From: Candidatus Poribacteria bacterium
GTDB taxonomy: Bacteria > Poribacteria > WGA-4E > PCPOR2b
Length of the DNA: 64,000 nt
Assembly: GCA_965218095.1 (NCBI GenBank)
Contig: OZ244587.1
Span: 992,001-1,056,000, forward strand
Direction of reading: 5' to 3'
Below, piece by piece: positions 1 through 64,000 of the stretch. Within the stretch, counting starts at the first letter, position 1. Each line of letters opens with the position of its first letter. The translations under genes and the position numbers were made by a program. The notes under the pieces were generated by a model. The model did no database searches, was not told the origin of the DNA, and worked only from the letters and a program-made list of their open reading frames with translations.

Positions 1-2
1 TG

Positions 3-755
3 ATCTGCGAAAAGCCGATCGCCGACACGCTCGAAGCGGCGAAGACGATGGTGGGGGCTTCCCAGAAAACCGGTCTTCCCTGCGCGATTATCCAAAATTA
101 TCGTTACGCGCCGAATAAGCAGGAACTGATTCGTATACGGGATGAGGGGAGGCTGGGGCGGCTACAGCATATCGTGGGGCGGTATGCCTGCGACTATCGC
201 CGCTACGAATCGTGGGGGAAGGCGTGGCGGCACGATATGGATTTCAGTCTGCTCTTTGAGGGTTCTGTCCACCATCTCGACATGCTGCGTTTCCTCTCCG
301 GCGGTGACTGCGAGACGCTGATCGGCTTCGGCTGGAATCCAGAGTGGTCGGGTTTCAAGCACTTTTCCAGTGGGTTATATCTGATGCAGATGGACAACGG
401 GGTTCACACCTGTTACGAGGGGAATAGCTCTGCTGCGGGCATCATCAACTGTTGGCATAATGAACATTATCGCGCGGAATTTGAGGAGGGGTGTGTCGAA
501 ATTGCCGGTGAAGATCAGGTCACGATTCACCGGGGCGGTCAGGAGTCGGAGATATACGAAGCACCGGAGATACCCCGCTTCGGTCATGAGTATCTGTTCG
601 ACGAATTTATTAGCTGGCTTGATGGCGGCGAACCTTCTTCGACGCGAATTGAGGACAACATGAAGAGCTTCGCGTTGGTGATTGCGGCGATGGAAACAAC
701 GGTTGACGGACAACCGAAACGGATCGCGGACTACTTGGGCGACTTGGATCTTTGA
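3..755 (+). CDS. Gfo/Idh/MocA family oxidoreductase (5' end outside window)
   Basis: Frame is open from base 3 (ICEKPIA motif) and continues into ORF 48..755, which has SVHHLDMLRFL. Confidence 0.85.
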   Translation: MCEKPIADTLEAAKTMVGASQKTGLPCAIIQNYRYAPNKQELIRIRDEGRLGRLQHIVGRYACDYRRYESWGKAWRHDMDFSLLFEGSVHHLDMLRFLSGGDCETLIGFGWNPEWSGFKHFSSGLYLMQMDNGVHTCYEGNSSAAGIINCWHNEHYRAEFEEGCVEIAGEDQVTIHRGGQESEIYEAPEIPRFGHEYLFDEFISWLDGGEPSSTRIEDNMKSFALVIAAMETTVDGQPKRIADYLGDLDL

Positions 756-896
756 AGATGGTCTCGCGTATCTCAAGATCGGAAAAATGGGTCGAGCGGC
801 TCAAATCTCTGTCGTAAGCCACTCGCCCCTGAAGCACTCATGTCGGTATCTGAATCTCGACCGACGCAGCTCAGATTTCCTGTTCCATCAGATTAG

Positions 897-1991
897 TTAC
901 CATTCACTCGGAATTCGCGCATGTTCGGTGTAGGCCCTGACAATATTGATAATCAGCCCGATGTCGTTGCGGGCGTCGGCAACCGATGTCCGATTGGGGA
1001 TACCTTCGGTGATGCTTGCGTGGAAGTGACGGATTTCACGGCTGAAAGCACTCTCCCATTCTATCGCCGGCTCCTTGAGAACCGTTGTACCATCTGCGTC
1101 TATCTCATGTACCGTTACCGTAGAGAGGATGCCGCGCGAAAAGCCTGTGGGGTACTTAACGATCACGCGCTTGGTATCGCCGTAAATCTCCAGCGTCTCC
1201 TTGAAGTCCCACAGTCCAGGGATGGCCGCCCATGTATAAACAAGGCGCACCCCGTTTGGGTATTCAAGTATCGTGTTGATTGCACGCCCCCCATTCCAGA
1301 TCTCCGTGCTGACGACGTTGGTTGGCACGCCGAGCATGATGCGGAAGCCGTAGAGATCATGGATGCCGCTGCCGGAGAGCGTGGAGAAGGCGGCCCTGGC
1401 AGCGTCGGGTGCGTCTCCGATGGCATCGCGAAGCGCTGCGTCTCGATCTTCACCCGCTTCACGCATTGCGTCTGGCAGGAGATCATCGAATCGCGTGATC
1501 CGAAAGTTGCGGAGATGGAGGTCATTACCGCAATGCAGGTGATTTGCCTGCACGAACCGGATGTCGTCCATCTGATCGACTTCTCGCTTGGCAACCTCAA
1601 ACGCGGGGTCGTGCACTTTCATGTACCCTGTCTGCCCGACCTTCCCCGATTCCCGATATGCGGAGATGATGGCGTCCGCTTCCTGAAGGGAGAAGCACAT
1701 CGGTTTTTCAATGAAGACATGCTTTCCTGCGTTGAAGGTTGCCACCGCTACCTTTGTCTTTGGATCGGTGTGGCAGAGCAGGACCGCGTCTACGTCAGAT
1801 TCGAGGAGTTCGCGGTAATCCGTCACATGGTTAGGAATGTGGAACGCCTGGGCGGCATACTCAGCGGCGCCTGGCGACTTATCGCAGACCACCGTGACCT
1901 CAAATTCGTCCCTGAGCGCCGTCAAGTTGGGTAGATGATGAACCTGAGCAATTGCCCCACAGCCGATAACGCCGATACGTACTTTCTTCAT
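897..1991 (-). CDS. Gfo/Idh/MocA family oxidoreductase
   Basis: IGVIGCGAIA Rossmann motif, HVFIEKPM motif. Confidence 0.9.
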   Translation of the reverse strand: MKKVRIGVIGCGAIAQVHHLPNLTALRDEFEVTVVCDKSPGAAEYAAQAFHIPNHVTDYRELLESDVDAVLLCHTDPKTKVAVATFNAGKHVFIEKPMCFSLQEADAIISAYRESGKVGQTGYMKVHDPAFEVAKREVDQMDDIRFVQANHLHCGNDLHLRNFRITRFDDLLPDAMREAGEDRDAALRDAIGDAPDAARAAFSTLSGSGIHDLYGFRIMLGVPTNVVSTEIWNGGRAINTILEYPNGVRLVYTWAAIPGLWDFKETLEIYGDTKRVIVKYPTGFSRGILSTVTVHEIDADGTTVLKEPAIEWESAFSREIRHFHASITEGIPNRTSVADARNDIGLIINIVRAYTEHARIPSEW

Positions 1992-2046
1992 AGAATCCTC
2001 CTATCTCGTGTGTAGTCCCGTCGACCGGTCAGGAACTTTCAAAATT

Positions 2047-2215
2047 CTAATCACCGAGATTCGCGATCTCCTTCGGAAGGAGCCCTGTTGCTTTGGCAAT
2101 AAGGCCAGCCGCAATTCCCTCTCTCAACATGGAACGCGCAATCTTCCTTTTTTCTCGCTGGCGTCCATTCAAAGGATTCTCGATAGTAGCGTTCAGAGAT
2201 TGCCTCGTCCTTGAT
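2047..2215 (-). pseudogene. C-terminal remnant of an Rpn/YhgA-like (PD-(D/E)XK transposase-like) protein
   Basis: Minus strand reads GRQREKRKIARSMLREGIAAGLIAKATGLLPKEIANLGD*, the typical Rpn C-terminal helix pattern; frameshifted upstream. Confidence 0.55.
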
Positions 2216-2223
2216 TCACTGAT

Positions 2224-3096
2224 TCAAAATGGCATATTCCCTGCGCCTTCTGAATCCTCTTCCGCCGATTGTGCCACGGTCTCAGGTGCTGGCGAGTTTG
2301 TTTGATCGCGGTCGGAAGCAGAGGTCGATTCAGGCTTTTCGGGCACTTCGCTTGATTTAACGGCAGCGTCAAGTTGACGGAGGCGATCTATCAACCCCTT
2401 GAAAAGCTCTGGTGACGATTCAGCGGCTTGCAATTCTGCTGAGAGTTGTGTCCACTGTAACTCTGTCATATCGTTGCGGGATTCAACGCCATAGTGACGT
2501 CTCACGTAGCTCCAGAAATCAGGCTTCGTGATGCCCCGCTGTTCAAGTCGCCCTTCAAGCTTGCCTGCCACCACAAACGCGGCTTTCTGTGCATTGGGGA
2601 TTTTATCAGTCCCGGATGCAGCGGGTAACTCCATCCGAGATTGATCGGGTTGTGTTTGTCGATGCAGGTAGAAGTTGAGCACTTCTTTGATGACCGGCAC
2701 CGGAAGCAACTGTTTAATGGCGTTGCGTTGCGCTTTATGAACCGCTTTTGTGAACGCAAAGGGATCTGTGCGATTGCTCACTCTTTTAGCTTGTTCATAA
2801 GCACCGTAACGCGAAGATCCGGTCACTGTATCTGTCGCCTTGGCGATTACAAGCCAGGACTGTTCACGCTCCTCATACTGAATGTCATCGACCTGAATTC
2901 CGCCCCGGCGATTCGCAGCTTCGTTTATCCCCGCCAGGGTTAAGCCTTCGACAATCTTTCCGCCCTGCTTAAATGAGTAGACGTAATCCCGAATCGCTTG
3001 CCCCGTCATCATTTCAACAATCGCTTGATCATCAACCTGATCCAAAACTTCATATTCGGCGACCGGAACAAGCTCATTTTTGGTGTCTTCAGCCAT
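2224..3096 (-). CDS. hypothetical protein, possible Rad52/Sak-like single-strand annealing protein
   Basis: 290 aa ORF with GGAGG RBS; AFTKAVHKAQRNAIKQLLP motif; acidic tail ending NMPF. Confidence 0.6.
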   Translation of the reverse strand: MAEDTKNELVPVAEYEVLDQVDDQAIVEMMTGQAIRDYVYSFKQGGKIVEGLTLAGINEAANRRGGIQVDDIQYEEREQSWLVIAKATDTVTGSSRYGAYEQAKRVSNRTDPFAFTKAVHKAQRNAIKQLLPVPVIKEVLNFYLHRQTQPDQSRMELPAASGTDKIPNAQKAAFVVAGKLEGRLEQRGITKPDFWSYVRRHYGVESRNDMTELQWTQLSAELQAAESSPELFKGLIDRLRQLDAAVKSSEVPEKPESTSASDRDQTNSPAPETVAQSAEEDSEGAGNMPF

Positions 3097-3162
3097 TTTT
3101 ATCCTCCAATCTGTTTACAGGAATATGAAAGGATTCCTGTGAATACCTAATTTTGTCAGGAT

Positions 3163-3191
3163 ATAGTAACAAATTTTATCACATATGTCAA
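3163..3191 (-). promoter_or_regulatory. sigma70-type promoter for the 2224..3096 gene
   Basis: TTGACA-17 bp-TACTAT on minus strand. Confidence 0.65.
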
Positions 3192-3224
3192 TATAAAATA
3201 TTGTTTTGTTAAAACCAGAAGGTC

Positions 3225-4010
3225 TTACATTGAATAATCGCGTTTTTCAAGGCGCCGACAGGAAATCCAAAAGAGTATTGCAGATAGAAGTATATGATAG
3301 AATACCATCCACGCCCAGACCGGTGCAATTCCCAGCAAAACATCAGTTTCAGATCTTACAATAGCGATTAACGCACACAAAGGGCTTAACATGCGCAGCA
3401 GATCCAATAAAACCGCCGGAAAAGCTATCAGTGGCGCCAATGCTGGCGTGATAAGCGGTATAAAAGTAAGCGATAGAACAACGGCGTAACTCCGCGAGAT
3501 TGCGTGAATAGATGAGCCAAGCAAGGTGAGGCTGCTGCCGAGTAAAAAAAACAATGTGAACCCCACAATAAACACCAGACCACACTGAAGCAGTTGATAG
3601 AGCGCCAATCCTCCTGTATAGACTGACAACCAAAAGAGTGGAATCGCCAGCCAAACACACCATGATGTGGCGATGAGCGCCCCCATCAGTTTACCGAATA
3701 GGAACTTCCGATAACCGATGGGTGTGAGATTGAGTAAGCTCCAATTGGAGCTTTGCCGTTCAATCCGACATGACTCAACGGCTTGCAGAGGGACAGCAAG
3801 GCCAAGTAAGACACAAAAAAAGAGTGGTACTAATATGGCGTAAATGCTTTCACCAACGTGAATCTGTGGTCGCCCGCGGCTCGATGCAAATTGCTCGAAT
3901 GCTGTGGCAAACAGCGTAAAAGCAAGAGTGCATAAAATAATAAGCTGAATACGGCGATACTTTGGTTGGTGTGCATAACATCGCAACTCTTTAATAATCA
4001 GGGCGATCAT
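3225..4010 (-). CDS. ABC-2 type transporter permease-like membrane protein
   Basis: Multiple TM helices; ERQSSNWSLLNLTP...FLFGKL pattern of ABC-2 permeases. Confidence 0.7.
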   Translation of the reverse strand: MIALIIKELRCYAHQPKYRRIQLIILCTLAFTLFATAFEQFASSRGRPQIHVGESIYAILVPLFFCVLLGLAVPLQAVESCRIERQSSNWSLLNLTPIGYRKFLFGKLMGALIATSWCVWLAIPLFWLSVYTGGLALYQLLQCGLVFIVGFTLFFLLGSSLTLLGSSIHAISRSYAVVLSLTFIPLITPALAPLIAFPAVLLDLLRMLSPLCALIAIVRSETDVLLGIAPVWAWMVFYHILLSAILFWISCRRLEKRDYSM

Positions 4011-4241
4011 CTGTTTATTGCAGGCTCCACAGAGTCTCGTAAGGAATTGTATCGTCGTTGCAGAAATTGAGTTTACATAACATTATAACCGATCTTGATA
4101 ACATGAGCAAGGTTAAGCTGCTAAGCTATCAAAAATGCTTGAACATTAAGAACGAATGTGTTAATCTATTGACATCGTTGTTGCCTCCGAGCAACTTGTT
4201 CTCACAACGATTATGCCCTTAGTTTACAGGAGATAATTAAG

Positions 4242-5216
4242 ATGGAAAAGCGTTTTTCTAAAGTACTACAGATACTCTCAACGATGATGGTACTTACCTT
4301 AGTTCTACTGAGCCGTCTTCATGCGGCTTACAATGGCGAGTGCTGGGTCATCAGCCGCGGTAATATCGTTCGTAAACTTAACGCCGACGGTTTGCTAGAT
4401 CCAACAATAATACCTAATCTTACGCAGGCGCAAGCCGCGGTGGTGAATCCTAAAGATGGCATCGTTTGGATAGCAGTGTCCGCTGCGCACGTTGTCTTCA
4501 GATATGACCCTTCAAGCCAAGATCCAAACCAGGCATTCAAGCAACTTCCTGAAATCAAACGTCCTCATTCGGTCTCAATCAACCCGATTGATGGTACGGT
4601 TTGGATAGGCGGGGAAGATATTGTCCAGAAGTTTTCAGCCGATGGTAGTCAGGTACTTGCGACAATTACTGATGTATACGAACCCGAAGTTGCGGTCAAC
4701 ACGACCGACGGCAGTTGTTGGGTGACGGACTCCAGGGGGAAAATTACCCGGCATAGTGCTACCGGTGCGGTCGCCGCTGCCTCCCCTGTGCAACTCAAAG
4801 AACCCAAGTATGTCGCGGTGAATTCTAAAACCGGTAATGCTTGGGTGACTGATCCTCATGCCAATGTTATCGTAAAATTGAATCCAAGCGGTCAGGAAGT
4901 GCTCAGAATTATTGATATTAAGCTTCCCATCTCTCCGAGCGTCAACCAGAAAGATGGCAATCTTTGGGTTGTGGCCGACTCCAATACCCTCGTTAAGTTA
5001 TCTGCGGACGGCCAAAAACTTCTGGAAGTCCCTGCTGGGATGGCGATTCTCTCAATGTGCGTCAATTCCCAAGATGGAAGCGTTTGGGCCGCGGATCAGG
5101 TTGGATCGACCTTTACAGGCGCCGTCAGTAAATTTTCCGCCAACGGACAGCAGTTGTTTGAAGTTGCGATCCCGAACCCCTCTTTCGTTTCTGTTGGGAA
5201 TTGGTCCGGACCGTGA
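4242..5216 (+). CDS. secreted beta-propeller repeat protein (NHL/Vgb-like)
   Basis: Signal peptide; about 7 repeats of VxVNxxDGxxWV. Confidence 0.8.
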   Translation: MEKRFSKVLQILSTMMVLTLVLLSRLHAAYNGECWVISRGNIVRKLNADGLLDPTIIPNLTQAQAAVVNPKDGIVWIAVSAAHVVFRYDPSSQDPNQAFKQLPEIKRPHSVSINPIDGTVWIGGEDIVQKFSADGSQVLATITDVYEPEVAVNTTDGSCWVTDSRGKITRHSATGAVAAASPVQLKEPKYVAVNSKTGNAWVTDPHANVIVKLNPSGQEVLRIIDIKLPISPSVNQKDGNLWVVADSNTLVKLSADGQKLLEVPAGMAILSMCVNSQDGSVWAADQVGSTFTGAVSKFSANGQQLFEVAIPNPSFVSVGNWSGP

Positions 5217-5220
5217 TTTG

Positions 5221-5318
5221 TGAAACGTAATGCGTAATGCGTGATGTGAAATGCGTATTACGTATTACGTATCGCGCCATTAGTCGATTCGCTGGTTCGC
5301 TTGTTCGTTGATCCGTCT
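5221..5318. repeat. degenerate heptamer and octamer tandem repeats forming an imperfect hairpin
   Basis: TGAAACG TAATGCG TAATGCG ... TATTACG TATTACG, followed by 8-mer GxTTCGC repeats. Confidence 0.7.
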
Positions 5319-5376
5319 CTCTCCCTCTCTTCCTACCCAATCCATCTGAACACAACCCACAAAAAGGGGTGATCGT

Positions 5377-7794
5377 ATGTATAGAAGAGCCTGTTTCCTT
5401 TTCCTATTGACACTTGCTTTCGTTGCACTTCACGCACACGCCCAACATACACCCGATTTCGAGGTGGATAGCACAAGTATTACGTTTTCCAACCCTTCTC
5501 CTCTTGAAGGAGAGGAAATCACGATTTACGTCACTGTCAAGAACATTGGGCAAGTGGCGCTGACGCTTAATGAAGATCTGATCGTCAACCTTTACGAGGG
5601 CGCCCCTGCAACAAATCCACTACAGATTATGTGTAGAGACGTGATCTTGGGATTGCAGCCCGGTAAGTCCGACAAAGTCAAAGCGCAATGGCGTCCACCC
5701 CCCGGAACAACTGAAGTTTATGCCCTCGTCAATCCACGCGGGAACAAGAAGGAGATCCAGGAAGCCAACCACAGCAATAACATTGCTCACACGTCGATTA
5801 CAGCAGCGCCGCGTACATTCCCCAAGGCAACTTCTGCACAGATCCAAACTGCTATTCAACGGGGGGTAGCGTGGGTGAAATCCCAGCGAGGGAAACATAA
5901 CCGAACCTGTTTGCAATGTGACACCAAAAACCAACTGATCTCAGTTTGCGTCATCTGCGGAGCAACCCTCAAAGGTTTACCCGAAGATCTTCTGCCCGGT
6001 CCTGCATGGGATTTCGGGGAAGACAGTACGCAAGAAACCGCGATCGCATTACTTGCATTGCTCTCCGCTGGTGTTCCTGTCTCAGATCCAGCTATGCAGC
6101 AAGGACTGGATTTCCTCATGTCTCAAGACTGGAATATTTTCCAGATCTATCAGCTTGCCATTCTTACGCCGGCGCTTATCGCTACCAATGATCCGGAATA
6201 CCGGCAACGCGCCCAGTTTGCGGTGAATCAGCTTGTGAAGGCTCAATTGCCGGTTGGCGGAGATGAATTCTCAGATCCAAGGGATGATGGCGGTTGGGGC
6301 TATGGTGCGACCGCCGACGGGGCGCATATGAACATGGTAATCTACGCACTTTACGCTGCAAAACAGTGGGGACTTGAGATACCAAAAAAGACCTGGGAGC
6401 GTGCAGAAAAATGGGTCCGTGGGAACCAAACGGAGACGGGTGGATGGCTCTACAATCTCATTGATGAAGGTTCACCTTGGGCGGAGGGCGTCTACGGCAG
6501 CATGACAGGAACAGGACTTTGGGCGCTCCGCGCCTGTGGCGTACCTGTTGAAGATGCACAGGTTCAGAAGGGACTAGAGTGGATCAAAAATTATTGGTCG
6601 CTTACCCGCAATCCCGGAGCGACTTCATGGCACTATTACTATCTCGTCTCGCTACAACGCTTCTGTGACATTCCCCCCAAACTAGAGATGCTTGTCGGGC
6701 ATAATTGGTATGAGGACATAGCCAGTATGCTCGTCACCGAGCAACAACCTGATGGGCGCTGGATCGATCACGAGGACTATTTCCCGACAACCTGCTTTGC
6801 CCTGATGTTTCTGACTCGCGCCCTGCCGAGACCGACTCACCCAGATCTGGGAGCCGTTAATCGCAGTCTTCGATTTTCTCCGCCCGCGCCGCGCGTTGGT
6901 GAACCTGTGCGGATCAGTGTGACATTGACAAACACAGGGACTCCACTCGATGCAACCGTTCAGGTCGATTTTTATGACGGGAATCCGGATGGGGGTGGCA
7001 AAAAGATCTATTCTCAAGAAGTCCTCTTTAGCAGCAATTTCGACGAAACGACGACTGCAATCAACTGGGTAGCAACCGAGGTTGGAACACATGAAATCTA
7101 TAGCATAGTTGATCCATACGAGCAGGTTGCGGATTTGAACCGCAGCGACAATATCATATCGCAGGAGCTAACCATCCGTCCAAAGTCTGCTGATGCCATC
7201 GATTCCGATACCGCTGTCCGCAAAATCGGCGATGGCGTATACCAGATTGGTAATGTCACCGTCAATGTCAATAATCGTGAAGTCATCACGACCGGTGAAA
7301 TCAATATCATCAGCGACGATACCATCATCGAGTTTTTTGCGGTTGGCAAACTTGGCAAAACACATGAAAGCCTCATTATGCTTGACGCCGAACCCATGCA
7401 TATACAGGTTGCATTACTCCGCTTGAACATGGATGCGGGCATGAACCTGACTGTTGAAGGTGATCCGCACACCCCTCAAGGTGATCCGGTTGAGATCTGG
7501 GTGGAGTGGGAACGCAGTGGGAAAACCATCCGCCATCGCGCCGAAGAGTTAGTATGGAACACGATCGGAGGACACCCAATGCAGCAAACCCATTGGGTTT
7601 TCACAGGTGGGCGCTTCATCCGCAACCAATTCACCGCACAACTGTTCCACAATGTCATTGCTGTCTACCGCGACCCCGACTCGATTTTCAATCACCCGCT
7701 GCCCGGTGGTAAAGACGATCGAACCTACCGCGTCAATACGGATATCGTGCCGCCCAAAGGCACCTCGGTGAGAGTCATCGCCCAACAGATATAA
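5377..7794 (+). CDS. secreted multidomain protein: CARDB - prenyltransferase/squalene oxidase repeat barrel - CARDB - YdjY-like domain
   Basis: Signal peptide; CARDB motifs (VNPRGNKKEIQEANHSNN, VDPYEQVADLNRSDN); QW-like motifs (DDGGWGY, ETGGWLY, QQPDGRW); C-terminal GKTHESLI...WVFTGG. Confidence 0.75.
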   Translation: MYRRACFLFLLTLAFVALHAHAQHTPDFEVDSTSITFSNPSPLEGEEITIYVTVKNIGQVALTLNEDLIVNLYEGAPATNPLQIMCRDVILGLQPGKSDKVKAQWRPPPGTTEVYALVNPRGNKKEIQEANHSNNIAHTSITAAPRTFPKATSAQIQTAIQRGVAWVKSQRGKHNRTCLQCDTKNQLISVCVICGATLKGLPEDLLPGPAWDFGEDSTQETAIALLALLSAGVPVSDPAMQQGLDFLMSQDWNIFQIYQLAILTPALIATNDPEYRQRAQFAVNQLVKAQLPVGGDEFSDPRDDGGWGYGATADGAHMNMVIYALYAAKQWGLEIPKKTWERAEKWVRGNQTETGGWLYNLIDEGSPWAEGVYGSMTGTGLWALRACGVPVEDAQVQKGLEWIKNYWSLTRNPGATSWHYYYLVSLQRFCDIPPKLEMLVGHNWYEDIASMLVTEQQPDGRWIDHEDYFPTTCFALMFLTRALPRPTHPDLGAVNRSLRFSPPAPRVGEPVRISVTLTNTGTPLDATVQVDFYDGNPDGGGKKIYSQEVLFSSNFDETTTAINWVATEVGTHEIYSIVDPYEQVADLNRSDNIISQELTIRPKSADAIDSDTAVRKIGDGVYQIGNVTVNVNNREVITTGEINIISDDTIIEFFAVGKLGKTHESLIMLDAEPMHIQVALLRLNMDAGMNLTVEGDPHTPQGDPVEIWVEWERSGKTIRHRAEELVWNTIGGHPMQQTHWVFTGGRFIRNQFTAQLFHNVIAVYRDPDSIFNHPLPGGKDDRTYRVNTDIVPPKGTSVRVIAQQI

Positions 7795-8028
7795 AATCGG
7801 GCACAGGAGTAAACGAATCGGCGAACCAGCAAATCGACAGATGGGCAAATAGGCATGATTCGAGAATCAAATCATTTGTCGTTGAAGGAGAGAGGTGAGA
7901 AGTCAGATGTCTCGCGCATTTGTCGCGCCGAATGAACTCTCTATCTGACGGTCGTTCTTATGCGTGTATTGTAGTAGAGTCTTGGCAGGTTGCTCCGCAA
8001 CGCAAACCCATTCGTTGAAAAGGTGTTA

Positions 8029-8165
8029 ATGGTGAACATTCACGATAGCGAATACAAGCATCTTCGTCTCGATCTATCGGGGAAGCTATTCTCAAATCGG
8101 ACGATATTTCGTCAACTGCTTGAGACCTTCATCAAGGAAGAGTGGGTGAATCATCTCGATTTCGC
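8029..8165 (+). pseudogene. N-terminal stub of an Rpn family recombination-promoting nuclease/putative transposase
   Basis: MVNIHDSEYK...LFSNRTIFRQLLETFIKEEWVNHLDF matches the Rpn N-terminus, then breaks off. Confidence 0.6.
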
Positions 8166-8219
8166 GAGATATAGTGTAAATCACCATTTTCATCTTCATA
8201 GAGTTATCCCGTGACAAAC

Positions 8220-9341
8220 ATGATTATTGGCATTCCGAAAGAGATTAAGTCATCAGAATATCGCGTCTCAATGCTACCTGTCGGCGTTGAACAACTGGTT
8301 CAAGCCGGCCACACCGTCTGCGTCGAAGTTGATGCAGGCATCGGCAGTGGTATACCGAATGAAGATTACGTTGTGGCAGGCGCGGAGTTACTGGAAACGA
8401 GCGCCGAAGTCTTCGATGCCGCAGATCTCATCGTCAAGGTCAAAGAACCACTGCCAGAAGAATACGATTATTTGCATGAAGGCCAGATTGTTTTTACCTA
8501 CCTCCACTTCGCCGCAAACGAAGATTTGATGCGTGCGATGCTCGACCGAAAGGTCATCTGCGTGGCGTACGAGACGATTCAGACAGCAGACGGGGAACTT
8601 CCGCTGCTCACACCGATGAGTGAAGTTGCTGGAAAGATGGCGATTCAAGAAGGCGCAAAGTACCTTGAAAGACCGATGATGGGACGGGGAATCTTGCTCG
8701 GTGGGGTTACTGGCGTTGCGCCCGCGAAAGTCCTGATCGTCGGCGGTGGGATTGTCGGCACGAACGCCGCTAAAGTCGCAGCCGGACTTGGTGCAGAGGT
8801 GATCATCATGGATGTGAACCTCCGTCGCCTGCGCTATCTCGATGATATTATGCCCTCCAACGTCGTAACCTTAATGTCCGATCCGCACGCGATTCGTGAA
8901 AAGGCCAGGGAGGTCGATCTGCTGATTGGCGCGGTATTGATCCCGGGGCGGCGTGCGCCTCATCTCGTCACGGAGGAGATGGTCAGCACAATGAGACCCG
9001 GTGCGGTGATTATTGATGTCGCCGTCGATCAGGGCGGCTGCATCGAAACAACGCACCCCACCACGCACCAGGCTCCGACATTCATCAAACACGGCATCGT
9101 CCACTACTGCGTGGAGAATATGCCCGGCGCTGTTGGACGGACTTCGACGTATGCACTGGCAAATGTGACCCGTCCTTATGTTCTTGCGCTCGCTAACAAA
9201 GGCTGGAAAGGTGCGATGCGTGAAGATGACGCTTTGGCTAAGGGCTTGAACACTGCTGACGGAAAGATCTGTTTTCAAGCAGTAGCGGAGGCGTTTGGGA
9301 TGGCGCATTGTCCGGCAGAGGCGTTAATTTCTGATTCATAA
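8220..9341 (+). CDS. ald: alanine dehydrogenase
   Basis: IGIPKEIK, VKVKEP, FTYLHFA, GGGIVG, DVAVDQGGC, HYCVENMPGAV motifs. Confidence 0.95.
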   Translation: MIIGIPKEIKSSEYRVSMLPVGVEQLVQAGHTVCVEVDAGIGSGIPNEDYVVAGAELLETSAEVFDAADLIVKVKEPLPEEYDYLHEGQIVFTYLHFAANEDLMRAMLDRKVICVAYETIQTADGELPLLTPMSEVAGKMAIQEGAKYLERPMMGRGILLGGVTGVAPAKVLIVGGGIVGTNAAKVAAGLGAEVIIMDVNLRRLRYLDDIMPSNVVTLMSDPHAIREKAREVDLLIGAVLIPGRRAPHLVTEEMVSTMRPGAVIIDVAVDQGGCIETTHPTTHQAPTFIKHGIVHYCVENMPGAVGRTSTYALANVTRPYVLALANKGWKGAMREDDALAKGLNTADGKICFQAVAEAFGMAHCPAEALISDS

Positions 9342-9349
9342 AAACAGCT

Positions 9350-9490
9350 ATGAATATGCGTTTTATTCTTGAGTGCATCCATGCTCAAAATTACCGCATC
9401 ACACGACATGCACGCATCGTGATGGTTGAACGCGATATTTCAATGCAGAGAGTGGAGCAAGCTCTTGAATTGGGGGAGATTATCGAGCGG
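9350..9490 (+). pseudogene. truncated DUF4258-like (toxin-type) gene stub
   Basis: YRITRHARIVMVERDISMQRVEQALELGEIIE, then an unrelated tail. Confidence 0.5.
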
Positions 9491-9581
9491 CGCAAAGAAT
9501 TAGAGCCAATCCGAGTTACAAAAGTTCCCGTGTTTTCGATGGAGTCTGTCTTAGATAAAGGAAAAACTCTAACAGGATCAA

Positions 9582-10643
9582 ATGCTTATGGAACAGCAAT
9601 TAAATCCCAAAGCACATAAAATGGTTATTCTCGCCGAAGGTTCATTCAGCATTCTCGAATCGAAGGCGGCGACGGTGTTGGTGCGCTACCATACAGATAA
9701 TGTCGTCGCCGTTATCGACAGCGAAAAGGCTGGAAAAGATGTCAGCGAAGTCATTGACGTTGGGAAGGGAATTCCGGTTGTTAGCAGCCTCGCGGAGGCG
9801 ATGGAATTGGGATCGACGATGTTGGCAATCGGGATTGCGCCGCCGGGGGGTGAATTACCCGAAACGTGGATAGCCGTTCTGAAGGAGGCAATCGGAAACG
9901 GCTTGCATATCATGAGCGGACTCCACCGATTCTTGAGTGATGACCCACAGCTTGCGGATTTGGCAAGACGCCACAACGTCATCCTGTGGGATGTGCGGAA
10001 ACCGCCGAAAGACCTCCCGATCGCCACCTGCAAAGCCGATGAGGTTGATCCAACCGTCATCCTGACCGTCGGATCCGATTGTCGGATCGGCAAAATGGTG
10101 ACGGGCATCGAACTTGCCGATGCCGCAAAGAAGCGCGGATTAGACGCCGAATTCTGTGCCACTGGTCAAAACGGAATGATGATCTCCGGCTGGGGAATCG
10201 CCATTGACGCGGTGGTATCCGACTTCACGGCAGGGGCAGCGGAACGGATTGTCCTTGAGGGGGCGGAAAAAGCACGCGACCTCCTCATCGTCGAGGGGCA
10301 GGGGGCGCTCGTCCACCCTGGCTATTCGGGCGTCACCTTGAGTCTCCTGCACGGTTCCATGCCTGACGCGATAATCTTCTGCCATCAACCTTCGCGGAAA
10401 ATCGTTGCTCGGTATACCATACCTTTGCCCTCGTTGGGGGAACTGATCCGTCAGTATGAAATGCTCGCCAGGCCAATCAAACCTGTCAAAGTAATCGGGC
10501 TCGCGCTTAACTGCTTTGACCTCACCGAAGATCAAGCCTGTGAAGCCATCAAAGCGGCGGAGCGGGAAACGGGCTTGCCTGCCACAGATGTAATCCGCTT
10601 TGGGGCGGATAAGTTGGTCGATGCGATTGAGAGAATTCGTTAA
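9582..10643 (+). CDS. DUF1611 family protein (DgcN-like, P-loop)
   Basis: IGIAPPGG, VGSDCRIGKM, ATGQNG, VEGQGAL.HPGYSGV motifs. Confidence 0.9.
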   Translation: MLMEQQLNPKAHKMVILAEGSFSILESKAATVLVRYHTDNVVAVIDSEKAGKDVSEVIDVGKGIPVVSSLAEAMELGSTMLAIGIAPPGGELPETWIAVLKEAIGNGLHIMSGLHRFLSDDPQLADLARRHNVILWDVRKPPKDLPIATCKADEVDPTVILTVGSDCRIGKMVTGIELADAAKKRGLDAEFCATGQNGMMISGWGIAIDAVVSDFTAGAAERIVLEGAEKARDLLIVEGQGALVHPGYSGVTLSLLHGSMPDAIIFCHQPSRKIVARYTIPLPSLGELIRQYEMLARPIKPVKVIGLALNCFDLTEDQACEAIKAAERETGLPATDVIRFGADKLVDAIERIR

Positions 10644-10767
10644 AGCAAACGGAGGAGAAAGCAATAATGAAACAGAGTTAGCTTCCATCAAGGTAGGATG
10701 AAGAGAAGGTTCGCAGCGTCCTCGCCTACTCAAGTTTCATTCAATAACCATTTGGCGAAGGAGGATA

Positions 10768-11661
10768 ATGCTGATGCTGAAATCTATCGCTATTACTGAG
10801 GAGCAGCAACAACAGTTCGATGAGGATGGGTTCATCTTGATCGAGGATGCCCTCAGTCCCGTAGAGGTTGAGGAGCTAATCGAAGTGGTGGACAAACTGG
10901 ACGGGCGATACCGACGGGAGAAGGGGATTGGTCCGGCTGAGCCTCTCTAGGTGCGGAACGCTCTCGCTCACCACGAGCAATTGCTGCATCTGGTTGACCA
11001 TCCGGTGACGCTGCCGCTGGTGGTGGACATCCTCGGATTCAACATCCAGATAAGGACCTCTCATCTGGACGTGCGTCCGCCTTGTCCACCTGAATATGCG
11101 CAACAGAAACTGGGTGCGAGGGACGGTTTCTTCCCCTGGCACTCAGATGCCCCAAACTTTGGGTTTCCGATTACCAACGGACAGGTGCCGTTCATGGAAG
11201 TCAAAGTTGGCTACTATTTGACCGACCTGACGGAACACAACAGTGGCGCGATTTGCGTGGTGCGGGGTAGCCACAAAATGTCACCGGCACTGTTGCATGA
11301 TGACACCTATGAGGTCGCCCCAGACCGTGTTGTGGAAGTCAATGTCCGTCCGGGGACAGCGATGCTCTGGCGGACTGCGCTCTGGCACTGTCTGACTCCC
11401 AATCTGTCGACGTACGCCCGAAAGTGTTTGTACTACGGCTATCACTACCGTTGGATCCGGCCCGCTGACTATCTCCATCAGGATGCGAATCTAATCGCCC
11501 GCTGCACGCCAATCCAGCGACAACTACTCGGCGAGTTGGGGACCGGAGAACGCAACTACATGGGAGATGATGCCTGGGTGCACCCGCTTTCTAGGCATTG
11601 GCGACCACAGGATGCAGACATTCCACTCAAAGCTTGGGCTGATGCGCGATTGAGCAAATGA
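10768..11661 (+). pseudogene. phytanoyl-CoA dioxygenase (PhyH) family gene with in-frame TAG at 10948-10950
   Basis: ORFs 10768..10950 and 10951..11661 are in the same frame and join into one PhyH protein (FDEDGFILIEDAL, WHSD, VRGSH, LWHC). Confidence 0.85.
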
Positions 11662-11680
11662 GCATGAGTTTTATCCCATT

Positions 11681-12229
11681 TCATTCCTTCTCAAGAAAAA
11701 CCGAATTGGCCTGAATTGTTGCCTTGAAGTGGGTGAGCGGTTTGTGTGCGGGGCCTTGGATGACCTTTCCGTTTAGGTCAAAACGTGAGCCGTGGCAAGG
11801 GCAATCCAGTCGTTTCTCACGGTCATTGTAGTTGAGCTTGCATTGCTGATGCGTGCAAAGAATCGTGTTTGCGGCGACGGTATTCTCATCCACCCGCACG
11901 AGGACAATGGCTTCTTTCGTACCGAGCTCTGTGAGGACCTTTGAATCGCTCACCTGCTGACCTCCACCGACCTGCTTGAGGGCATTGCTCATCCTAACTT
12001 CAACCCCCGCGATCGGTGGGTCACCTTGTGGGGGCTCTTTTTGCGGCGGTAGATTTGCTACGGGTGGGCTGTCGGGCTTGATTGGGCTACCTACCTCATC
12101 GTCGCCGGCGTCTCCGCAACCGATCAACGCCAGCGCGTAGCCTCCCGTAATCAATCGGGCAGAATACTCCAAGAACAGACGCCGATTGGTCTTGTTACCC
12201 TTCTCGTCAATTATCTTCTTTTTCCCCAT
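11681..12229 (-). CDS. Rieske 2Fe-2S protein with Tat/lipoprotein-like signal
   Basis: CTHQQC and CPCHGSRF Rieske motifs; NRRLFL Tat-like motif; LIGC lipobox. Confidence 0.9.
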   Translation of the reverse strand: MGKKKIIDEKGNKTNRRLFLEYSARLITGGYALALIGCGDAGDDEVGSPIKPDSPPVANLPPQKEPPQGDPPIAGVEVRMSNALKQVGGGQQVSDSKVLTELGTKEAIVLVRVDENTVAANTILCTHQQCKLNYNDREKRLDCPCHGSRFDLNGKVIQGPAHKPLTHFKATIQANSVFLEKE

Positions 12230-12357
12230 AGTGATTTTCTCCGTCCAAAACTTTTTTGGGATTACTGCCACATTTCCTCAGTTTTCTTTAGAGAGTTCGT
12301 TGTACCATAGATTATCACTTAACGTCAAGCCTTTTTCTGGCAAAGTCCAGAACCGCG

Positions 12358-12386
12358 TTGACAAATATTGATAGGCTTTGTATAAT
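12358..12386 (+). promoter_or_regulatory. perfect consensus sigma70 promoter with no downstream sense gene
   Basis: TTGACA-17 bp-TATAAT. Confidence 0.7.
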
Positions 12387-12466
12387 TTCGTAATCTCTGA
12401 TACATGCTTCAGATTATATTTAACTGCAGCGATGAAGTAAGGGACAATTGCTAACGATTGCTTTGA

Positions 12467-13327
12467 TTAACGATCCGTAGGGTCAGTATTTTGCCGGTCT
12501 TCAAACTGGTCTCTGAGCCGCGTGATGTATCGGTTCGTTGTCGAAAAGATCATATCCAACGTGGCAATGTCCCGTTCCTCTAAACGCGTTCGTGAAAACA
12601 CACGCCGCAGAGACTTCAGGAACGTCTCCCAGTCGTGATTGTAAGGCGAAACGCCAATCTTTTGCAACAGATCCGTGACGCGACTGTAAAACGCCTCAAC
12701 TTCGTTGACATCGGCATAATTGAGTTCTGCCGGCGGGATGTCTCCTGCGCTCGCAAGGAAAATCTCGTAGGCGAAGATCTGCACCGCCTGTGCCAAGTTC
12801 AAGGAAGGATTTTTCGTTGCCATCGGAATGCTCGCTATCAACTGGCAGCGGCTAATCTGGGTAGTCGATAAGCCAAAATCCTCGCGTCCAAAAAGCAGAG
12901 CGACCTGTTGTTGGTCCTGTGAAACGGAGGCGATCTCCCGGGCGGCTTCCCTCGCCGAAACAGAGGGCGGCAGTTTTGGGTCCCGTCGTCGATGGGTAGT
13001 CCCGACGAGAAACTGAACCCCTTTGAGGGCGTCTGCCAGCGTCTTCGTAACGCAGCAGTTTTCAATGATGTCCGCCGCACCGTGCGCCATATACCACGTC
13101 GGTTTTGCCTCGAAAAATGGGATGGGATTGACGAGATACAACCGTGATAGCCCCATTCCCTTCAACGCACGGGCAGCGGATCCGATGTTGCCCGGTTCGC
13201 GTGGCTCGAACAGGACGACCCGAATGTTTTCCAGATTCTTGGGTGTCTCAATCTGTATTGCTCGCTGATGTTCGACGGGCTCAACCGGGGAGATCACTTC
13301 GTTTGTGTTGTTGTTACCTTTTGTCAT
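12467..13327 (-). CDS. trmJ: TrmJ/LasT family RNA methyltransferase (SPOUT)
   Basis: PGNIGSAARALKGMG, LLFGREDFGL, SLNLAQAV motifs. Confidence 0.85.
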   Translation of the reverse strand: MTKGNNNTNEVISPVEPVEHQRAIQIETPKNLENIRVVLFEPREPGNIGSAARALKGMGLSRLYLVNPIPFFEAKPTWYMAHGAADIIENCCVTKTLADALKGVQFLVGTTHRRRDPKLPPSVSAREAAREIASVSQDQQQVALLFGREDFGLSTTQISRCQLIASIPMATKNPSLNLAQAVQIFAYEIFLASAGDIPPAELNYADVNEVEAFYSRVTDLLQKIGVSPYNHDWETFLKSLRRVFSRTRLEERDIATLDMIFSTTNRYITRLRDQFEDRQNTDPTDR

Positions 13328-14576
13328 TTGATGACCTGCTTATGTGCGACGTCTCCGTCCGTATGCCATAGTAGCTTGCGTAGAACTGTTCGCTCTCACG
13401 CTGTAACCACTCCCGATCGGCAGCGTGAGCACCAAAACGTTCGGGCGCGAAATCTGCCAAATCTTCGCCAGGGGTACCGTTGATTACCCATTTCGCCAGC
13501 CAACGTCCAACCGCCGCGGATCCGGCAATTCCCAAGGCGGCGCAACCGGTGGCTAAGAAGACCCCATCAATGCCCGGTACAGGCCCAATCAGATACGAGC
13601 CATCGGGCGCGAATGTAGTTATTCCCCGTCGGTACTCCGCAATTTCAAGATCTTTTAGGACCGGAAAGATTGGGGTGAGCCGTCGTTGTGCTTCTGCCAT
13701 CACCGCTACGGGCGGTTCAATATCTCGTGTCCGGTAGTCATCCGGCATCTCCTCTAAATCAATGCTGTGCGGGTTCGGTTCAAAAAAGCCGTAGAGGTAA
13801 CCACCTTTTTCCGGTCTCAGATAGCAACTCACGTCCGTGACACGCACGGCCGGATGATGCGGGGGAATACCGGGGAGCTGGACTGTCCGCGCACGTTGAT
13901 GGCGAATCGGTTGCATTGCTGCGGTGGCGCCGACTTTCTTGGCGAGGATACCACCCCACGGTCCAGCGGTAATGACGACTTGGTTGGATTCGATAAAACC
14001 ACTTTCCGTCTCCACCCCAAGGAGTTGACCATCATGCAACCGAAATCCGGTCACAGAGGTCTCCAATTCGATTTGAACACCCAAATCCCTTGCGGCGGCT
14101 GCGTATGCGTGGGCGCACTGCCGGGGCCCAACATACCCATCGTTGGGGACAAAATATCCACCCTCAACTTTGGAGACATCCAACGCAGGGGCGAGGCGAG
14201 CCATCTCCGCATGGGAGACAAAGTCTGCTGCGATTCCGTTTTGACGAGAGCGTTCAATCTGACGCGCGTAGGCTTCCATACGCTCCGGCGTCAGTGCCAC
14301 CATCAGGCTCCCAGTCTGACGGAACCCCGGATGGTGTCCGGTTTCCGCCGGAAACTGCGAAAACAGTTCCAACGCATATTGGATCGCTCGCAACATGGTG
14401 GCCGAAGAACGAATTTGGCCGACCAAGCCAGCTGCCTGGGGCGTCGTCTCCTCAGCGATTTCTGAATTACGTTCCAGGAGGCGGATGTGTTTACCACCAA
14501 ACTTCGCTAAATGATAGGCAGTACTCAGTCCCCAGATGCCTCCACCGACGATTACGATTTCTGTTTGTTGTGTCAT
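13314..14576 (-). CDS. FAD-dependent oxidoreductase (DAO / sarcosine or dimethylglycine oxidase-like)
   Basis: IVGGGIWGLSTAYHLA, TTPQAAG, TFAPDG, GIAGSAAVG motifs. Confidence 0.9.
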   Translation of the reverse strand: MTQQTEIVIVGGGIWGLSTAYHLAKFGGKHIRLLERNSEIAEETTPQAAGLVGQIRSSATMLRAIQYALELFSQFPAETGHHPGFRQTGSLMVALTPERMEAYARQIERSRQNGIAADFVSHAEMARLAPALDVSKVEGGYFVPNDGYVGPRQCAHAYAAAARDLGVQIELETSVTGFRLHDGQLLGVETESGFIESNQVVITAGPWGGILAKKVGATAAMQPIRHQRARTVQLPGIPPHHPAVRVTDVSCYLRPEKGGYLYGFFEPNPHSIDLEEMPDDYRTRDIEPPVAVMAEAQRRLTPIFPVLKDLEIAEYRRGITTFAPDGSYLIGPVPGIDGVFLATGCAALGIAGSAAVGRWLAKWVINGTPGEDLADFAPERFGAHAADREWLQRESEQFYASYYGIRTETSHISRSSNDKR

Positions 14577-14628
14577 TTCTTTTCCTCGTCCCCCGGATTA
14601 CCAAACACCAATAGCAGGTACAGACATC

Positions 14629-15426
14629 ATGGAGCTTTTTGCCGCAATTACCGAACGTCGTACCCACCGCAAGGAATTCCGTCAAGACCCGATTTCTCAG
14701 GCGGACCTTGACCAACTGATTGAAGCTGCTCGGTGGGCACCCTCACCATTCAACACGCAGCCTTGGGAATTTCTCATCATCCGCGAAGCTGCCGGGAAAA
14801 ACGTAATCGCCGAGGTCACGGCGCAGCGCATCGTCGAACAATTCAAGGATGCCCGTTTTTTGGACGATAACAGTCGCTGGATGCGGGTGACAGAGACGGC
14901 GTGGGATGAACGCGGCGATGGTGTGCTACTTACCGATCACATTGACCTCCCACCCGTGTTTCGCAAAGATCCAAATAAACTCAAACCGCTGCTGAAAAAT
15001 GCGAAGCACCTGAGCATTTTGGGACATTTGGGTGGCGGTAAGATGCCCGCCAAGGAAATCGCCGACCTTGTTCGCACATCGCCGTTGCTCATCCTCGTTC
15101 TAATGGATACGACAAGACGCCCGCCCGGTGAAGGCGGACGCCGGTGGATGTGGCTAGGTATGGGAGGGGCTATCCAAAATCTACTCTTGGCAGCGACGGG
15201 TTTGCAAATCGGTACGCAGTTTGTCAGCGCGCCACTCGAATGTCATGCCGATCGAGAGAAAATTCGGAAAATCTTTAGCATCCCGGATTCACGAGAAATC
15301 ATTACCTTGCTGAGACTCGGCTATGTAGACTCAACGAGCGGAAAATCTGTCCGCTTGCGTCCATCAACGTTTGTCCAATACGAAAATTATACTGAATCCG
15401 GGTCAAATCCTGCCAATGACGCGTAA
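14629..15426 (+). CDS. nitroreductase family protein
   Basis: ITERRTHR...AARWAPSPFNTQPWEF; QNLLLAATGL. Confidence 0.85.
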   Translation: MELFAAITERRTHRKEFRQDPISQADLDQLIEAARWAPSPFNTQPWEFLIIREAAGKNVIAEVTAQRIVEQFKDARFLDDNSRWMRVTETAWDERGDGVLLTDHIDLPPVFRKDPNKLKPLLKNAKHLSILGHLGGGKMPAKEIADLVRTSPLLILVLMDTTRRPPGEGGRRWMWLGMGGAIQNLLLAATGLQIGTQFVSAPLECHADREKIRKIFSIPDSREIITLLRLGYVDSTSGKSVRLRPSTFVQYENYTESGSNPANDA

Positions 15427-15473
15427 AACTCGGAAGACGCAACGTCATCCCGGTGTGGATGCAGTGCCAATAT

Positions 15474-16730
15474 TTATTTGATTCGTTGACCGGTCTGGAA
15501 CACCGCGACCACCCGACTGAACGCGGTAATATCGTCCGCCGGGTCGCCATCGAAGGCAACGAGGTCGGCGATCTTGCCTGGCTCAATGCTTCCGATTTCG
15601 TCTCCAATGCCGACCGCTTCGGCGGAGATGCGTGTGGCTGATACGAGTGCCTCCGCGGGCGTAAACCCGACGCGGACGAGCAACTGTAGGTCGTAATCGA
15701 GATGCCCAAAGGCGAGGTCACTAACTCCGGAGTCGGTTCCCGGAACAATTCGGTCGCGCAAGTCGTAGTCTAGCATACGCCGCATGACATCCAAGCGCAA
15801 CTCGGCTCTCCCCTCAAGTTGTCCCAATTCCACTTCCCCTTCAGGGGAGAGAGTTCCGGCATCGCGTTGCTCGGTGAGCTTGACAATCTGCGGATAGCGT
15901 GTCCAGGCTTGCAGCGTTGGGCTGATCCAAATACCCGATTCCGCCATCATCTCGGTCAGTTTTGGATCGAAACGGAGTTGGTCATCGGGGTCGAGGAATT
16001 CGGCGTGTTCCATCAGATCGATGCCGGCTTTGACCGCCCGGAGCATCGATTCCTTCGCACGACAGTGCGCCGCTGTCAGACGATGGAAGTGATGCGCTTC
16101 GTGGACCGCAGCGTGGAGCTCCGCCACCGTGTAGGTTGCACGGCCGGGAATGGTGCCTTCGGTGCCACCCCCGGAAGCCATGAGCTTGATGTAATCCACG
16201 CCTTCGTGCACCAGGCGTCTTACGGATCGGCGCATCTCCGTCTCACCATCTGCAATTTCATTGCACATGTGAAAGTGCCCGCCTGTGCAGGTAATTGGCC
16301 TGCCACTCACCAGCATACGAGGCCCCGGAATATACCCACGACCAACCCCTTCCTTCAACGTAAACCCCACCCGGTTGCGTGCACCGTGTTCTCGGATGGT
16401 GGTAATGCCGGCAGCCAGATGGCGTTGCAGGTTCATGGCACCGGTAAGCACCATCATTTCGTCGGTCTCGGCGAACATCTCAACATAGTTGCGTCCATCG
16501 CCAGCCAAACTGAGATGGGTATGGCCATCAACGAGGCCGGGTGTGATACAAGCGTGCCCCAAGTCAATGACTTCTGCATCAGGAGGTGTCTGCTGTTGAA
16601 TTGCCTCCTTTTGCCCCACGGCGGTGATGCGACCATCTGTTACCAGAATCGCCTGGCTGGTTTTGGAGGCACCGCCGAGGCCATCTGCCAACTGCCCTGC
16701 CAGAATCAATTTTGAAATCGGATTGGGCAT
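15474..16730 (-). CDS. amidohydrolase family protein (prolidase-like metal hydrolase)
   Basis: PGLVDGHTH, IKLMASGG, AAHC, EHAEF, GTDSG, GKIADLV motifs. Confidence 0.9.
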   Translation of the reverse strand: MPNPISKLILAGQLADGLGGASKTSQAILVTDGRITAVGQKEAIQQQTPPDAEVIDLGHACITPGLVDGHTHLSLAGDGRNYVEMFAETDEMMVLTGAMNLQRHLAAGITTIREHGARNRVGFTLKEGVGRGYIPGPRMLVSGRPITCTGGHFHMCNEIADGETEMRRSVRRLVHEGVDYIKLMASGGGTEGTIPGRATYTVAELHAAVHEAHHFHRLTAAHCRAKESMLRAVKAGIDLMEHAEFLDPDDQLRFDPKLTEMMAESGIWISPTLQAWTRYPQIVKLTEQRDAGTLSPEGEVELGQLEGRAELRLDVMRRMLDYDLRDRIVPGTDSGVSDLAFGHLDYDLQLLVRVGFTPAEALVSATRISAEAVGIGDEIGSIEPGKIADLVAFDGDPADDITAFSRVVAVFQTGQRIK

Positions 16731-16904
16731 AGTTTCCTCCGCTTCATTTCACAGGAGGCATAGGTTCTCGCGTGTGTCCTACAAGCTCACCCGTACAAGT
16801 GGCCAAGCCTTCACTGAACGTGCCGGTGTTCCAATGAATCCCCGAACCCATAAATGACTTCCGAGTGAGCTCCCCACCTATCCAAGATAATATAACTGCT
16901 TGGA

Positions 16905-17227
16905 CTATGGAGCAGTTTCCTCATAACCATATCCCCGTTTGTCAACCGAAGTCATTTCGACTGCTCCTTGACCCGGGACGGTCATCGTCATTTTGATTGT
17001 GTGTTCCGCCGTTTCTGAATAAATCATCATGGTTGCTAGATCGATGATACGTTCACCCTTTCCTGCTATTTTCGCGTTAGACACGCTCGGTGCTTCTTCC
17101 ATGTCAACCATTTCGGCGAGGTCCTCCCACATGTCGCCCATAAAATTTTTCAGTTCCTCAGCATTAGCAACACACAATAAAAAGAGAAGTAAGCACGGCT
17201 AGACCTAGTGATTTTGAACGTATCAAT
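16905..17227 (-). pseudogene. degraded secreted-protein gene
   Basis: RBS and signal-peptide-like start are out of frame with the 90 aa ORF 16905..17177. Confidence 0.35.
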
Positions 17228-17358
17228 TTTCTCCTTATTCTGATGATTGAAATTCTATTCACTGAACAGTTGCCTCCTGGGACACACCCAGACACCGGGT
17301 AGTGCTAACATAAGCTTTGCCAGCACCACCAAATCGGTTCAATTCAGATTAATCTTCT

Positions 17359-17592
17359 CTATTTTCCTCCTGTTTTGGAGATGGGATTAACCTTGAGCGT
17401 CTCTGACTCTGTCCATATGGAAAATGCACGACTTGGAGTAGACGCACTGCTCGGTGATGCAGGACTTTCGTCTGCTTCCGATAGCGGTGCTTCGTCTACT
17501 GAAGGTGCTTCCTCCACTGGAGACGTTTCATCGAGTGAACGTGGTCCCTGCGCTCCTGTGAACCATGCTATAAAGCGCTTTAACAGGCTCAT
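17359..17592 (-). CDS. small hypothetical protein, low-complexity acidic/Ser-Pro (possibly a stub)
   Basis: GGAGG RBS before MSLLKRFIAWF; upstream promoter. Confidence 0.45.
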   Translation of the reverse strand: MSLLKRFIAWFTGAQGPRSLDETSPVEEAPSVDEAPLSEADESPASPSSASTPSRAFSIWTESETLKVNPISKTGGK

Positions 17593-17764
17593 AAGTATTT
17601 CCTCCGCTTTTATCCAGTTAAATGTTGGCTCGACATCAACACCGAACTTCACATGCCGAGTACTCGTCCGCAGGCTGAAGCAGTCTGCGTCACATCAGTT
17701 GAAAATATCAAATTAACCAGAAAACATAACCGTTACGTGAAACAGTAAAGTCATTTGGTGATAT

Positions 17765-17793
17765 AGCATAGCAAAAAACATAGCTACTGTCAA
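17765..17793 (-). promoter_or_regulatory. sigma70-type promoter
   Basis: TTGACA-17 bp-TATGCT on minus strand. Confidence 0.55.
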
Positions 17794-18197
17794 CAAAAAA
17801 AGCCCTTCTCAGCCACCGACGGTCTCTGTCCATCAATCGATGATAAGAAATCGGTTGTTGATAGCATCTGAAAACGCATTGATTTCAACCTTACCGATTG
17901 GCTCGAATCCCTCGCATCGGTAAAACCAGTTCCCATCAAAATCCCATTGACCAGCCTATAACCAATATTGGCTCATGTCAAAAGAAAGTGCAAAAGTGTT
18001 AGAGAAGCCGCGAAATCATTGGTGTGAATTTTGCCTTTGCACGAAGTCTTAACATGAGCCAAGTTTATCTTCTGAAGAGACCCTTCGGGTTAGGAAATAG
18101 GAAGATTGGAAGAAAGAAAACAAGGTGTTTGTTCCCTCCTTCCTTTCCTTCCACTCCACGCTCAAAATGTAAAGTTTCAAGAATACAGTTAAAGTAT

Positions 18198-20636
18198 TCA
18201 ATTTTCAATATGGTGTGTTATCCAACACCGACGCCCATCGGTCAACAACCGAATCGCGCCGAGTTGATCTGTCCGCGGCACACGACACCCTCGCTCTCGG
18301 TAACGGTTAACAACCATCTCGGAGGGAAAACCGTACCGATTCCGCTCACCGAGAGAGAAAATCGCGTATTGCGGACGCACGGCATCAAGGAGTGCTACGC
18401 TGCTAGAGGTCTTGCCCCCGTGATGTGGCACCTTGATAATCTCTGCACGGAGGTCGTGTCCCGATTCAACCAACTTCAATTCAGCTTCCTGCTCAATGTC
18501 CCCCGTAAACAGGACGCGCACATCACCATAGGTCATCTTCAGGACAAGGGAATCGTTGTTTACATCTTTATCCATTAGGTTCGTCGCGGCTTCATTGAAT
18601 GGATGCAGCAATTCCAGCCGTGCTGTCGAGGTTAGATCGATTTCCCCTGCATAACCGAGTTCATGGGGAATACCCTGCTTATCGACGATTTTATGTACGA
18701 TGCGGTGTGTCGGTGGAGACAGATCCAGGTGTGGCACACCAAGCACACGTGCAACGCCAAACTGGTGCAAAATGTGCGCGAAGCCTCCGCCATGGTCATT
18801 GTCTGGATGAGTCATGAGAAGCAGATCCAACTTGAAGACACCCTCATTGCATAGGAATGGGTCGAGGATGCGCTCGCCGCTGTCGTAACCGACCAACTTG
18901 CTACTGCCATCTTCTGCCTTGTGGATTCTTGTTGAATTGAGCCCACCATCAATAAGCATTGCCTTCCCATCGGGAAATCGGATATACGCCGCGTCCCCCT
19001 GTCTGACATCGAGAAAGGTGACTTCTAGCAAATTGCCTTCTTCTTGCCAGGCCATATCCCAGATCCAGATTGCTGTGACCGCCAACCCAATCAGTACAGC
19101 CTCCTTTCGATGTTCCCACACCCAATGCCAGTGGGCAACCGCGAGACAGCCGGCGATGTAAACGACGATGAAACCGAAAGTTGGCGGTGCTGTTTTGATG
19201 ACGGCCCACGGCTGACCGAAAAACTTGATAATCTCCAGAAAGATAAAAAGGATGAGGTGGTTGGCGTAAACAAACGGAGTCGCAAGGGGTTGCCAGATTA
19301 TGCCGAGAAGAACCGAGATTAAAGTGATGCTCACGATAAGTGCGGCGAGTCCGACGACAAAAGGGCTCGCGGCTAATCCAATCGGATACACGCGATAGAA
19401 ATGTCGTGCGATGATTGGCACCGTGCCAATTTGTGCCATCAGGGTTACGCCAAATGCGCTGATAGATCTTCTCCCGCCTATCTGATTAATGAGATTTGGT
19501 AGAATGGTATCGGCCAAACTGTTCCACTTCGGCAGAAAATAAACGATAGATGTCACAGCAGCGAAGGAGAGTTGGAATCCAACATCCCATAGTTGCGCGG
19601 GATTGACCAACAACAGAACGAGCGCAGCGAATGCTAGCAGGTTAAATAGGTCCGCATCTCGATCAATAATCATCGCAATCAGAAACAGAATCGCCATGAG
19701 CGAAGCGCGTAACACCGAAGCGCGAAACCCGACAAGGCAGGCATAAAGAATGACAATGGTAATTGTCAGAAGACAGACCGTTTTTCTTGATAAACCCAGA
19801 AGGGAAAAACCGAGAAAACAGACGGCAGCAATCAAGCCAACGTGCAATCCTGACACGGCAAGAATGTGTAGGCTGCCGCTATTCCGGAATGTATCAAGGA
19901 TCTGTTGGGGAAGTACGCTTCGTTGGCCAAGCAGCATCCCTTTGAGAACCAGAACGTGATTGGAATTGTCATGGTATGTCTTATCAATAACCGACTCCAC
20001 TCGCCGACGTAGCCTTTCCGTCCAATGCAATAGAAAAAAGCCAGATCGATGCGTCGGCGCAATCTTTTGATTTCGATGCGGATGAAGTATTCCGAAGACC
20101 TGACGACGGGCGAGATAGGCGCGGTAATCGAAGCCCCCTGGATTCTGCTGTCCTTTCGGTTGGCGCAACTCGCCTTCCACCTCAAGGTGATCCCCGTAGC
20201 GCAAATGCGCCGGCTCACGGAATCGGATCAGGAACTTCGCCTCCACGACCAAATCCGGCGTTGTCACGGATTGGATTGTACCGATTGCGTAACCCTGCTC
20301 CCACAATTCGCCGCGATCAGGTTGGTACGCCATTCGTCCTGAGAAACGCACCCGGTGATCATAGAGTTCTGGGGGGATTGGCGAAGTCAGGACGGCGCCT
20401 AAACGCAACATGCCGCAGGCAAAAATTGCAATCAGTAACAGCGCGCGTTGAATCTTTGGCATACGAAAACGCTGCTTTCGCAGATACAGTAGTCCAAGGC
20501 TGCCGATGAGGCAGATCAGCATAATCAGCCAGATCCAAAGGAGGGGAATAGACAAATATCCGGCGATAGAGATTCCGAGCGCGTAGGGAATGAGTGTGTT
20601 GAGGGCGGGTCGGGCTATAGGGTTGTTCGTCATCAC
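18198..20636 (-). CDS. comEC: DNA internalization competence protein ComEC/Rec2
   Basis: NPGGFDY, HILAVSGLHVG, GFQLSF; MBL domain THPDNDHGG and KVPHHGGKTS. Confidence 0.93.
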   Translation of the reverse strand: MMTNNPIARPALNTLIPYALGISIAGYLSIPLLWIWLIMLICLIGSLGLLYLRKQRFRMPKIQRALLLIAIFACGMLRLGAVLTSPIPPELYDHRVRFSGRMAYQPDRGELWEQGYAIGTIQSVTTPDLVVEAKFLIRFREPAHLRYGDHLEVEGELRQPKGQQNPGGFDYRAYLARRQVFGILHPHRNQKIAPTHRSGFFLLHWTERLRRRVESVIDKTYHDNSNHVLVLKGMLLGQRSVLPQQILDTFRNSGSLHILAVSGLHVGLIAAVCFLGFSLLGLSRKTVCLLTITIVILYACLVGFRASVLRASLMAILFLIAMIIDRDADLFNLLAFAALVLLLVNPAQLWDVGFQLSFAAVTSIVYFLPKWNSLADTILPNLINQIGGRRSISAFGVTLMAQIGTVPIIARHFYRVYPIGLAASPFVVGLAALIVSITLISVLLGIIWQPLATPFVYANHLILFIFLEIIKFFGQPWAVIKTAPPTFGFIVVYIAGCLAVAHWHWVWEHRKEAVLIGLAVTAIWIWDMAWQEEGNLLEVTFLDVRQGDAAYIRFPDGKAMLIDGGLNSTRIHKAEDGSSKLVGYDSGERILDPFLCNEGVFKLDLLLMTHPDNDHGGGFAHILHQFGVARVLGVPHLDLSPPTHRIVHKIVDKQGIPHELGYAGEIDLTSTARLELLHPFNEAATNLMDKDVNNDSLVLKMTYGDVRVLFTGDIEQEAELKLVESGHDLRAEIIKVPHHGGKTSSSVALLDAVRPQYAIFSLGERNRYGFPSEMVVNRYRERGCRVPRTDQLGAIRLLTDGRRCWITHHIEN

Positions 20637-21919
20637 GAAAAGATGTGCTTGGGCGCCAAGACAGTCAGCGTTAAACCGCGCGCGATTGACAACAATGTCA
20701 GTGCCAACCAGAGTCCTTGATTGCCATGAGGTCTAAGGAGATAGTATGCACAAAAGAAGATAGCTGTGGCGGCAATCATGGAATTGCGCATCGGCTTTGA
20801 AGCAGTTGCACCGAGAAAAACACCATCCCAGATGTACGCGACAGCATTTACGATTGGGGCTATGGTTATCCAGATCAGATAGGGACGGGCTTGTGCCAAG
20901 AGGTCTGCTTTGTCCGTGAACAGGGAAAACAGTCTCGACCCAAAGTATCCGAAAATCAAGCTGAACCCGCCCGCAAGGAAAAGTGCCCAAAGAAATGAAT
21001 ATCGTACCACGCTTTTCAAGCCGCGTATCTCCTTCGCCCCTTTGTATTTACCGACAAGACTCTCCGCGGCAAAGGCAAATCCATCAATACCGTAAGCGAG
21101 GATGTGTATAAACTGTAAGAGGATTGCATTGATAGCGAGTAGACTATCACTCAACGTCGCGGATTTTGCGGTAAAAAAAGCGTGGCTAAAAAGTATGCAA
21201 ACGGTACGGATAAAGATATCACGGCTAAGTACGAAAAATCTCTTCAAATCAGGAAGATGCAATACACTTTTTCGATGCCACTCAGCCAACAGATAACTGT
21301 ATTTTTTCAAGAACAGGATAACGGTGCACAGAAGCCCAAGATACTGGGCAATAACGGTTCCTAGAGCAACGCCATCGGATGTCATCAGAAGCAACTTTAC
21401 AAAGAAAAGGTTCAACACAAGATTCAACACGTTCACCATGATGGTGACTATCATGGGATATTTGGCGTTTTGCATCCCCAAAAACCAACCATGACAGACA
21501 TGAAGGCTCAGAGTGGCGGGTGCGGCATAGATACGGATATGAAAGTAGCGACGTGCAAGCTGCTCAACTTCAGTGCTGGCATCAATCAGAGAGAAACTGG
21601 CTGTTGCGATTACAGGTTGAAAGGCAATCAGCAAAAGACCACTCAAGCCCCCAACCAGCAAACCCCTTTTTAGAATCAGGATGCTCTCGTTGAAGTTGTT
21701 CGCGCCATAAGCTTGAGCTGTCAGCCCGGTTGTACCCATCCTGAGAAATCCAAATCCCCAATACACAAAACTAAAAACCATCCCACCGATGGCGATTGCC
21801 CCGAGATAGTATTCCGCTTCTAGTCGCCCCATTAAGGCAGTGTCAACGGCACTTAAAATTGGCACCGACAAATTGCTGATAATGTTCGGAATAGCGAGGC
21901 GAATAACCTGTTTGTTCAT
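20633..21919 (-). CDS. MATE family efflux transporter (DinF-like)
   Basis: LAIPNIISNLSVP...VDTA, GFLRMGTTGLTAQAYG; about 12 TM helices. Confidence 0.92.
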   Translation of the reverse strand: MNKQVIRLAIPNIISNLSVPILSAVDTALMGRLEAEYYLGAIAIGGMVFSFVYWGFGFLRMGTTGLTAQAYGANNFNESILILKRGLLVGGLSGLLLIAFQPVIATASFSLIDASTEVEQLARRYFHIRIYAAPATLSLHVCHGWFLGMQNAKYPMIVTIMVNVLNLVLNLFFVKLLLMTSDGVALGTVIAQYLGLLCTVILFLKKYSYLLAEWHRKSVLHLPDLKRFFVLSRDIFIRTVCILFSHAFFTAKSATLSDSLLAINAILLQFIHILAYGIDGFAFAAESLVGKYKGAKEIRGLKSVVRYSFLWALFLAGGFSLIFGYFGSRLFSLFTDKADLLAQARPYLIWITIAPIVNAVAYIWDGVFLGATASKPMRNSMIAATAIFFCAYYLLRPHGNQGLWLALTLLSIARGLTLTVLAPKHIFS

Positions 21920-22100
21920 GTGCTTTTAGCTACGTCTACCCAAAATGAGATTGAATTGGACTCTAAAACTTGTGGAGATTGCGACAGCGGTTGAATGCGT
22001 ATTCTAGCACTCCTACTGCACGCTGTCAATTGGATAAATTTTCTGCCCATGAAACTCATTATCTTATGCGTGGGGAATTTGTAATACAATACAAATTTCC

Positions 22101-22129
22101 TTGACATCAGGCAATGATTACTATATAAT
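22101..22129 (+). promoter_or_regulatory. consensus sigma70 promoter of rpoBC
   Basis: TTGACA-17 bp-TATAAT, ending 80 bp upstream of the rpoB ATG. Confidence 0.8.
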
Positions 22130-22208
22130 ACTACGTTGCGCCTGTGTCAAAACAGGATTCAGAAAATTAAATATGCCCTTATTTCTAATCTCAAGGTAAG
22201 GTGAAAGC

Positions 22209-25200
22209 ATGCCCCACGTCGTCAAGTATGGCAAACGTGAACGATTGTCCTTTGCAAAAATTCCGGAGATTATGGATCTCCCGGATCTGATTGAGGTTCA
22301 AAAATCTTCCTACGAAGAATTCCTTCAACGAAATATCCCTCCAGAAAAACGTAAAGATAAAGGTCTCCAAGCCGTTTTCAAGGAAATCTTTCCAATCCCC
22401 GACTTCAGCGAAACGTCCGAACTCAGGTTCGTTAGTTATTCCCTCGGCACCCCTAAGTACGACATCAATGAATGCCAATCCCGCGGATTCAGTTACGCCA
22501 TGCCAATCAAGATCTGTGTTCAATTGGTTCTCAGGGAACAAGACAACGACACCGGTGAAAATCAGCTTATTGACATCAAAGAGTCCGAAGTATACATGGG
22601 TGAAATCCCCCTGATGACCGAAAATGGCACCTTCATTATCAACGGCTCTGAGCGGGTGATTGTCAGCCAGTTGCAGCGATCTCCCGGCGCGACGTTTGGG
22701 GAGGAGACCCACACCAGCGGACAAAAACTCCATATAGCGCGAATTATCCCGTATCGCGGGGAATGGATCGAATTTGAACATGACATCAAAGACCAGATCT
22801 ATGTCCGGCTAGCTCGACGGAAAAAGATGTTCGTGACGATTCTGCTTCGAGCGCTCGGCTGGGAAACTGATGAAACCATCCTCAAGATGTACGCTAAGAC
22901 AGAGTGGGTCAGCCTCAACGACTCACTTATTGACCGGGTGATAGCTACTCCTGTCAAACATCTTGTCACTGAAGATGTCTCGCTTGAAGCGAATACGGCA
23001 TTAACAGCAGAACAGATTGATGAGTTACTTAAGGCAGGCATCAGCGAAGTTGAAGTTTTCCACAAGACGAAGACGGAGCGGGTCAGTCTGGATGACTCCC
23101 CGATTGGTCGGGTGACGTCTGTTCCTGTCAAACACTCTGTCACTGGAGATGTCTCGCTTAAAGCGAATACGGAATTGACAGCAAAACAGATTGATGATTT
23201 GCGTAAGCGAGATCCGCTGTTTCAAGTTGATTTGAATTCCGTTGCAAGGCCGGAACCGACACAGTTTGATCCTGATCCAGATTTCGATTATAAGTCACCG
23301 GAGTGGCAATCGCTAAAACGGCAGTGTCGGGAAAAGGCTGGTTGGAAATGCGAGCAATGTGGTATCGATCTTAGCGATGACCCCAAGTATCTTGATACCC
23401 ACCATGTAAAAGGCAGCCAGCATAACAATCTCGAAGACCTTATGGCTCTCTGTATTGGTTGCCATGCGGAACAACAACCGGATGAAAGACATAAACACCT
23501 CAAAAAAGAGGACCGTTATAAAGAATTTATGGATTCATACGGTGACAACTGGAAGTCTGCTATCCTCCAATGGAAGTCTGCTGTCCTCCAAAGCGATTTG
23601 ACGGATGGTGCATCAGTGTCGGATGAATGGTGCCGACAGTTTAAGGACAATGGTGCTTCTCTGTCCCCTTCCGCAATCGTACAGGTAAAGACAGAAAGTC
23701 GACGCTGGCGTGTATCGAACAAAAACAGCAGAGGTAACTTTACCATTGAGAAAGCAGGGGATACCTTCAATGTCTATCAAGATCTTGAGATTGAAGTTTT
23801 TCACAAGACGGAGCGGGTCAGTCTGGATGACTCCCTGATTGGTCGGGTGACGTCTGCTTCTGTCGAATACAAACGCCTTGTCACTGCAGATGTTTTACTT
23901 GAAGTGAATACGGAATTGACAGCAGAACAGATTGCGGATTTGCTTGAGGCAGGCGTCGGTGAGGTTGAGGTTCTAGACGCAGATGATGCAGAGGAGATTC
24001 GTTTCCTGCGGAATACGCTTGAGCGTGACCTTCAATTAGATTACACGCTGCCGCGGATTTTTCAAGTACCGTTACCGTCAGACCTCGAAGGCGATTTGAC
24101 GGATGATGCACCGGTGTCAGATGCATGGCTCCGAAAGTTTAAGGACAATGGTACTTCTCTGTCCCCTTCCGCAACCGTGCAGGTAAAAGCAGAGGGGCGC
24201 TATCGTATATCCAACAAAAACAGTAGAGATAACTTCACCATTGAGAAAGCAGGGGATACCCTCAACGTCTATCGTGGGAGTATCCAGGATCTGGCGGTTG
24301 TGGATATTTTCCGTAAGTTGCAACCGGGCGATCCTCCCACAATTGAAAGCGCATACAACCGTTTTGAAAAGATGTTCTTCGACCCGGTGCGCTATGACCT
24401 TGCAGAGGTAGGTCGGTACAAGCTCAATAGGAAGCTCGGTGATCTCTCCCTGTATCGGAATGGGAACGAAATGGTGGGTGAGCATGTGCGTATTCTGCGT
24501 AAGGAGGACATCGCCGCGGTTCTCAAATACCTGATCCAGGTCCAGAATGGAAATGGGGAGATGGACGACATTGATCACCTCGGCAACCGTCGCGTGCGGG
24601 CAGTCGGGGAACTGTTACAAAATCAGGTGCGAATGGGGATGCAGCGCGTTACGCGTGCCACCCGAGAGCGGTTGACGGTTCAAGAACTGGAGAGTATGAC
24701 GCCTCCTGATTTAATCAATCCGAAACCGCTGACCGCTGCGATTAAAGATTTCTTTGGCTCCAGCCAACTTTCCCAATTTATGCAGCAGGCCAACCCACTG
24801 GATGAATTAACCCACAAACGCCGCTTGAGCGCGTTGGGTCCAGGCGGACTGCATCGAGAACGCGCAACCTTTGAGGTCCGAGACGTTCACCGTACCCACT
24901 ATGGGCGGGTGTGTCCAATCGAGACGCCCGAAGGTCCTTCGGTTGGGTTGATTGTTTCCTTGAGCACTTACGCACGAGTAAACGCCTACGGCTTTATGGA
25001 AACACCTTATCGAAAGGTGGTGAATGGGCAAGCGACTGACCAGATTGACTACCTGACAGCGGATAAGGAGGATGCATTCACCATTGCGCAGGCGCACGCT
25101 GTCCTTGATAAGGATGGAAATATGGCAGATGATCTGATGGTCACGCGGCACAAGGACGACTTCCCCCGGAAACCCGCACAGGAGGTCGATTACATTGACG

Positions 25201-27227
25201 TTTCGCCGAAGCAGATTGTTGGCGTCTCTGCCGCACTTATTCCGTTCCTCGAACATGATGATGCAAACCGCGCCTTGATGGGGAGTAACATGCAAAGGCA
25301 AGCGGTACCGCTGCTCCGCCCGCAAGCTCCGCGTATTGGGACCGGTATGGAGTACAAGGCAGCCCATGACTCTGGCGCAGTTGTGTTGGCAAAGCGGGAT
25401 GGTGTCGTGGAGAGCGTTTCTGCCTCCGAAATCATTATCCGCACGGATGACACCTTTCGGATTGATGGTGGAGAACAGTCATTCAGCGAGATGGGATACG
25501 ATGTCTACCGGTTGGTGAATTTCAAGCGATCGAACAGTGGCACCGGTCTTCATCAACGCCCGTGTGTGGCTGCCAAGGAAGTGGTGAAAGCAGGCCAGGT
25601 GATTGCCGATGGCACCTCGACGGAAGATGGGGAACTTGCCCTCGGTAGCAACGTTCTGGTTGCGTTCATGTCTTGGGAAGGATATAATTATGAGGATGCG
25701 CTCCTCATAAGCGAATCACTGGTAACTGATGATACCTACACCTCCATCCACATCGAAGAGTTTGAGGTGGAAGCGCGGGATACGAAGATGGGGAGGGAGG
25801 AGATCACCCGGGACATCCCGAACCTCTCAGAGGAAGCCTTGAGTCAACTGGATGAAGAGGGAATTATTCATGTCGGTTCGATTGTTCGTCCCGGAAGTAT
25901 TCTGGTCGGCAAGGTTACCCCGAAAGGGGAAAGCGACCTGGGTCCAGAGGAGAAACTTCTTCGGGCTATTTTTGGTGAGAAAGTCGGTGAGGTGCGTGAC
26001 GCTTCCAAGTACGTCAGACCCGGCACAGAAGGTGTAGTGGTTGATGTGAAGGTCTTCTCCCGGAGAGAGCGAGAACGCGATCGCCAGACCGAGTTGCGGG
26101 AGCTTGCTAAAGAGAAGGAAGTCGAAAAAGAGTGGCAGGCGAAGTGCATGTTAATCAACCAGCGCAAGAACACAGAGATTCGTAACACTCTGCTCGGCAA
26201 AACGCTCGCTAGTAGCGTCTCTGATGGCGCAGAACTTCACGCCCAGCAGGGAGATGTTGTCACAGAGGAGTTGCTGGATGCAGGGGCGCCCCTCGAACAC
26301 TTCCATGTCACGGACGCTAATGCAATGGACCGCATCCAGCGCATTCGACAATTGGCGCAAGGGCGCATTGATGCCCTGACCGCCGAGCAGGAAGATCAGC
26401 TTGAGAAGATTCGCAAGGGGGATGAGTTGAAGCCCGGCGTTCTCAAACTGGTGAAGGTTTATGTGGCGAACCATCGCAAGATTGCTGTCGGCGACAAGAT
26501 GTCTGGGAGACATGGCAACAAGGGGGTGGTCGCGAAGATACTCCCGCAAGAAGACATGCCGTACCTGGAAGATGGAACCCCAGTTCAGATTGTAATGAAC
26601 CCGTTGGGCGTCCCCGGACGAATGAATGCCGGACAGATTCTGGAGGCGCATTTGGGCCGGGCAGCGGAGAAACTCGGCTTGTACATCACTACACCGGTCT
26701 TTGATGGCGCGAATGAGGAGGAGATTCGTGAGCTCTTGCACAAAGCCGGACTGCCCGAAAGCGGAAAAGCGAAGTTGTATGATGGACGTACGGGGGAACC
26801 TTTTGCACAGGAAGTCACCGTCGGACATGGGTATGTTCTCAAGCTGAATCATCTCGTTGATGATAAAATCCACGCTCGCAGCACAGGCCCTTATTCGTTG
26901 GTGACGCAGCAACCGCTCGGCGGCAAGGCGCAACAAGGCGGACAACGGTTCGGCGAGATGGAGGTGTGGGCATTGGAGGCGTATGGCGCCGCATACACCC
27001 TTCAGGAGTTGCTCACGATTAAATCCGACGATGTCGTCGGAAGGAGTAAGATCTACGAAGCAATTGTCAAAGGGGAGAATGCTCCTACGCCGGGCACTCC
27101 AGAATCGTTTAACGTCCTGGTAAAAGAATTACAAAGCCTCTGCCTCGATGTGAAATTAGAACAAGCATCTGGTGACGCAGAGACATTTGACATTGACGTC
27201 ACGAATTGGACGGCAGAAAAAGAATGA
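22209..27227 (+). CDS. rpoB: DNA-directed RNA polymerase subunit beta, with large nested insertions including an HNH domain
   Basis: [61 protein letters not shown] motifs; 1672 aa. Confidence 0.98.
22896..23976 (+). repeat. three tandem copies of a ~55 aa beta-lobe insertion module in rpoB (starts near 22896, 23070, 23805)
   Basis: KTE(W/R)VSL(N/D)DS.I.RV...NT(A/E)LTA.QI.(E/D)L repeated; DNA near 23050-23130 is almost identical to 23791-23865. Confidence 0.85.
23280..23549 (+). other. HNH endonuclease-like domain embedded in frame in RpoB
   Basis: [20 protein letters not shown]...[28 protein letters not shown]...H. Confidence 0.85.
23592..24275 (+). repeat. two copies of a ~65 aa module in rpoB (23592-23780 and 24090-24275)
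   Basis: DLTD.A.VSD.W.R.FKDNG.SLSPSA.VQVK.E...[20 protein letters not shown] occurs twice. Confidence 0.85.
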
Positions 27228-27316
27228 GGCGTGAAACGTAAAGCGTAAGAGGGAATTAGGGCGTATTGACAAATAGCTCCAAAGACTCATCAGATCGACA
27301 GAAAAGGAGACGCCAG

Positions 27317-30300
27317 ATGTCGAAAAACCTGAACAATTTTGACGCGATTTCAATCCGGATTGCTTCGCCGGAACAGATCAAGGAATGGGTAAAACCGACC
27401 GCATGCCACCAACGGGCCAGTACGTGCACAATAGGAAACTGCACATGCGGCGAAGTCCAGAAGCCCGAGACTATTAATTATCGCACATTCCGTCCCGAAC
27501 GAGACGGTTTGTTCTGTGAGGCGATCTTCGGGCCTCAGAAAGATTGGGAGTGTGGCTGCGGTAAGTACAAACGGATTAAACATAAAGGGGTGATTTGCGA
27601 TCGATGCGGGGTCGAAGTCACGCAGCAGAAGGTGCGCCGTGAACGGATGGGGTATATCCAGTTAGCGGCGCCGGTCTCGCATATCTGGTTCTTCAAAGGA
27701 CTCCCCTCGCGGATCGGGCTCTTTTTAGATCTCCCATTTCGTGATATAGAACGTGTCATCTATTTCGAGTCGTTTATTGTTCTGGAAGTCAATGATCCTG
27801 ACTGTGATCTGGAGGTGAAGCAACTCCTGACAGAGGAGGAGTACACCCAATTGACAACACAGTTTCCTGATGGCTTCCGTGCCGGCATGGGGGCGGATGC
27901 GATTAGGGAACTGCTGGAGCAGATTGATCTAGATCAAGAAGTGGAAACCCTGCGTGCAGAACTCGCCGAAACCGCAAGCAAGCAGAAAGCTCGGAAACTC
28001 TCCAAGCGGTTGAAGCTGGTGCTCGGTTTCAAAAAATCAGGCAATCAGCCGCACTGGATGATCCTTACGGTGATTCCGGTCATCCCCCCGGACTTACGTC
28101 CACTGGTTGCTCTCGACGGGGGACGCTTCGCCACCAGTGATCTGAATGATCTCTACCGGCGGGTGATTAACCGGAATAACCGCCTGAAGCGACTGATGGA
28201 ACTCCGGGCGCCCGAGGTAATTATCCGCAATGAGAAACGAATGCTCCAGGAAGCTGTAGATGCACTGCTGGATAATGGTCGACATGGACGCGTGGTGCGG
28301 GGGCCGGGCAATCGTCCGCTGAAATCCCTTTCCGATATGCTCAAAGGGAAGCCGGGGCGATTTCGTCAGAACCTGCTTGGCAAGCGTGTAGACTACTCAG
28401 GACGGACGGTCATCGTGGTCGGTCCTGAGCTCCAGTTGGACCAGTGTGGCCTCCCGAAGAAGATGGCATTGGAGCTATTTAAGCCGTTCATCATCCATAA
28501 GCTGCAAGCGAAGGGCTATGCCCACACCATCAAACGTGCGAAGAACATGGCAGAACAGGTCTCGCCAGAGGTGTGGGAGGTCCTGGAAGAGGTGATTGAC
28601 GAACATCCGGTTTTGCTGAACCGCGCCCCGACACTACACCGATTAGGGATTCAGGCGTTTCAACCCCTCTTGGTGGAGGGAAAGGCAATCCGGATCAATC
28701 CGCTTGTGTGTGAGGCATTCAATGCGGACTTCGATGGGGACCAGATGGCGGTGCACGTCCCGTTGAGCGTCGAAGCACAGATCGAGGCAAAACTACTGAT
28801 GATGGCGACACGAAACCTCCTGAAGCCTGCTCATGGTGACGCGATTGCGGTACCAAGTAAGGATGTCGCGCTCGGTTGCAATTTCCTTACGAAGGAGATT
28901 CCGGAAAATCGACGGGAGGAGGTGTGCCGGGTATCCATCCCACGGACCTATCGCGATACGGGTGAGATCATCCTTGCGCATGAGTGCGGTGTACTGGGGC
29001 TGCACGATCCAGTAAAGCTCTACCTTGATGGAGCAACGCAGCTAATTGAGACAACGGTGGGTCGAGTCATCTTCAACCAGATTGTTCCGCCGGAACTGCG
29101 ATTTACGGACCCCGAAACGAGAGAATCGCTACCTTTTATCAACCTGGAGATGCGCTCTGGAGATCTCTCCAAGCTGGTGTCCCGTGCGTTTGAGGAGCTG
29201 GGCAATCGCCGCACCGTTGAGTTTATCGATGAGTTAAAACGGCTCGGTTTTCATTACGCAACCCTGGCCGGGGTCTCCATCGCCATGCAGGACATGATCA
29301 TCCCTCCCGAGAAGCAGGGGTTGATAACGACTGCACGGAAGCAGGTGGAACAGATTGAAGCCGATTTCCAAAGTGGCGGTATGAGTGAAGGCGAACGGTA
29401 CAACAAAGTCATTGATATCTGGCATCAACTGATTGCGCAAATCGAAACCGCCTTGTTTGATGGACTGGCACAGGGACGGGATGATGAGGTTGAAGGGTTC
29501 AATCCCGTCCATATCATGGTGGACTCCGGCGCGATTTCCCGAAGCAAGCGGGATTCAATTCGCCAGTTGAGCGGACTGCGCGGGTTGATGACCAAGCCCT
29601 CCGGAGAAATTATTGAGCAGCCAATCGAGTCCTGCTTCCACGAAGGGTTGTCAGTTCTCGAATACTTCATTTCTACGCACGGAGCGCGGAAGGGACTTGC
29701 CGACACAGCGATTAAGACCGCCAGCAGCGGATACTTGACGCGGAAACTGGTTGATGTCGCGCAAGATGTGATAGTGACGATGATCGACTGTGGAACATTG
29801 GGTGATGTTACCAAGACGGCAGGCGAAGAGGAAGATAATACACTTGCTGAACGGATTTTCGGACGCACAGCGGCGGAAGACAATGTCGACCCGAATACAG
29901 GTGAACTGCTTGTCTCAAAGGATGATCGGATTACCCACCAAATAGCACAGCAGATCGAGGCGGTTGGTATCCCCGAAGTCCACGTCCGATCGGTGCTGAC
30001 ATGCGAAGCCCTGCATGGTGTGTGTGCGAGGTGTTACGGGACCGATTTGACAAGCGGACATCTCGTGGACGTCGGGGAGGCAATTGGTATCATTGCTGCA
30101 CAATCGATTGGGGAGCCGGGGACGCAGTTGACAATGCGGACGTTCCACACGGGCGGTACCGTCAGTGGCGGCGGGTTCCAATCGAGGGTTGAAGCTCGGC
30201 ACGACGGGATAGTGCAGTACCACAACAACGTCAGGTTCGTTGAACGACCGGTTCAGGCTCAATCAGCAACCAACGCTCAACCATCAGAAGGGGAAGTCTT

Positions 30301-31546
30301 TGAAAAAACTATCATCTCTCGAAATGCGCAACTCCGCATCGTTGATGCGAACGAACGCACAGTGGAACGGCACAATGTAGATGTCGGAGCGCGTCTCTGT
30401 GTCGAAGATGGACAGGTAGTAAGCAAAGGGGATGTCCAAAACGGCGTACAACCCACCCTGCTGCTGGAATGGGATCCGTATCGAGTGCCGATTCTGACGG
30501 AGGAAGAAGGGCACGGCGTGTTCAAAGATATTATCGAAGGGAAAACGATGCGCGAGGACAAAGCCACCGGTTTGGCAGAGTGGGTTATTATTGAATATAA
30601 AGGGGAGGATCAACCGCAAATTGAGATCCACAACGATGCTGGAGAAGTCCTCGCCAGTTACCTGATGCCAACAGGTGCACACCTTTCTATCACAGATGGT
30701 GAAGAGGTTAGTAAGGGCACGGTCCTGGCCCGTCTCCCTCGCGAGACAGCAAAGAGCCGAGACATCGTGACAGGGTTGCCACGGGTCACGGAACTCTTTG
30801 AGGCGCGACGGCCGAAGGACACCGCTGTCATCTCCAAGATTGAAGGATATGTCGAATTAGAGAGCCCTAGCCGTGGTGTACGCATCCTGCGCGTGGTGGA
30901 CGGAGACTTTCAGGAGAGCCATCGCATTCCACAGGGCAAACACCTAATTGTGCAGAATAATGACAGGGTAGCAGCAGGAGAACGGTTGACAGATGGACCA
31001 ATCAACCCGCACGATATCCTCGAAGTGAAAGGGGGGGAGGCAGTCCAGAACTACCTAGTCGATGAGGTGCAGGACGTGTATCGGAAGCAGGGCGAACGCA
31101 TCAATGACAAGCACATTGAAGTGATTGTGCGGCAGATGCTGAATAAGGTAAAGATTAAGCATCCAGGCGATACGGATTTCCTCGAAGAGGACGAAGTGGA
31201 CCGGTCGATCTTTAATCGAATAAACCGCCGTGTTCAGGAAAACGACGGACAGCCTGCCACAGCGGAGCCGATTCTCCAGGGCATCACAAAAGCCTCTCTT
31301 TCCACTGAGAGCTTCATTTCCGCGGCATCGTTCCAACAGACCACCAATGTCCTGACGAAGGCTTCGGTCATCGGCAAGCGCGATCGGCTGGTGGGTTTGA
31401 AGGAGAATGTCATAATGGGACACCTTATCCCCGCAGGAACGGGGGTGGGGCAGTTCCGGAAGATTCAGATTTTCCCCACAACGGAACCACAACCAGAGCT
31501 TCCAGATGCTTCACCGTTGCCAATCGATGAACAGGCGGCCGATTGA
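27317..31546 (+). CDS. rpoC: DNA-directed RNA polymerase subunit beta'
   Basis: KPETINYRT, Zn-finger CxC...CxxC, catalytic [20 protein letters not shown]; AAGGAG RBS before ATG 27317. Confidence 0.98.
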
Positions 31547-31562
31547 GCGTGAAACGCGGCGT

Positions 31563-31670
31563 CAGGTATTAGGTTTAAGTGTTTGCTTATTCCTAAGAGC
31601 GTGTGTGAAAAGTGGTTTTTGGCTTGTCGGACTTCTCACACACGCTCTAAGACCTGAGCCCTAATACCTG
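31563..31670. terminator. outer inverted repeat between convergent rpoC and HAD genes (possible terminator)
   Basis: CAGGTATTAGG (31563) pairs with CCTAATACCTG (31660). Confidence 0.45.
31597..31647. mobile_element. 51-bp MITE-like element, IS5-type ends, TAA target duplication
   Basis: TAA-GAGCGTGTGTGAAAAGT...ACTTCTCACACACGCTC-TAA; 17-bp IR with 1 mismatch. Confidence 0.65.
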
Positions 31671-32537
31671 CTAAGCCGTCGAGAGGAAACCATCCAACGC
31701 CTCCCATGAATCGACGCGCAGGATTGTCCCCTGATAATGCCGGGCCGAATCGAATCGCATTCCCTCTCGAAGTTCTTGCATCGGAAGATGGAACCGTTCG
31801 CTTGTTTGCATCGCGGTGCGATTCTGACCAATCAGGACTCCCAGATCCGCGTCGAGGATAGCGAGGAAGTCCGAGATCGAATCTCCAATGTACAGCGTTC
31901 GGCTCGGCTCCTCTCCCTGCCTATGTGTGTGAGATTCTTGACGCAGGGGAACGCATTTTCGTTCTCTGAACTTTCTCAACTTGTCCTGTGCGGAAACGAC
32001 GTGCAGATGGATGCTCCCTGTCGAACACCCCGCCGCATCATACGTCAAACAGTTGGTAATCACTTGATCGCAGAGTTCGCCCATCGCTCCTTCGATTAAT
32101 GCCTTCGACCAGTTGGCCGATAAAATTTCGGTCTCGACCCCGTCCGCTCGCATGGTGGACAATACTCGGTCAACCCCCGGCTTCTTGACAACCTTCCGTC
32201 CTATTGCTCTCAACCCTTCCCTTGTGAGCCCCGCGAGTAACCCTTTATCCATCACCTTTTGGATGGACGCTGACTCAAGTTCCTCGAAAGCTTTCAGGAA
32301 ATCAACGAGTGACGAGTGACGAGTAACGAGTGATTGTCGATTCCCCAGCCATTCGTCGCGGATTCGATTATACCGCGTTGAATACCATCCCACCATCTTC
32401 TGCCACGCCGCGAGAAACTGCGCCTTCCTACGCTGGCAGTTGTCAGCCGCTGCATACACGAGCAAGTTGATTGTATCCTGTTCCGATACCGTTCCGTCAA
32501 AATCGGTGATGAGTTTATTGATTGGATATTTTGGCAT
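31671..32537 (-). CDS. HAD-superfamily hydrolase
   Basis: ITDFDGT motif I, ILSANW motif II, YIGDSISD motif IV. Confidence 0.85.
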   Translation of the reverse strand: MPKYPINKLITDFDGTVSEQDTINLLVYAAADNCQRRKAQFLAAWQKMVGWYSTRYNRIRDEWLGNRQSLVTRHSSLVDFLKAFEELESASIQKVMDKGLLAGLTREGLRAIGRKVVKKPGVDRVLSTMRADGVETEILSANWSKALIEGAMGELCDQVITNCLTYDAAGCSTGSIHLHVVSAQDKLRKFRERKCVPLRQESHTHRQGEEPSRTLYIGDSISDFLAILDADLGVLIGQNRTAMQTSERFHLPMQELREGMRFDSARHYQGTILRVDSWEALDGFLSTA

Positions 32538-32582
32538 GATGCGTGAAACGTGATGCGTGAAATGTAAAACGTGATGAGTAAG
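32538..32582. repeat. heptamer tandem repeat
   Basis: GATGCG TGAAACG TGATGCG TGAAATG TAAAACG TGATGAG. Confidence 0.7.
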
Positions 32583-32937
32583 TCTGTGGACGCAAATTTT
32601 CCGCGCTTTCATATTTTTACATTCGGGAAAAGATCACCTGCTTGAGAGTCAGCCCAAAGGTAGCCTCCAAAATCGAGCCGGCTACTTATTGCGAGCCATT
32701 GAGCGGGGAATCGTCCAACTCAAAGCAGCAGAGAAGTGAACGTTTGCCCAAATCGTTGATACGTCGTCGCCCAAAGTTCCTTAATGTCAGAAAGGGTCTC
32801 ATCTTGCCTTCAACTCAATTGACGAAAAGAGGTCGCCGAGGCGATCTCCTTGATGCTGACATACGCAACGCAACCGGCAGAACTTGCTAATGCGCAAGGG
32901 GAAATCGGCGAGACTTCGCGTTTCATGGGAAGGGACG

Positions 32938-33219
32938 TTAGCTGCCAGTAATCTTAATCCCGCTGACGACACCCTTGAGAAATGAGACGGACACCTGAAT
33001 GTCACCATCATCGTCAGGGACATTCCACCATTCCCAAAGGTCAAAGACTTTGCCTGCCGTGGTATGGTCGGGTTCACCCAAGATCTCGACGACTTGTTTC
33101 TGCGTCATGCCAATCTCTATACGGTGCGTGAGTCGGGTGTTGGTTTTTGTCTGCACTGCGAGGCGCTGCTGTCTGTGGTCGAGTTGCTGCATAAGGGATT
33201 CCATTTGCGTGTCTTTCAC
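32938..33219 (-). CDS. small protein with SmpA/BamE-like motif (possibly a C-terminal fragment)
   Basis: IEIGMTQKQVVEILGEPD motif. Confidence 0.5.
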   Translation of the reverse strand: MKDTQMESLMQQLDHRQQRLAVQTKTNTRLTHRIEIGMTQKQVVEILGEPDHTTAGKVFDLWEWWNVPDDDGDIQVSVSFLKGVVSGIKITGS

Positions 33220-33689
33220 ACGTAATTGCCCACGTATTTCGTCAATTAAACATTGTGTTCCTTAGATGTATCTCCCACGCAGCCTCACAAAGGGAATAAC
33301 ACACGTAAAAACGCATGTATTTGGATGTGTGTTTCATTTTTTCAAACCAGCTTTCTGCTGTTGCGTTGCGGTGGTCGCGGTAAGAAAGGAGAAATCGCAT
33401 GAACAGATGGAGCGCCCCGATCTGCTCCTCGGCTCTCCCGTTCCCGGAGGCTTTCACAGCGCTGAGTGGTCCTTTTATTGATGCGGGTTTAGGACAATGC
33501 GTTCTAACGAGTAACATTATTGTATTCATTAAACGCCGCCGGGGAGTTGGGCTCATGAAACACCACTTCTTTATTACCCTCGTTGTTCTGTCTTAACCGC
33601 CCCAGGGACGTATTGACGAACCCAAGCGATTACCGCTTCATCGGATTTCCCGCCTGATGCCGTTCAAATGATATCCTGCTCAAAAAACT

Positions 33690-33807
33690 GATTGAAATCT
33701 ACCGATACAATATTCTTGACCTGCTGCCGTACCACCAGGTGATATGTCGCAGCGATGCCAGCCACCCTCGCGCCGCAAATGACAATGTCTGAAGTTATCC
33801 GTCTCAA
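33690..33807 (-). pseudogene. 5' stub of an FAD-dependent oxidoreductase
   Basis: AGGAAGG RBS, then LRRITSDIVICGARVAGIAATYHLVVRQQVKNIV; frame lost afterwards. Confidence 0.5.
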
Positions 33808-33822
33808 CCCCAAGTCCCTTCC

Positions 33823-35055
33823 TCAAGCCAACCACAGGTCGTGAGGGATGAATTCCTCGTTGGTGAGGATCTCAATCCCGTCGTGCGTGATTAACACATT
33901 GTCTTCCAAACCATATTTTTCTGTCGCCTCCCAGAAGGGGAAAACGCCCCCGCCGGTGATGTACGGCTCAACCGCCAAGACCATATGCTCTTCCAGTGGG
34001 GTTGAGTTACCCGCAGACAGCCCCGGATGTTCATGAATGTTGAGACCAATCCCGTGACCGATAGCAGACCAGCCATTTTCCAGACACCAATCGGAAAAGT
34101 CCTTGTACCCAGCCCGATTGTTGACCTCAAAGGCGGCCTCCAACACCTCACCGCAACGTATTCCCGGTTTCATCACGCTCAAGGTGGTCTCGAGTCCCTC
34201 CTTGGCAAGCTCGAAAAACTGGCGTTGATCTGGTCGCGGCTCTCCGATACACGCGATTCTCTTAAGGTCCGACCAGTACCCCTCGAACAAGCAGCCGCCA
34301 TCGAATTGGATGATGTCACCCTTTTTCAAAACGTAATCGCTGGGAGTGGAATCCGCCCACATCAGTCTTGGCCCGGCGTAAACACAGGTCAAGCCCGTTT
34401 CTGTTGCACCTCCCTCGAACATAACCGTGTGCATCACACGCGCAATTTCACGTTCGGTCACGCCCGGGCGGAGGCGCTCGAAGCCAGCTTTGACAGCCTT
34501 GCAGGAGATTTCACACGCCGTTCGCAAACGCTCGATTTCACGCTCGGATTTGATGCTACGCACTTGCCAGATTGCGTCTGTCGCGTCGATAATGTTGGTT
34601 TTTGGTAGCGCGTGACGCAGTTGGTCTAGATGGGTCACGCCCATATGCACATGCATATTCGCCCCTAACTCCATTCCGACGACCGCATCAAACAGCTTTT
34701 TCTCTTTCAGAACCGCCGCAATCAACGGTGTCGCATTAGTCTGATCGCTCATGTAAAAGGCTTTGGGCCAATTCCAATAGTGTATCTCCTCCACCCATGA
34801 CGCCTTTGCCAAGTGCTGAAATCCGTTAGCAAAAATCAGGGCGGGCGGGATGCTTTCATCGCATGGCACCACCATAAAGAAATAAAAATGCTTGCAACAC
34901 CACGCTCCCTGATTAAACCCCGCGAAATAGCGGAGATTCTCCTGGTTGGTCAACAACAATACATCGATTTTGCTCGCTTTGAGAATTTGTCGACAACGCT
35001 GCCATCTGGCTTCGTATTCTTGCCTCGGAAAATCTGGAAAGTGAGTTTCTTTCAT
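33823..35055 (-). CDS. Xaa-Pro peptidase family (M24) protein
   Basis: IKSEREIE, DGGC.FEGYWSD, GHGIGLNIHEHP, VEP, LEDNVLIT motifs. Confidence 0.9.
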   Translation of the reverse strand: MKETHFPDFPRQEYEARWQRCRQILKASKIDVLLLTNQENLRYFAGFNQGAWCCKHFYFFMVVPCDESIPPALIFANGFQHLAKASWVEEIHYWNWPKAFYMSDQTNATPLIAAVLKEKKLFDAVVGMELGANMHVHMGVTHLDQLRHALPKTNIIDATDAIWQVRSIKSEREIERLRTACEISCKAVKAGFERLRPGVTEREIARVMHTVMFEGGATETGLTCVYAGPRLMWADSTPSDYVLKKGDIIQFDGGCLFEGYWSDLKRIACIGEPRPDQRQFFELAKEGLETTLSVMKPGIRCGEVLEAAFEVNNRAGYKDFSDWCLENGWSAIGHGIGLNIHEHPGLSAGNSTPLEEHMVLAVEPYITGGGVFPFWEATEKYGLEDNVLITHDGIEILTNEEFIPHDLWLA

Positions 35056-35093
35056 CAGTCACTGCCTTTCGTCTGGATAAGACCTTGATTTAG

Positions 35094-35355
35094 CTACCAA
35101 GGCGCCGCGACTCTTAAGTCTCCGGCGATCTCTTCCAATAGCGCCCGGTGCTGCTCTCCCAACGGGATACCCTCAATCGCCCAGTCTCGCTCCCGGCGCC
35201 ATTCAAGTGCCCCGGCTAATTCGGCGGTTTCCTGGCCAGGCATCGGTGGGAGCACCCGACTGGCAGCGATGATACGTTCGACCTCCGACTTAAAATGGTC
35301 TGCGTCTCCCAACGAATCCGGTCGAAACGCAACGATTAGGAATCCGCGATCGCTT
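35094..35355 (-). pseudogene. C-terminal fragment of an Ldh_2 (malate/L-lactate dehydrogenase type 2) family gene
   Basis: GFLIVAFRPD...FKSEVERII...ELAGALEW...EGIPL; 5' part replaced by IS remnant. Confidence 0.6.
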
Positions 35356-35399
35356 CGTTAGTCAGACGTAACCGAGGATTAGCCCGAAAGTTAGCCACG

Positions 35400-35640
35400 T
35401 TAGAACATGGGCTGTTCGGGCTGTATGTACAATTTCTGTTGGAGACACCAGACACTGGGTGAACACACGCCGGCGACGGCCGCCGAGATAACAGATCATC
35501 AATGGCGTGTCAGACAACTGTTCTGCTATGTGATGCCATGCCAGCACCGCTTTGGCAACCGCCTAAGCGGAAAGGGAGACCCCAAAAGGCTTTCACACGT
35601 TAGTGTACATTTACCGTGCCTATCTGGCTCAACCGCTTTA
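35400..35640 (+). mobile_element. IS1-family-like transposase C-terminal remnant
   Basis: YNFCWRHQTLGEHTPATAAEITDHQWRVRQLF resembles the C-terminal TPAMAAGLTDHxW motif. Confidence 0.55.
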
Positions 35641-35669
35641 CACTTTAACACCAACTGCGTAACTTCTAC

Positions 35670-36223
35670 GGTTATTGTTTCGGAGGTATCTTGGCTCTTG
35701 AGATCGCTCAACAGTTGCAAACGCGAGGTAAGCAGGTCGAGTTGCTCATTTTACTTCAGGCCAGGTTTCGTATCTCTTTCAAACATTAAGTCTATTATAT
35801 CCGACGACGTCTCATCGATCACGCGCGTAACTTTTTGCGACTCAGGCCCGCCGAGCAACTGACCTATTTTCTTTTCTCGACTTGGTGAAGGAAGCCAAGA
35901 GAGATATTAGCAGGAGGATTAAACGAAACCTACGACGTTTCCATCGGGATAAAAAACCTCAACCTTCCAGCACTCACGCGAAGCCCGATACCGCCAATTT
36001 TGATGCAAGCACTGACTATGAGCCAAAATCTTACTCCGGACGAATTATCCTTTTCTACGGCAACGAGCGTCCACCTAAACATCCAGATGATCTCCGGGTT
36101 GTGGTCTGACGCAAAGTAACGGATCAACTGGAGGTCAGAACGGCACCGGGTAAACAGATGGGAATGTTACGAGAACCTCACGCCCGATAAGTCGCCGAGC
36201 AGGTGAAGGAGTACCCGGATTAG
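35670..36223 (+). pseudogene. NRPS/PKS-type thioesterase domain remnant
   Basis: GYCFGGILALEIAQQLQTRGKQVELLILL, YEPKSYSGRIILF, PGKQMGMLREP; several frameshifts and stops. Confidence 0.65.
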
Positions 36224-36291
36224 GCTAGACAAAGAGGTTAAGGGTTAGTCAGCCATGCGTCTTTACTGCTTATGACGAACTGGGACTATTT

Positions 36292-37131
36292 CTACCGATC
36301 AATCCCTGCCTCAACGAAAGCGCGAGATAGAGTTTCATAAGACAGCGTTGCCGCCGCCAACGGATCATAGTTTTCACGGGCTTGTACCATAAAACTCACT
36401 TCAGCCGTGATGAACCCATCATAGCCGTGCTGCTGCATTAACTTCAGGTAGTTCACGTAATCGAAGGGTCCCTCGCCGGGGATGAGGAACTCAAAATCGG
36501 GAGCAAGTCCGCGCTGATCTTTGACGTGCGTATGGGCAGAATGCGGTGCGAGGGCAGCGACACTTTCCTCGGTTGGTATGCCAATGATGTCAAAGTGACT
36601 GATGTCGAAATTGACCTTGAGGTAGGGTGAGCCCACCAAATTGAGGAGCTCAAGTACTTTATCAGGCGTGTCGATCAGGCCACCAATGTGAGGCTCCATA
36701 GCAACCGTCACCGCGTGTGCGGCTGCGTATTCAACCACCTCGCCCGTCCGTTCGGCGAGAAATTGCTTGCTATTTTCCCAGTCTTCTGGCTGCCCACCCG
36801 ATGTCGTGTTAATTGCCGGTGGGGTATCTTCTGGCACGAGCTCCAGTCCCAGATCGACTGCACCTTTCAACCGCCACAGGCTTTGCGCGTGTGCTTCGGC
36901 ATCCATTTCTATCAGACTCGAATGTGCGGCAATCGCCGGTAACATCAAATCGTATTCTTTCAACAATCCCGCAATTCGTTTCCGCTCAGCGGTGTCAAGC
37001 GTGCTCAACTCCGTGATGAAACGTGGGCCAACCGCTAACTCCATCCCATCAAACCCAAGCTGTGCGATATGACGAATTGCTGTATCAATGGGGACGGTCG
37101 GCATCCCCCATGTGCTATAACCGAGTTTCAT
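36292..37131 (-). CDS. sugar phosphate isomerase/epimerase (xylose isomerase-like TIM barrel)
   Basis: MEPH, NFDISH, HTHVKD, GYDGFITAE motifs. Confidence 0.9.
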   Translation of the reverse strand: MKLGYSTWGMPTVPIDTAIRHIAQLGFDGMELAVGPRFITELSTLDTAERKRIAGLLKEYDLMLPAIAAHSSLIEMDAEAHAQSLWRLKGAVDLGLELVPEDTPPAINTTSGGQPEDWENSKQFLAERTGEVVEYAAAHAVTVAMEPHIGGLIDTPDKVLELLNLVGSPYLKVNFDISHFDIIGIPTEESVAALAPHSAHTHVKDQRGLAPDFEFLIPGEGPFDYVNYLKLMQQHGYDGFITAEVSFMVQARENYDPLAAATLSYETLSRAFVEAGIDR

Positions 37132-37189
37132 AGATTGTCTCCTCTGAATCGTCTTAGGTTTTACGCATTACGCAACACGCACTACGTAC

Positions 37190-38455
37190 CTATATTCCCA
37201 AACCTTCGTTAATTTCCCGCTGATAGTCGTTAACCTGCTCGGCAAGCACGTCGTCGATAGTGACGAGGTGTCCAGTTTCCCCCGATTCCAGTATTCCATA
37301 AGAAACGGCAACAGATCGCGTTCCCTGTTCAGCGTCCACCTCAACCGGGTGCTCGCCGGAAATCGCCTGCGCAAAATCTCCGTATTCGATGGCGATAATC
37401 TTTCGGTCCGTTTCAGGGAATGGGAACTCGTAACGCCACAACCGATCTCCGCCCCACAGGTCTGTTGTCACTGCATCCAGGTGAAAGTTGGGGACGAGCT
37501 CAAGTATCTTCTCATCACTGATGGGGGCTTCGCCGTCAATGTGCAGTGTGATATTCCCACCGCTACGGTCTCCGGGCAAGTCCATTGAGCCGCGAGAACC
37601 GTAGATCTGCCGTGACCACACACTCTGACCACGTCCAGCGTGATCTTCGATGTACTGACCCACTGCGCCGTTTTTGAAGATCAACGTTGCATAAGCAGCG
37701 TCCTCTGCTGTGACTTCAAATTCGGCTGGCATCTCCTTCTGCCAACGTCCGTAGACGCCGCCGGGATTTAATCCGGCTGTTCCACCGCTGTCCGCAGGGT
37801 TCTTGCGGATGGGCTCATAGAGCCGCGTTTTTGCGTAAACCGTTTCGATTTCGCCGAGCAGGTACTCCATCATATCTGTGAAGTGAACGCCGACATCAAG
37901 TAGCACGCCGCTTTGGTCCTTCTAGTGATGCCACACAGAGATCAACCTCCCGTCGCCGCCGCCAATCGTGTGATGGATGAGAAAGCGTGGAATTCCGATG
38001 ACGCCCGCATTCAACAGAGCTTTCGCCAAACGGTTGATGGGGTCACGACGGTAATTTTCCGCCACGCTCAAAATGGCGTCGGATTTCTTCGCTGCATGAT
38101 GGATGAGATTGCAGGCACGGACGGTCAACCCCATCGGCTTTTCGACCATCGTGTGCCAGCTCCACTCCAGCGTCTTGATGGCGACTGTGTGATGGTATCG
38201 TGGCGTCGTGGTCACATCGACCGCTTCAACGCTAAGCGCAGCCAGCCCCTCCAGATCGCCGACAACGGTTGGGCGGGTTCCAAAATACTCTGCCGCTTAA
38301 TCGGCGAGGTATTCGGCGTTGTCCTGTACCGGATCGCACGCCCCAACAAGGTCAAAGCGTTCCCACCCCGCACGGTGAAGTTCCGCAAGCCCGTACAAAT
38401 GACGATGCCCCATACCGCCGCAGCCAACAATGGCTAATCGAATTTTCTCGCTCAC
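37190..38455 (-). pseudogene. Gfo/Idh/MocA oxidoreductase with two in-frame nonsense codons (TAA 38297-38299, TAG 37922-37924)
   Basis: One frame from GTG 38455 (IVGCGGMG, VEKPMG, ENYRRDP, LLDVGVH) interrupted only by the two stops. Confidence 0.85.
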
Positions 38456-38656
38456 TGTTCTCCTCCCCTTGGATTGCTATCAGGATTTTAATGGGGTCAT
38501 TATAAGGTAGTCGTGAGCTGATGTCAATACCAAAAAGATTTGAAGTCTGGTCGGCGCCAATCTGTTGAAGTTGATAATTCTCTTGCATTGCAACTTGGGT
38601 TTCTGATAAAATCTATAAAATAAACCGAACTGACCTAATCAAGAAAGTATGTTGCA

Positions 38657-39205
38657 ATGAAACACGTGTGCGTATTCTGCGGATCAAGTATGGGGAGGAA
38701 ACCGGCGTATGCCAAAGCCGCAAGGCAGTTAGGCCACGCTCTGGCCAGCAGAAATCTGGGGCTTGTCTACGGCGGCACAAACGTTGGCACGATGGGTGAG
38801 CTTGCCAACGCTGCCCTTGAGGGCGGCGGCGAAGTGATTGGCGTCGTGCCTACGATATTCGTCGAAAAGGAAATCGCCCACGCCGCGCTTTCCGATCTGC
38901 GAATTGTTGACTCGATGCACGAGCGAAAAGGGCTCATGGCTGAACTTTCCGATGGTTTTATCGCGCTCCCCGGCGGACTCGGCACGATCGACGAATTTTT
39001 TGAGATGGTAACGTGGACGCAACTCGGTCTACATCGAAAACCGTGTGGTCTTCTGAACGTATGTCAGTATTACACCAAGTTAACGGATTTCCTCGATTAC
39101 GCAGTTTCGGAGGGATTGATCAAGGCGCATCACCGTTCACTGATGTTGATCGATGAAAGCCCGGCTGCGTTGCTCAAGAAGTTTGACGAGTTTCTGACCA
39201 ATTGA
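38657..39205 (+). CDS. LOG family nucleotide phosphoribohydrolase (TIGR00730)
   Basis: CVFCGSS, LVYGG, MHERK, PGGLGTIDE motifs. Confidence 0.93.
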   Translation: MKHVCVFCGSSMGRKPAYAKAARQLGHALASRNLGLVYGGTNVGTMGELANAALEGGGEVIGVVPTIFVEKEIAHAALSDLRIVDSMHERKGLMAELSDGFIALPGGLGTIDEFFEMVTWTQLGLHRKPCGLLNVCQYYTKLTDFLDYAVSEGLIKAHHRSLMLIDESPAALLKKFDEFLTN

Positions 39206-39245
39206 ATAGATCACAGGATACATAAAGCTCCCCCAAGGAGAATAC

Positions 39246-39285
39246 CATGAAAGCAGCCGTCTTTGAAGAAACCGGGAAATTAAGC
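39246..39285 (+). repeat. 40-bp direct repeat, copy 1 (duplicated start of the ADH gene)
   Basis: CATGAAAGCAGCCGTCTTTGAAGAAACCGGGAAATTAAGC, identical to 41233..41272. Confidence 0.9.
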
Positions 39286-39286
39286 C

Positions 39287-39319
39287 GTAGGTTGGGGTGA
39301 GGCACGAGACCCAACCTAC
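39287..39319 (+). repeat. GTAG-type REP-like palindrome
   Basis: GTAGGTTGGG...CCCAACCTAC, 10-bp stem. Confidence 0.7.
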
Positions 39320-39338
39320 CCAATCACTGAGATCGAAG

Positions 39339-39767
39339 ATGTCAGAAGAACAAAGAAATAGTACGACCCCATCGAATGAATCTACGGCTCAAACTCAGGG
39401 CAAATCAGGTGGGATCTCCGTTCTTTCATTAATTGAGGAACGTCTCACCCAAGCGGATAATCCCCAAGATATTGTTCTCTAGACTCAGGTGCGCGAGGAG
39501 ATAAGACGACAGAATATAAGACGACAGAATGAGGAATCGAAAAATCAAGACCACCAACGTTTCTTGGAAAAAGCGCAGTTATGGTATAAGATGGGATTTT
39601 CTGTCAGTGCTTTTGTTGTCAGTATAGGCCTGCTTATTGGTGGCTTGACTCATCCAGGATTTTTCATATTGGGTGCAGGACTTTTCGGGTTCGCCCCGAA
39701 CTATGTGAAGGCGTTTTTAAGAATTTTCAGAGAAAAAGGTAAAGGAGGAGAAAATGCGGAAAAATAG
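39339..39767 (+). pseudogene. small membrane protein gene with in-frame TAG at 39480-39482
   Basis: ORFs 39297..39482 and 39489..39767 are in frame; two C-terminal TM helices. Confidence 0.6.
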
Positions 39768-41237
39768 AGCAGTCTATAGTCTAGCGGTTGGTGGTTTTCT
39801 TGCCTTGCTTACGGCCGGTCTGCTTTCCCTGGTTGCACAAGATAGAATGGCACCCGAAATAGACCAGGTATTGATGATTATTGCAGGGATGACCACAGTT
39901 GCTGCACTGACAGCATTTCAACAATCTGTAGAGAATAGTACGTCACCTTCTTTTGTTCATGTCTCTTTTAATGAGGTTTTCGTGAGCAAGAGTCTTTCTG
40001 AAGGACTTACAGCACCTGATACAACCCCTGTTGATGCAGAGGAGATTGCAGAACCTTGGGATTTAAGTCTCGGGCAGCTAGGTTCTGTTGACATTTGAGT
40101 ATAAGGTTGTGGCATAATAGAAGAATGACGCCAATAACCTTACCTGATGAACAATGGAATAAGATATACCGGTTTCTTCTAAGCTGTCCCACCATCTATG
40201 TTGGCGACGAAGCTGCTACACGCCGCTTCGTCGAAGCCGTCCTGTGGGTGACTCGTAGTGGGGCTCAATGGAGACTTCTACCAGACACCTATGGCAAATG
40301 GAACACCCGCTACAAGCGGTTTGCTCGATGGTGCGACAAAGGTATCTTCACACAGATGCACCCTCACTTTGCCTCTGACCCCGATATCGAGTCGCTTATT
40401 GTGGACAGTACCATCTGCCGCGCTCACCCGTGTGCGGCGGGCGCCTTAAAAAGCTGGCGCCTTAAAAAAAAGGGTGGCACTGAAAACCAAGCATTAGGTC
40501 GGTCTCGGGGCGGTTTCAGTACAAAAATTCACATCACAGTTGACGGACTAGGCAATCCGCTAAGAATTCATCTGACCCCCGGTCAGAGACATGACATAAC
40601 TGAGGCGGAAGGGTTGATAATCGGATATAACAGTGAATATGTGATTGGAGACAAGGGGTACGATTCGGACGCTTTTATCGCCGTTATTGAGGCGAATGGA
40701 GCGATTGCGGTGATACCGCCAAAAAGTCATCGTGTTGACCAAAGAACGTATGACAAACACTTAATACAAAGAGAGACATCGGGTTGAATGTTTCATCAAC
40801 AAGATAAAATGGTATCGTCGTATCTTCTCTCGGTTTGAGAAGCTAGCTGTCCGTTATTTTGGATTTCTCAGCTTTGTCGCCACTCTTATATGGCTCCCTT
40901 GAAATGTCAACAGAACCTAGTTGGCTTAGACAACTCGTTGGCATTAGCAAAATTGCGGATGGAGCTTGAACGAGAACTCAGACACATTGCTTACAATAAC
41001 CAGATAGATATCAGTTCTCGTCCGTTAGGGGTTACAGGAATCGCTCAAGAACTTTTGTCTCGAAAAATTTTACCCGCGACTTGGCTTGGAGCTTTGAAAG
41101 AAATTACATCTGTTTGCAATCAGGCGGTACATGGAATGGAAATCCCTGACGATATCGCTATCTCTGTTGTGAGAGTTGGTGGCCAACTGCTTGAACAACT
41201 TCGTTTCGTGCGAAACAAAGGAGGCCTGTATTCATGA
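39754..41237 (+). pseudogene. membrane-anchored hypothetical protein (C-terminal HEPN/DUF4145-like helical domain) split by IS5
   Basis: Removing the IS and one TA rejoins ...SLGQL|VGLDNSLALAKLRMELERELR...CNQAVHG in frame. Confidence 0.7.
40081..40917 (+). mobile_element. IS5 family (IS427-like) element, copy 1, 837 bp; transposase frameshifted near 40763
   Basis: IRs GGTTCTGTTGACATTT / AAATGTCAACAGAACC; TA duplication in CTAG; DST...GRSRGG...TKIH...GDKGYD; one extra A compared with copy 2. Confidence 0.93.
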
Positions 41238-42253
41238 AAGCAGCCGTCTTTGAAGAAACCGGGAAATTAAGCGTACAGGATAAGCCAATCCCAACGCTCG
41301 ATTCAGGTGATGCCCTCATTAGAGTCGATCTATGCGGTATCTGCGCATCTGACTTGGCAGCGCTCAACGGAGACATCACAGATTACTCCCCGCCTGTCGT
41401 GATGGGACATGAACTCGCTGGCGTCGTCGTTGAAAGCCGACATCCCAGTGTGAGAGTCGGCGAGAAAGTGACGGTCAACCCAATGCTCTCCTGCGGAAAC
41501 TGCGATTACTGCCGGGCCGATCTGGACAAATATTGCTCAAACATTGAGGGAATTGGACATGACATTGACGGTGGATACGCGGAATACCTTCGAATGCCGA
41601 AGCATGGAATTGAAACGGGCAAGCTCATTTCCGTACCGGATACGATTTCGCCGGAAGAACTGATTTTTCTGGAGCCGTTGGGATGCTGTATCAACGCGAT
41701 GCGTGAGACAATCTTCGATAAAAGCGTCGCTATTCTAGGCGCGGGGCCCATCGGGCTTATGTTTGCCCAACTGACGAGAAAGGCGGGATTGCAGACATTC
41801 GTTCTTGAACCGCTCGCACATCGGCGGGGAGTGGCGGCTGAAGTTGGTGCAGACGCTACGTTTGATATTACAGGGGAGCAGGTGGAGGCACTTATTGAGA
41901 CAACTAACGGCGGCGTGGATACCGTCATCTCTGCGGCAGTCAATAATCAACGCGCGATTGATCTCGCCTTCAAGATTGTGCGGCGAGGCGGCTGTGTGAA
42001 TTTCTTCGGGCTGGCACCGGGAGGGCAGGAGCTGCGGATTAACCTTGAGCATTTTCATTATATGGGGCATAAACTGATGGCGTCGTGGGCATTCTCGCGC
42101 TGGAGCTTGAACGAATCCCGTCAAGTGCTTATTGACGACGAGATTAACCTTAAGCCTTTACTGACAGATCGATTTCCGATTGAGGGAGTGGTTGAAGGGT
42201 TTGAAAATGCCCGGCAACAACGCGGTGTGAAAAGCGTTCTGGTCGGCGGGTAA
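41234..42253 (+). CDS. zinc-dependent alcohol dehydrogenase (sorbitol/threonine DH-like MDR)
   Basis: CGICASD, GHE, CGNCDYC..C, GAGPIG motifs. Confidence 0.92.
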   Translation: MKAAVFEETGKLSVQDKPIPTLDSGDALIRVDLCGICASDLAALNGDITDYSPPVVMGHELAGVVVESRHPSVRVGEKVTVNPMLSCGNCDYCRADLDKYCSNIEGIGHDIDGGYAEYLRMPKHGIETGKLISVPDTISPEELIFLEPLGCCINAMRETIFDKSVAILGAGPIGLMFAQLTRKAGLQTFVLEPLAHRRGVAAEVGADATFDITGEQVEALIETTNGGVDTVISAAVNNQRAIDLAFKIVRRGGCVNFFGLAPGGQELRINLEHFHYMGHKLMASWAFSRWSLNESRQVLIDDEINLKPLLTDRFPIEGVVEGFENARQQRGVKSVLVGG

Positions 42254-43157
42254 ATGCACGAAATCGTGTAACGTATAAAAGCGTGTTAGACAAATTGGTT
42301 CATTTTCAAGTATAGAACGCAGGAACATACGTCAAGTTACTGACACTGAGCTTATGTTAAACCTGAAATCTGGTCATTTTTATCAATGAGTGAGAGTATG
42401 CCCGTCAATGCCGATAAACCGCATCTATGGAAAAATGATGTTACAGCGTCAGTAGACCTCTACAATGATTGGTTCATGCGTTTCGCACCAAAAACGTATC
42501 GGGAGGTACGGAAAGAGACAATCGAGCGTGTACAAGAAACAATTCAATTGACGAAGGATCTCACCCTTTTGAATCCGGAGGCCTTAAAGGAGAATCCGTC
42601 AATACTTCCAACCCTGCGGATGTGCACTGCTCCACCGATAGCAAGAGATCGGTTGGTAGGATTGGCTTATGTGAGTAAACACTTGGTTCTCTCAATGGAA
42701 CAGGGGAAGATTCCACCTCGCATGAACAAAGAAAAACTAATTGAGGGGTTGTTATCCATAGCCGAAATCTTGACTAAGCTGCTCGACTACGACATCCTCC
42801 CTTGGCTCGAAAGGAAAACTGCTCCTACGGATTTGGAACAACATCGGGCGGCTACCATTGTGGCGGATCGGTTGTGTGGTACTGTTTCTGATCCGATTAT
42901 CCGTAACGCCCAAGAACAAAGACAACTCGCCTTGATTGCGGCGTATTTGAAGAAACGTAACTATACCGAGCAGCTCCACAAACTCGGACTCTCTTTCAGA
43001 GATCTACCGCCCGGCACGTTTGCTTTTCGTTTGAATGTACTAGCTGGTAGAGGTAGAACCGTCAATGTACCTATTGATGTTGTCGTTCAGCCACATGGGC
43101 ATCATTCAGGTGATTTGCCAATCTTGATTGAAGCCAAATCCGCTGGCGATTTTACTA

Positions 43158-43993
43158 GGTTCTGTTGACATTTCAAGGGAGCCATATAAGAGTGGAGACA
43201 AAGCTGAGAAATCCAAAATAACGGACAGCTAGCTTCTCAAACCGAGAGAAGATACGACGATACCATTTTATCTTGTTGATGAAACATTCAACCCGATGTC
43301 TCTCTTTGTATAAGTGTTTGTCATACGTTCTTTGGTCAACACGATGACTTTTTGGCGGTATCACCGCAATCGCTCCATTCGCCTCAATAACAGCGATAAA
43401 AGCGTCCGAATCGTACCCCTTGTCTCCAATCACATATTCACTGTTATATCCGATTATCAACCCTTCCGCCTCAGTTATGTCATGTCTCTGACCGGGGGTC
43501 AGATGAATTCTTAGCGGATTGCCTAGTCCGTCAACTGTGATGTGAATTTTTGTACTGAAACCGCCCCGAGACCGACCTAATGCTTGGTTTTCAGTGCCAC
43601 CCTTTTTTTTAAGGCGCCAGCTTTTTAAGGCGCCCGCCGCACACGGGTGAGCGCGGCAGATGGTACTGTCCACAATAAGCGACTCGATATCGGGGTCAGA
43701 GGCAAAGTGAGGGTGCATCTGTGTGAAGATACCTTTGTCGCACCATCGAGCAAACCGCTTGTAGCGGGTGTTCCATTTGCCATAGGTGTCTGGTAGAAGT
43801 CTCCATTGAGCCCCACTACGAGTCACCCACAGGACGGCTTCGACGAAGCGGCGTGTAGCAGCTTCGTCGCCAACATAGATGGTGGGACAGCTTAGAAGAA
43901 ACCGGTATATCTTATTCCATTGTTCATCAGGTAAGGTTATTGGCGTCATTCTTCTATTATGCCACAACCTTATACTCAAATGTCAACAGAACC
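43158..43993 (-). mobile_element. IS5 family (IS427-like) element, copy 2, 836 bp, intact
   Basis: Same 16-bp IRs; TA duplication (43156-57 and 43994-95); near-identical to copy 1, inverted. Confidence 0.95.
43173..43949 (-). CDS. IS5 family DDE transposase (single continuous ORF)
   Basis: VDST, GDKGYD, ERHRVECFINKIKWYRRI motifs. Confidence 0.92.
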   Translation of the reverse strand: MTPITLPDEQWNKIYRFLLSCPTIYVGDEAATRRFVEAVLWVTRSGAQWRLLPDTYGKWNTRYKRFARWCDKGIFTQMHPHFASDPDIESLIVDSTICRAHPCAAGALKSWRLKKKGGTENQALGRSRGGFSTKIHITVDGLGNPLRIHLTPGQRHDITEAEGLIIGYNSEYVIGDKGYDSDAFIAVIEANGAIAVIPPKSHRVDQRTYDKHLYKERHRVECFINKIKWYRRIFSRFEKLAVRYFGFLSFVSTLIWLP

Positions 43994-44182
43994 TAATACG
44001 AACAAGCGACGAAAAGAAGAGGCAACCAAAGTCAATCAGTTACGTGTGCGTTATGGAGAAGACCTCCAATTTATTCTATTTCTCTGTGGATATTTTGATG
44101 CTGGCTACCTAGGCTACGAAGCAGCCGAGGGAATAGATTGGATTTGGGAACATCGAATTGAGGATATGAAGCTACTTGGAAT

Positions 44183-45781
44183 ATGAAAATGAAAACACTC
44201 CAACAGATCGAATCTGACCGGCAGAGCGCACAGACAAAGCTAGATAGTCTAAAAAGTGCCTCTGAGCGCAACAAAATGGGACAATACGCTACCCCTTTCT
44301 CTCTTGCACGCGAGATTGTTGAATTTGTCAAGGATACATATTTTGCTGAAACAAATAAAATTCGTTTCTTAGATCCGGCCGCGGGTACGGGGGCTTTTTT
44401 TTCCGCACTGCTTCATGCCTTTCCGAAGACACGGATTGAAAACGCTGTTGGAATCGAACTTGACTCGCAAATCGCTTCAATCACCAAACATTTATGGAGG
44501 GAATGGGGCCTGGACGTAGTCGAAGCGGATTTCGCACAATTACCCTTTCCAGTTACCCCCATGTTCAATTTGCACCTTGTCAATCCCCCTTATGTTCGAC
44601 ATCACCACCTCGATTCGGGGACAAAGCGGCATCTCCAAGAGAAAATCAAAGTGGCGGTTGGGCTCAACCTGAACGGCCTGGCAGGACTGTACTGCTATTT
44701 TCTTTTGATAGCCCATCGGTGGTTAGCTCAGGATGGATTTGGCGTTTGGCTTATCCCTTCTGAGTTTATGGATGTGAAGTATGGAGAGGTTGTCAAACGC
44801 TATCTAATCGAACAGGTTTCCTTGCGGCATGTACATCGCTTTGATGCAGAAGATATGCAATTTGATGATGCCCTCGTTTCCTCGACCGTGCTCATTTTTC
44901 AAAAACGCAAGCCGGAGCAAGACCATGAAGTGACTTTTTCTCTCGGCGGCACGCTGAAAGCCCCAAACGTTTCTGTGCACATCCTGCAACGAGAAATTCG
45001 ACAGATCAGCAAGTGGACTTCGCTTCCAAACAAACCGATGCTCTACACCGAGAGGGATGTTCATCGGCTCAACACGACGACAACAATCGGGGACCTCTTT
45101 GAGATTCGTCGTGGGTTAGCGACAGGCGCAAACGAGTTTTTTATTTTAAATCGTGACCTCGCCAGCGGTAAAGATCTGCCGGAACAGTTCCTGCGACCAA
45201 TTCTGCCGAGTCCGAGGTACATAAATGACGATAGAGTGCACACCGCTGACGACGGCTTCCCACTTGTTCAGCCATCTTTGGTCTTGTTGGATTGTGAGCT
45301 TGATGAAAGCGAAATTGGATACTATCCGACGTTGCAGGCGTATTTGGATTGGAGTGAGTCACAAGGATTTGCCGACCGGTATATCACGCGCCATCGACAG
45401 CCATGGTTCAAACAGGAGAATCGACCGGCGGCACCCATTTTATGCAGTTATATGTCTCGTACGAAGTCAGGGAAGTCTGGGCTTCGGTTCTTCCGAAACT
45501 ATTCGAAGGCGACCGCTCCAAACGTCTATCTTATGTTGTACCCAACGCAAGCGGTACGAGACGCTTGTGAAGATGGCCTCGATCTTCTCGATGAGTTGTT
45601 CAATTTGATTAAACGTGCCAGAGATGAGTCTCTGCTTTACGAAGGACGGACGTATGGCGGAGGACTCAACAAGATCGAACCCAAAGAACTTGCGCGAGTG
45701 CCGTTACCTGACGCTCCATTACTAAAACGGATCTCCGTCAAGCCCAAACAACTTTTCTTACTTGAAAGCAAGTCACCATGA
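44183..45781 (+). CDS. N6-adenine DNA methyltransferase (XamI/Eco57I-like, gamma class)
   Basis: GQYATP, LDPAAGTG (motif I), NPPYVRH (motif IV), YGGGLNKIEPKEL. Confidence 0.92.
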   Translation: MKMKTLQQIESDRQSAQTKLDSLKSASERNKMGQYATPFSLAREIVEFVKDTYFAETNKIRFLDPAAGTGAFFSALLHAFPKTRIENAVGIELDSQIASITKHLWREWGLDVVEADFAQLPFPVTPMFNLHLVNPPYVRHHHLDSGTKRHLQEKIKVAVGLNLNGLAGLYCYFLLIAHRWLAQDGFGVWLIPSEFMDVKYGEVVKRYLIEQVSLRHVHRFDAEDMQFDDALVSSTVLIFQKRKPEQDHEVTFSLGGTLKAPNVSVHILQREIRQISKWTSLPNKPMLYTERDVHRLNTTTTIGDLFEIRRGLATGANEFFILNRDLASGKDLPEQFLRPILPSPRYINDDRVHTADDGFPLVQPSLVLLDCELDESEIGYYPTLQAYLDWSESQGFADRYITRHRQPWFKQENRPAAPILCSYMSRTKSGKSGLRFFRNYSKATAPNVYLMLYPTQAVRDACEDGLDLLDELFNLIKRARDESLLYEGRTYGGGLNKIEPKELARVPLPDAPLLKRISVKPKQLFLLESKSP

Positions 45782-46698
45782 ACACATTAAAAGCCTACCT
45801 TGAATTAATCCGCTACCCTCTTTTTGCCATTCCGATCGTTGCGACGCTGCCGGGAACGTTAATTGCGTCAGAAGGACAACTCAACTGGCGCGTGGGGGTT
45901 ACATTGTTGACGGCGCTGCTCGGCTACTTCGCGGGCATGATGAAGAATGACTACTTCCACCGTGAACAGGATGCCGTTGTGAATCCGAATCGTCCGCTCC
46001 CATCGCACCGACTCACGCCGCGGCAGGTATTGATTACCGCAAGCAGCATTTACATCATCTGCGTCATCTTGGGATTCACGCTCCACATCAAAGCAGGGCT
46101 TCTGGTGATTGCCCTCGTGATGATTTCCCATTCATACAACGCCATCTTCAAGGAACGCGGAATATCAGGAAGCATTAGCCTTCCCGTTGGCATCGGTCTG
46201 CTCAACGTGTTTGGTGCACTGGCTGTAAGCGGGCAAGTGCCACGCCTGGTCTGGTATGCGTTCGCTGCGACGACGCTCTACGATTGTGGGACGCACATTA
46301 CGACGACCTTCAAAGATATTGAACGGGATAAAAAACTCGGTATTACCACCACTCCCTTGCAATTGGGAATCAAGCCAGCCCTCGTCTGTTCTGCCGCATC
46401 GACCATACTGTCCTTTATCGTCGCCGCGTTGCCACACTGGCTCGAAGGGGTTGGCTGGCACTATACCTTATGGGTAGTCCTTGCGTTGATTGCGACGAGT
46501 GTCACCCGTCTGCCCCTTTATCTAAATCCAAACGAAAAGAACGGCTATCGCGCCCTAAAGGGATCAATGGTCGGCGCCATCACATTTTTTCCCTGCCTTA
46601 TCGGCGTTCAAATTCCGCTTTGGCAATCTATGCTTGTGATTTTGCCGCTACTGTTTGTGACGATGACCTTGCTGGAAGTGACCAAACGAGAAGTGTGA
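45778..46698 (+). CDS. UbiA family prenyltransferase
   Basis: NDYFHREQDAVVNPNRPLPS and FKDIERD Asp-rich motifs; multiple TM helices. Confidence 0.9.
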   Translation: MNTLKAYLELIRYPLFAIPIVATLPGTLIASEGQLNWRVGVTLLTALLGYFAGMMKNDYFHREQDAVVNPNRPLPSHRLTPRQVLITASSIYIICVILGFTLHIKAGLLVIALVMISHSYNAIFKERGISGSISLPVGIGLLNVFGALAVSGQVPRLVWYAFAATTLYDCGTHITTTFKDIERDKKLGITTTPLQLGIKPALVCSAASTILSFIVAALPHWLEGVGWHYTLWVVLALIATSVTRLPLYLNPNEKNGYRALKGSMVGAITFFPCLIGVQIPLWQSMLVILPLLFVTMTLLEVTKREV

Positions 46699-46701
46699 GA
46701 T

Positions 46702-46992
46702 GTGGGGAGGGGCATCACTGAGAAAAATTTGGTCTACATCAACTATGCTTCTCGTGCGAATCCTGAACTAACAGAGGAGATTTTACAAATGGTCGGAAAG
46801 AAGAGTTTATACGAAAAGCAACTTGAGCGCATTGCCAAGAGCTTCGGAACTAATCTGTTGCCCTATTTCAATCCAGAAGAATGGATGCTCGGACTAACTC
46901 CCGAAGAACTCGTGCGTGGATTGACTCCTGAAGAGCGAGAAAAATTCAAGCAACTCCTCGAAGAACCAGGGGAAGGAAGCGATCAAAAATAG
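46702..46992 (+). CDS. small protein resembling the C-terminal repeat region of Rpn-like proteins
   Basis: PEEWMLGLTPEELVRGLTPEER repeats. Confidence 0.45.
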   Translation: MGRGITEKNLVYINYASRANPELTEEILQMVGKKSLYEKQLERIAKSFGTNLLPYFNPEEWMLGLTPEELVRGLTPEEREKFKQLLEEPGEGSDQK

Positions 46993-47028
46993 TGAGTCGG
47001 ATTGCGGCGAATTTTGGGGACAGAACGA

Positions 47029-48720
47029 ATGAACGAAAGCATCGAATCGGCTGTGGATCGGAGCACAGCTTTTTTAATGCAGCAACAAAACGTGGGGGGA
47101 AATTTTGAAGGACAACTCTCCTCAAGTACCTTTCCAACCTGCGCTTACGCCTGGGTGCAGCTTGCCCAGAATCAGTTACCTGATCAAGCCCTGATTGATT
47201 GGTTGCTAAATAACCAGAACGAAGATGGAATGTGGAGGCTCGATGCCGCCAAGCAACCAAACCGAGAAGCCACGCTATTTGCAAAACTCATTTTAGATCA
47301 GGTCTGGAAACGGAAGCCCAACCCACAAATTGCCGGGGCCCTCGCGCGCATTCCTGAATATCCGTTTGAACTTGCCCTGATCAAATTATCCTACGCCGCT
47401 TTCGGTGAGTTTGATTGGAACAAGCTGACCATCCCGAAACGCATGCTCCCCGTGATGACGCTTACGAAAAAGCTACTGACGATATTTCCCTCCCTGCAAT
47501 CGCTTCTCAAGCCACCAACCAATGTCCTTCCTCCCGTTGATTTCTTCAACACACTGATGTTTGAGACGCTGTTCATTGCGGAGCAACATACGCTCGTCCC
47601 CGTTTTCATCCTGATCGAACTGAATACGACCAAACGGTTGGAAATGATCGATGCCCTGACCAATTGGCTGGCGAGTCATGTTCTCAAAGATGGCAGTTGG
47701 TTTCGTGTCAACTACATCACGGCGTTGTCGGTGCTTGCGCTAATCGAGGTTGAAAAGAGGCACGGGCCGACTGCGGAGATCAAGGCGTCCATCCGTCGCG
47801 GCGTTGAATGGCTGCAATCAACGCGAAATCCAGATGGCGGCTGTCGGGAGGCACTGAATCTCAACGTTTGGGATACAGCGTTAAGTGTGATTGCGCTTAT
47901 AGATGTTGGCGATGCAACCGCCGGGCATAATGCGGTTCAAACCGCGTGCAGGTGGCTCATTGAAAACCAGAACCCCGATGGCGGTTGGGCGTTTTCTGGG
48001 ATGGAAGGAAGCGGCGCCCTCCCGAGCGATGCCGACGACACGGCTTTATCCACGCTTGCCCTGCTGCGATCTAAAGCCCCTCATGCTGATCAAGCAATTC
48101 AGCGTGGGCTTAATTGGCTGATAGCGCATCAAGGTCTCGACGGAAGCTGTAGCACGTATCTTCCCGGTCAGGGGGATGTCGGGTGTGTGAGCATTACCGC
48201 CCACGTCATTGAAGCCTGGTGCGAAGCGACCGGTATGGAAGCGTCAATCGATCGAGCCAGTCAGTGGCTAGGAAGCCAGATCTCCAAAGAGGGGTATTGG
48301 CCGGATCTTTGGCTCGCCAAACGGACGTATGGAACAGCTTGTGCGATTATCGGTCTAATCAAGGCTGGAAAGCAAGCATCTCCGGCAATTAAGCGTGGGG
48401 TTCACTGGCTTGAAGCGGTACAAAACAGCGACGGCGGTTGGGGCGAAGATATGTTCGGCGTCCTGACCGATAGCACTGTCGAGCAAACAGGGTGGTGTAC
48501 TTATGCCCTGCTGCTTGCCGATCGTGAAAATCGCGCCGCCCAAAAGGGAGTAGAGTTCCTCCGCAGTCGCCAAAAACCGGACGGCTCGTGGGATGCCAGT
48601 TGTGTCGGTATCTATTGGGAGGTTATCGGCGGTTATGCGGATCCGATTTACGCCTCGGTTTTCCCCCTGTTTGCGCTGAATCAAGCAAGATGCATGATGC
48701 AAATGAATCTTGAATCCTGA
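47029..48720 (+). CDS. class II terpene cyclase (squalene-hopene cyclase-like)
   Basis: VWDTAL, DADDTA (DxDD catalytic motif), several QW motifs (QNPDGGW, QNSDGGWGE, QKPDGSW). Confidence 0.85.
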   Translation: MNESIESAVDRSTAFLMQQQNVGGNFEGQLSSSTFPTCAYAWVQLAQNQLPDQALIDWLLNNQNEDGMWRLDAAKQPNREATLFAKLILDQVWKRKPNPQIAGALARIPEYPFELALIKLSYAAFGEFDWNKLTIPKRMLPVMTLTKKLLTIFPSLQSLLKPPTNVLPPVDFFNTLMFETLFIAEQHTLVPVFILIELNTTKRLEMIDALTNWLASHVLKDGSWFRVNYITALSVLALIEVEKRHGPTAEIKASIRRGVEWLQSTRNPDGGCREALNLNVWDTALSVIALIDVGDATAGHNAVQTACRWLIENQNPDGGWAFSGMEGSGALPSDADDTALSTLALLRSKAPHADQAIQRGLNWLIAHQGLDGSCSTYLPGQGDVGCVSITAHVIEAWCEATGMEASIDRASQWLGSQISKEGYWPDLWLAKRTYGTACAIIGLIKAGKQASPAIKRGVHWLEAVQNSDGGWGEDMFGVLTDSTVEQTGWCTYALLLADRENRAAQKGVEFLRSRQKPDGSWDASCVGIYWEVIGGYADPIYASVFPLFALNQARCMMQMNLES

Positions 48721-48730
48721 ATCTCTGATT

Positions 48731-49402
48731 ATGATCTCCGTCATTATTCCAGTTCTCAACGAAGCCAAAATTTTAGACCAATCGCTATCTCGACTGCAAA
48801 CACAACTGCATGGACACGAGTTAATCATCGTGGATGGTGGGAGCACAGATGACACACCGTTGATTGCGAAAAAGTATGGGCAGGTCATCTTTTCTGAACG
48901 TGGAAGAGCCCGTCAGTCAAATACGGGCGCTGCTGCGGCAACGGGAGATATACTGCTTTTCCTGCATGCGGATGTGTGGCTAGACCCCGGCATAATCGAA
49001 GGCGTTGAAGGGGCGATCTCGGCAGGTTATACCGGCGGGGCATTCAAACAACGGATCGAGGGAAAGCACTTTCTATATCGCCTGATTGAACGGGGAGCGA
49101 ATCTCAGGGCGAGGCGACTGCGGGTTTTCTACGGTGACGGTGGAATTTTCATTCGCCGCGCTGATTTTTATCAGATTGGAGGCTTTCCCGATATTCCAAT
49201 TATGGAAGATATGGGATTTTCCCGAAAGCTGCGTCGGCTCGGCAAGACAACGCTTGTTGAACCAGGGATTCACATCTCTCCCCGCCGCTGGCAGAAGAAC
49301 GGCATCGTCCGCACGACACTCACCAATTGGTTCATCACTGCCCTCTATTTCTTGGGAATTTCTCCACATCAACTGGCCAGGTTGTACCGACAAATTCGGT
49401 AG
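48731..49402 (+). CDS. GT2 glycosyltransferase (TIGR04283-like)
   Basis: ISVIIPVLNEA, VDGGSTD, GRARQ.N.GA, LFLHAD, YGD..IF, MED, SPRRW. Confidence 0.88.
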   Translation: MISVIIPVLNEAKILDQSLSRLQTQLHGHELIIVDGGSTDDTPLIAKKYGQVIFSERGRARQSNTGAAAATGDILLFLHADVWLDPGIIEGVEGAISAGYTGGAFKQRIEGKHFLYRLIERGANLRARRLRVFYGDGGIFIRRADFYQIGGFPDIPIMEDMGFSRKLRRLGKTTLVEPGIHISPRRWQKNGIVRTTLTNWFITALYFLGISPHQLARLYRQIR

Positions 49403-49489
49403 ATTAGGGCGTAGAACTTCGGAACAAGTACATACCTACACGCAACACGTTTTACGTTTCACGCACTACATCACACTTTGGAGCATTCT

Positions 49490-49782
49490 ATGCCAGTACC
49501 AATTACCCTCATAATTAATGATAGTTGTCCACTGATCCACGTTTACGATTAAATTGCGGATCTGATCATCACGCGAGATGGACGTGGGGACAAGATTCGC
49601 GAAGTGTTAGACACCAGCGGCTGGCCCATCCTGCTGACCCATTGGCAATCGCTTTTCTTAAACAGTTTGGAGACGGGATTAGTTGTGCTTGATGAAGTCG
49701 GGGTGCGGGCCAGTACGGGATTAGCAAATGAGATTGAATGGAAAACTTGCTCAGAGATTGCGCGTCTGACTATAGAAAGTTA
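49490..49782 (+). pseudogene. internally deleted gene remnant (5' stub fused to 3' end)
   Basis: MPVPITLIINDSCPLIHVY, then ...GWPILLTHWQSLF...LDEVG...EWKTCSEIARL* with frameshifts. Confidence 0.4.
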
Positions 49783-49985
49783 AGTCTCTGCATGCCCAAA
49801 AATTAAAGGGCAGCCAGATTGAATCCAGCCGCCCCAATCGTGAGTGAGGTGAGAGGTTCTACGCCTCCGCTCACTAGACATCTACCCCCAAAACAGTCGC
49901 AGGAAATCCCTGATACTGGGATAGGTCTCCTGCGACTTTTTTCTGAAAACTGTATTGGTCAGGAAGATGGTAGACATTATCTCCC

Positions 49986-50010
49986 GTAGGGTGGGCACCG
50001 CCCACCCTAC
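49986..50010 (+). repeat. GTAG-type REP palindrome
   Basis: GTAGGGTGGGC-ACC-GCCCACCCTAC, perfect 11-bp stem. Confidence 0.75.
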
Positions 50011-50085
50011 AATTTGCGGCTTGGATTTGGCGAGCAAAAGTGTCGATCATCCTATTGACCATTACACTTTTTTCTGAAAAAAAGC

Positions 50086-50112
50086 GAACCTTTTCCGAGA
50101 TAGCTTGTCTAA
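50086..50112 (+). promoter_or_regulatory. putative sigmaE-type autoregulatory promoter
   Basis: GAACCT...GTCTAA with RpoE-like spacing, just upstream of the ECF sigma gene. Confidence 0.5.
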
Positions 50113-50121
50113 CGGATCAGT

Positions 50122-50757
50122 ATGGAAACACAACAGTCTGTTTTAGTTGCTATGAGAAATCTACCCATTGCCGATCTCACTTCTGAAAACCTTGAAGAAA
50201 CTAGCAACCAACAGGAACAAGATCTGGTTAAACGTTGCCAGGAAGGGGATTCACAGGCACTAGAACAGATTGTGCGGCAGTATCAGGATGGGGTCTACAA
50301 TATTGCCTATCGAATACTCGGTAGCCACGAAGATGCACAAGATCTCGCACAAGACGTTTTTTTAACCGTCTGGGAAAAAATCGGGCAATTCAAGTTCAAG
50401 TCCCGTTTCTCAACATGGCTTTATCGCATCGTGACGAACCTGTGCATCAATGAGAAAAATCGCCAGCGACGGCGGCAAACCGTTCCAATGGAAATCGATG
50501 ATTCCCAGGCATGGACACCCATCAATCCCACGACACCGGAAAAAGAGGTCTTGCTGGCAGAACAGCAAGAGATACTGCAAGTTGCCCTTGCACAACTCAA
50601 GGATAAATATCGAACGATTCTGATTCTCCGGGAGATGGAAAATCTGTCTTACGATGAATTATCGAAAGTGTTAAGGTGCTCTATTGGACGTGTCAAATCA
50701 CGCCTGCACGAGGCAAGAATGGCGCTCAGAAAAATTTTGCAACAGAAAGATCAATGA
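50122..50757 (+). CDS. ECF RNA polymerase sigma factor (RpoE/SigW-like)
   Basis: DAQDLAQDVF, FSTWLYRI, LSYDEL...GRVKSRLHEAR. Confidence 0.93.
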   Translation: METQQSVLVAMRNLPIADLTSENLEETSNQQEQDLVKRCQEGDSQALEQIVRQYQDGVYNIAYRILGSHEDAQDLAQDVFLTVWEKIGQFKFKSRFSTWLYRIVTNLCINEKNRQRRRQTVPMEIDDSQAWTPINPTTPEKEVLLAEQQEILQVALAQLKDKYRTILILREMENLSYDELSKVLRCSIGRVKSRLHEARMALRKILQQKDQ

Positions 50758-50766
50758 GTGATTGCT

Positions 50767-51324
50767 ATGCAACACAGTCAGATCCAAAAACAGTTGTCTG
50801 CATATTTAGATGAGGCGTTAAGTCCACAGGAATGCGAAGGGATCGAACTTCATTTACAAACTTGTAATGAATGTACCGAAATCCTTTCAGATCTCAGACA
50901 GAATCGCCAATGGATTGCAGAACTACGACAGCCGGCGCCCACAGGGCTCTGGGAAGCTGTCCAAGCACAGATGGCGAATCCGAATCAACGGCAAGCCATA
51001 CGTAAATTTCGCCTCGATTTCGGTTACATCTGGCGTCAATGGATTTTTCGTCCGGTTCCTGTAGGGATTAGCGCGTTAGTCACGGTGTGTCTGGTCCTGG
51101 CACTGGTGTACCTCAATCCAACACAGAATCCATCCGAGGATTCGCTTGATTTTTATCTGATGGTTCACACGGAATATGTAGCCCACAATCCACTGACATC
51201 AAATACTGTCGTTGATTCGTTTGTCATTGTGGAGGAATCCGAAGCGGAAAGCCCTGACGCTGCTTTTCCTGATGACACGCAGACTGTTCTTGATACTTAC
51301 TTAGATGCCTATTTCGGAGATTAA
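50767..51324 (+). CDS. zinc-finger (ZAS) anti-sigma factor
   Basis: LSAYLD...HLQTCNEC (HxxxCxxC), one TM helix. Confidence 0.88.
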   Translation: MQHSQIQKQLSAYLDEALSPQECEGIELHLQTCNECTEILSDLRQNRQWIAELRQPAPTGLWEAVQAQMANPNQRQAIRKFRLDFGYIWRQWIFRPVPVGISALVTVCLVLALVYLNPTQNPSEDSLDFYLMVHTEYVAHNPLTSNTVVDSFVIVEESEAESPDAAFPDDTQTVLDTYLDAYFGD

Positions 51325-51331
51325 ACGTGCG

Positions 51332-52474
51332 ATGACCTCAAACCAGAAACGACGAATTGTTCTCAATAGCCTCCTGTTGCTAACATCCCTACTCACGCTG
51401 GTTGCGGTTGCAAATGGTGAATCAAGCGACCAAAACACATTTACTGAAATCCTTCAACGGATCACATCAGCGGAACGTGAGGTTGGTTATGTTGGCAAAC
51501 GTATCTCAATAAGCTGGGCGCCCAACGATTGTATTGCACATGAGGAACTCGTTGTGCATCAGCCGCCTTCGACCCATTTCGTTAAGGTGTTGACGCCGCG
51601 AGAGGGAAACCGCTGGTCCGGACATATAGACGAATTGCGAAAGCGACGTGAGGCACTGTGGCGTAAGGAACGGCGGGGGAAACTCTCGCAACGTGAAGCT
51701 TTTATCAAACGTCGCTTCGAGAGGAGTATCTTCTCCGGACAACTACGTCAGCAACCGATCGAATCGCTGTCGCAAGCGGATATTGAGCGATTAAGTCAAA
51801 ATTATACTTTCCAGCATACCGCATCGGAGGAAATTGCAGGGTATAAGACAGATTTGCTGACGATTTCGTCCCGTTTTGAAGGGCGACCGACGAAGCATAT
51901 CTGGATCGCCAAAGAGAAGGGAATTATTCTGCGGCACGAAGGTATCGATGCACAAGGACAGCTGCGATTCTTGTCGGTGTATACACAGATTAGTTTCCAA
52001 CCGGAACGTGTTCAGCAGCAAGTAACGGAGTTCCGAGAAGGAAAAGAACCGCCGACCGAGAAACCTAAGCCAATTGAAGAGGTCTCCTTATCAGAGGCGC
52101 AAGAAGCATTTCAGCATCAGCTTATCCTTCCGGATTATCTCCCTCAAGGGTTTGAATTACAGATTGTGACTCTGATGAAGTTTCGTCCTAAACCTACTGT
52201 ACATCTACGTTATACCGATGGGTTGATGGTGTTTTCCTTGTTTGAGGAACCAACAGGAAAACGGCCCCGTGAACGACGCATGGGCAGTCATGGGGATAGA
52301 GGAGTTCGGATGAAACGCATCCATGGCACACCGGTTCAGATTATAGATCGCCGACAGATCCAGATTCTCCGATGGTTTCAAGAGGATGTAGGTTTTACCT
52401 TGATTGGTGAATTAAATCGATCTGAAATAATCCAGATTGCAGAGTCGCTGATTATCAATCCTGCACAACAATAA
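51332..52474 (+). CDS. MucB/RseB-like periplasmic sigma regulator
   Basis: Signal peptide; LolA-like N-domain; PDYLPQGF...YTDGLMVFSLFE C-domain. Confidence 0.8.
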   Translation: MTSNQKRRIVLNSLLLLTSLLTLVAVANGESSDQNTFTEILQRITSAEREVGYVGKRISISWAPNDCIAHEELVVHQPPSTHFVKVLTPREGNRWSGHIDELRKRREALWRKERRGKLSQREAFIKRRFERSIFSGQLRQQPIESLSQADIERLSQNYTFQHTASEEIAGYKTDLLTISSRFEGRPTKHIWIAKEKGIILRHEGIDAQGQLRFLSVYTQISFQPERVQQQVTEFREGKEPPTEKPKPIEEVSLSEAQEAFQHQLILPDYLPQGFELQIVTLMKFRPKPTVHLRYTDGLMVFSLFEEPTGKRPRERRMGSHGDRGVRMKRIHGTPVQIIDRRQIQILRWFQEDVGFTLIGELNRSEIIQIAESLIINPAQQ

Positions 52475-52528
52475 CGTAGCAGTAGAACAGAACTGCTGGT
52501 TCTAAACTAACAAAATGGAGGTTTTATC

Positions 52529-53029
52529 ATGAGACGCAAACTGTTTGTCCTATTCACAATTCTCGCAATCGCAGCCGTTAGTATGTTTATTACAAATCAA
52601 GTTACCCAGGCACAACGCCCGGAGCGCCCGGAGCGTGGAGAAAGGCGCGGCGGGCCCGGTGGGCCTGGTGGACGCGGGAGAATGAATCCCACTCGTTTAA
52701 TCGAAAACTCATGGGCGGAACTCACGTTTGCCATCAAAGCAGACGATGAAACCCTCCTGAAGCCCCGTCCGACCCATCAAAAGGCTTGGGAGGACATCAC
52801 TAAAACTGTGGAGGCTCGCGAAACCGGTGACTTCCAGGGTATCCGTGACGAAATGAAGTTAATCAACAAAGAGTTTATGGAGGGTCTGAAAGAGGTTTTG
52901 ACTGAAGAACAGTTGACCCAACTCAAGGAATCGCAACAAAAACGGATGGAACGCGAGTTCAGAGGCAGAGGGCGTCGCGGCGAAGGAAGGCACGGCGGAG
53001 GTCCGCGTGGTGGTGATGCAGACCGCTAG
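52529..53029 (+). CDS. secreted Spy/CpxP-like helical protein with Gly/Arg-rich ends
   Basis: Signal peptide; VLTEEQ (LTxxQ) motif. Confidence 0.65.
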   Translation: MRRKLFVLFTILAIAAVSMFITNQVTQAQRPERPERGERRGGPGGPGGRGRMNPTRLIENSWAELTFAIKADDETLLKPRPTHQKAWEDITKTVEARETGDFQGIRDEMKLINKEFMEGLKEVLTEEQLTQLKESQQKRMEREFRGRGRRGEGRHGGGPRGGDADR

Positions 53030-53092
53030 GCATCGCGGCGTAAGTTGTTGACCCTTGTCTGCCGAATTTCGCTTGAGAATCACAACACATTG

Positions 53093-53141
53093 ATGGGTAG
53101 GGTGTGTCAATGATTGAAGACATGTCCTACCCATTTTTTTT
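53093..53141 (+). terminator. rho-independent terminator
   Basis: ATGGGTAGG...CCTACCCAT stem followed by a T-run. Confidence 0.65.
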
Positions 53142-53353
53142 ATTCTCTCAATGGGTCATTTTCACGAAAGTTTGGTTACACTTTCCAAAGTGACCAAAAA
53201 ATCCGGTATCAAATGATACAAAGAAGCAAGTTGAGCGAAGCAGTCGGTGCCCCCATCCATCGGGGCGCCTGAATCCCTGTACCTGTCCTGTGAACCAATG
53301 TCTTCTCAATGCTAAACGGAAAGTGTTAGCCGGCGTTTGAACTCCGATTCGTG

Positions 53354-53382
53354 TTGACATAAAATAGATAATCTGGTAAAAT
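53354..53382 (+). promoter_or_regulatory. sigma70-type promoter
   Basis: TTGACA-17 bp-TAAAAT. Confidence 0.6.
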
Positions 53383-53582
53383 GCAATTCAACCTACCTAA
53401 CATATCGAACCTTTCACTATAAGGTTCGTGATATGTTTTGAAATATCTCCGTTTATTCGCAAACGTCTGCTCAGGAGGTGAAAAGTGAGGATCTACTTAC
53501 CTGAACGCGGGTTTACTTTCATTTATTGAGACGATCCGGCATGCAACACAGGCAGATCAGGGATTAAAGTCAAGGAGGTCAA

Positions 53583-54014
53583 ATGGTGATATGTTTACCT
53601 GGAAGTCTAATCATTTTGGTCCTATGCTTATCTCCTGCACCAGCTCAAGAAATCACTGACCTGGAGTTTATCCTGAAATTCAATCCGATTGAAACACTTC
53701 AGCAACGTGAGGTCATCCGTTTGAATTTTGAAGAAACGTCCGAATTGAAATTCCTCTCGGCACGCTTGATTCGGATCTACCAGAAATTTATTTCGACACA
53801 AGATCGCCCTGTCTGCAATTTTACGCCAAGCTGTTCTCGATTCGGGATGGGAGCTATCCAAAAACATGGATTCTTTCGCGGTGTATTGCTGACCGCAGAT
53901 CGCCTTCTGCGTGACCATGGGATGATACTGGATACCCACTACCATATCCATCCACATACCGGAAGGTATTTCGATCCCGTTGAAGACTATTCGTCAGAAG
54001 CGCTGGAGAGATGA
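53583..54014 (+). CDS. YidD-like (membrane protein insertion efficiency factor) domain protein
   Basis: IRIYQKFIS...CNFTPSCS...AIQKHGFFRG...DRLLR. Confidence 0.8.
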   Translation: MVICLPGSLIILVLCLSPAPAQEITDLEFILKFNPIETLQQREVIRLNFEETSELKFLSARLIRIYQKFISTQDRPVCNFTPSCSRFGMGAIQKHGFFRGVLLTADRLLRDHGMILDTHYHIHPHTGRYFDPVEDYSSEALER

Positions 54015-55009
54015 GGAAACTAGAAAGCCAGGGAACCATAGAACCAAAATACTTCACTCAGAGTTCATTGGTTCAGACAGCCATTGGTTCAGGAGTTCAC
54101 TTACACATCACGTTTCACGTTTCACGTTTCATACATTACATTTTACATTTCACGTTTTACGTATTTTGTGTACTCGTAACGGTATCAGAGGGCGCAGATG
54201 ACACAGTGGTTGATTATTACCACCCGGCGAACGTTCTCAAATTTGCCAATGCCCTCTACCGGCAAGGAGATTACTTGCGTGCCGCAGGTGAGTATCAGCG
54301 ATACCTTTTCCACAAACCACAGAACGCAGATCAGATTTTGTACCAGATTGCCGTGAGTTATCGATTGGGCGGACAAGTGGATCGCGCCCTTCAGTTTTTT
54401 GAAACCATCCCCCGAGAACACCCACAGAGCGAGTTTGCCGACATTGCACACACCGAAATTGGGTACTCTTATCTTCTGATGGGACAGTACGATCAATCGA
54501 TTCGCTTTCTCAACGAAACGCAGCATCGGATTCATGACCGGAACTACCGTTGGAGATCTCAACAACTCATTGGACTGAACTACCTCATGCAGAAACGGTG
54601 GGATGATGCCAGCCGTTTATTTAACCAATTTGACCGGAACATAATTCCTCCTGACCTTCAGGAAACGGTGTCAACCTACAAGGGATACGCCGAAGATGGC
54701 AAAAACCTCCCTGCCAAAAGCCCTATTTTCGCAGGACTATTTTCTGCGATTGTTCCAGGCACAGGAAAAATCTATGCCGGACGGTCAAATGATGCACTCT
54801 TCACCTGGCTAGTGCTAGGCTTGACAGGATGGCAGGCTTACGACGGGTTTCACAGGGATGGTGTCTCATCGACCAAGGGCTGGATATTTGGAACAATCGG
54901 CGGATTCTTTTACCTTGGAAATGTCTACGGTTCTACCGTCGCCGTCCAGATTTACAATCGCCAGGTGGAAGCGGAGTTCCTAGCAACAATTCAAATAGAA
55001 TTTCCATGA
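54011..55009 (+). CDS. tetratricopeptide repeat protein with C-terminal membrane segment
   Basis: TPR helices; KSP..AGLFSAIVPGTGKIY motif. Confidence 0.8.
   Translation: MRKLESQGTIEPKYFTQSSLVQTAIGSGVHLHITFHVSRFIHYILHFTFYVFCVLVTVSEGADDTVVDYYHPANVLKFANALYRQGDYLRAAGEYQRYLFHKPQNADQILYQIAVSYRLGGQVDRALQFFETIPREHPQSEFADIAHTEIGYSYLLMGQYDQSIRFLNETQHRIHDRNYRWRSQQLIGLNYLMQKRWDDASRLFNQFDRNIIPPDLQETVSTYKGYAEDGKNLPAKSPIFAGLFSAIVPGTGKIYAGRSNDALFTWLVLGLTGWQAYDGFHRDGVSSTKGWIFGTIGGFFYLGNVYGSTVAVQIYNRQVEAEFLATIQIEFP
54096..54165. repeat. heptamer tandem repeat (CGTTTCA family) inside the 5' region of the TPR ORF
   Basis: CATCACG TTTCACG TTTCACG TTTCATA CATTACA TTTTACA TTTCACG TTTTACG. Confidence 0.75.
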
Positions 55010-55911
55010 TAAATCAGCAAATCAACGAATCAGCGAATTACGCATTACGTTTCACGTTTCACGGTGTTGCTGCCCTCATCACGACATTTTTGCTGTTTCG
55101 CGTCGCCCCAACCTCTGCATCAGACCCCGTCTTAGATCTTGGCGACTACCTGTTTTCGCTGCAAAGCTACGATGAAGCGATTACCGAGTATAAACGTTTT
55201 CTCTTTTTCCATCCCGATGATTTGCAGGTGAGCAATGTGCTTCACAAAATCGGTATGGCATACCGATCTGAGGGGCGTTGGACCGAAACCATCGAAGCCA
55301 TGGAAGCCGCGATCCAACAAACGGCAGATGCTGAGTTGAAATCTGAAAGAAGTATAGATCTGGCAGTGACAATGATTGCGCGTGGCGACTACAACCTTGC
55401 ACTGCTAGAATTACTCAAGGTTTCAACCCAGCGTTTACCCAATCGGCTGCGTCAACGTGCGCTCTACCTTCAGGGGGTTACCCATCTGTACACCTTCAAT
55501 TGGGAGCATGCGCATCAGGCATTCAAAGCGTATTTTGCTGCAAACCCGGAATCACAATCGAAAGGGGAAACCATCAACGCCCTATTTGAGGAAGCCATCC
55601 ATCGGCCACAAAAATCTATAGTGGCTGCCAGAGTGCTTTCGACGATTTTGCCGGGAGCTGGGCAAACTTACGTCGGAGATTGGAAAAATGGGCTGAATGC
55701 GCTTGTTCTTAATGGACTACTCGGTTCTATCTCAGTCAATGCAGCAATTGATCAGCGTTATCAAGATGCAGTTTTTTCCGGGTTTTTTCTCCTTCTACGA
55801 TATTATTTGGGTAATCGATATCGCGCGGGCGAAGCAGCGAAACAGTTCAATGATCGGTCGAATCGTCGGCATGCCGCAAAAATCCTGCAAGCCTTGACCT
55901 TGCCGGACTAA
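55006..55911 (+). CDS. tetratricopeptide repeat protein, paralogous to the upstream gene
   Basis: YDEAITEYKRFLFFHP; KS..AARVLSTILPGAGQTY motif. Confidence 0.8.
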   Translation: MINQQINESANYALRFTFHGVAALITTFLLFRVAPTSASDPVLDLGDYLFSLQSYDEAITEYKRFLFFHPDDLQVSNVLHKIGMAYRSEGRWTETIEAMEAAIQQTADAELKSERSIDLAVTMIARGDYNLALLELLKVSTQRLPNRLRQRALYLQGVTHLYTFNWEHAHQAFKAYFAANPESQSKGETINALFEEAIHRPQKSIVAARVLSTILPGAGQTYVGDWKNGLNALVLNGLLGSISVNAAIDQRYQDAVFSGFFLLLRYYLGNRYRAGEAAKQFNDRSNRRHAAKILQALTLPD

Positions 55912-56167
55912 ACCCAGAGATTTACCAATCATTGGGTGATTAACCTTATCTTGACAAAGAAATTGAAACAATTGATGATTGCTTTGTCGGCTTTCTTTGA
56001 ATCCATAGGACTTATGCAGCCGATGTACAGAACCTGCGATTTGACCGCATCTTGAATCCTGAATCCGATACAAGATGCACAGGAGGTTGGGGTATAATCA
56101 GCCGATTCAATTGCGTAAGTCCTGATCCATAGACAATCATCAATCATCACTGTGGAGGCAATAACCT

Positions 56168-58537
56168 ATGAATGTAGTTGGAACTTCTGCCAAGCGCATT
56201 GATGGCATAGAGAAAGTAACTGGAACGGCACAGTTTACGACGGACATTGTGCTGCCGCGTATGATTCATGGGAAGATTAAGCGGAGTTCGGTCGCGCACG
56301 CGAAGGTCGTGCGCATTGATACCAGTCAAGCTGAACAACTGCCTGGCGTCCGCGCGGTCATCACCGCTGCTGACCTGCCTGATGTGCGTTTAGGCGTCCT
56401 GACCCTGGATGAACATTTACTCGCCCGCGACAAGGTACGCCTTGTCGGTGAGCCAGTTGCAGCGGTCGCTGCGGACACGCCGGAGGTTGCGCGGGCGGCA
56501 TGTGAACGGATTGAGGTCGAATACGAGGAACTCCCAACCCTCTTCGACCCAGAGAAAGCGATTAAATTAGACCCGCCGGTGGTGCTCCACGAGGAATATG
56601 AAGATTACGAAAAACTCCTCGAACTCGCCGAAATGGACGAGCGCCCACCTAATCTCTGGCAAGCCTACCGCATCCGCCACGGCGACATTGACGCTACGTT
56701 CAAAAAAGCCGACGACGAGGGCGGCTTCATCATCGAAAACCGTTACGCAACCGGATACGTCCACACGGCGTGTATGGAGCCACATGGGGCAGTTGCACAA
56801 TGGAGTCCCGACGGCACACTGATCCTCTGGGCAGGCGGGCAGTCGCCTTATATCGCACGCGACGGCTTGGCGAAGGCACTCGATCTGTCGCCCTCCAAAG
56901 TCCGCGTCATTGTTCCGTCTGTCGGTGGAGCCTTCGGCGGAAAGTTGACGGTCAAAGAGGGCGCCATCGCTGCCGCCCTTGCCCGCAAGGCGCGTCGTCC
57001 GGTCAAGATTATTTTGACCCGCGAGGAAGACCTCTCTGCCACCGCGGCGCGCACGCCGTTCATCTTCTACATGAAGGACGCTGTGAGCAAAGATGGCATC
57101 CTGATCGGACGTAAAATCACGTCGATTTTCTGGGGCGGAGGCTATAGCGGTGAGGGCATCCTCAAACCAATCTTCTCCACGCATCTCTACCCTGGCTCCT
57201 ACCGTCTGTCCGCGCTCTGGGTGGATTCCTACGGCGTTTATACCAACCGTATTTCCGGCGGCGCCTTGCGGGGCTACGGCTGCGCGGAGTCGGCGTGGGC
57301 GGTCGAAACCCAGATGGACATCATCGCGGAAAAATGCAACATTGACGCGGTTGAACTCCGTATAAAAAATCTGCTGACGGAAGGCGAGCGCACCGCCATC
57401 ACGATGCCTGCCTACGCATTTAGCGCGCATGAATGCTTGACCAAGTGCGCCGATGCAATCGAGTGGGGAACTCCTTCCGAGCAGCCCGGACACCCATGGT
57501 ATCGCGGTAAGGGCATCGCCCTGGGCAATAAGTATTCCTTCGCACCAACCGCCTCCAGCACAGAGCTGAAAGTCCACGAGGATGCTTCCTGTGAACTGCG
57601 AACCAGCGCGGTCGATTTAGGGCAGGGTGCCTATACCGTTCTCACGCAAATCGTCGCCAATGAGTTCGGTGTCGATATCGAGAAGGTCAAGTTGGTCACG
57701 CCGGACACCGCGATTACGCCCTTCGACCATGTCGCCGGTTCCAGCAGACAGACCTTTCATACCGGCAACGCCACGCTCATGGCGTGTGACGACGCTAAAC
57801 GCCAGATGCGGGAACTCGCCGCACCGAAGTTGGAAGCTGACCCTGACGACCTGGATGTTTCTGGCGGGCGCATCTTCGTGAAAGGTTATCCCGACAAGTT
57901 CATCGAAGTCGAAGACCTGTTCGTGGTTGAGATGCTGGCAGGCAAACGTCCGGCGGATGCCGAGGTTATCGGCAAGGCAACCTGGGAGGTCAGCGCCAGT
58001 GCACATGACCCGAACACTGGTCAGGGCGAGGAGCCGATGGCTTACATGGGACACGGCGCACAGGCGGCGGAAGTCGAAGTCAACGTTGAGACCGGGCAGG
58101 TACGTATACGAAAGTTTGCCTCGGCAATTGACGTTGGCAAGGCGATGAACCCGCAAGGGGTCGAAATGCAGAACTTCGGCGGTGGGTGCATGGGCATTGG
58201 TATTGCTTTGCACGAGGACATGTGTTTCGACGGAGGTGGACAGATGACCAACGCTAGCTTTATGGACTACAAAATTCCTTCTATCGCCGAGATGCCGTTG
58301 AGCGAATATATGAAGTCCATCATCGTCGAGGTCCCCCACGAGAAGGGCCCTTATGGCGCCAAAGGCGCGGGCGAAATCGTGGTCGTGCCGACCTCGCCCG
58401 CGATCGGCAACGCGATTTACGACACGATTGGCGTGCGCATCTGGGATCAACCGCTCACTCCCGAGAAGGTCGTCAAGGCCTGGAAAGAGAAGGGTGCAGC
58501 GGACAACGGCGCCGAGTCATCAACCACAGCGGGATAG
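56168..58537 (+). CDS. xanthine dehydrogenase family molybdopterin-binding (large) subunit
   Basis: RIDGIEKVTG, VGGAFGGK, ALRGYG, DLGQG, SSRQT, GPYGAKGAGE motifs. Confidence 0.93.
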   Translation: MNVVGTSAKRIDGIEKVTGTAQFTTDIVLPRMIHGKIKRSSVAHAKVVRIDTSQAEQLPGVRAVITAADLPDVRLGVLTLDEHLLARDKVRLVGEPVAAVAADTPEVARAACERIEVEYEELPTLFDPEKAIKLDPPVVLHEEYEDYEKLLELAEMDERPPNLWQAYRIRHGDIDATFKKADDEGGFIIENRYATGYVHTACMEPHGAVAQWSPDGTLILWAGGQSPYIARDGLAKALDLSPSKVRVIVPSVGGAFGGKLTVKEGAIAAALARKARRPVKIILTREEDLSATAARTPFIFYMKDAVSKDGILIGRKITSIFWGGGYSGEGILKPIFSTHLYPGSYRLSALWVDSYGVYTNRISGGALRGYGCAESAWAVETQMDIIAEKCNIDAVELRIKNLLTEGERTAITMPAYAFSAHECLTKCADAIEWGTPSEQPGHPWYRGKGIALGNKYSFAPTASSTELKVHEDASCELRTSAVDLGQGAYTVLTQIVANEFGVDIEKVKLVTPDTAITPFDHVAGSSRQTFHTGNATLMACDDAKRQMRELAAPKLEADPDDLDVSGGRIFVKGYPDKFIEVEDLFVVEMLAGKRPADAEVIGKATWEVSASAHDPNTGQGEEPMAYMGHGAQAAEVEVNVETGQVRIRKFASAIDVGKAMNPQGVEMQNFGGGCMGIGIALHEDMCFDGGGQMTNASFMDYKIPSIAEMPLSEYMKSIIVEVPHEKGPYGAKGAGEIVVVPTSPAIGNAIYDTIGVRIWDQPLTPEKVVKAWKEKGAADNGAESSTTAG

Positions 58538-58599
58538 CCTTAAACGTTATCCGAAAAGGTTTTTATATACTGGATAGATCTACTAGCCTATCTAATAAT

Positions 58600-59710
58600 T
58601 GAGGGGTGTGCATAAATATAGTTGACATAATCAAGCCAAAAGGGTTTCCTATTGTTATCATAGCAAAAGGAGCCCCAATATGGTACAAAGACCAATGTTG
58701 GCTGATTATGTCACTCTTATTATGCAACTCTTTGAGCAGTTTATGCAACACCGTATTGACAAACCAGGTGTCACACACGCAAAACCATTGACATATTCAA
58801 CCACCTCGTTTATCATTTTCTTCATGTTGATGCAGTTTCACGGCATCTATGGCTTCAAAACGCAATGGCGGTGGCTAATCAATCACCCAGAAGTGTTACA
58901 AATGCTGGGGTGGCAACAGCCCCCTCATCGAACCACGATTGCACGTCGCTATAAGGCATTATATGAAGTGATAGAGGCATTTGTATTGTTTATCGGTCAG
59001 TATGCCACTGACTTGTCCCAACAATTCAACTTGGCTCATCTGGTAGCCGACAAAAGTTTATTTAAGGCACGAGGACCCGTCTAGCATCAAACTGACCGCA
59101 AAGCAGGAAAAGCACCTAAACATCTACGCAACCTCGACACCGATGCCACGTGGAGCAAGAGTGGTTATCATGGCTGGGTCTATGGCTACGGACTTCACAT
59201 TATCTGCACACAAGGTGCGTTCCCAACACTGATAACTGTGCACCGTGCGTCGGTCTCCGAAAGTTGGGCGATAGATGCTAAAGCGTCTGAGATTCTGACA
59301 CAACTTTCACCGCAGACACTCACTGCCGATGATGCCTATACCCAAGCAGACCGTATCCGTTGTTGGGCGAAGGCACAAGTCGCTTTGATTACCCCGGCAC
59401 TTAGATGGACAAAGGGACGGTTTGCCAAGGCGTATCATCGATTTATCAACCAACCCAAGCAGCGTCTCTGTTTAAGCAAACGTCGCAGTTCGGTTGAACC
59501 GTTGTTTGACTTGATTGCTAAAGTGATAGGCACCACTCCTCAACAGAAGCAGTTACCGGTCAAGGGGTTTTTCAATGTACGCTGTTGTTTAGCTATCGGG
59601 GTGTTATCAGTGCAAGTGGCTATGATTGCCAATGCCATATGGAAGTTACCTGCTCGCAATATCTCTCATATGGCGGCTGTTTTCCAATGAACTACTATGC
59701 ACACCCCTCA
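58600..59710 (+). mobile_element. insertion sequence with DDE transposase, 15-bp IRs, 8-9 bp target duplication
   Basis: TGAGGGGTGTGCATA / TATGCACACCCCTCA perfect IRs; CTAATAAT on both flanks. Confidence 0.88.
58680..59690 (+). pseudogene. DDE (DDE_Tnp_1-like) transposase with in-frame TAG at 59082-59084
   Basis: One frame: PHRTTIARRY, ADKSL, DTDATW..YGYGLH, ADDAY, RRSSVEPLF. Confidence 0.82.
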
Positions 59711-59989
59711 GCTAATAATTCAGATTAACCCAGTATTTACAGGCATTGAATTTATCATTTCGGACACCAACGCCGTCCTAATCGGGGTTGGTTTGATGTT
59801 TGCCCCCAGACTTTTTAGATAGGCTCTAAGTACCAGAACAAAATTAAATCGATAATCGAAATCATACCCACCCGTGAGCGTTCAACCATGCAACCTGAGA
59901 AGTGATGAGTGACAAGTGATAACTGCTCGTCACCCATCACTCGTCATCAATTGATGAGTGCAACGTGACCTGCACCTGCGATTTGGAGA

Positions 59990-60300
59990 TGGGCACCTAC
60001 CCCAACGGCACAACCGCTCACCACACCCTCGACCCGCTGAATCGGTTAGGCCTTCTTTCTCCAGTACGAATTCAGTGACATCACACTAATGAGCGGACTG
60101 GACCGCGACTATGACCCTCTCTCAAATGTCGCCAGCCCCAATCGAGACGACACCGGCGCTGGCAAAAACAACAAGATCTTCACTTTCGGTTACAACGAAC
60201 TTTCCCCCCTGACGCCTGCCAACTACGACGGTGAGTTGGTCACCTGCACTAGCGATGTGGTTGGCAATCGGCTGAGTCTTTTCAGCACAGTCGTCGGTCT
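59990..60300 (+). pseudogene. degraded RHS/YD-repeat fragment
   Basis: YPNGTTAHHTLDPLNRL, DYDPLSN, FGYNELS, SDVVGNRLS resemble YD repeats. Confidence 0.45.
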
Positions 60301-60341
60301 TTATGGCCAGATCATCACCCACCGCTCCCGGAAAAAATGCG

Positions 60342-60370
60342 TTGACAGAAATCAGCGGAGTCGGTAAAAT
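60342..60370 (+). promoter_or_regulatory. sigma70-type promoter
   Basis: TTGACA-17 bp-TAAAAT upstream of the PhyH gene. Confidence 0.6.
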
Positions 60371-60404
60371 CAGCTACATTCGTCAGTAAGGGAGGAACAA
60401 GCAG

Positions 60405-61205
60405 ATGGCAAAAGCACTACCGCTCGTTGCATCCCCAGAGCTGGAAAGTCAGGTGAAAGCCATAGAGAATGAGGGCTTTGTCTATTTTCCCGGTGTCATC
60501 AAGTCAACGGAAATCGCTGAACTGCGAGCCGCCATGGATCGCCTGACGGCGATATCAGAGAGCTTCGATAGGCACGGTACGCCTGAAAACGGCGGTTTCC
60601 TCAACAAACACATCAATAATGCGTTCAATCGGGATGTCCTTTTTCTTCAGTACCTCGACAAGCTAGGGATCATTGAATTGGAAGAGGCGGTTCACGGCGA
60701 CGATTGTCACATCATCGGGATGACCGCGTGGATGACGGGGCCGGGACATCCGGATCAGGCGTTGCATACCGATTGGCTGCCGATTGGTTTGCCTGAAGAT
60801 GTGCTGGCGCATCCGCGGGTGAAGGTTCCGATTTTCATCACCACCGCCCATTTCTATCTGGATGATATGTACGAAGAGTTGGGCCCCACAAAATTTGTCC
60901 CGGTCAGCCACCGCGCGGGGCACCCCCCCGATGGTGATACCGAATGGAAAGGGGTTGGAGAGCAAAGCATTTTGTGTAACGCCGGCGACGTCGTCGTTTT
61001 CCGAAGTGAGGTCTGGCATCGTGGATCGGCAAATCGGAGCAACCAGAACCGTTATCTGTTACAGGTGCATTACGCCAATCGCATGATCACCCAGAAATTT
61101 CCGCCTTACCTCAACAGGTTTCAGTTTGATGAGATGATTCTCGCCCAGGCAACGCCTCGACAGCAGCGATTGCTCGGTGACCACCGGCCAAGCAATTACG
61201 ATTGA
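60405..61205 (+). CDS. phytanoyl-CoA dioxygenase (PhyH) family protein
   Basis: LHTD (HxD), GPTKFVPVSH, VWHRGSAN..R motifs. Confidence 0.9.
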   Translation: MAKALPLVASPELESQVKAIENEGFVYFPGVIKSTEIAELRAAMDRLTAISESFDRHGTPENGGFLNKHINNAFNRDVLFLQYLDKLGIIELEEAVHGDDCHIIGMTAWMTGPGHPDQALHTDWLPIGLPEDVLAHPRVKVPIFITTAHFYLDDMYEELGPTKFVPVSHRAGHPPDGDTEWKGVGEQSILCNAGDVVVFRSEVWHRGSANRSNQNRYLLQVHYANRMITQKFPPYLNRFQFDEMILAQATPRQQRLLGDHRPSNYD

Positions 61206-61247
61206 ATCTCCGATAATGAGAAGGGCGCAAGACAATGAAGGAGATGA

Positions 61248-62147
61248 ATGAAAAAACCTGAAGTCGCCAACGAATCGCCGACCCCCAACGTTATCGCGCT
61301 GGTCCTCCTGCTCGCACTCCTCTGGGGCGGCAACTCGGTCTCCATCAAAATCGCCTTGCAAGGAATTCCACCGTTGGCGCTTGCCGGGATGCGTTTTCTG
61401 CTAGGACTTGTCGCCATCACGCTTTGGTCTCTCCGTCACGGTATTCGCATCCGAATGCATCCGGGCGAGTTGCTCCCTCTGCTCTTCGTATCAGCGATCT
61501 TTACCTTGCAAATCATTACCCTGAACGTCGGCACAAAAATTACAGAAGCGTCACGTTCGACGGTTTTCATCAGCACCTACCCATTTTTCACCGCGCTGTT
61601 CGCCCATTTCTGGGTGCCAGGCGACCGCTTGTCCATCCGGAAAACAATTGGAATTTCCGTCGCATTTGCCGGTGTGCTGCTGACTTTTGCGGGGAGCCTG
61701 AAACTTGAAACGTACGGCTACCTGCGCGGAGACCTGATTGTACTGATGAGCGGTGGTTTGTTAGGCCTGCGGACGGTGGTAACAAAACGGATCGTCCAAT
61801 CCATCCACCCCTATCGCCTGCTGATCTGGTTAATGATTTTCAGCATCCCATGCTTCGTTGTCCCGAGCTTATTCTTCGAGAGAGAAGCAAATTTTCAGTT
61901 CTCGATTTCCGGCGCCGCCGCGATTCTCTATCAAGGCATCGTCATCGCAGGATTTTGCTTCGTTACCTGGACATCGATACTTGAGAAGTACAGCCCGAGC
62001 AGGTTGGTCGTTCTATTTTTTTTGACGCCGCTGTTCGGTGTGTTGTTAAGCTATCTGTTTTTGGGCGATGAGATTGGTCTTGCCCTGATTTTCGGCGCCG
62101 GGTTGGTCGCTTATGGCATTTATCTTGTCAACAAACGGGTTGAATAA
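61248..62147 (+). CDS. DMT/EamA family transporter
   Basis: LLWGGN...PPLALAGMRF; about 10 TM helices in two repeats. Confidence 0.9.
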   Translation: MKKPEVANESPTPNVIALVLLLALLWGGNSVSIKIALQGIPPLALAGMRFLLGLVAITLWSLRHGIRIRMHPGELLPLLFVSAIFTLQIITLNVGTKITEASRSTVFISTYPFFTALFAHFWVPGDRLSIRKTIGISVAFAGVLLTFAGSLKLETYGYLRGDLIVLMSGGLLGLRTVVTKRIVQSIHPYRLLIWLMIFSIPCFVVPSLFFEREANFQFSISGAAAILYQGIVIAGFCFVTWTSILEKYSPSRLVVLFFLTPLFGVLLSYLFLGDEIGLALIFGAGLVAYGIYLVNKRVE

Positions 62148-62297
62148 GTACTCTGAGACTTCTCAATGTGTCCGAGCTCCAGTTACAAAAATAGGGGAAC
62201 AAGCAGCTTGCTTGTTGTCAGTTTCTGTGGCAGATTTTAAAAACAAACTGGCAGCTTATTCTCCAACGGTGCCGATCTTGGAAGTTTCGTTGTAGTG

Positions 62298-63293
62298 TTA
62301 GGTATTGTCGTTGATAGCTTGAAGCAGGCCGCGCATGTGCCCGACGCAGTAAGCGATGTACTCCCGGCCCTCAGAACCACCGGTCGTGAGTCTCATGATA
62401 TGGTCGTAGTCAATCACCGCGTCGTAGCCCACATCGTGCAAGGCTTTAGCAACCTGATACATGTTGAGGTCGCCGCTGTCGGGAATTACCTCCTCGTAGC
62501 CCTTCTTTTCGGGAATCGTCCCTCGCACATTGCGGAAGTGGACATGGAAGATCTTGTTCTGTTCCCCAAAGCGCCGGATGCCCTCAAAGACGTCTTCGCC
62601 CGACTCGTAGCGGGTGCCCACGCAGAAGGTCATGCCATTGTTTGGGGAGGGGACTTCTGAAAACAGTCGATCAAAGGCAGCGAAGTTGTAGAGAATCTGC
62701 GGAACGCCGTAAAGGCTGGGGACCGGCGGGTCATTCCCGTGCATGGCAATCTTGATGCCGACGCTCTCAGCCACGGGCACAACACTGCTGAAAATTTTCA
62801 GGGTGCGCTCCCAGAGTTCTTCGTGGGTTGGCGCGCCTTCTGGAGGGGGCTGGTCGAGTGCTTTGCTCAAGTTCACTTTCAAATGTTTATATCCGCCCCT
62901 GCCCTCAATATAGCTATGCATGGACTCGGGAAAGTGGCCGAATTGGCCAGCTTGGAAACACTGTATGCCCATAATCGGCAGCTTGAACTCGCCGCAAAGC
63001 TCCGCGTTGACAATCAGGTTATCGATCTCCTGTTCAGAGCCAGATTGACCAAGAAAGGTATTGATGTAGTGACTGTTGGAGGTATTAGCCCGCTCGATTT
63101 TTAGGCCAGCTTTGTCGATGGTTTCCACGACTTTTTCCAAGTCATCGCGGTTTGCCCGACCTCCAGCCTCTGAATAACTGGGACAGATGTCCAAAGTAAT
63201 GTCCACGCAATCGACGCCGATCTGCTTGAGAAAACGCAGGTCATTCGGACGGTCCAACCAATCGGGGCTGATACGGGTTCCGATTTTCATCAT
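62298..63293 (-). CDS. mannonate dehydratase (UxuA) family protein
   Basis: VPVAES.GIKIAMHGNDPP, SPNNGMTFCVG, HVHFRNVRG, DYDH. Confidence 0.85.
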   Translation of the reverse strand: MMKIGTRISPDWLDRPNDLRFLKQIGVDCVDITLDICPSYSEAGGRANRDDLEKVVETIDKAGLKIERANTSNSHYINTFLGQSGSEQEIDNLIVNAELCGEFKLPIMGIQCFQAGQFGHFPESMHSYIEGRGGYKHLKVNLSKALDQPPPEGAPTHEELWERTLKIFSSVVPVAESVGIKIAMHGNDPPVPSLYGVPQILYNFAAFDRLFSEVPSPNNGMTFCVGTRYESGEDVFEGIRRFGEQNKIFHVHFRNVRGTIPEKKGYEEVIPDSGDLNMYQVAKALHDVGYDAVIDYDHIMRLTTGGSEGREYIAYCVGHMRGLLQAINDNT

Positions 63294-63429
63294 TTTTCGT
63301 TCTCCTGATATATGTGGTACGACGTATTGGAGGGATAACGCTGCTGATGGGTTCAGTACACCAAGTTTTTTAAATCCGTAGAGACCTTAGTCTTTCTCTT
63401 GAGTGTTGCTGATTGCTACCTATTAGCGG

Positions 63430-63848
63430 GAGTCGCAACCCGCAGCCATAAAGGAGTTTCGCCATCAACTGATAAGTACCGGACATTGCATCAAGAATAC
63501 AGTGGACTTCCCCATTTGTCAGAACGGTGGGCAGGCGCCAGGGTTTTTTAGCGCGGACGACATCGACGAATCGCCCAGTTGTATCTTGAGCACCTCGCGG
63601 TACGAAAATAGTAACGCGCTGAACGCCTGATTCTGCGTGGACGCGGCGACATTTTCGTTGACCGCCAAATGTGTGAGGAATTCTTCAATCTCGCGGGGTC
63701 CCATCTCTTTGGGGTGGCGTACGTGATGAAAGAAGATGTAGCGCTTAATCCAGTTCACATAGGCCTCTTCAGTACGAATTGAGTAGTGTTTCAAGCGAAT
63801 GGCATCTCGGACCTGGTCGAGGAGTTTCTTCTTCGGGACATTTTCCAT
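63430..63848 (-). pseudogene. intI: truncated integron integrase (IntI)
   Basis: [22 protein letters not shown]...HPKEMG...VAASTQNQA; after frameshifts [13 protein letters not shown] and LMAKLLYGCGLRL, then truncated. Confidence 0.85.
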
Positions 63849-64000
63849 TTGGCTGACCTCCATCTGGCAATTTTGCCGTTGATTCCCTTTGTGTGATTAT
63901 GGTAGGATACTGAAAGTGGTAGAAAACAATTCGTTTTCTATTTTAGCATGTTTTTGAGTTTTTATCAATTTTTAACGACCTGCAAAAATGCAGGGATAAA

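Follow-up and report, generated by a model that had tools for sequence, protein, structure and literature searches.

RNA polymerase serves textbooks as the example of an enzyme that is both conserved and essential, and the insertions that particular lineages carry in it are known as structural modules of the BBM2/BEAN and SBHM/HABAS types. Homing-type open reading frames can be fused to a host gene without splicing, as in the in-frame LAGLIDADG endonuclease insertions of fungal mitochondrial rps3. The insertion analysed here, an HNH domain within the beta subunit (RpoB) of an RNA polymerase from Candidatus Poribacteria, shares this form of fusion with rps3 but differs from it in the nuclease family, the host gene, and the genome, which in the case of rps3 is that of an organelle. 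HNH homing endonucleases such as MobE of phage T4, as presented in parts of PMC2790892, share with the RpoB insertion the HNH catalytic fold, which is predicted for RpoB, and the residence in a conserved essential gene, and they likewise have a patchy distribution, filled and empty alleles, a phylogeny decoupled from that of the host, and decayed copies. Unlike them, the RpoB HNH is neither housed in a self-splicing element nor encoded by a separate gene but remains part of the host protein; no DNA-recognition domain can be discerned in it, and any site-specific cleavage by it is a prediction. The beta-like subunit of a jumbo-phage RNA polymerase is also covalently joined to a hydrolytic domain, an HD phosphohydrolase (PMC7824862, in part); however, that fusion is terminal and belongs to a phage enzyme, whereas the predicted nuclease described here is inserted into cellular beta and beta' subunits.

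In the literature searched, which comprised open main texts, no description was found of an RpoB or RpoC with an internal nuclease domain. Within that literature, the statement of an earlier, sequence-only reading of this DNA that it knew of no described RpoB-HNH fusion was borne out. The main text of PMC11515920 contains no occurrence of the words HNH, nuclease, endonuclease, intein, or homing, and terms for nuclease-bearing RpoB or RpoC led to no report within the covered portions of PMC11515920, PMC3444138, PMC5888179, PMC7824862, and PMC2939025.

The rpoB gene is located in a window of 64,000 nucleotides, the whole stretch of DNA that was analysed (Table 1). The host of this HNH-bearing gene is a sponge-symbiont bacterium. 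Translation of positions 23208–23790 and of the complete open reading frame, 22209–27227, reproduces the uninterrupted frame and the HNH residues quoted in the sequence-only reading, and the calculated mass of the 1672-residue protein, 187.6 kDa, agrees with the ~188 kDa given there for an unspliced beta subunit. The protein contains the full set of Rpb2 domains of Pfam in the right order and matches TIGR02013 with a score of 1747.5 bits (cut-off 801). A separate rpoB elsewhere, which had been raised as a possibility, does not exist in the closed, one-contig genome of 6.35 Mb, in which this gene is the sole copy. The range originally singled out, aa 334–527, contains the HNH domain, which ends at about aa 461, but also a second, unrelated 65-aa domain, X1. 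The earlier interpretation was thus right about the HNH domain, the frame, the lack of an intein or intron, the beta-i4 site, and the single rpoB, but it overlooked the X domain and the arrangement of repeats. Nuclease inserts in rpoC and those of other families were beyond what it could know.

Table 1. Positions of the features of the rpoB–rpoC locus within the window
Feature	Position	Strand	Description
rpoB	22209..27227	+	one stop-free ORF, 1672 aa
ILLRALG	22839..22859	+	conserved anchor preceding the beta-i4 lobe insertion, aa 211–217
BBM2-like repeat R1	22896..23069	+	aa 230–287; DNA repeat families D1–D3
BBM2-like repeat R2	23070..23207	+	aa 288–333; C-terminal end truncated
Left linker	23208..23288	+	contains the FQVDL(N/D)SVARPEP junction
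HNH nuclease domain (predicted)	23289..23591	+	aa 361–461; profile matches and alignment
First CxxC (C381, C384)	23349..23360	+	invariant in 27/27 aligned family members
DTHH (H398, H399)	23394..23405	+	both H invariant; presumably supplies the general base in the HNH motif
N406, N of H-N-H	23424..23426	+	present in ≥90% of the aligned family members
CIGCH, second CxxC and H419	23451..23465	+	invariant (alignment)
H428, additional histidine	23490..23492	+	invariant (alignment)
Tandem 21-nt duplication WKSAILQ / WKSAVLQ	23550..23591	+	HNH right linker; repeat family D7
X1, first copy of the 65-aa X domain	23592..23789	+	SDLTDG...NVYQ; repeat families D4, D5
BBM2-like repeat R3	23805..23987	+	aa 533–593
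X2, second X-domain copy	24090..24278	+	DNA repeat comparison
PGDPPT	24324..24341	+	conserved anchor following the lobe insertion, aa 706–711
rpoC (beta')	27266..31546	+	1426 aa; without a nuclease insert in this genome

Beta-i4, also called SI1 or 'dispensable region I', is an insertion between the shared regions b6 and b7 in the beta2 lobe, a site at which E. coli tolerates insertions (PMC2939025, in part). Its BBM2 modules are named BEAN domains in parts of PMC11515920. The insertion studied here occupies the same position in the beta2 lobe, between the ILLRAL and PGDPPT motifs, which is the site proposed in the sequence-only reading, and contains repeats that may be BBM2 modules. Beta-i4 insertions as described consist of one to six BBM2 repeats only, whereas here there are in addition an HNH domain and two copies of the X domain, all of which are distinct from BBM2. 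The three BBM2-like repeats of ~58 aa are 71–92% alike at the DNA level, and R1 is weakly similar to a module of rpoC (TIGR02386, aa 231–284, E 0.0041). The HNH domain is positioned in the linker ahead of the 65-aa X domain, amid the extra BBM2-like repeats. The junction in the left linker is common to every lobe-site HNH allele, and the linker itself is hypervariable among near-identical strains. The X domain has no family match in Pfam or PHROG, and its second copy, X2, is present in nearly all rpoB genes of the neighbouring genus g4. X-like domains are also found within SecA and a YibE/F-like protein. The lobe insertions of relatives are 106 to 584 aa long and vary in the number of repeats.

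The HNH domain is composed of a zinc-finger/catalytic core and a helical C-terminal extension (Y..FM..YG..W). It matches the HNH part of the NCBIfam family ZorE (E 1.8e-12) and the NCBIfam family IscB (E 9.3e-5). At E<=1 it also matches 23 families of PHROG, and 20 of these are annotated as HNH endonuclease (best E 1.9e-10); the match to Pfam PF01844, at 16.9 bits, is under the family cut-off of 21.4. In an alignment of 27 family members, both embedded and free, residues W379, C381, C384, H398, H399, C415, C418, H419, and H428 are invariant, and the catalytic residues are all retained in the nine complete copies embedded in RNA polymerase (9/9). The domain thus combines a match to curated profiles with the H...N...H motif and the two CxxC pairs of the HNH (His-Me finger) superfamily, in line with the zinc-binding pattern recognised at the outset. 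As judged from these matches, residues 361–461 of RpoB are a real HNH domain and a predicted nuclease. The best solved structure by sequence profile is that of McrA (6ghc, E 0.0024). The CxxC...HH...N...CxxCH layout is the same as in McrA and ZorE, but the likeness is limited to the ~70-aa HNH core, the full-length cut-offs are far from reached (46.8 versus 600 bits for ZorE), and the RpoB HNH is a member of neither family.

A library-wide phmmer search with the HNH domain gave 1606 matches at E<=1e-3. Word-indexed protein searches with a single HNH sequence returned 3 and 4 proteins, and that with profile A2 returned 150 within a length range exceeded by RpoC forms of more than 2000 aa. The proteins most closely related to the domain are small, cellular, and diverse in their N-terminal parts (transmembrane, TPR, DUF4268, T5orf172), and none of them is a characterised homing endonuclease. 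PF26739 is listed for most of the free-standing relatives with lengths of 265–300 aa. The HNH domain is itself small and has no recognisable DNA-recognition module of its own. An origin from a phage or plasmid was considered and rejected; only distant HNH genes, 31–40% identical, were found.

It is highly improbable that the HNH segment, as a cryptic intein or intron, is lost on the way to the mature protein, or that the gene is an assembly chimera or a pseudogene. No Hint or intein family of Pfam matches the whole of RpoB at E<=0.1 or aa 228–730 at E<=10; over the latter segment, only four weak, unrelated families were found. The junctions of the insert read FQV/DLNS and LQ/SDLT, and both the Hint blocks and the C/S/T and HN-(C/S/T) ends of inteins are missing. 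The 115-aa insert of the relative G011 is too short to accommodate a Hint domain. A group I or group II intron is likewise not indicated: the frame is continuous, and Rfam has no match at E<=1 over positions 22000–24600. These results uphold the earlier statement that neither an intein nor an intron is present, and nothing in favour of splicing or of a chimera, both named in that reading as refuting outcomes, came to light.

The single open frame lies in the only rpoB, and the junctions recur in independent assemblies with the same architecture (G024, G017, P0003, and P0005). Read mapping, proposed earlier as a means of excluding a chimera, succeeded in part: a 764-nt contig from sequencing run X1 covers positions 23071–23834, including both junctions, with 0 differences, but the contigs of the four sequencing runs are short and break at internal repeats, and none covers the entire 1.8 kb. 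Contigs from RNA libraries cover positions 23286–23456, 23544–23735, and 23735–23944, and no joint in them excises the HNH segment; they demonstrate the presence of the sequence in those libraries, which, with DNA carry-over possible, falls short of proving transcription. In run X5, from another study, the flanks 22700–23057 and 23947–24500 are on contigs with a depth of ~30, and positions 23071–23941 occur only on depth-2 contigs with a variant allele. The dominant strain in that run might lack or replace the R2–HNH–X1 block, and no contig joins across it. Run X9 contains one joint, from 23666 to 24190, with a side of 25 and 25 other letters between, located between the X copies. We read it as a contig from a different allele aligned over the X repeat and not as splicing.

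The HNH-less alleles that had been sought among close relatives were found on near-identical backbones (G009/G011/G024 and G014/G017), G009 and G014 being the empty ones. The rpoB genes of G011 and G009 have 94–98% nucleotide identity and are distinguished by a clean insertion of 115 aa in G011. Those of G024 and G009 are 96–100% identical outside aa 219–600, and those of G017 and G014 are 97–100% identical outside aa 234–790. The HNH domain is present in 4 of the 28 rpoB genes of family f1; the core tree puts these four genes in three different places. In the HNH tree, G024 groups with G017 (96/85*) and G011 with G000 (92/86), which is at odds with the backbone tree, where G011, G024, and G009 are sisters (0.98–1.0). 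The synonymous divergence between G000 and three g4 genomes is 0.40–0.44 for the HNH domain and 1.1–2.0 for the core; between G024 and G011, the values are 0.415 and 0.14–0.19, respectively. The filled and empty alleles on near-identical backbones, the discordant trees, and the low HNH dS indicate that the cassette moves horizontally.

Such presence/absence polymorphism at one site, together with a phylogeny decoupled from that of the host, is characteristic of homing endonucleases. These are housed in self-splicing elements or encoded by free-standing genes, whereas the HNH is translated inside RpoB, and this in-frame location is its point of departure from the described homing-endonuclease classes. 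In a sliding-window comparison, low synonymous divergence extends across the whole lobe block (aa 225–690), and whole blocks rather than the HNH alone were exchanged in G024 and G017. The dN/dS ratio is 0.33–0.62 for the HNH domain versus 0.02–0.06 for the core, which points to constraint on the domain that is relaxed but real. Among near-identical strains, the linkers are just 51–76% identical and contain indels, and the HNH core is 93% identical. The rpoB fragment P0006 encodes two tandem HNH domains, the first of which is decayed, with the loss of an invariant histidine (HAHR) and of the CxxCH histidine (CTGCY).

We put at about even odds (a probability of roughly 0.5) the reading that the HNH is a splicing-free, homing-type selfish cassette tolerated in a flexible surface insertion. 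A segment of ~115 aa, the HNH with its linkers, would have entered the linker that separates the BBM2 module from the X domain in beta-i4/SI1; it would be translated within the ~188 kDa beta subunit independently of splicing, and it would pass from one rpoB allele to another through gene conversion of a homing-like kind or through ordinary homologous recombination following the uptake of DNA. The cassette may persist because its site, in a gene that is essential and highly conserved, is an appendage that is flexible and tolerates insertions. The embedded HNH would cut DNA, the cutting would drive the spread of the cassette, and the cassette would be neutral or mildly costly to its host. Among the options offered in the sequence-only reading, homing fits best with the filled and empty alleles, the discordant trees, the low HNH dS, and the decayed copy. 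Another of these options, a decoy or sensor against phage inhibitors of RNA polymerase, has no evidence for it. Against a selfish cassette, ordinary allelic recombination among co-resident symbionts explains the horizontal movement equally well, and one might expect to meet a generic selfish element in further essential genes as well. The small cellular proteins that are the nearest relatives, the lack of a DNA-recognition module, and the residues that are catalytically intact in every complete embedded copy also count against it.

Nuclease modules are present at other positions in the polymerase genes of relatives. Members of the same HNH family are fused in frame into rpoB at a second site and into rpoC at two positions. 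The HNH domains from the second rpoB site of G031 and G040 form a starred clade (98/85*) with that of G092 rpoC and have flanking repeats in common with it, which speaks for the movement of HNH between genes. A REase_MTES_1575 domain (E 2.5e-29) is located ahead of X2 in the rpoB of G017 and is also found in the rpoC of G025, G093, G157, and G137; the linkers that host it are those that host the HNH. An SNase domain lies within the rpoB of G015. To our knowledge, SNase is not a homing-endonuclease fold, and we counted its occurrence against the homing reading. The C-terminal extension of G021 has the look of PD-(D/E)xK, by eye only; it has no Pfam match and one weak PHROG match, of unknown function. 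The inserts in beta and beta', which look catalytically intact, occupy at least four positions, represent three nuclease families, come from several closed genomes, and bear clear signs of horizontal transfer. Nuclease modules have entered both large polymerase subunits repeatedly in related bacteria. In an order-wide scan, the polymerase-borne HNH was found in 9 of 159 genomes, and nine of the ten HNH-holding ORFs of at least 700 aa were rpoB or rpoC, the tenth encoding a TPR protein.

This near-confinement to rpoB and rpoC, together with the recruitment of three nuclease folds to one enzyme, would suit a domesticated nuclease (HNH, or REase_MTES_1575 and SNase in relatives) that is tethered to the polymerase beside downstream DNA and serves the host. 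Its possible roles include cutting foreign or damaged DNA met in transcription and resolving transcription–replication conflicts. The retention of the catalytic and zinc residues in 9/9 complete embedded copies and a dN/dS below 1 agree with such a function, as does the E. coli model, in which beta-i4 and the beta' trigger-loop insertion point toward downstream DNA (PMC2939025, in part). However, the same parts of that source describe the E. coli beta-i4 as acidic and tilted ~15 Å off the DNA. The HNH is restricted to 9/159 genomes of the order and 4/28 rpoB genes of f1, is absent from the closest sisters, evolves with a dN/dS ~10 times that of the core, and is accompanied by hypervariable linkers and a decayed tandem copy. 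Furthermore, a non-specific nuclease on all RNA polymerase molecules should endanger the host. We regard a host-serving nuclease as the main rival of the selfish cassette, and as less probable than it. The same tentative standing applies to its extension to the group, in which the RNA polymerase of Poribacteria would be a nuclease carrier, with HNH, Vsr-like REase_MTES_1575, and SNase domains on beta and beta' appendages flanking downstream DNA, transcription-coupled DNA cutting for defence or conflict clearing, and modules swapped between strains.

The variable length and repeat number of the lobe insertion, the X-like domains inside SecA and the YibE/F-like protein, and the whole-block exchanges in G024 and G017 are also compatible with neutral domain accretion, in which the HNH would be an inconsequential passenger among shuffled modules (BBM2, X, and others) exchanged by ordinary recombination. 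We consider this improbable. The nine active-site and zinc columns do not vary among the copies, whether embedded or free, in contrast to the neighbouring linkers, which drift without restraint; this points to selection on the HNH itself. Moreover, the recurrent inserts are nuclease folds and not random domains.

If the HNH is a selfish cassette, it would be a clear natural case of a homing-type element that can do without inteins and introns because it is sheltered in a tolerant surface appendage, which would widen the definition of homing-type elements and add to the places in which to search for them. If it instead has a host function, it would be the first DNA nuclease found to be carried by a polymerase. 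The insertion points are positions for the grafting of large foreign domains onto bacterial RNA polymerase.

The window encodes RpoB as one open reading frame of 1672 residues (22209-27227, plus strand), in which the Rpb2 Pfam domains are complete and correctly ordered; TIGR02013 matches it with 1747.5 bits (cut-off 801). It is the sole rpoB of the genome, which is assembled as one contig of 6,350,489 bases, and re-translation of 23208-23790 matches exactly the protein sequence quoted in the sequence-only reading. A ComEC-type competence protein with Competence and metallo-beta-lactamase domains and a MatE transporter are encoded divergently, immediately upstream of rpoB (18198-20636 and 20633-21919, both on the minus strand), and the usual rplKAJL genes are absent ahead of rpoB in the window. 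The host belongs to Poribacteria, a phylum of sponge symbionts.

The anchors ILLRALG (residues 211-217) and PGDPPT (residues 706-711) are spaced 495 residues apart in the window RpoB and 115-121 residues apart in its simplest relatives. The insert is positioned at beta-i4/SI1, which is described as one to six BBM2 modules inserted in the beta2 lobe; beta-i4 of E. coli tolerates deletions and insertions and reaches roughly toward downstream DNA (PMC2939025). At the DNA level, repeats R1, R2, and R3 are mutually 71-92% alike, and the two copies of domain X are 86-88% alike. The right linker of the HNH domain contains a 21-nucleotide tandem duplication. The G+C content is 47.5% in the insert and 45.8% in the HNH, compared to 53.7% in the rpoB core and rpoC.

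Features of the RpoB insert, the adjacent gene, and HNH domains in long reading frames of the order (G, genomes, with G000 that of the window; L, loci)
Feature	Host	Position or length	Remark
rpoC	window	27266-31546	next after rpoB
R1	window RpoB	aa 230-287	BBM2-like repeat
R2	window RpoB	aa 288-333	truncated BBM2-like repeat
Linker	window RpoB	aa 334-360	before HNH
HNH	window RpoB	aa 361-461	domain with helical extension
X1	window RpoB	aa 462-527	65 aa
R3	window RpoB	aa 533-593	repeat; linker next
X2	window RpoB	aa 628-690	second copy of X1
Lobe-site HNH	rpoB of G000, G011, G024, G017		
Site-2 HNH	rpoB of G040 (L037)	aa ~650-720	after PYGFLETPYRPV
Site-2 HNH	rpoB of G031 (L038)	aa ~660-730	after PYGFLETPYRPV
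HNH	rpoC of G056 (L056)	2114 aa	
HNH	rpoC of G092 (L057)	2383 aa	
HNH	rpoC of G135 (L058)	2084 aa	
HNH	TPR protein of G091		

Judged by its sequence, the embedded domain is a real HNH with an intact-looking catalytic site. The Pfam HNH model scores it at 16.9 bits, under the cut-off of 21.4; the HNH part of ZorE (E 1.8e-12) and IscB (E 9.3e-5) match in NCBIfam, and 20 of the 23 matched PHROG families are annotated as HNH endonucleases (best E 1.9e-10). These matches and the invariant residues bear out the initial identification of the domain. A phmmer search against 1.84 billion representatives returned 1606 matches at E<=1e-3, 133 of them at E<=1e-10; among solved structures, a profile search places McrA closest, through its HNH domain (6ghc, E 0.0024). 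Residues W379, C381, C384, L395, H398, H399, L414, C415, C418, H419, and H428 are invariant in all 27 aligned family members (nine RNA polymerase-embedded and 18 free-standing), and N406 is kept in at least 90% of them. Some free-standing proteins of the family join this HNH to another nuclease module: P0021 (196 aa) carries a GIY-YIG-like T5orf172 domain (Pfam E 1e-14), and in P0009 (303 aa) the partner is an HNH domain of the canonical Pfam type.

It is extremely improbable that the HNH segment is an artefact or is removed before the mature protein is formed. Searches for Hint/intein families were empty at E<=0.1 for the whole RpoB and at E<=10 for residues 228-730, and Rfam gave no match at E<=1 over 22000-24600, in agreement with the absence of an intein or obvious intron reported from sequence alone. 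A contig from sequencing run X1 (separate from domain X1) spans 23071-23834, including both HNH junctions, with no differences, and contigs from two RNA libraries (23286-23456, 23544-23735, and 23735-23944) contain no joint that removes the HNH. The read support is modest, since all runs are represented by contigs, run X1 is possibly the source sample, and the RNA libraries may contain DNA. Independent assemblies provide stronger support against an artefact, including the chimera considered in the sequence-only reading: the architecture and junction sequence are the same in genomes G024 and G017 and proteins P0003 and P0005.

Within the family to which the window belongs, 28 rpoB genes, all from metagenome-assembled or representative assemblies, have lobe inserts of 106-584 residues. 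Basal genera carry a single BBM2 module; domain X is added in the neighbouring genus g4, G000, and G005, extra BBM2 copies occur in some, and the HNH is present in four genes. HNH-less alleles, anticipated among close relatives, were found in G009 and G014. The simplest filled allele, that of G011, shares 94-98% nucleotide identity with G009 throughout the backbone and differs by a clean 115-residue insertion between LP.SFQV and SDLTDGAPVSDAW; identity falls to 78-80% in the windows adjoining the insertion only. G024 is 96-100% identical to G009 outside residues 219-600, and G017 is 97-100% identical to G014 outside residues 234-790.

Trees and divergence estimates indicate that the HNH cassette moves horizontally. 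The rpoB-core tree places the four carriers in three separate positions, each beside an HNH-less sister. In the HNH tree, the eight copies from the lobe site may form a single clade, with weak support (67/74), and the pairings inside it, G024 with G017 (96/85*) and G011 with G000 (92/86), conflict with the backbone tree. Comparison of G000 with the g4 genomes gives a dS of 1.1-2.0 for the core and 0.40-0.44 for the HNH; the corresponding values for G024 and G011, whose backbones are sisters, are 0.14-0.19 and 0.415, all estimated from short segments. In a sliding-window comparison of G000 with G024, synonymous divergence is low over the whole lobe block (residues 225-690). The dN/dS ratio is 0.33-0.62 for the HNH and 0.02-0.06 for the core (NG86, rough values from about 120 codons). 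Proteins P0002 and P0003, which represent near-identical strains, are 98.7-99.4% identical in the core, 93% in the HNH core, and 76% and 51% in the HNH linkers, which contain indels; a variant contig from run X5 shows the same pattern. In the 222-residue metagenomic RpoB fragment P0006, the lobe site holds a tandem pair of HNH domains; the leading copy is decaying, since HAHR and CTGCY replace the invariant HH and CxxCH, with the loss of two invariant histidines.

HNH homologues were detected at E<=1e-8 in 68 of 159 genomes of the order, mostly in reading frames of 100-360 residues; ten reading frames of at least 700 residues contain the family (Table). A survey beyond Poribacteria used word-indexed searches of proteins up to 2000 residues. 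The three rpoC copies are in frame and retain CxxC...HH...N...CxxCH; those of G056 and G135 lie within the trigger-loop insertion, after TFHTGGAVE, and that of G092 is upstream of VRVRSILTCEAEKGTC. The site-2 HNH is preceded by short YKVT repeats and followed by about five 55-residue repeats (W.ITEVN..EC.L..G), and this composite cassette, its flanking repeats matched by eye, also occurs in rpoC of G092, from the same genus. The site-2 and G092 copies form a clade (98/85*) with G056 rpoC as sister (98/78), which, together with the common repeats, indicates movement between rpoB and rpoC. The 55-residue repeats (W.ITEV...C.L..G), here lacking an HNH and any Pfam match, also occur in the 1784-residue RpoB of G037 (L039) at residues ~240-370 and ~1190-1480.

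Other nucleases are embedded as well. A Vsr-like REase_MTES_1575 domain (E 2.5e-29, 101.6 bits, cut-off 38.2) lies in frame before X2 in G017 RpoB (L042, residues ~615-715), with the BBM2-to-X linker type found for the HNH. The same family occupies, in rpoC of G025, G093, G157, and G137 (L108-L111, confirmed by NADFDGD in the same frame), the two positions that hold the HNH in other genomes; four reading frames of 2121-2386 residues (G102, G142, G082, G099) are candidate carriers. The N-terminal part of G015 RpoB (L041) contains, after FLQRNTLP, an inserted SNase domain (PF00565, E 1.9e-14, 54.4 bits, cut-off 21) and an extra BBM2-like module (residues ~140-236); no other RNA polymerase-embedded SNase occurs among the 159 genomes. 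RpoB of G021 (L040) ends in an extension of about 200 residues (~1480-1706) following tandem APDTFDL repeats; its D...VDVK motif is by eye reminiscent of PD-(D/E)xK nucleases, and searches gave no Pfam match and a single weak PHROG of unassigned function. Weak relatives of domain X (30-38% identity, per-genome E 1e-4 to 1e-6) lie inside the wing/scaffold domain of SecA in G013 (L090, residues ~711-774) and an 874-residue YibE/F-like membrane protein (L089, G000:C1:2633500-2639000), so X may be a small module prone to insertion into several conserved proteins of this family.

Fungal mitochondrial rps3 carries in-frame LAGLIDADG insertions. The sequence-only reading knew of no RpoB-HNH fusion, and searches of openly available full text found no published description of a nuclease domain within RpoB or RpoC. 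The main text of a 2024 paper on RNA polymerase insertional domains (PMC11515920) mentions none of HNH, nuclease, endonuclease, intein, or homing. The nearest printed precedent found is a jumbo-phage beta homologue fused to an HD phosphohydrolase (PMC7824862).

The main rival explanation, a nuclease with a host function borne by the polymerase, is possible but rather improbable. It is favoured by retention of the active site in every embedded copy, by the restriction of the embedded HNH family, among housekeeping genes, to the two RNA polymerase subunits, and by orientation, since the trigger-loop insertion of beta' faces downstream DNA, as does beta-i4 (PMC2939025). Neutral accretion of the insert appears unlikely. 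The best fit, with a probability of about 0.5, is a selfish homing-type nuclease cassette, which would need no intein or intron because its site is a flexible appendage within a conserved gene that the cell cannot do without. Such a cassette agrees with the scattered distribution among genomes, the HNH-less alleles of sister genomes, the conflict between HNH and backbone trees, and the relaxed but real constraint accompanied by decay products, and also with the rpoB-rpoC jumps and the sites common to HNH and Vsr-like folds, both known from homing endonucleases. The upstream ComEC-type DNA-uptake gene might, circumstantially, offer incoming alleles a route. The nuclease-like HNH presumably cuts DNA, and the homing-type cassette would move by means of this cutting.

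What the first reader, a model, noticed from the sequence alone, without database searches (positions are those of the whole stretch)
22896..24275. Nested domain accretion in the RpoB beta lobe: triplicated module plus two copies of a foreign module
Seen: three tandem ~55 aa copies of the beta-lobe module start near 22896, 23070 and 23805; copies 2 and 3 share about 80 nt of near-identical DNA, so that duplication is recent. Copy 2 is split by a foreign module (LFQVDL...[28 protein letters not shown]...[12 protein letters not shown]), which is itself split by the HNH domain. A second, unsplit copy of the foreign module sits at 24051-24275, at a different site just before [12 protein letters not shown]. 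Inference: at least three successive insertion or duplication events in an essential gene. The foreign module behaves like a mobile in-frame protein domain and may be the carrier that brought in the HNH.
Basis: partly seen in the sequence, partly recalled or inferred. Interest (0 to 1): 0.8.

Follow-up and report, generated by a model that had tools for sequence, protein, structure and literature searches.

The report
Nuclease-bearing nested insertions in poribacterial rpoB
The RNA polymerase beta subunit gene of this sponge-associated bacterium carries, in frame, repeated lobe modules, two copies of an unnamed small domain that is also found inside many unrelated proteins, and an intact-looking HNH nuclease that appears to move between species.

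Summary
rpoB (22209-27227, 1672 aa) has three copies of the BBM2/BEAN lobe module at the SI1 position. Copy 2 is split by a ~75-aa module, F, which is itself split by an HNH domain. A second, intact F sits before [12 protein letters not shown].

F matches no Pfam, NCBIfam, PHROGs or PADLOC model. It occurs 16 times in 15 proteins of this genome, including SecA, SecD and RpoN, and in 167 of 176 genomes of the phylum (Candidatus Poribacteria). It entered RpoB and SecA only in one sub-clade.

The HNH keeps every catalytic and zinc residue and has a patchy distribution. In a relative it sits at the same loop of the second F. A different nuclease (MTES_1575) occupies that loop in another relative.

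The synonymous divergence of the whole insertion region between this genome and two relatives is about a third of that of the flanking core. This points to horizontal exchange.

Best reading: a non-splicing, homing-type nuclease nested in a promiscuous insertion domain. F did not bring in the HNH. If anything, the HNH carried F into copy 2. The near-identity of copies 2 and 3 looks like gene conversion, not a recent duplication.

The parts
22209..27227 (+). rpoB, RNA polymerase beta subunit, 1672 aa, the only copy in the genome
22896..23069 (+). BBM2/BEAN lobe module, copy 1 (aa 230-287, motif VTED)
   Evidence: Aligns to the first SI1 repeat of a solved RpoB.
23070..23216 (+). BBM2/BEAN copy 2, N-terminal part (aa 288-336, motif VTGD)
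23217..23234 (+). F1 module, first strand LFQVDL (aa 337-342)
   Evidence: Corresponds to strand 1 in the AF2 model of F2.
23235..23591 (+). HNH nuclease insert (aa 343-461). CxxC, HH, N and CxGCH are all present. It ends with a 21-nt tandem repeat at 23550-23591 ([14 protein letters not shown]).
   Evidence: invariant C45 C48 H62 H63 N70 C79 C82 H83. PHROGs HNH families, best E 9.6e-11. Foldseek top hits are HNH nucleases, but E >= 0.085.
23592..23780 (+). F1 module, remainder (aa 462-524: two helices and four strands)
23781..23804 (+). Last strand of BBM2/BEAN copy 2 (DLEIEVFH, aa 525-532)
   Evidence: D7, 91% to the end of copy 1.
23805..23984 (+). BBM2/BEAN copy 3 (aa 533-592, motif VTAD)
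23985..24044 (+). Host lobe segment [15 protein letters not shown]... that precedes the second insertion site
   Evidence: Conserved in all 21 relatives examined.
24045..24278 (+). F2 module, unsplit (aa 613-690; HMM envelope 24048-24275)
   Evidence: AF2 pLDDT 90.

Best explanation
The region is the lineage-specific SI1 (beta-i4) insertion of the RNA polymerase beta lobe. It is built from BBM2/BEAN repeats and has been colonised in layers.

Layer 1. A small, autonomously folding alpha/beta domain (F, ~75 aa, unnamed) was inserted in frame just before [12 protein letters not shown] in the ancestor of three poribacterial genera. Across the phylum, F sits in loops of many unrelated proteins.

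Layer 2. A selfish HNH endonuclease domain inserted in frame into the loop after the first strand of F. It is related to free-standing HNH genes of the same phylum and to phage HNH endonucleases. It has no splicing domain and no start signal of its own, so it is made as part of beta and stays there.

Layer 3. The HNH, together with its F flanks, was copied into BEAN copy 2. This happened by ectopic repair or by unequal crossing-over followed by a deletion. The whole variable block has since been exchanged between lineages by recombination, as expected for homing with co-conversion of flanks.

Shown:
- the anatomy
- the distribution of F
- the intact HNH motif
- the patchy distribution of the HNH
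- the shared insertion point
- the discordant synonymous divergence

Inferred:
- that the HNH cuts the empty F loop
- that this cutting drives the spread
- that beta works with the block in place
For: (1) Position. RpoB aa 8-330 align to residues 10-331 of a solved 1359-aa RpoB, and aa 682-797 to residues 355-461. So copies 1 and 2 correspond to its two SI1 repeats, and aa 331-681 are extra.

(2) F as a family.
- An HMM iterated on six-frame ORFs finds 16 copies in 15 of 41,890 ORFs.
- The hosts are SecA, SecD, RpoN, Wzy_C ligase, YibE/F, COX15, an ABC exporter, a histidine kinase, HEAT proteins and others.
- 167 of 176 phylum genomes have it.
- 2,532 of 1.84 billion cluster representatives match at E <= 1e-3.
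- The AF2 model has pLDDT 90.

(3) F was gained in one clade. In RpoB it is found in 21 of 29 family genomes: own genus, g4 19/20, g6 1/1, and none in g2, g3, g5 or g7. The SecA copy is found in the same clade only, 22 genomes.

(4) The HNH.
- All catalytic and zinc residues are invariant in 4 rpoB-borne and 7 free-standing copies.
- It hits 13 phage HNH families.
- dN/dS is 0.38-0.67.

(5) Patchiness.
- The family is in 72 of 176 genomes, and several free copies carry stops.
- Only 4 of 21 F-bearing rpoB genes have it.
- These 4 lie in three separated branches of the rpoB core tree.

(6) Shared insertion point. The HNH sits in F1 (G000, G017, G057) and in the native second-site F (G011). Pfam MTES_1575 (E 5e-28) sits at the same point in G017's F2.

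(7) Horizontal exchange.
- G000 vs G017: dS of the insertion region is 0.55 (453 codons), against 1.38 and 1.65 in the flanks.
- G000 vs G057: 0.48, against >1.7 in the flanks.
- Control pair G017 vs G057: flat, 0.63 against 0.59 and 0.51.
- G011 and G057 differ by dS 0.20 in the core but 0.44 in the HNH.

(8) No in-frame start with a Shine-Dalgarno-like motif lies before the HNH.
Against: - No cleavage activity or target has been shown.
- The HNH copies are only 58-74% identical in protein, so no transfer is recent.
- dN/dS of 0.4-0.67 is relaxed, so some copies may be decaying.
- The Pfam HNH score is below its cut-off (14.7 vs 21.4 bits), and the Foldseek matches to HNH nucleases are weak (E >= 0.085).
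- Loss by recombination between the direct repeats could give the patchy pattern without any homing.
- The low dS of the insertion region could partly reflect its different composition (GC 0.46-0.48 vs 0.52-0.56).
- The N-terminal 100 codons also show lowered dS (0.48-0.88), which the model does not explain.
- The tree of F copies is unresolved, so the order of events in layer 3 is open.
- Nuclease-bearing F was seen only in RpoB.
Confidence: 0.6

Rival explanations
1. Ordinary vertical domain accretion. The BEAN repeats, F and the HNH were gained once in a common ancestor by duplication and domain shuffling. The simple architectures of most relatives are later losses through recombination between the direct repeats. 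Nothing is mobile today, and the HNH is a relic.
For: - The junctions are identical in G000, G017 and G057, which fits a single origin.
- The 31 nt that are identical at 23070 and 23805 would allow precise deletion of the 735-bp unit.
- The HNH copies are old, at 58-74% identity.
Against: - dS of the insertion region is about a third of the flank dS for G000 against two g4 species, while the control pair is flat.
- The sister species G009, G057 and G011 (core dS 0.11-0.20) carry three different architectures.
- In G011 the HNH lies in a native second-site F.
- A second nuclease family occupies the same loop in G017.
- The catalytic residues are all kept.
Confidence: 0.2
2. Domesticated nuclease. 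The HNH (and MTES_1575 in relatives) tethered to RNA polymerase serves the cell, for example by cutting DNA or RNA at the transcribing enzyme, in defence or in conflict resolution. F is a structural spacer or interaction module.
For: - Nucleases of two families sit in frame in beta and beta-prime in several genera. This could point to a use linked to the polymerase.
- Purifying selection is detectable (dN/dS < 1).
- The rpoB copy is the only member of this HNH family in the genome.
Against: - Only 4 of 21 F-bearing rpoB genes have the HNH, and close relatives do without it.
- Free-standing copies are often broken.
- The insertion sites differ between genera.
- F occurs in cytoplasmic proteins (SecA, RpoB, RpoN), and by its position after the first membrane segment of SecD it probably also lies outside the cytoplasm (the location is inferred). 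This argues against one shared partner.
Confidence: 0.15
3. Assembly artefact. The repeats were mis-joined, and the real gene has fewer copies.
For: Short-read contigs break at the repeat edges 23070-23100, 23806-23834 and 24190-24230. The order of the pieces is therefore not proven by those contigs.
Against: - The genome is a single 6.35-Mb contig.
- A 764-nt contig of run X1 spans 23071-23834 without a mismatch.
- G017, G057 and G011 come from other assemblies and have the same junctions.
- The frame stays open through all junctions.
Confidence: 0.03

Closest known systems
Beta SI1 (beta-i4) lineage-specific insertion of bacterial RpoB, made of BBM2 repeats, called BEAN domains in PMC11515920
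   Same: Same place in the beta lobe: copies 1 and 2 align to the two SI1 repeats of a solved RpoB. The TGD/E-type motif is present, as VTED and VTGD. The paper (abstract and sections 2.2 and 2.3 read) describes BEAN as the recurrent insertional domain of RNAP beta, with some 'type 4*' proteins carrying further multidomain insertions.
   Different: Here there are three copies. One of them is interrupted by a foreign domain that itself carries a nuclease. Copy number varies from 1 to more than 3 within one genus. The sections I read do not mention nuclease domains.
Inteins with a nested homing endonuclease
   Same: An in-frame insertion in a conserved essential gene, with a nuclease nested in a loop of a carrier domain. 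Empty carriers resemble mini-inteins. The distribution is patchy and there are signs of horizontal spread.
   Different: There is no Hint or splicing domain (no such Pfam hit at E <= 1). There is no Cys/Ser/Thr at the upstream junction and no His-Asn plus nucleophile at the downstream junction. The insert should therefore stay in the mature protein.
ShiLan-type in-frame homing insertion in a phage methylase (PMC11855218)
   Same: A non-splicing insertion that keeps the host frame open, carries an HNH and shows a homing-like distribution (abstract and Discussion read).
   Different: There the HNH is read in another frame, from its own GTG, and the host gene is dispensable. Here the HNH is in the host frame, has no start signal of its own, and the host is the cell's only rpoB.
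Rickettsia palindromic elements (RPE), MITE-like repeats inserted in frame in many unrelated genes (passages of PMC10969869 read)
   Same: One short module is found in frame inside many unrelated, often essential, proteins of one lineage.
   Different: RPEs are recognised as DNA repeats of ~150 bp. F copies share only 17-30% protein identity with F2 and show no DNA similarity beyond the F1/F2 pair. F has a conserved, confidently predicted fold, so it behaves as a protein domain family, not as a recent DNA repeat.
Free-standing and phage HNH endonucleases; REase MTES_1575 (PF18741)
   Same: The HNH core aligns with free ORFs of 117-357 aa in the phylum at 37-50% identity, and with phage HNH families. 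The domain in G017's F2 passes the Pfam cut-off for MTES_1575 (97.4 vs 38.2 bits).
   Different: Here they are internal domains of RNA polymerase subunits rather than separate genes or C-terminal domains of helicase-like proteins.

Membership tests
BBM2/BEAN insertion of RNAP beta (SI1 position) | Inserted in the beta lobe at the SI1/beta-i4 position | tested here: met
   aa 8-330 align to residues 10-331 of solved chain 7f0r_C, and aa 682-797 to residues 355-461.
BBM2/BEAN insertion of RNAP beta (SI1 position) | TGD/E motif of RNAP-beta BEAN domains (PMC11515920, section 2.3) | tested here: met
   Copy 1 has VTED, copy 2 VTGD, and copy 3 VTAD, which deviates at one residue.
BBM2/BEAN insertion of RNAP beta (SI1 position) | Fold of two antiparallel bracket-like helix-strand-strand elements | not tested
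HNH endonuclease | Beta-beta-alpha-metal motif with His-His, Asn and His, plus two CxxC zinc ligand pairs | tested here: met
   C45, C48, H62, H63, N70, C79, C82 and H83 are invariant in 11 of 11 aligned copies.
HNH endonuclease | Significant match to curated HNH profiles | tested here: inconclusive
   Pfam PF01844 scores 14.7 bits, below its 21.4 cut-off. But 13 PHROGs HNH endonuclease families match, best E 9.6e-11, and tblastn hits Staphylococcus phage HNH genes at E 2e-4.
HNH endonuclease | HNH fold | tested here: inconclusive
   AF2 core pLDDT is 87-95. The Foldseek top hits are Cap5, Cas5-HNH, T4 endonuclease VII, GVE2 HNH and McrA, but with E >= 0.085.
HNH endonuclease | Metal-dependent nuclease activity | not testable with these tools
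   Needs a biochemical assay.
Intein | Hint splicing domain | tested here: not met
   No Hint or intein family at E <= 1 in the whole protein or in the F1+HNH segment. F is only ~75 aa.
Intein | Nucleophile (Cys/Ser/Thr) as first residue, and His-Asn followed by a nucleophile at the downstream junction | tested here: not met
   F1 runs from L337 to Y523-Q524, followed by D525. The HNH insert runs from N343 to Q461. Residues after F vary among the 16 copies.
Homing endonuclease element | Sporadic presence among close relatives, at one defined point of a conserved target | tested here: met
   4 of 21 F-bearing rpoB genes carry it. The point after strand 1 of F is the same in F1 and in G011's second-site F. 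The sister species G009, G057 and G011 differ.
Homing endonuclease element | History of the element differs from that of the host gene | tested here: met
   Insertion-region dS is 0.48-0.55 against flank dS of 1.4 to >1.7 for G000 vs G017 and G057. The control pair is flat.
Homing endonuclease element | Cleaves the empty site and is copied into it by repair | not testable with these tools
   Needs cleavage and co-existence assays.
MITE/RPE-like in-frame DNA repeat | Family recognisable at the DNA level, with terminal inverted repeats | tested here: not met
   Only F1/F2 share DNA similarity. The other 14 copies are 17-30% identical to F2 in protein.

The most novel reading that the evidence does not exclude
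Poribacteria harbour a class of selfish elements not yet described. These are nuclease domains (HNH, MTES_1575) that live permanently in frame, without any splicing, inside surface insertions of the essential RNA polymerase subunits beta and beta-prime. They spread between species and genera by homing with co-conversion. The widespread F module is their preferred landing pad in rpoB. More boldly, the many empty F copies in SecA, SecD, RpoN and other proteins are what remains after such elements lost their nuclease, the way mini-inteins are left by inteins.
Probability: 0.35. Interest if true: 0.9.

Novelty: new variant of a known kind. Interest (0 to 1): 0.8.

Why it matters
- Persistence without splicing. 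Homing endonucleases are thought to persist in essential genes only when an intron or intein removes them from the product. Here an intact-looking HNH, and in relatives a PD-(D/E)xK-type nuclease, stays inside the RNA polymerase subunits. That would be a different way for a selfish nuclease to be harmless: sitting in an insertion-tolerant surface domain.
- Sites that tolerate cargo. It marks exact loops of beta, beta-prime and of the F domain that tolerate cargo of more than 100 aa.
- An unnamed domain family. F has about 2,500 cluster representatives, no Pfam model and no clear structural relative. It is inserted in core machinery such as SecA, SecD, sigma-54 and RpoB.
- A caution for phylogeny. 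rpoB is used as a phylogenetic marker, and part of it here has a history that differs from the rest of the gene.

Tried and rejected
The single-protein scan returned only 4 loci.
- **The protein-atlas search on F2** gave no usable hit.
- **Fold searches with the F2 model** found nothing convincing. Foldseek against PDB gave best E 0.53, with profilin-like rows. VIA-align over 48,161 chains gave best Z 4.9 and none >= 5. This does not show that the fold is new.
- **NCBIfam and PADLOC on the 16 F copies** gave 0 meaningful families. **PHROGs on F2** gave none.
- **The search for homologous proteins with A1** (39-147 aa only) returned 5 small proteins, none with a name.
- **Profile search of PDB sequences with A2** gave only cytochrome c rows, which are CxxCH look-alikes, and McrA at E 0.15.
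- **The tree of F C-terminal parts** (19 rows, 61 columns) left 10 of 16 inner branches open. So it could not order the F1/F2 duplication.
- **Read laying**:
  - In runs X5 and X6 (other studies), high-depth contigs cover 22700-23099 and 23805/23947-24500. Nothing at 95% likeness or more lies on 23100-23805, which is exactly the repeat-bounded 735-bp unit.
  - No contig joins across the gap. This cannot be told apart from a more divergent allele, so I make no claim of a polymorphism.
  - RNA-library run X8 has contigs on 23544-23735, but that does not prove transcription.
- **Intein and MITE readings** were considered and rejected (see the membership tests).
- **Literature**: searches found no paper on nuclease domains inside RNA polymerase subunits, nor on such insertions in Poribacteria. 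Subscription journals and supplements were not searched, and F may have been named somewhere I could not see.
Full report
**1. Observation**

The window holds rpoB at 22209-27227 (+), followed by rpoC at 27266-31546. rpoB translates without stops to 1672 aa and carries all Rpb2 Pfam domains.

- A module starts at 22896, 23070 and 23805.
- Copy 3 is 92% identical to copy 2 over 66 nt. A further 23 nt just upstream are 91% identical.
- A second repeat pair links 23585-23778 with 24083-24273, at 86-88% identity.

The residue map shows:
- BEAN copy 1 at aa 230-287
- copy 2 split into aa 288-336 and aa 525-532
- copy 3 at aa 533-592
- module F1 in two pieces, aa 337-342 and aa 462-524, on either side of a 119-aa insert (aa 343-461)
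- module F2 at aa 613-690, unsplit, directly before [21 protein letters not shown]

The genome has no second rpoB.

**2. The lobe module**

A sequence search of solved structures aligns aa 8-330 to residues 10-331 of a 1359-aa RpoB, and aa 682-797 to residues 355-461. Copies 1 and 2 therefore correspond to the two repeats of the SI1 (beta-i4) insertion. Everything between aa 331 and 681 is additional.

The copies carry VTED, VTGD and VTAD. PMC11515920 (abstract and sections 2.2 and 2.3 read) names the recurrent insertional domain of RNAP beta BEAN and gives a TGD/E motif for it. The older name BBM2 is recalled; I saw it only as a term count in a search listing. The triplicated module is thus a known kind of lineage-specific insert.

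Its copy number is very unstable. Among 21 related rpoB genes, the stretch from ETDET to PGDPPT measures:
- 186-191 aa in 12 genomes
- 239-317 aa in 5 genomes with extra BEAN pieces
- 301 to more than 578 aa in the 4 genomes with a nuclease

**3. The foreign module F**

A search of the own genome with F2 found weak matches inside other long ORFs. An HMM built from them and iterated over 41,890 six-frame ORFs converged on 16 copies in 15 ORFs.

Pfam identifies the hosts as SecD, a Wzy_C O-antigen ligase, YibE/F, a multihaem cytochrome, SecA, sigma-54, an AI-2E transporter, a DUF5916/CBM9 protein, COX15/CtaA, DUF5683, an ABC exporter, a histidine kinase, two HEAT-repeat proteins and RpoB twice. 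No Pfam family covers the module itself. NCBIfam, PADLOC and PHROGs give nothing either.

The 16 copies align over ~77 columns, with W52, L72 and Y75 nearly or fully invariant and 17-30% identity to F2. AlphaFold2 on this alignment gives a confident small alpha/beta domain (pLDDT 90): strand, two helices, four strands. It has no convincing relative in the PDB.

Distribution:
- The record titles of three relatives' contigs read Candidatus Poribacteria.
- In this phylum, 167 of 176 genomes have the module, with 1 to 32 matches each; at most 32 candidates were scored per genome.
- In 1.84 billion cluster representatives, 2,532 match at E <= 1e-3 and 947 at <= 1e-10, and many have several copies.
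- Hosts among 26 of these that I scanned include pentapeptide-repeat proteins, a caspase-domain protein, baseplate-J proteins and sensors.

**4. F is gained in particular lineages**

In the family of the window's genome, F at the second rpoB site is present in 21 of 29 genomes: own genus, g4 19 of 20, g6 1 of 1. It is absent from g2, g3, g5 and g7.

The SecA segment holding F matches over its full length in exactly the same clade (G000, 20 of 20 g4, G005). In the other genomes with a match (173 of 176 in all), the alignment stops where F begins, and SecA is about 70 aa shorter.

So F is an in-frame domain that has entered essential genes at the genus-to-family scale. It is not a DNA repeat: apart from F1/F2, no copies resemble each other as DNA.

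**5. The HNH**

Pfam scores the insert below the cut-off. Other evidence supports the assignment.
- It matches 13 PHROGs HNH endonuclease families, best E 9.6e-11.
- It matches Staphylococcus phage HNH genes by tblastn.
- The top Foldseek rows for the AF2 model are HNH nucleases, though weak.
- In an alignment of 4 rpoB-borne and 7 free-standing copies, both CxxC pairs, the His-His, the Asn and the last His are invariant.
- dN/dS among the four rpoB copies is 0.38-0.67.
- No in-frame start with a Shine-Dalgarno-like motif precedes it. It should therefore be made only as part of beta.

The family is in 72 of 176 genomes, mostly as free ORFs of 117-357 aa, and several of these carry stops. The own genome has only the rpoB copy.

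**6. Where the nucleases sit in relatives**

- G017 and G057 share this genome's architecture, junction for junction.
- G011 has one BEAN copy and the HNH inside its single, second-site F, at the same point after strand 1. That F is 90-92% identical to the empty F of its sister species.
- In G017 the second F carries a different nuclease at the same point, Pfam MTES_1575, E 5e-28.
- Of 21 second-site F copies, 19 are empty.
- Four genomes have five extra residues in this very loop.
- Outside this clade, the HNH lies in rpoB at another site (G025, and by ORF length G098) and in rpoC (G071, G108, and by ORF length G152). No F hit was found in the three ORFs I scanned (G071, G025, G108).
- MTES_1575 lies inside rpoC of G019 and G174.

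So F did not bring in the HNH. The HNH invaded F. For the copy in BEAN 2, the nuclease more likely took F along.

**7. Horizontal exchange**

The rpoB core tree puts G000 with G005 (support 100/99). It groups G011 with G009 and G057 (99/97), and places G017 elsewhere in g4. The complex cassette therefore sits in three separated branches.

| Pair | dS, insertion region (aa 230-690) | dS, flanks |
|---|---|---|
| G000 vs G017 | 0.55 (453 codons) | 1.38 and 1.65 |
| G000 vs G057 | 0.48 | >1.7 |
| G017 vs G057 (control) | 0.63 | 0.59 and 0.51 |

The raw share of differing codons among identical residues shows the same pattern: 0.22-0.26 in the insertion region against 0.41-0.49 in the flanks.

Conversely, G011 and G057 have core dS 0.20 but HNH dS 0.44.

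The variable block of this genome thus belongs to the g4 pool, although the rest of the gene does not. The N-terminal 100 codons also show lowered dS, which I cannot explain.

**8. How copy 2 came to hold F1**

Two routes fit.
- Ectopic copying of F(HNH) into BEAN 2.
- Unequal crossing-over between the similar strands ...EVEVFHK and ...VVDIFRK, which duplicates BEAN-linker-F, followed by a deletion. In G057 the tail after F1 reads TIQNLEV, like the SIQDLAV after F2.

The F tree cannot decide between them.

Within this genome F1 and F2 are 78% identical in protein. In G017 and G057 the figures are 70% and 57%. The near-identical stretches here are therefore probably conversion tracts, not a sign of a recent duplication.

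**9. Comparison with known systems, and novelty**

- The BEAN repeats are known.
- The nested logic is that of an intein with a homing endonuclease, but the defining splicing features are absent.
- The closest printed precedent I found is the ShiLan insertion. It is non-splicing, keeps the host frame open and bears an HNH. There, however, the HNH is read in another frame and the host gene is dispensable (PMC11855218).
- RPEs are the precedent for one short module in many genes, but they are DNA repeats (PMC10969869).
- In-frame fusions of LAGLIDADG genes with mitochondrial rps3 are recalled only.
- Eight literature searches found nothing on nuclease domains inside RNA polymerase subunits, nor on such insertions in Poribacteria.

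I rate the finding a new variant of a known kind, with high interest.

Noticed in passing
L084 (G019 rpoC, 396-7220) and L085 (G174 rpoC, 1720-8862): The beta-prime subunits of two relatives (2275 and 2381 aa, against 1426 aa here) carry a Pfam MTES_1575 restriction-endonuclease-like domain in frame inside Rpb1 domain 5 (E 5e-22 and 3e-23). Six more ORFs of 2092-2511 aa with this domain may be the same case.
   Followed up: partly
L075 (G025 rpoB, 204-5645, minus strand) and L077 (G108 rpoC, 1451-7999): The same composite cassette lies in rpoB of one species (after ...NPYGFLETPYRPIVDG) and in rpoC of another species of the same genus. It consists of short YKVTxVPDG repeats, then the HNH, then W.ITEVNN.ECSLKVG.VIS repeats.
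   Followed up: partly
window 23550-23591: A 21-nt tandem duplication ([14 protein letters not shown], 95%) lies at the downstream junction of the HNH with F. It is present in all four rpoB-borne copies but not in the free-standing HNH genes. It may be a scar of the insertion.
   Followed up: partly
L065, L066, L067, L068 (rpoB of G056, G007, G060, G062): Four relatives have five extra residues (SSDE[GV]SS-type) in the F loop, exactly where the HNH or MTES_1575 sits in others. This could be a footprint of an imprecise loss.
   Followed up: no
rpoB of G013, G018 and G015 (places listed): A BEAN-like stretch, 60-69% identical to aa 236-294 of this RpoB, lies near the N-terminus, between the equivalents of aa 46 and 48. 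BEAN modules therefore also occupy a second site in some species.
   Followed up: no
L025 (own SecA, F at aa 699-775): The F insertion in the SecA wing/scaffold domain is confined to the same three genera as the rpoB F insertion (22 genomes). This suggests a burst of F gains in their common ancestor.
   Followed up: partly
window 22227-22526 (rpoB aa 7-106): Synonymous divergence from G017 and G057 is also lowered here (0.48 and 0.88, against 1.4 to >1.7 further in). It may be a second recombination tract or a composition effect (GC 0.40-0.44).
   Followed up: no
window 23100-23805: In two runs from other studies, contigs at high depth cover both sides, but nothing at 95% likeness or more lies on this repeat-bounded 735-bp unit, and no contig joins across it. 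It is a lead for a presence/absence polymorphism, not a finding.
   Followed up: partly
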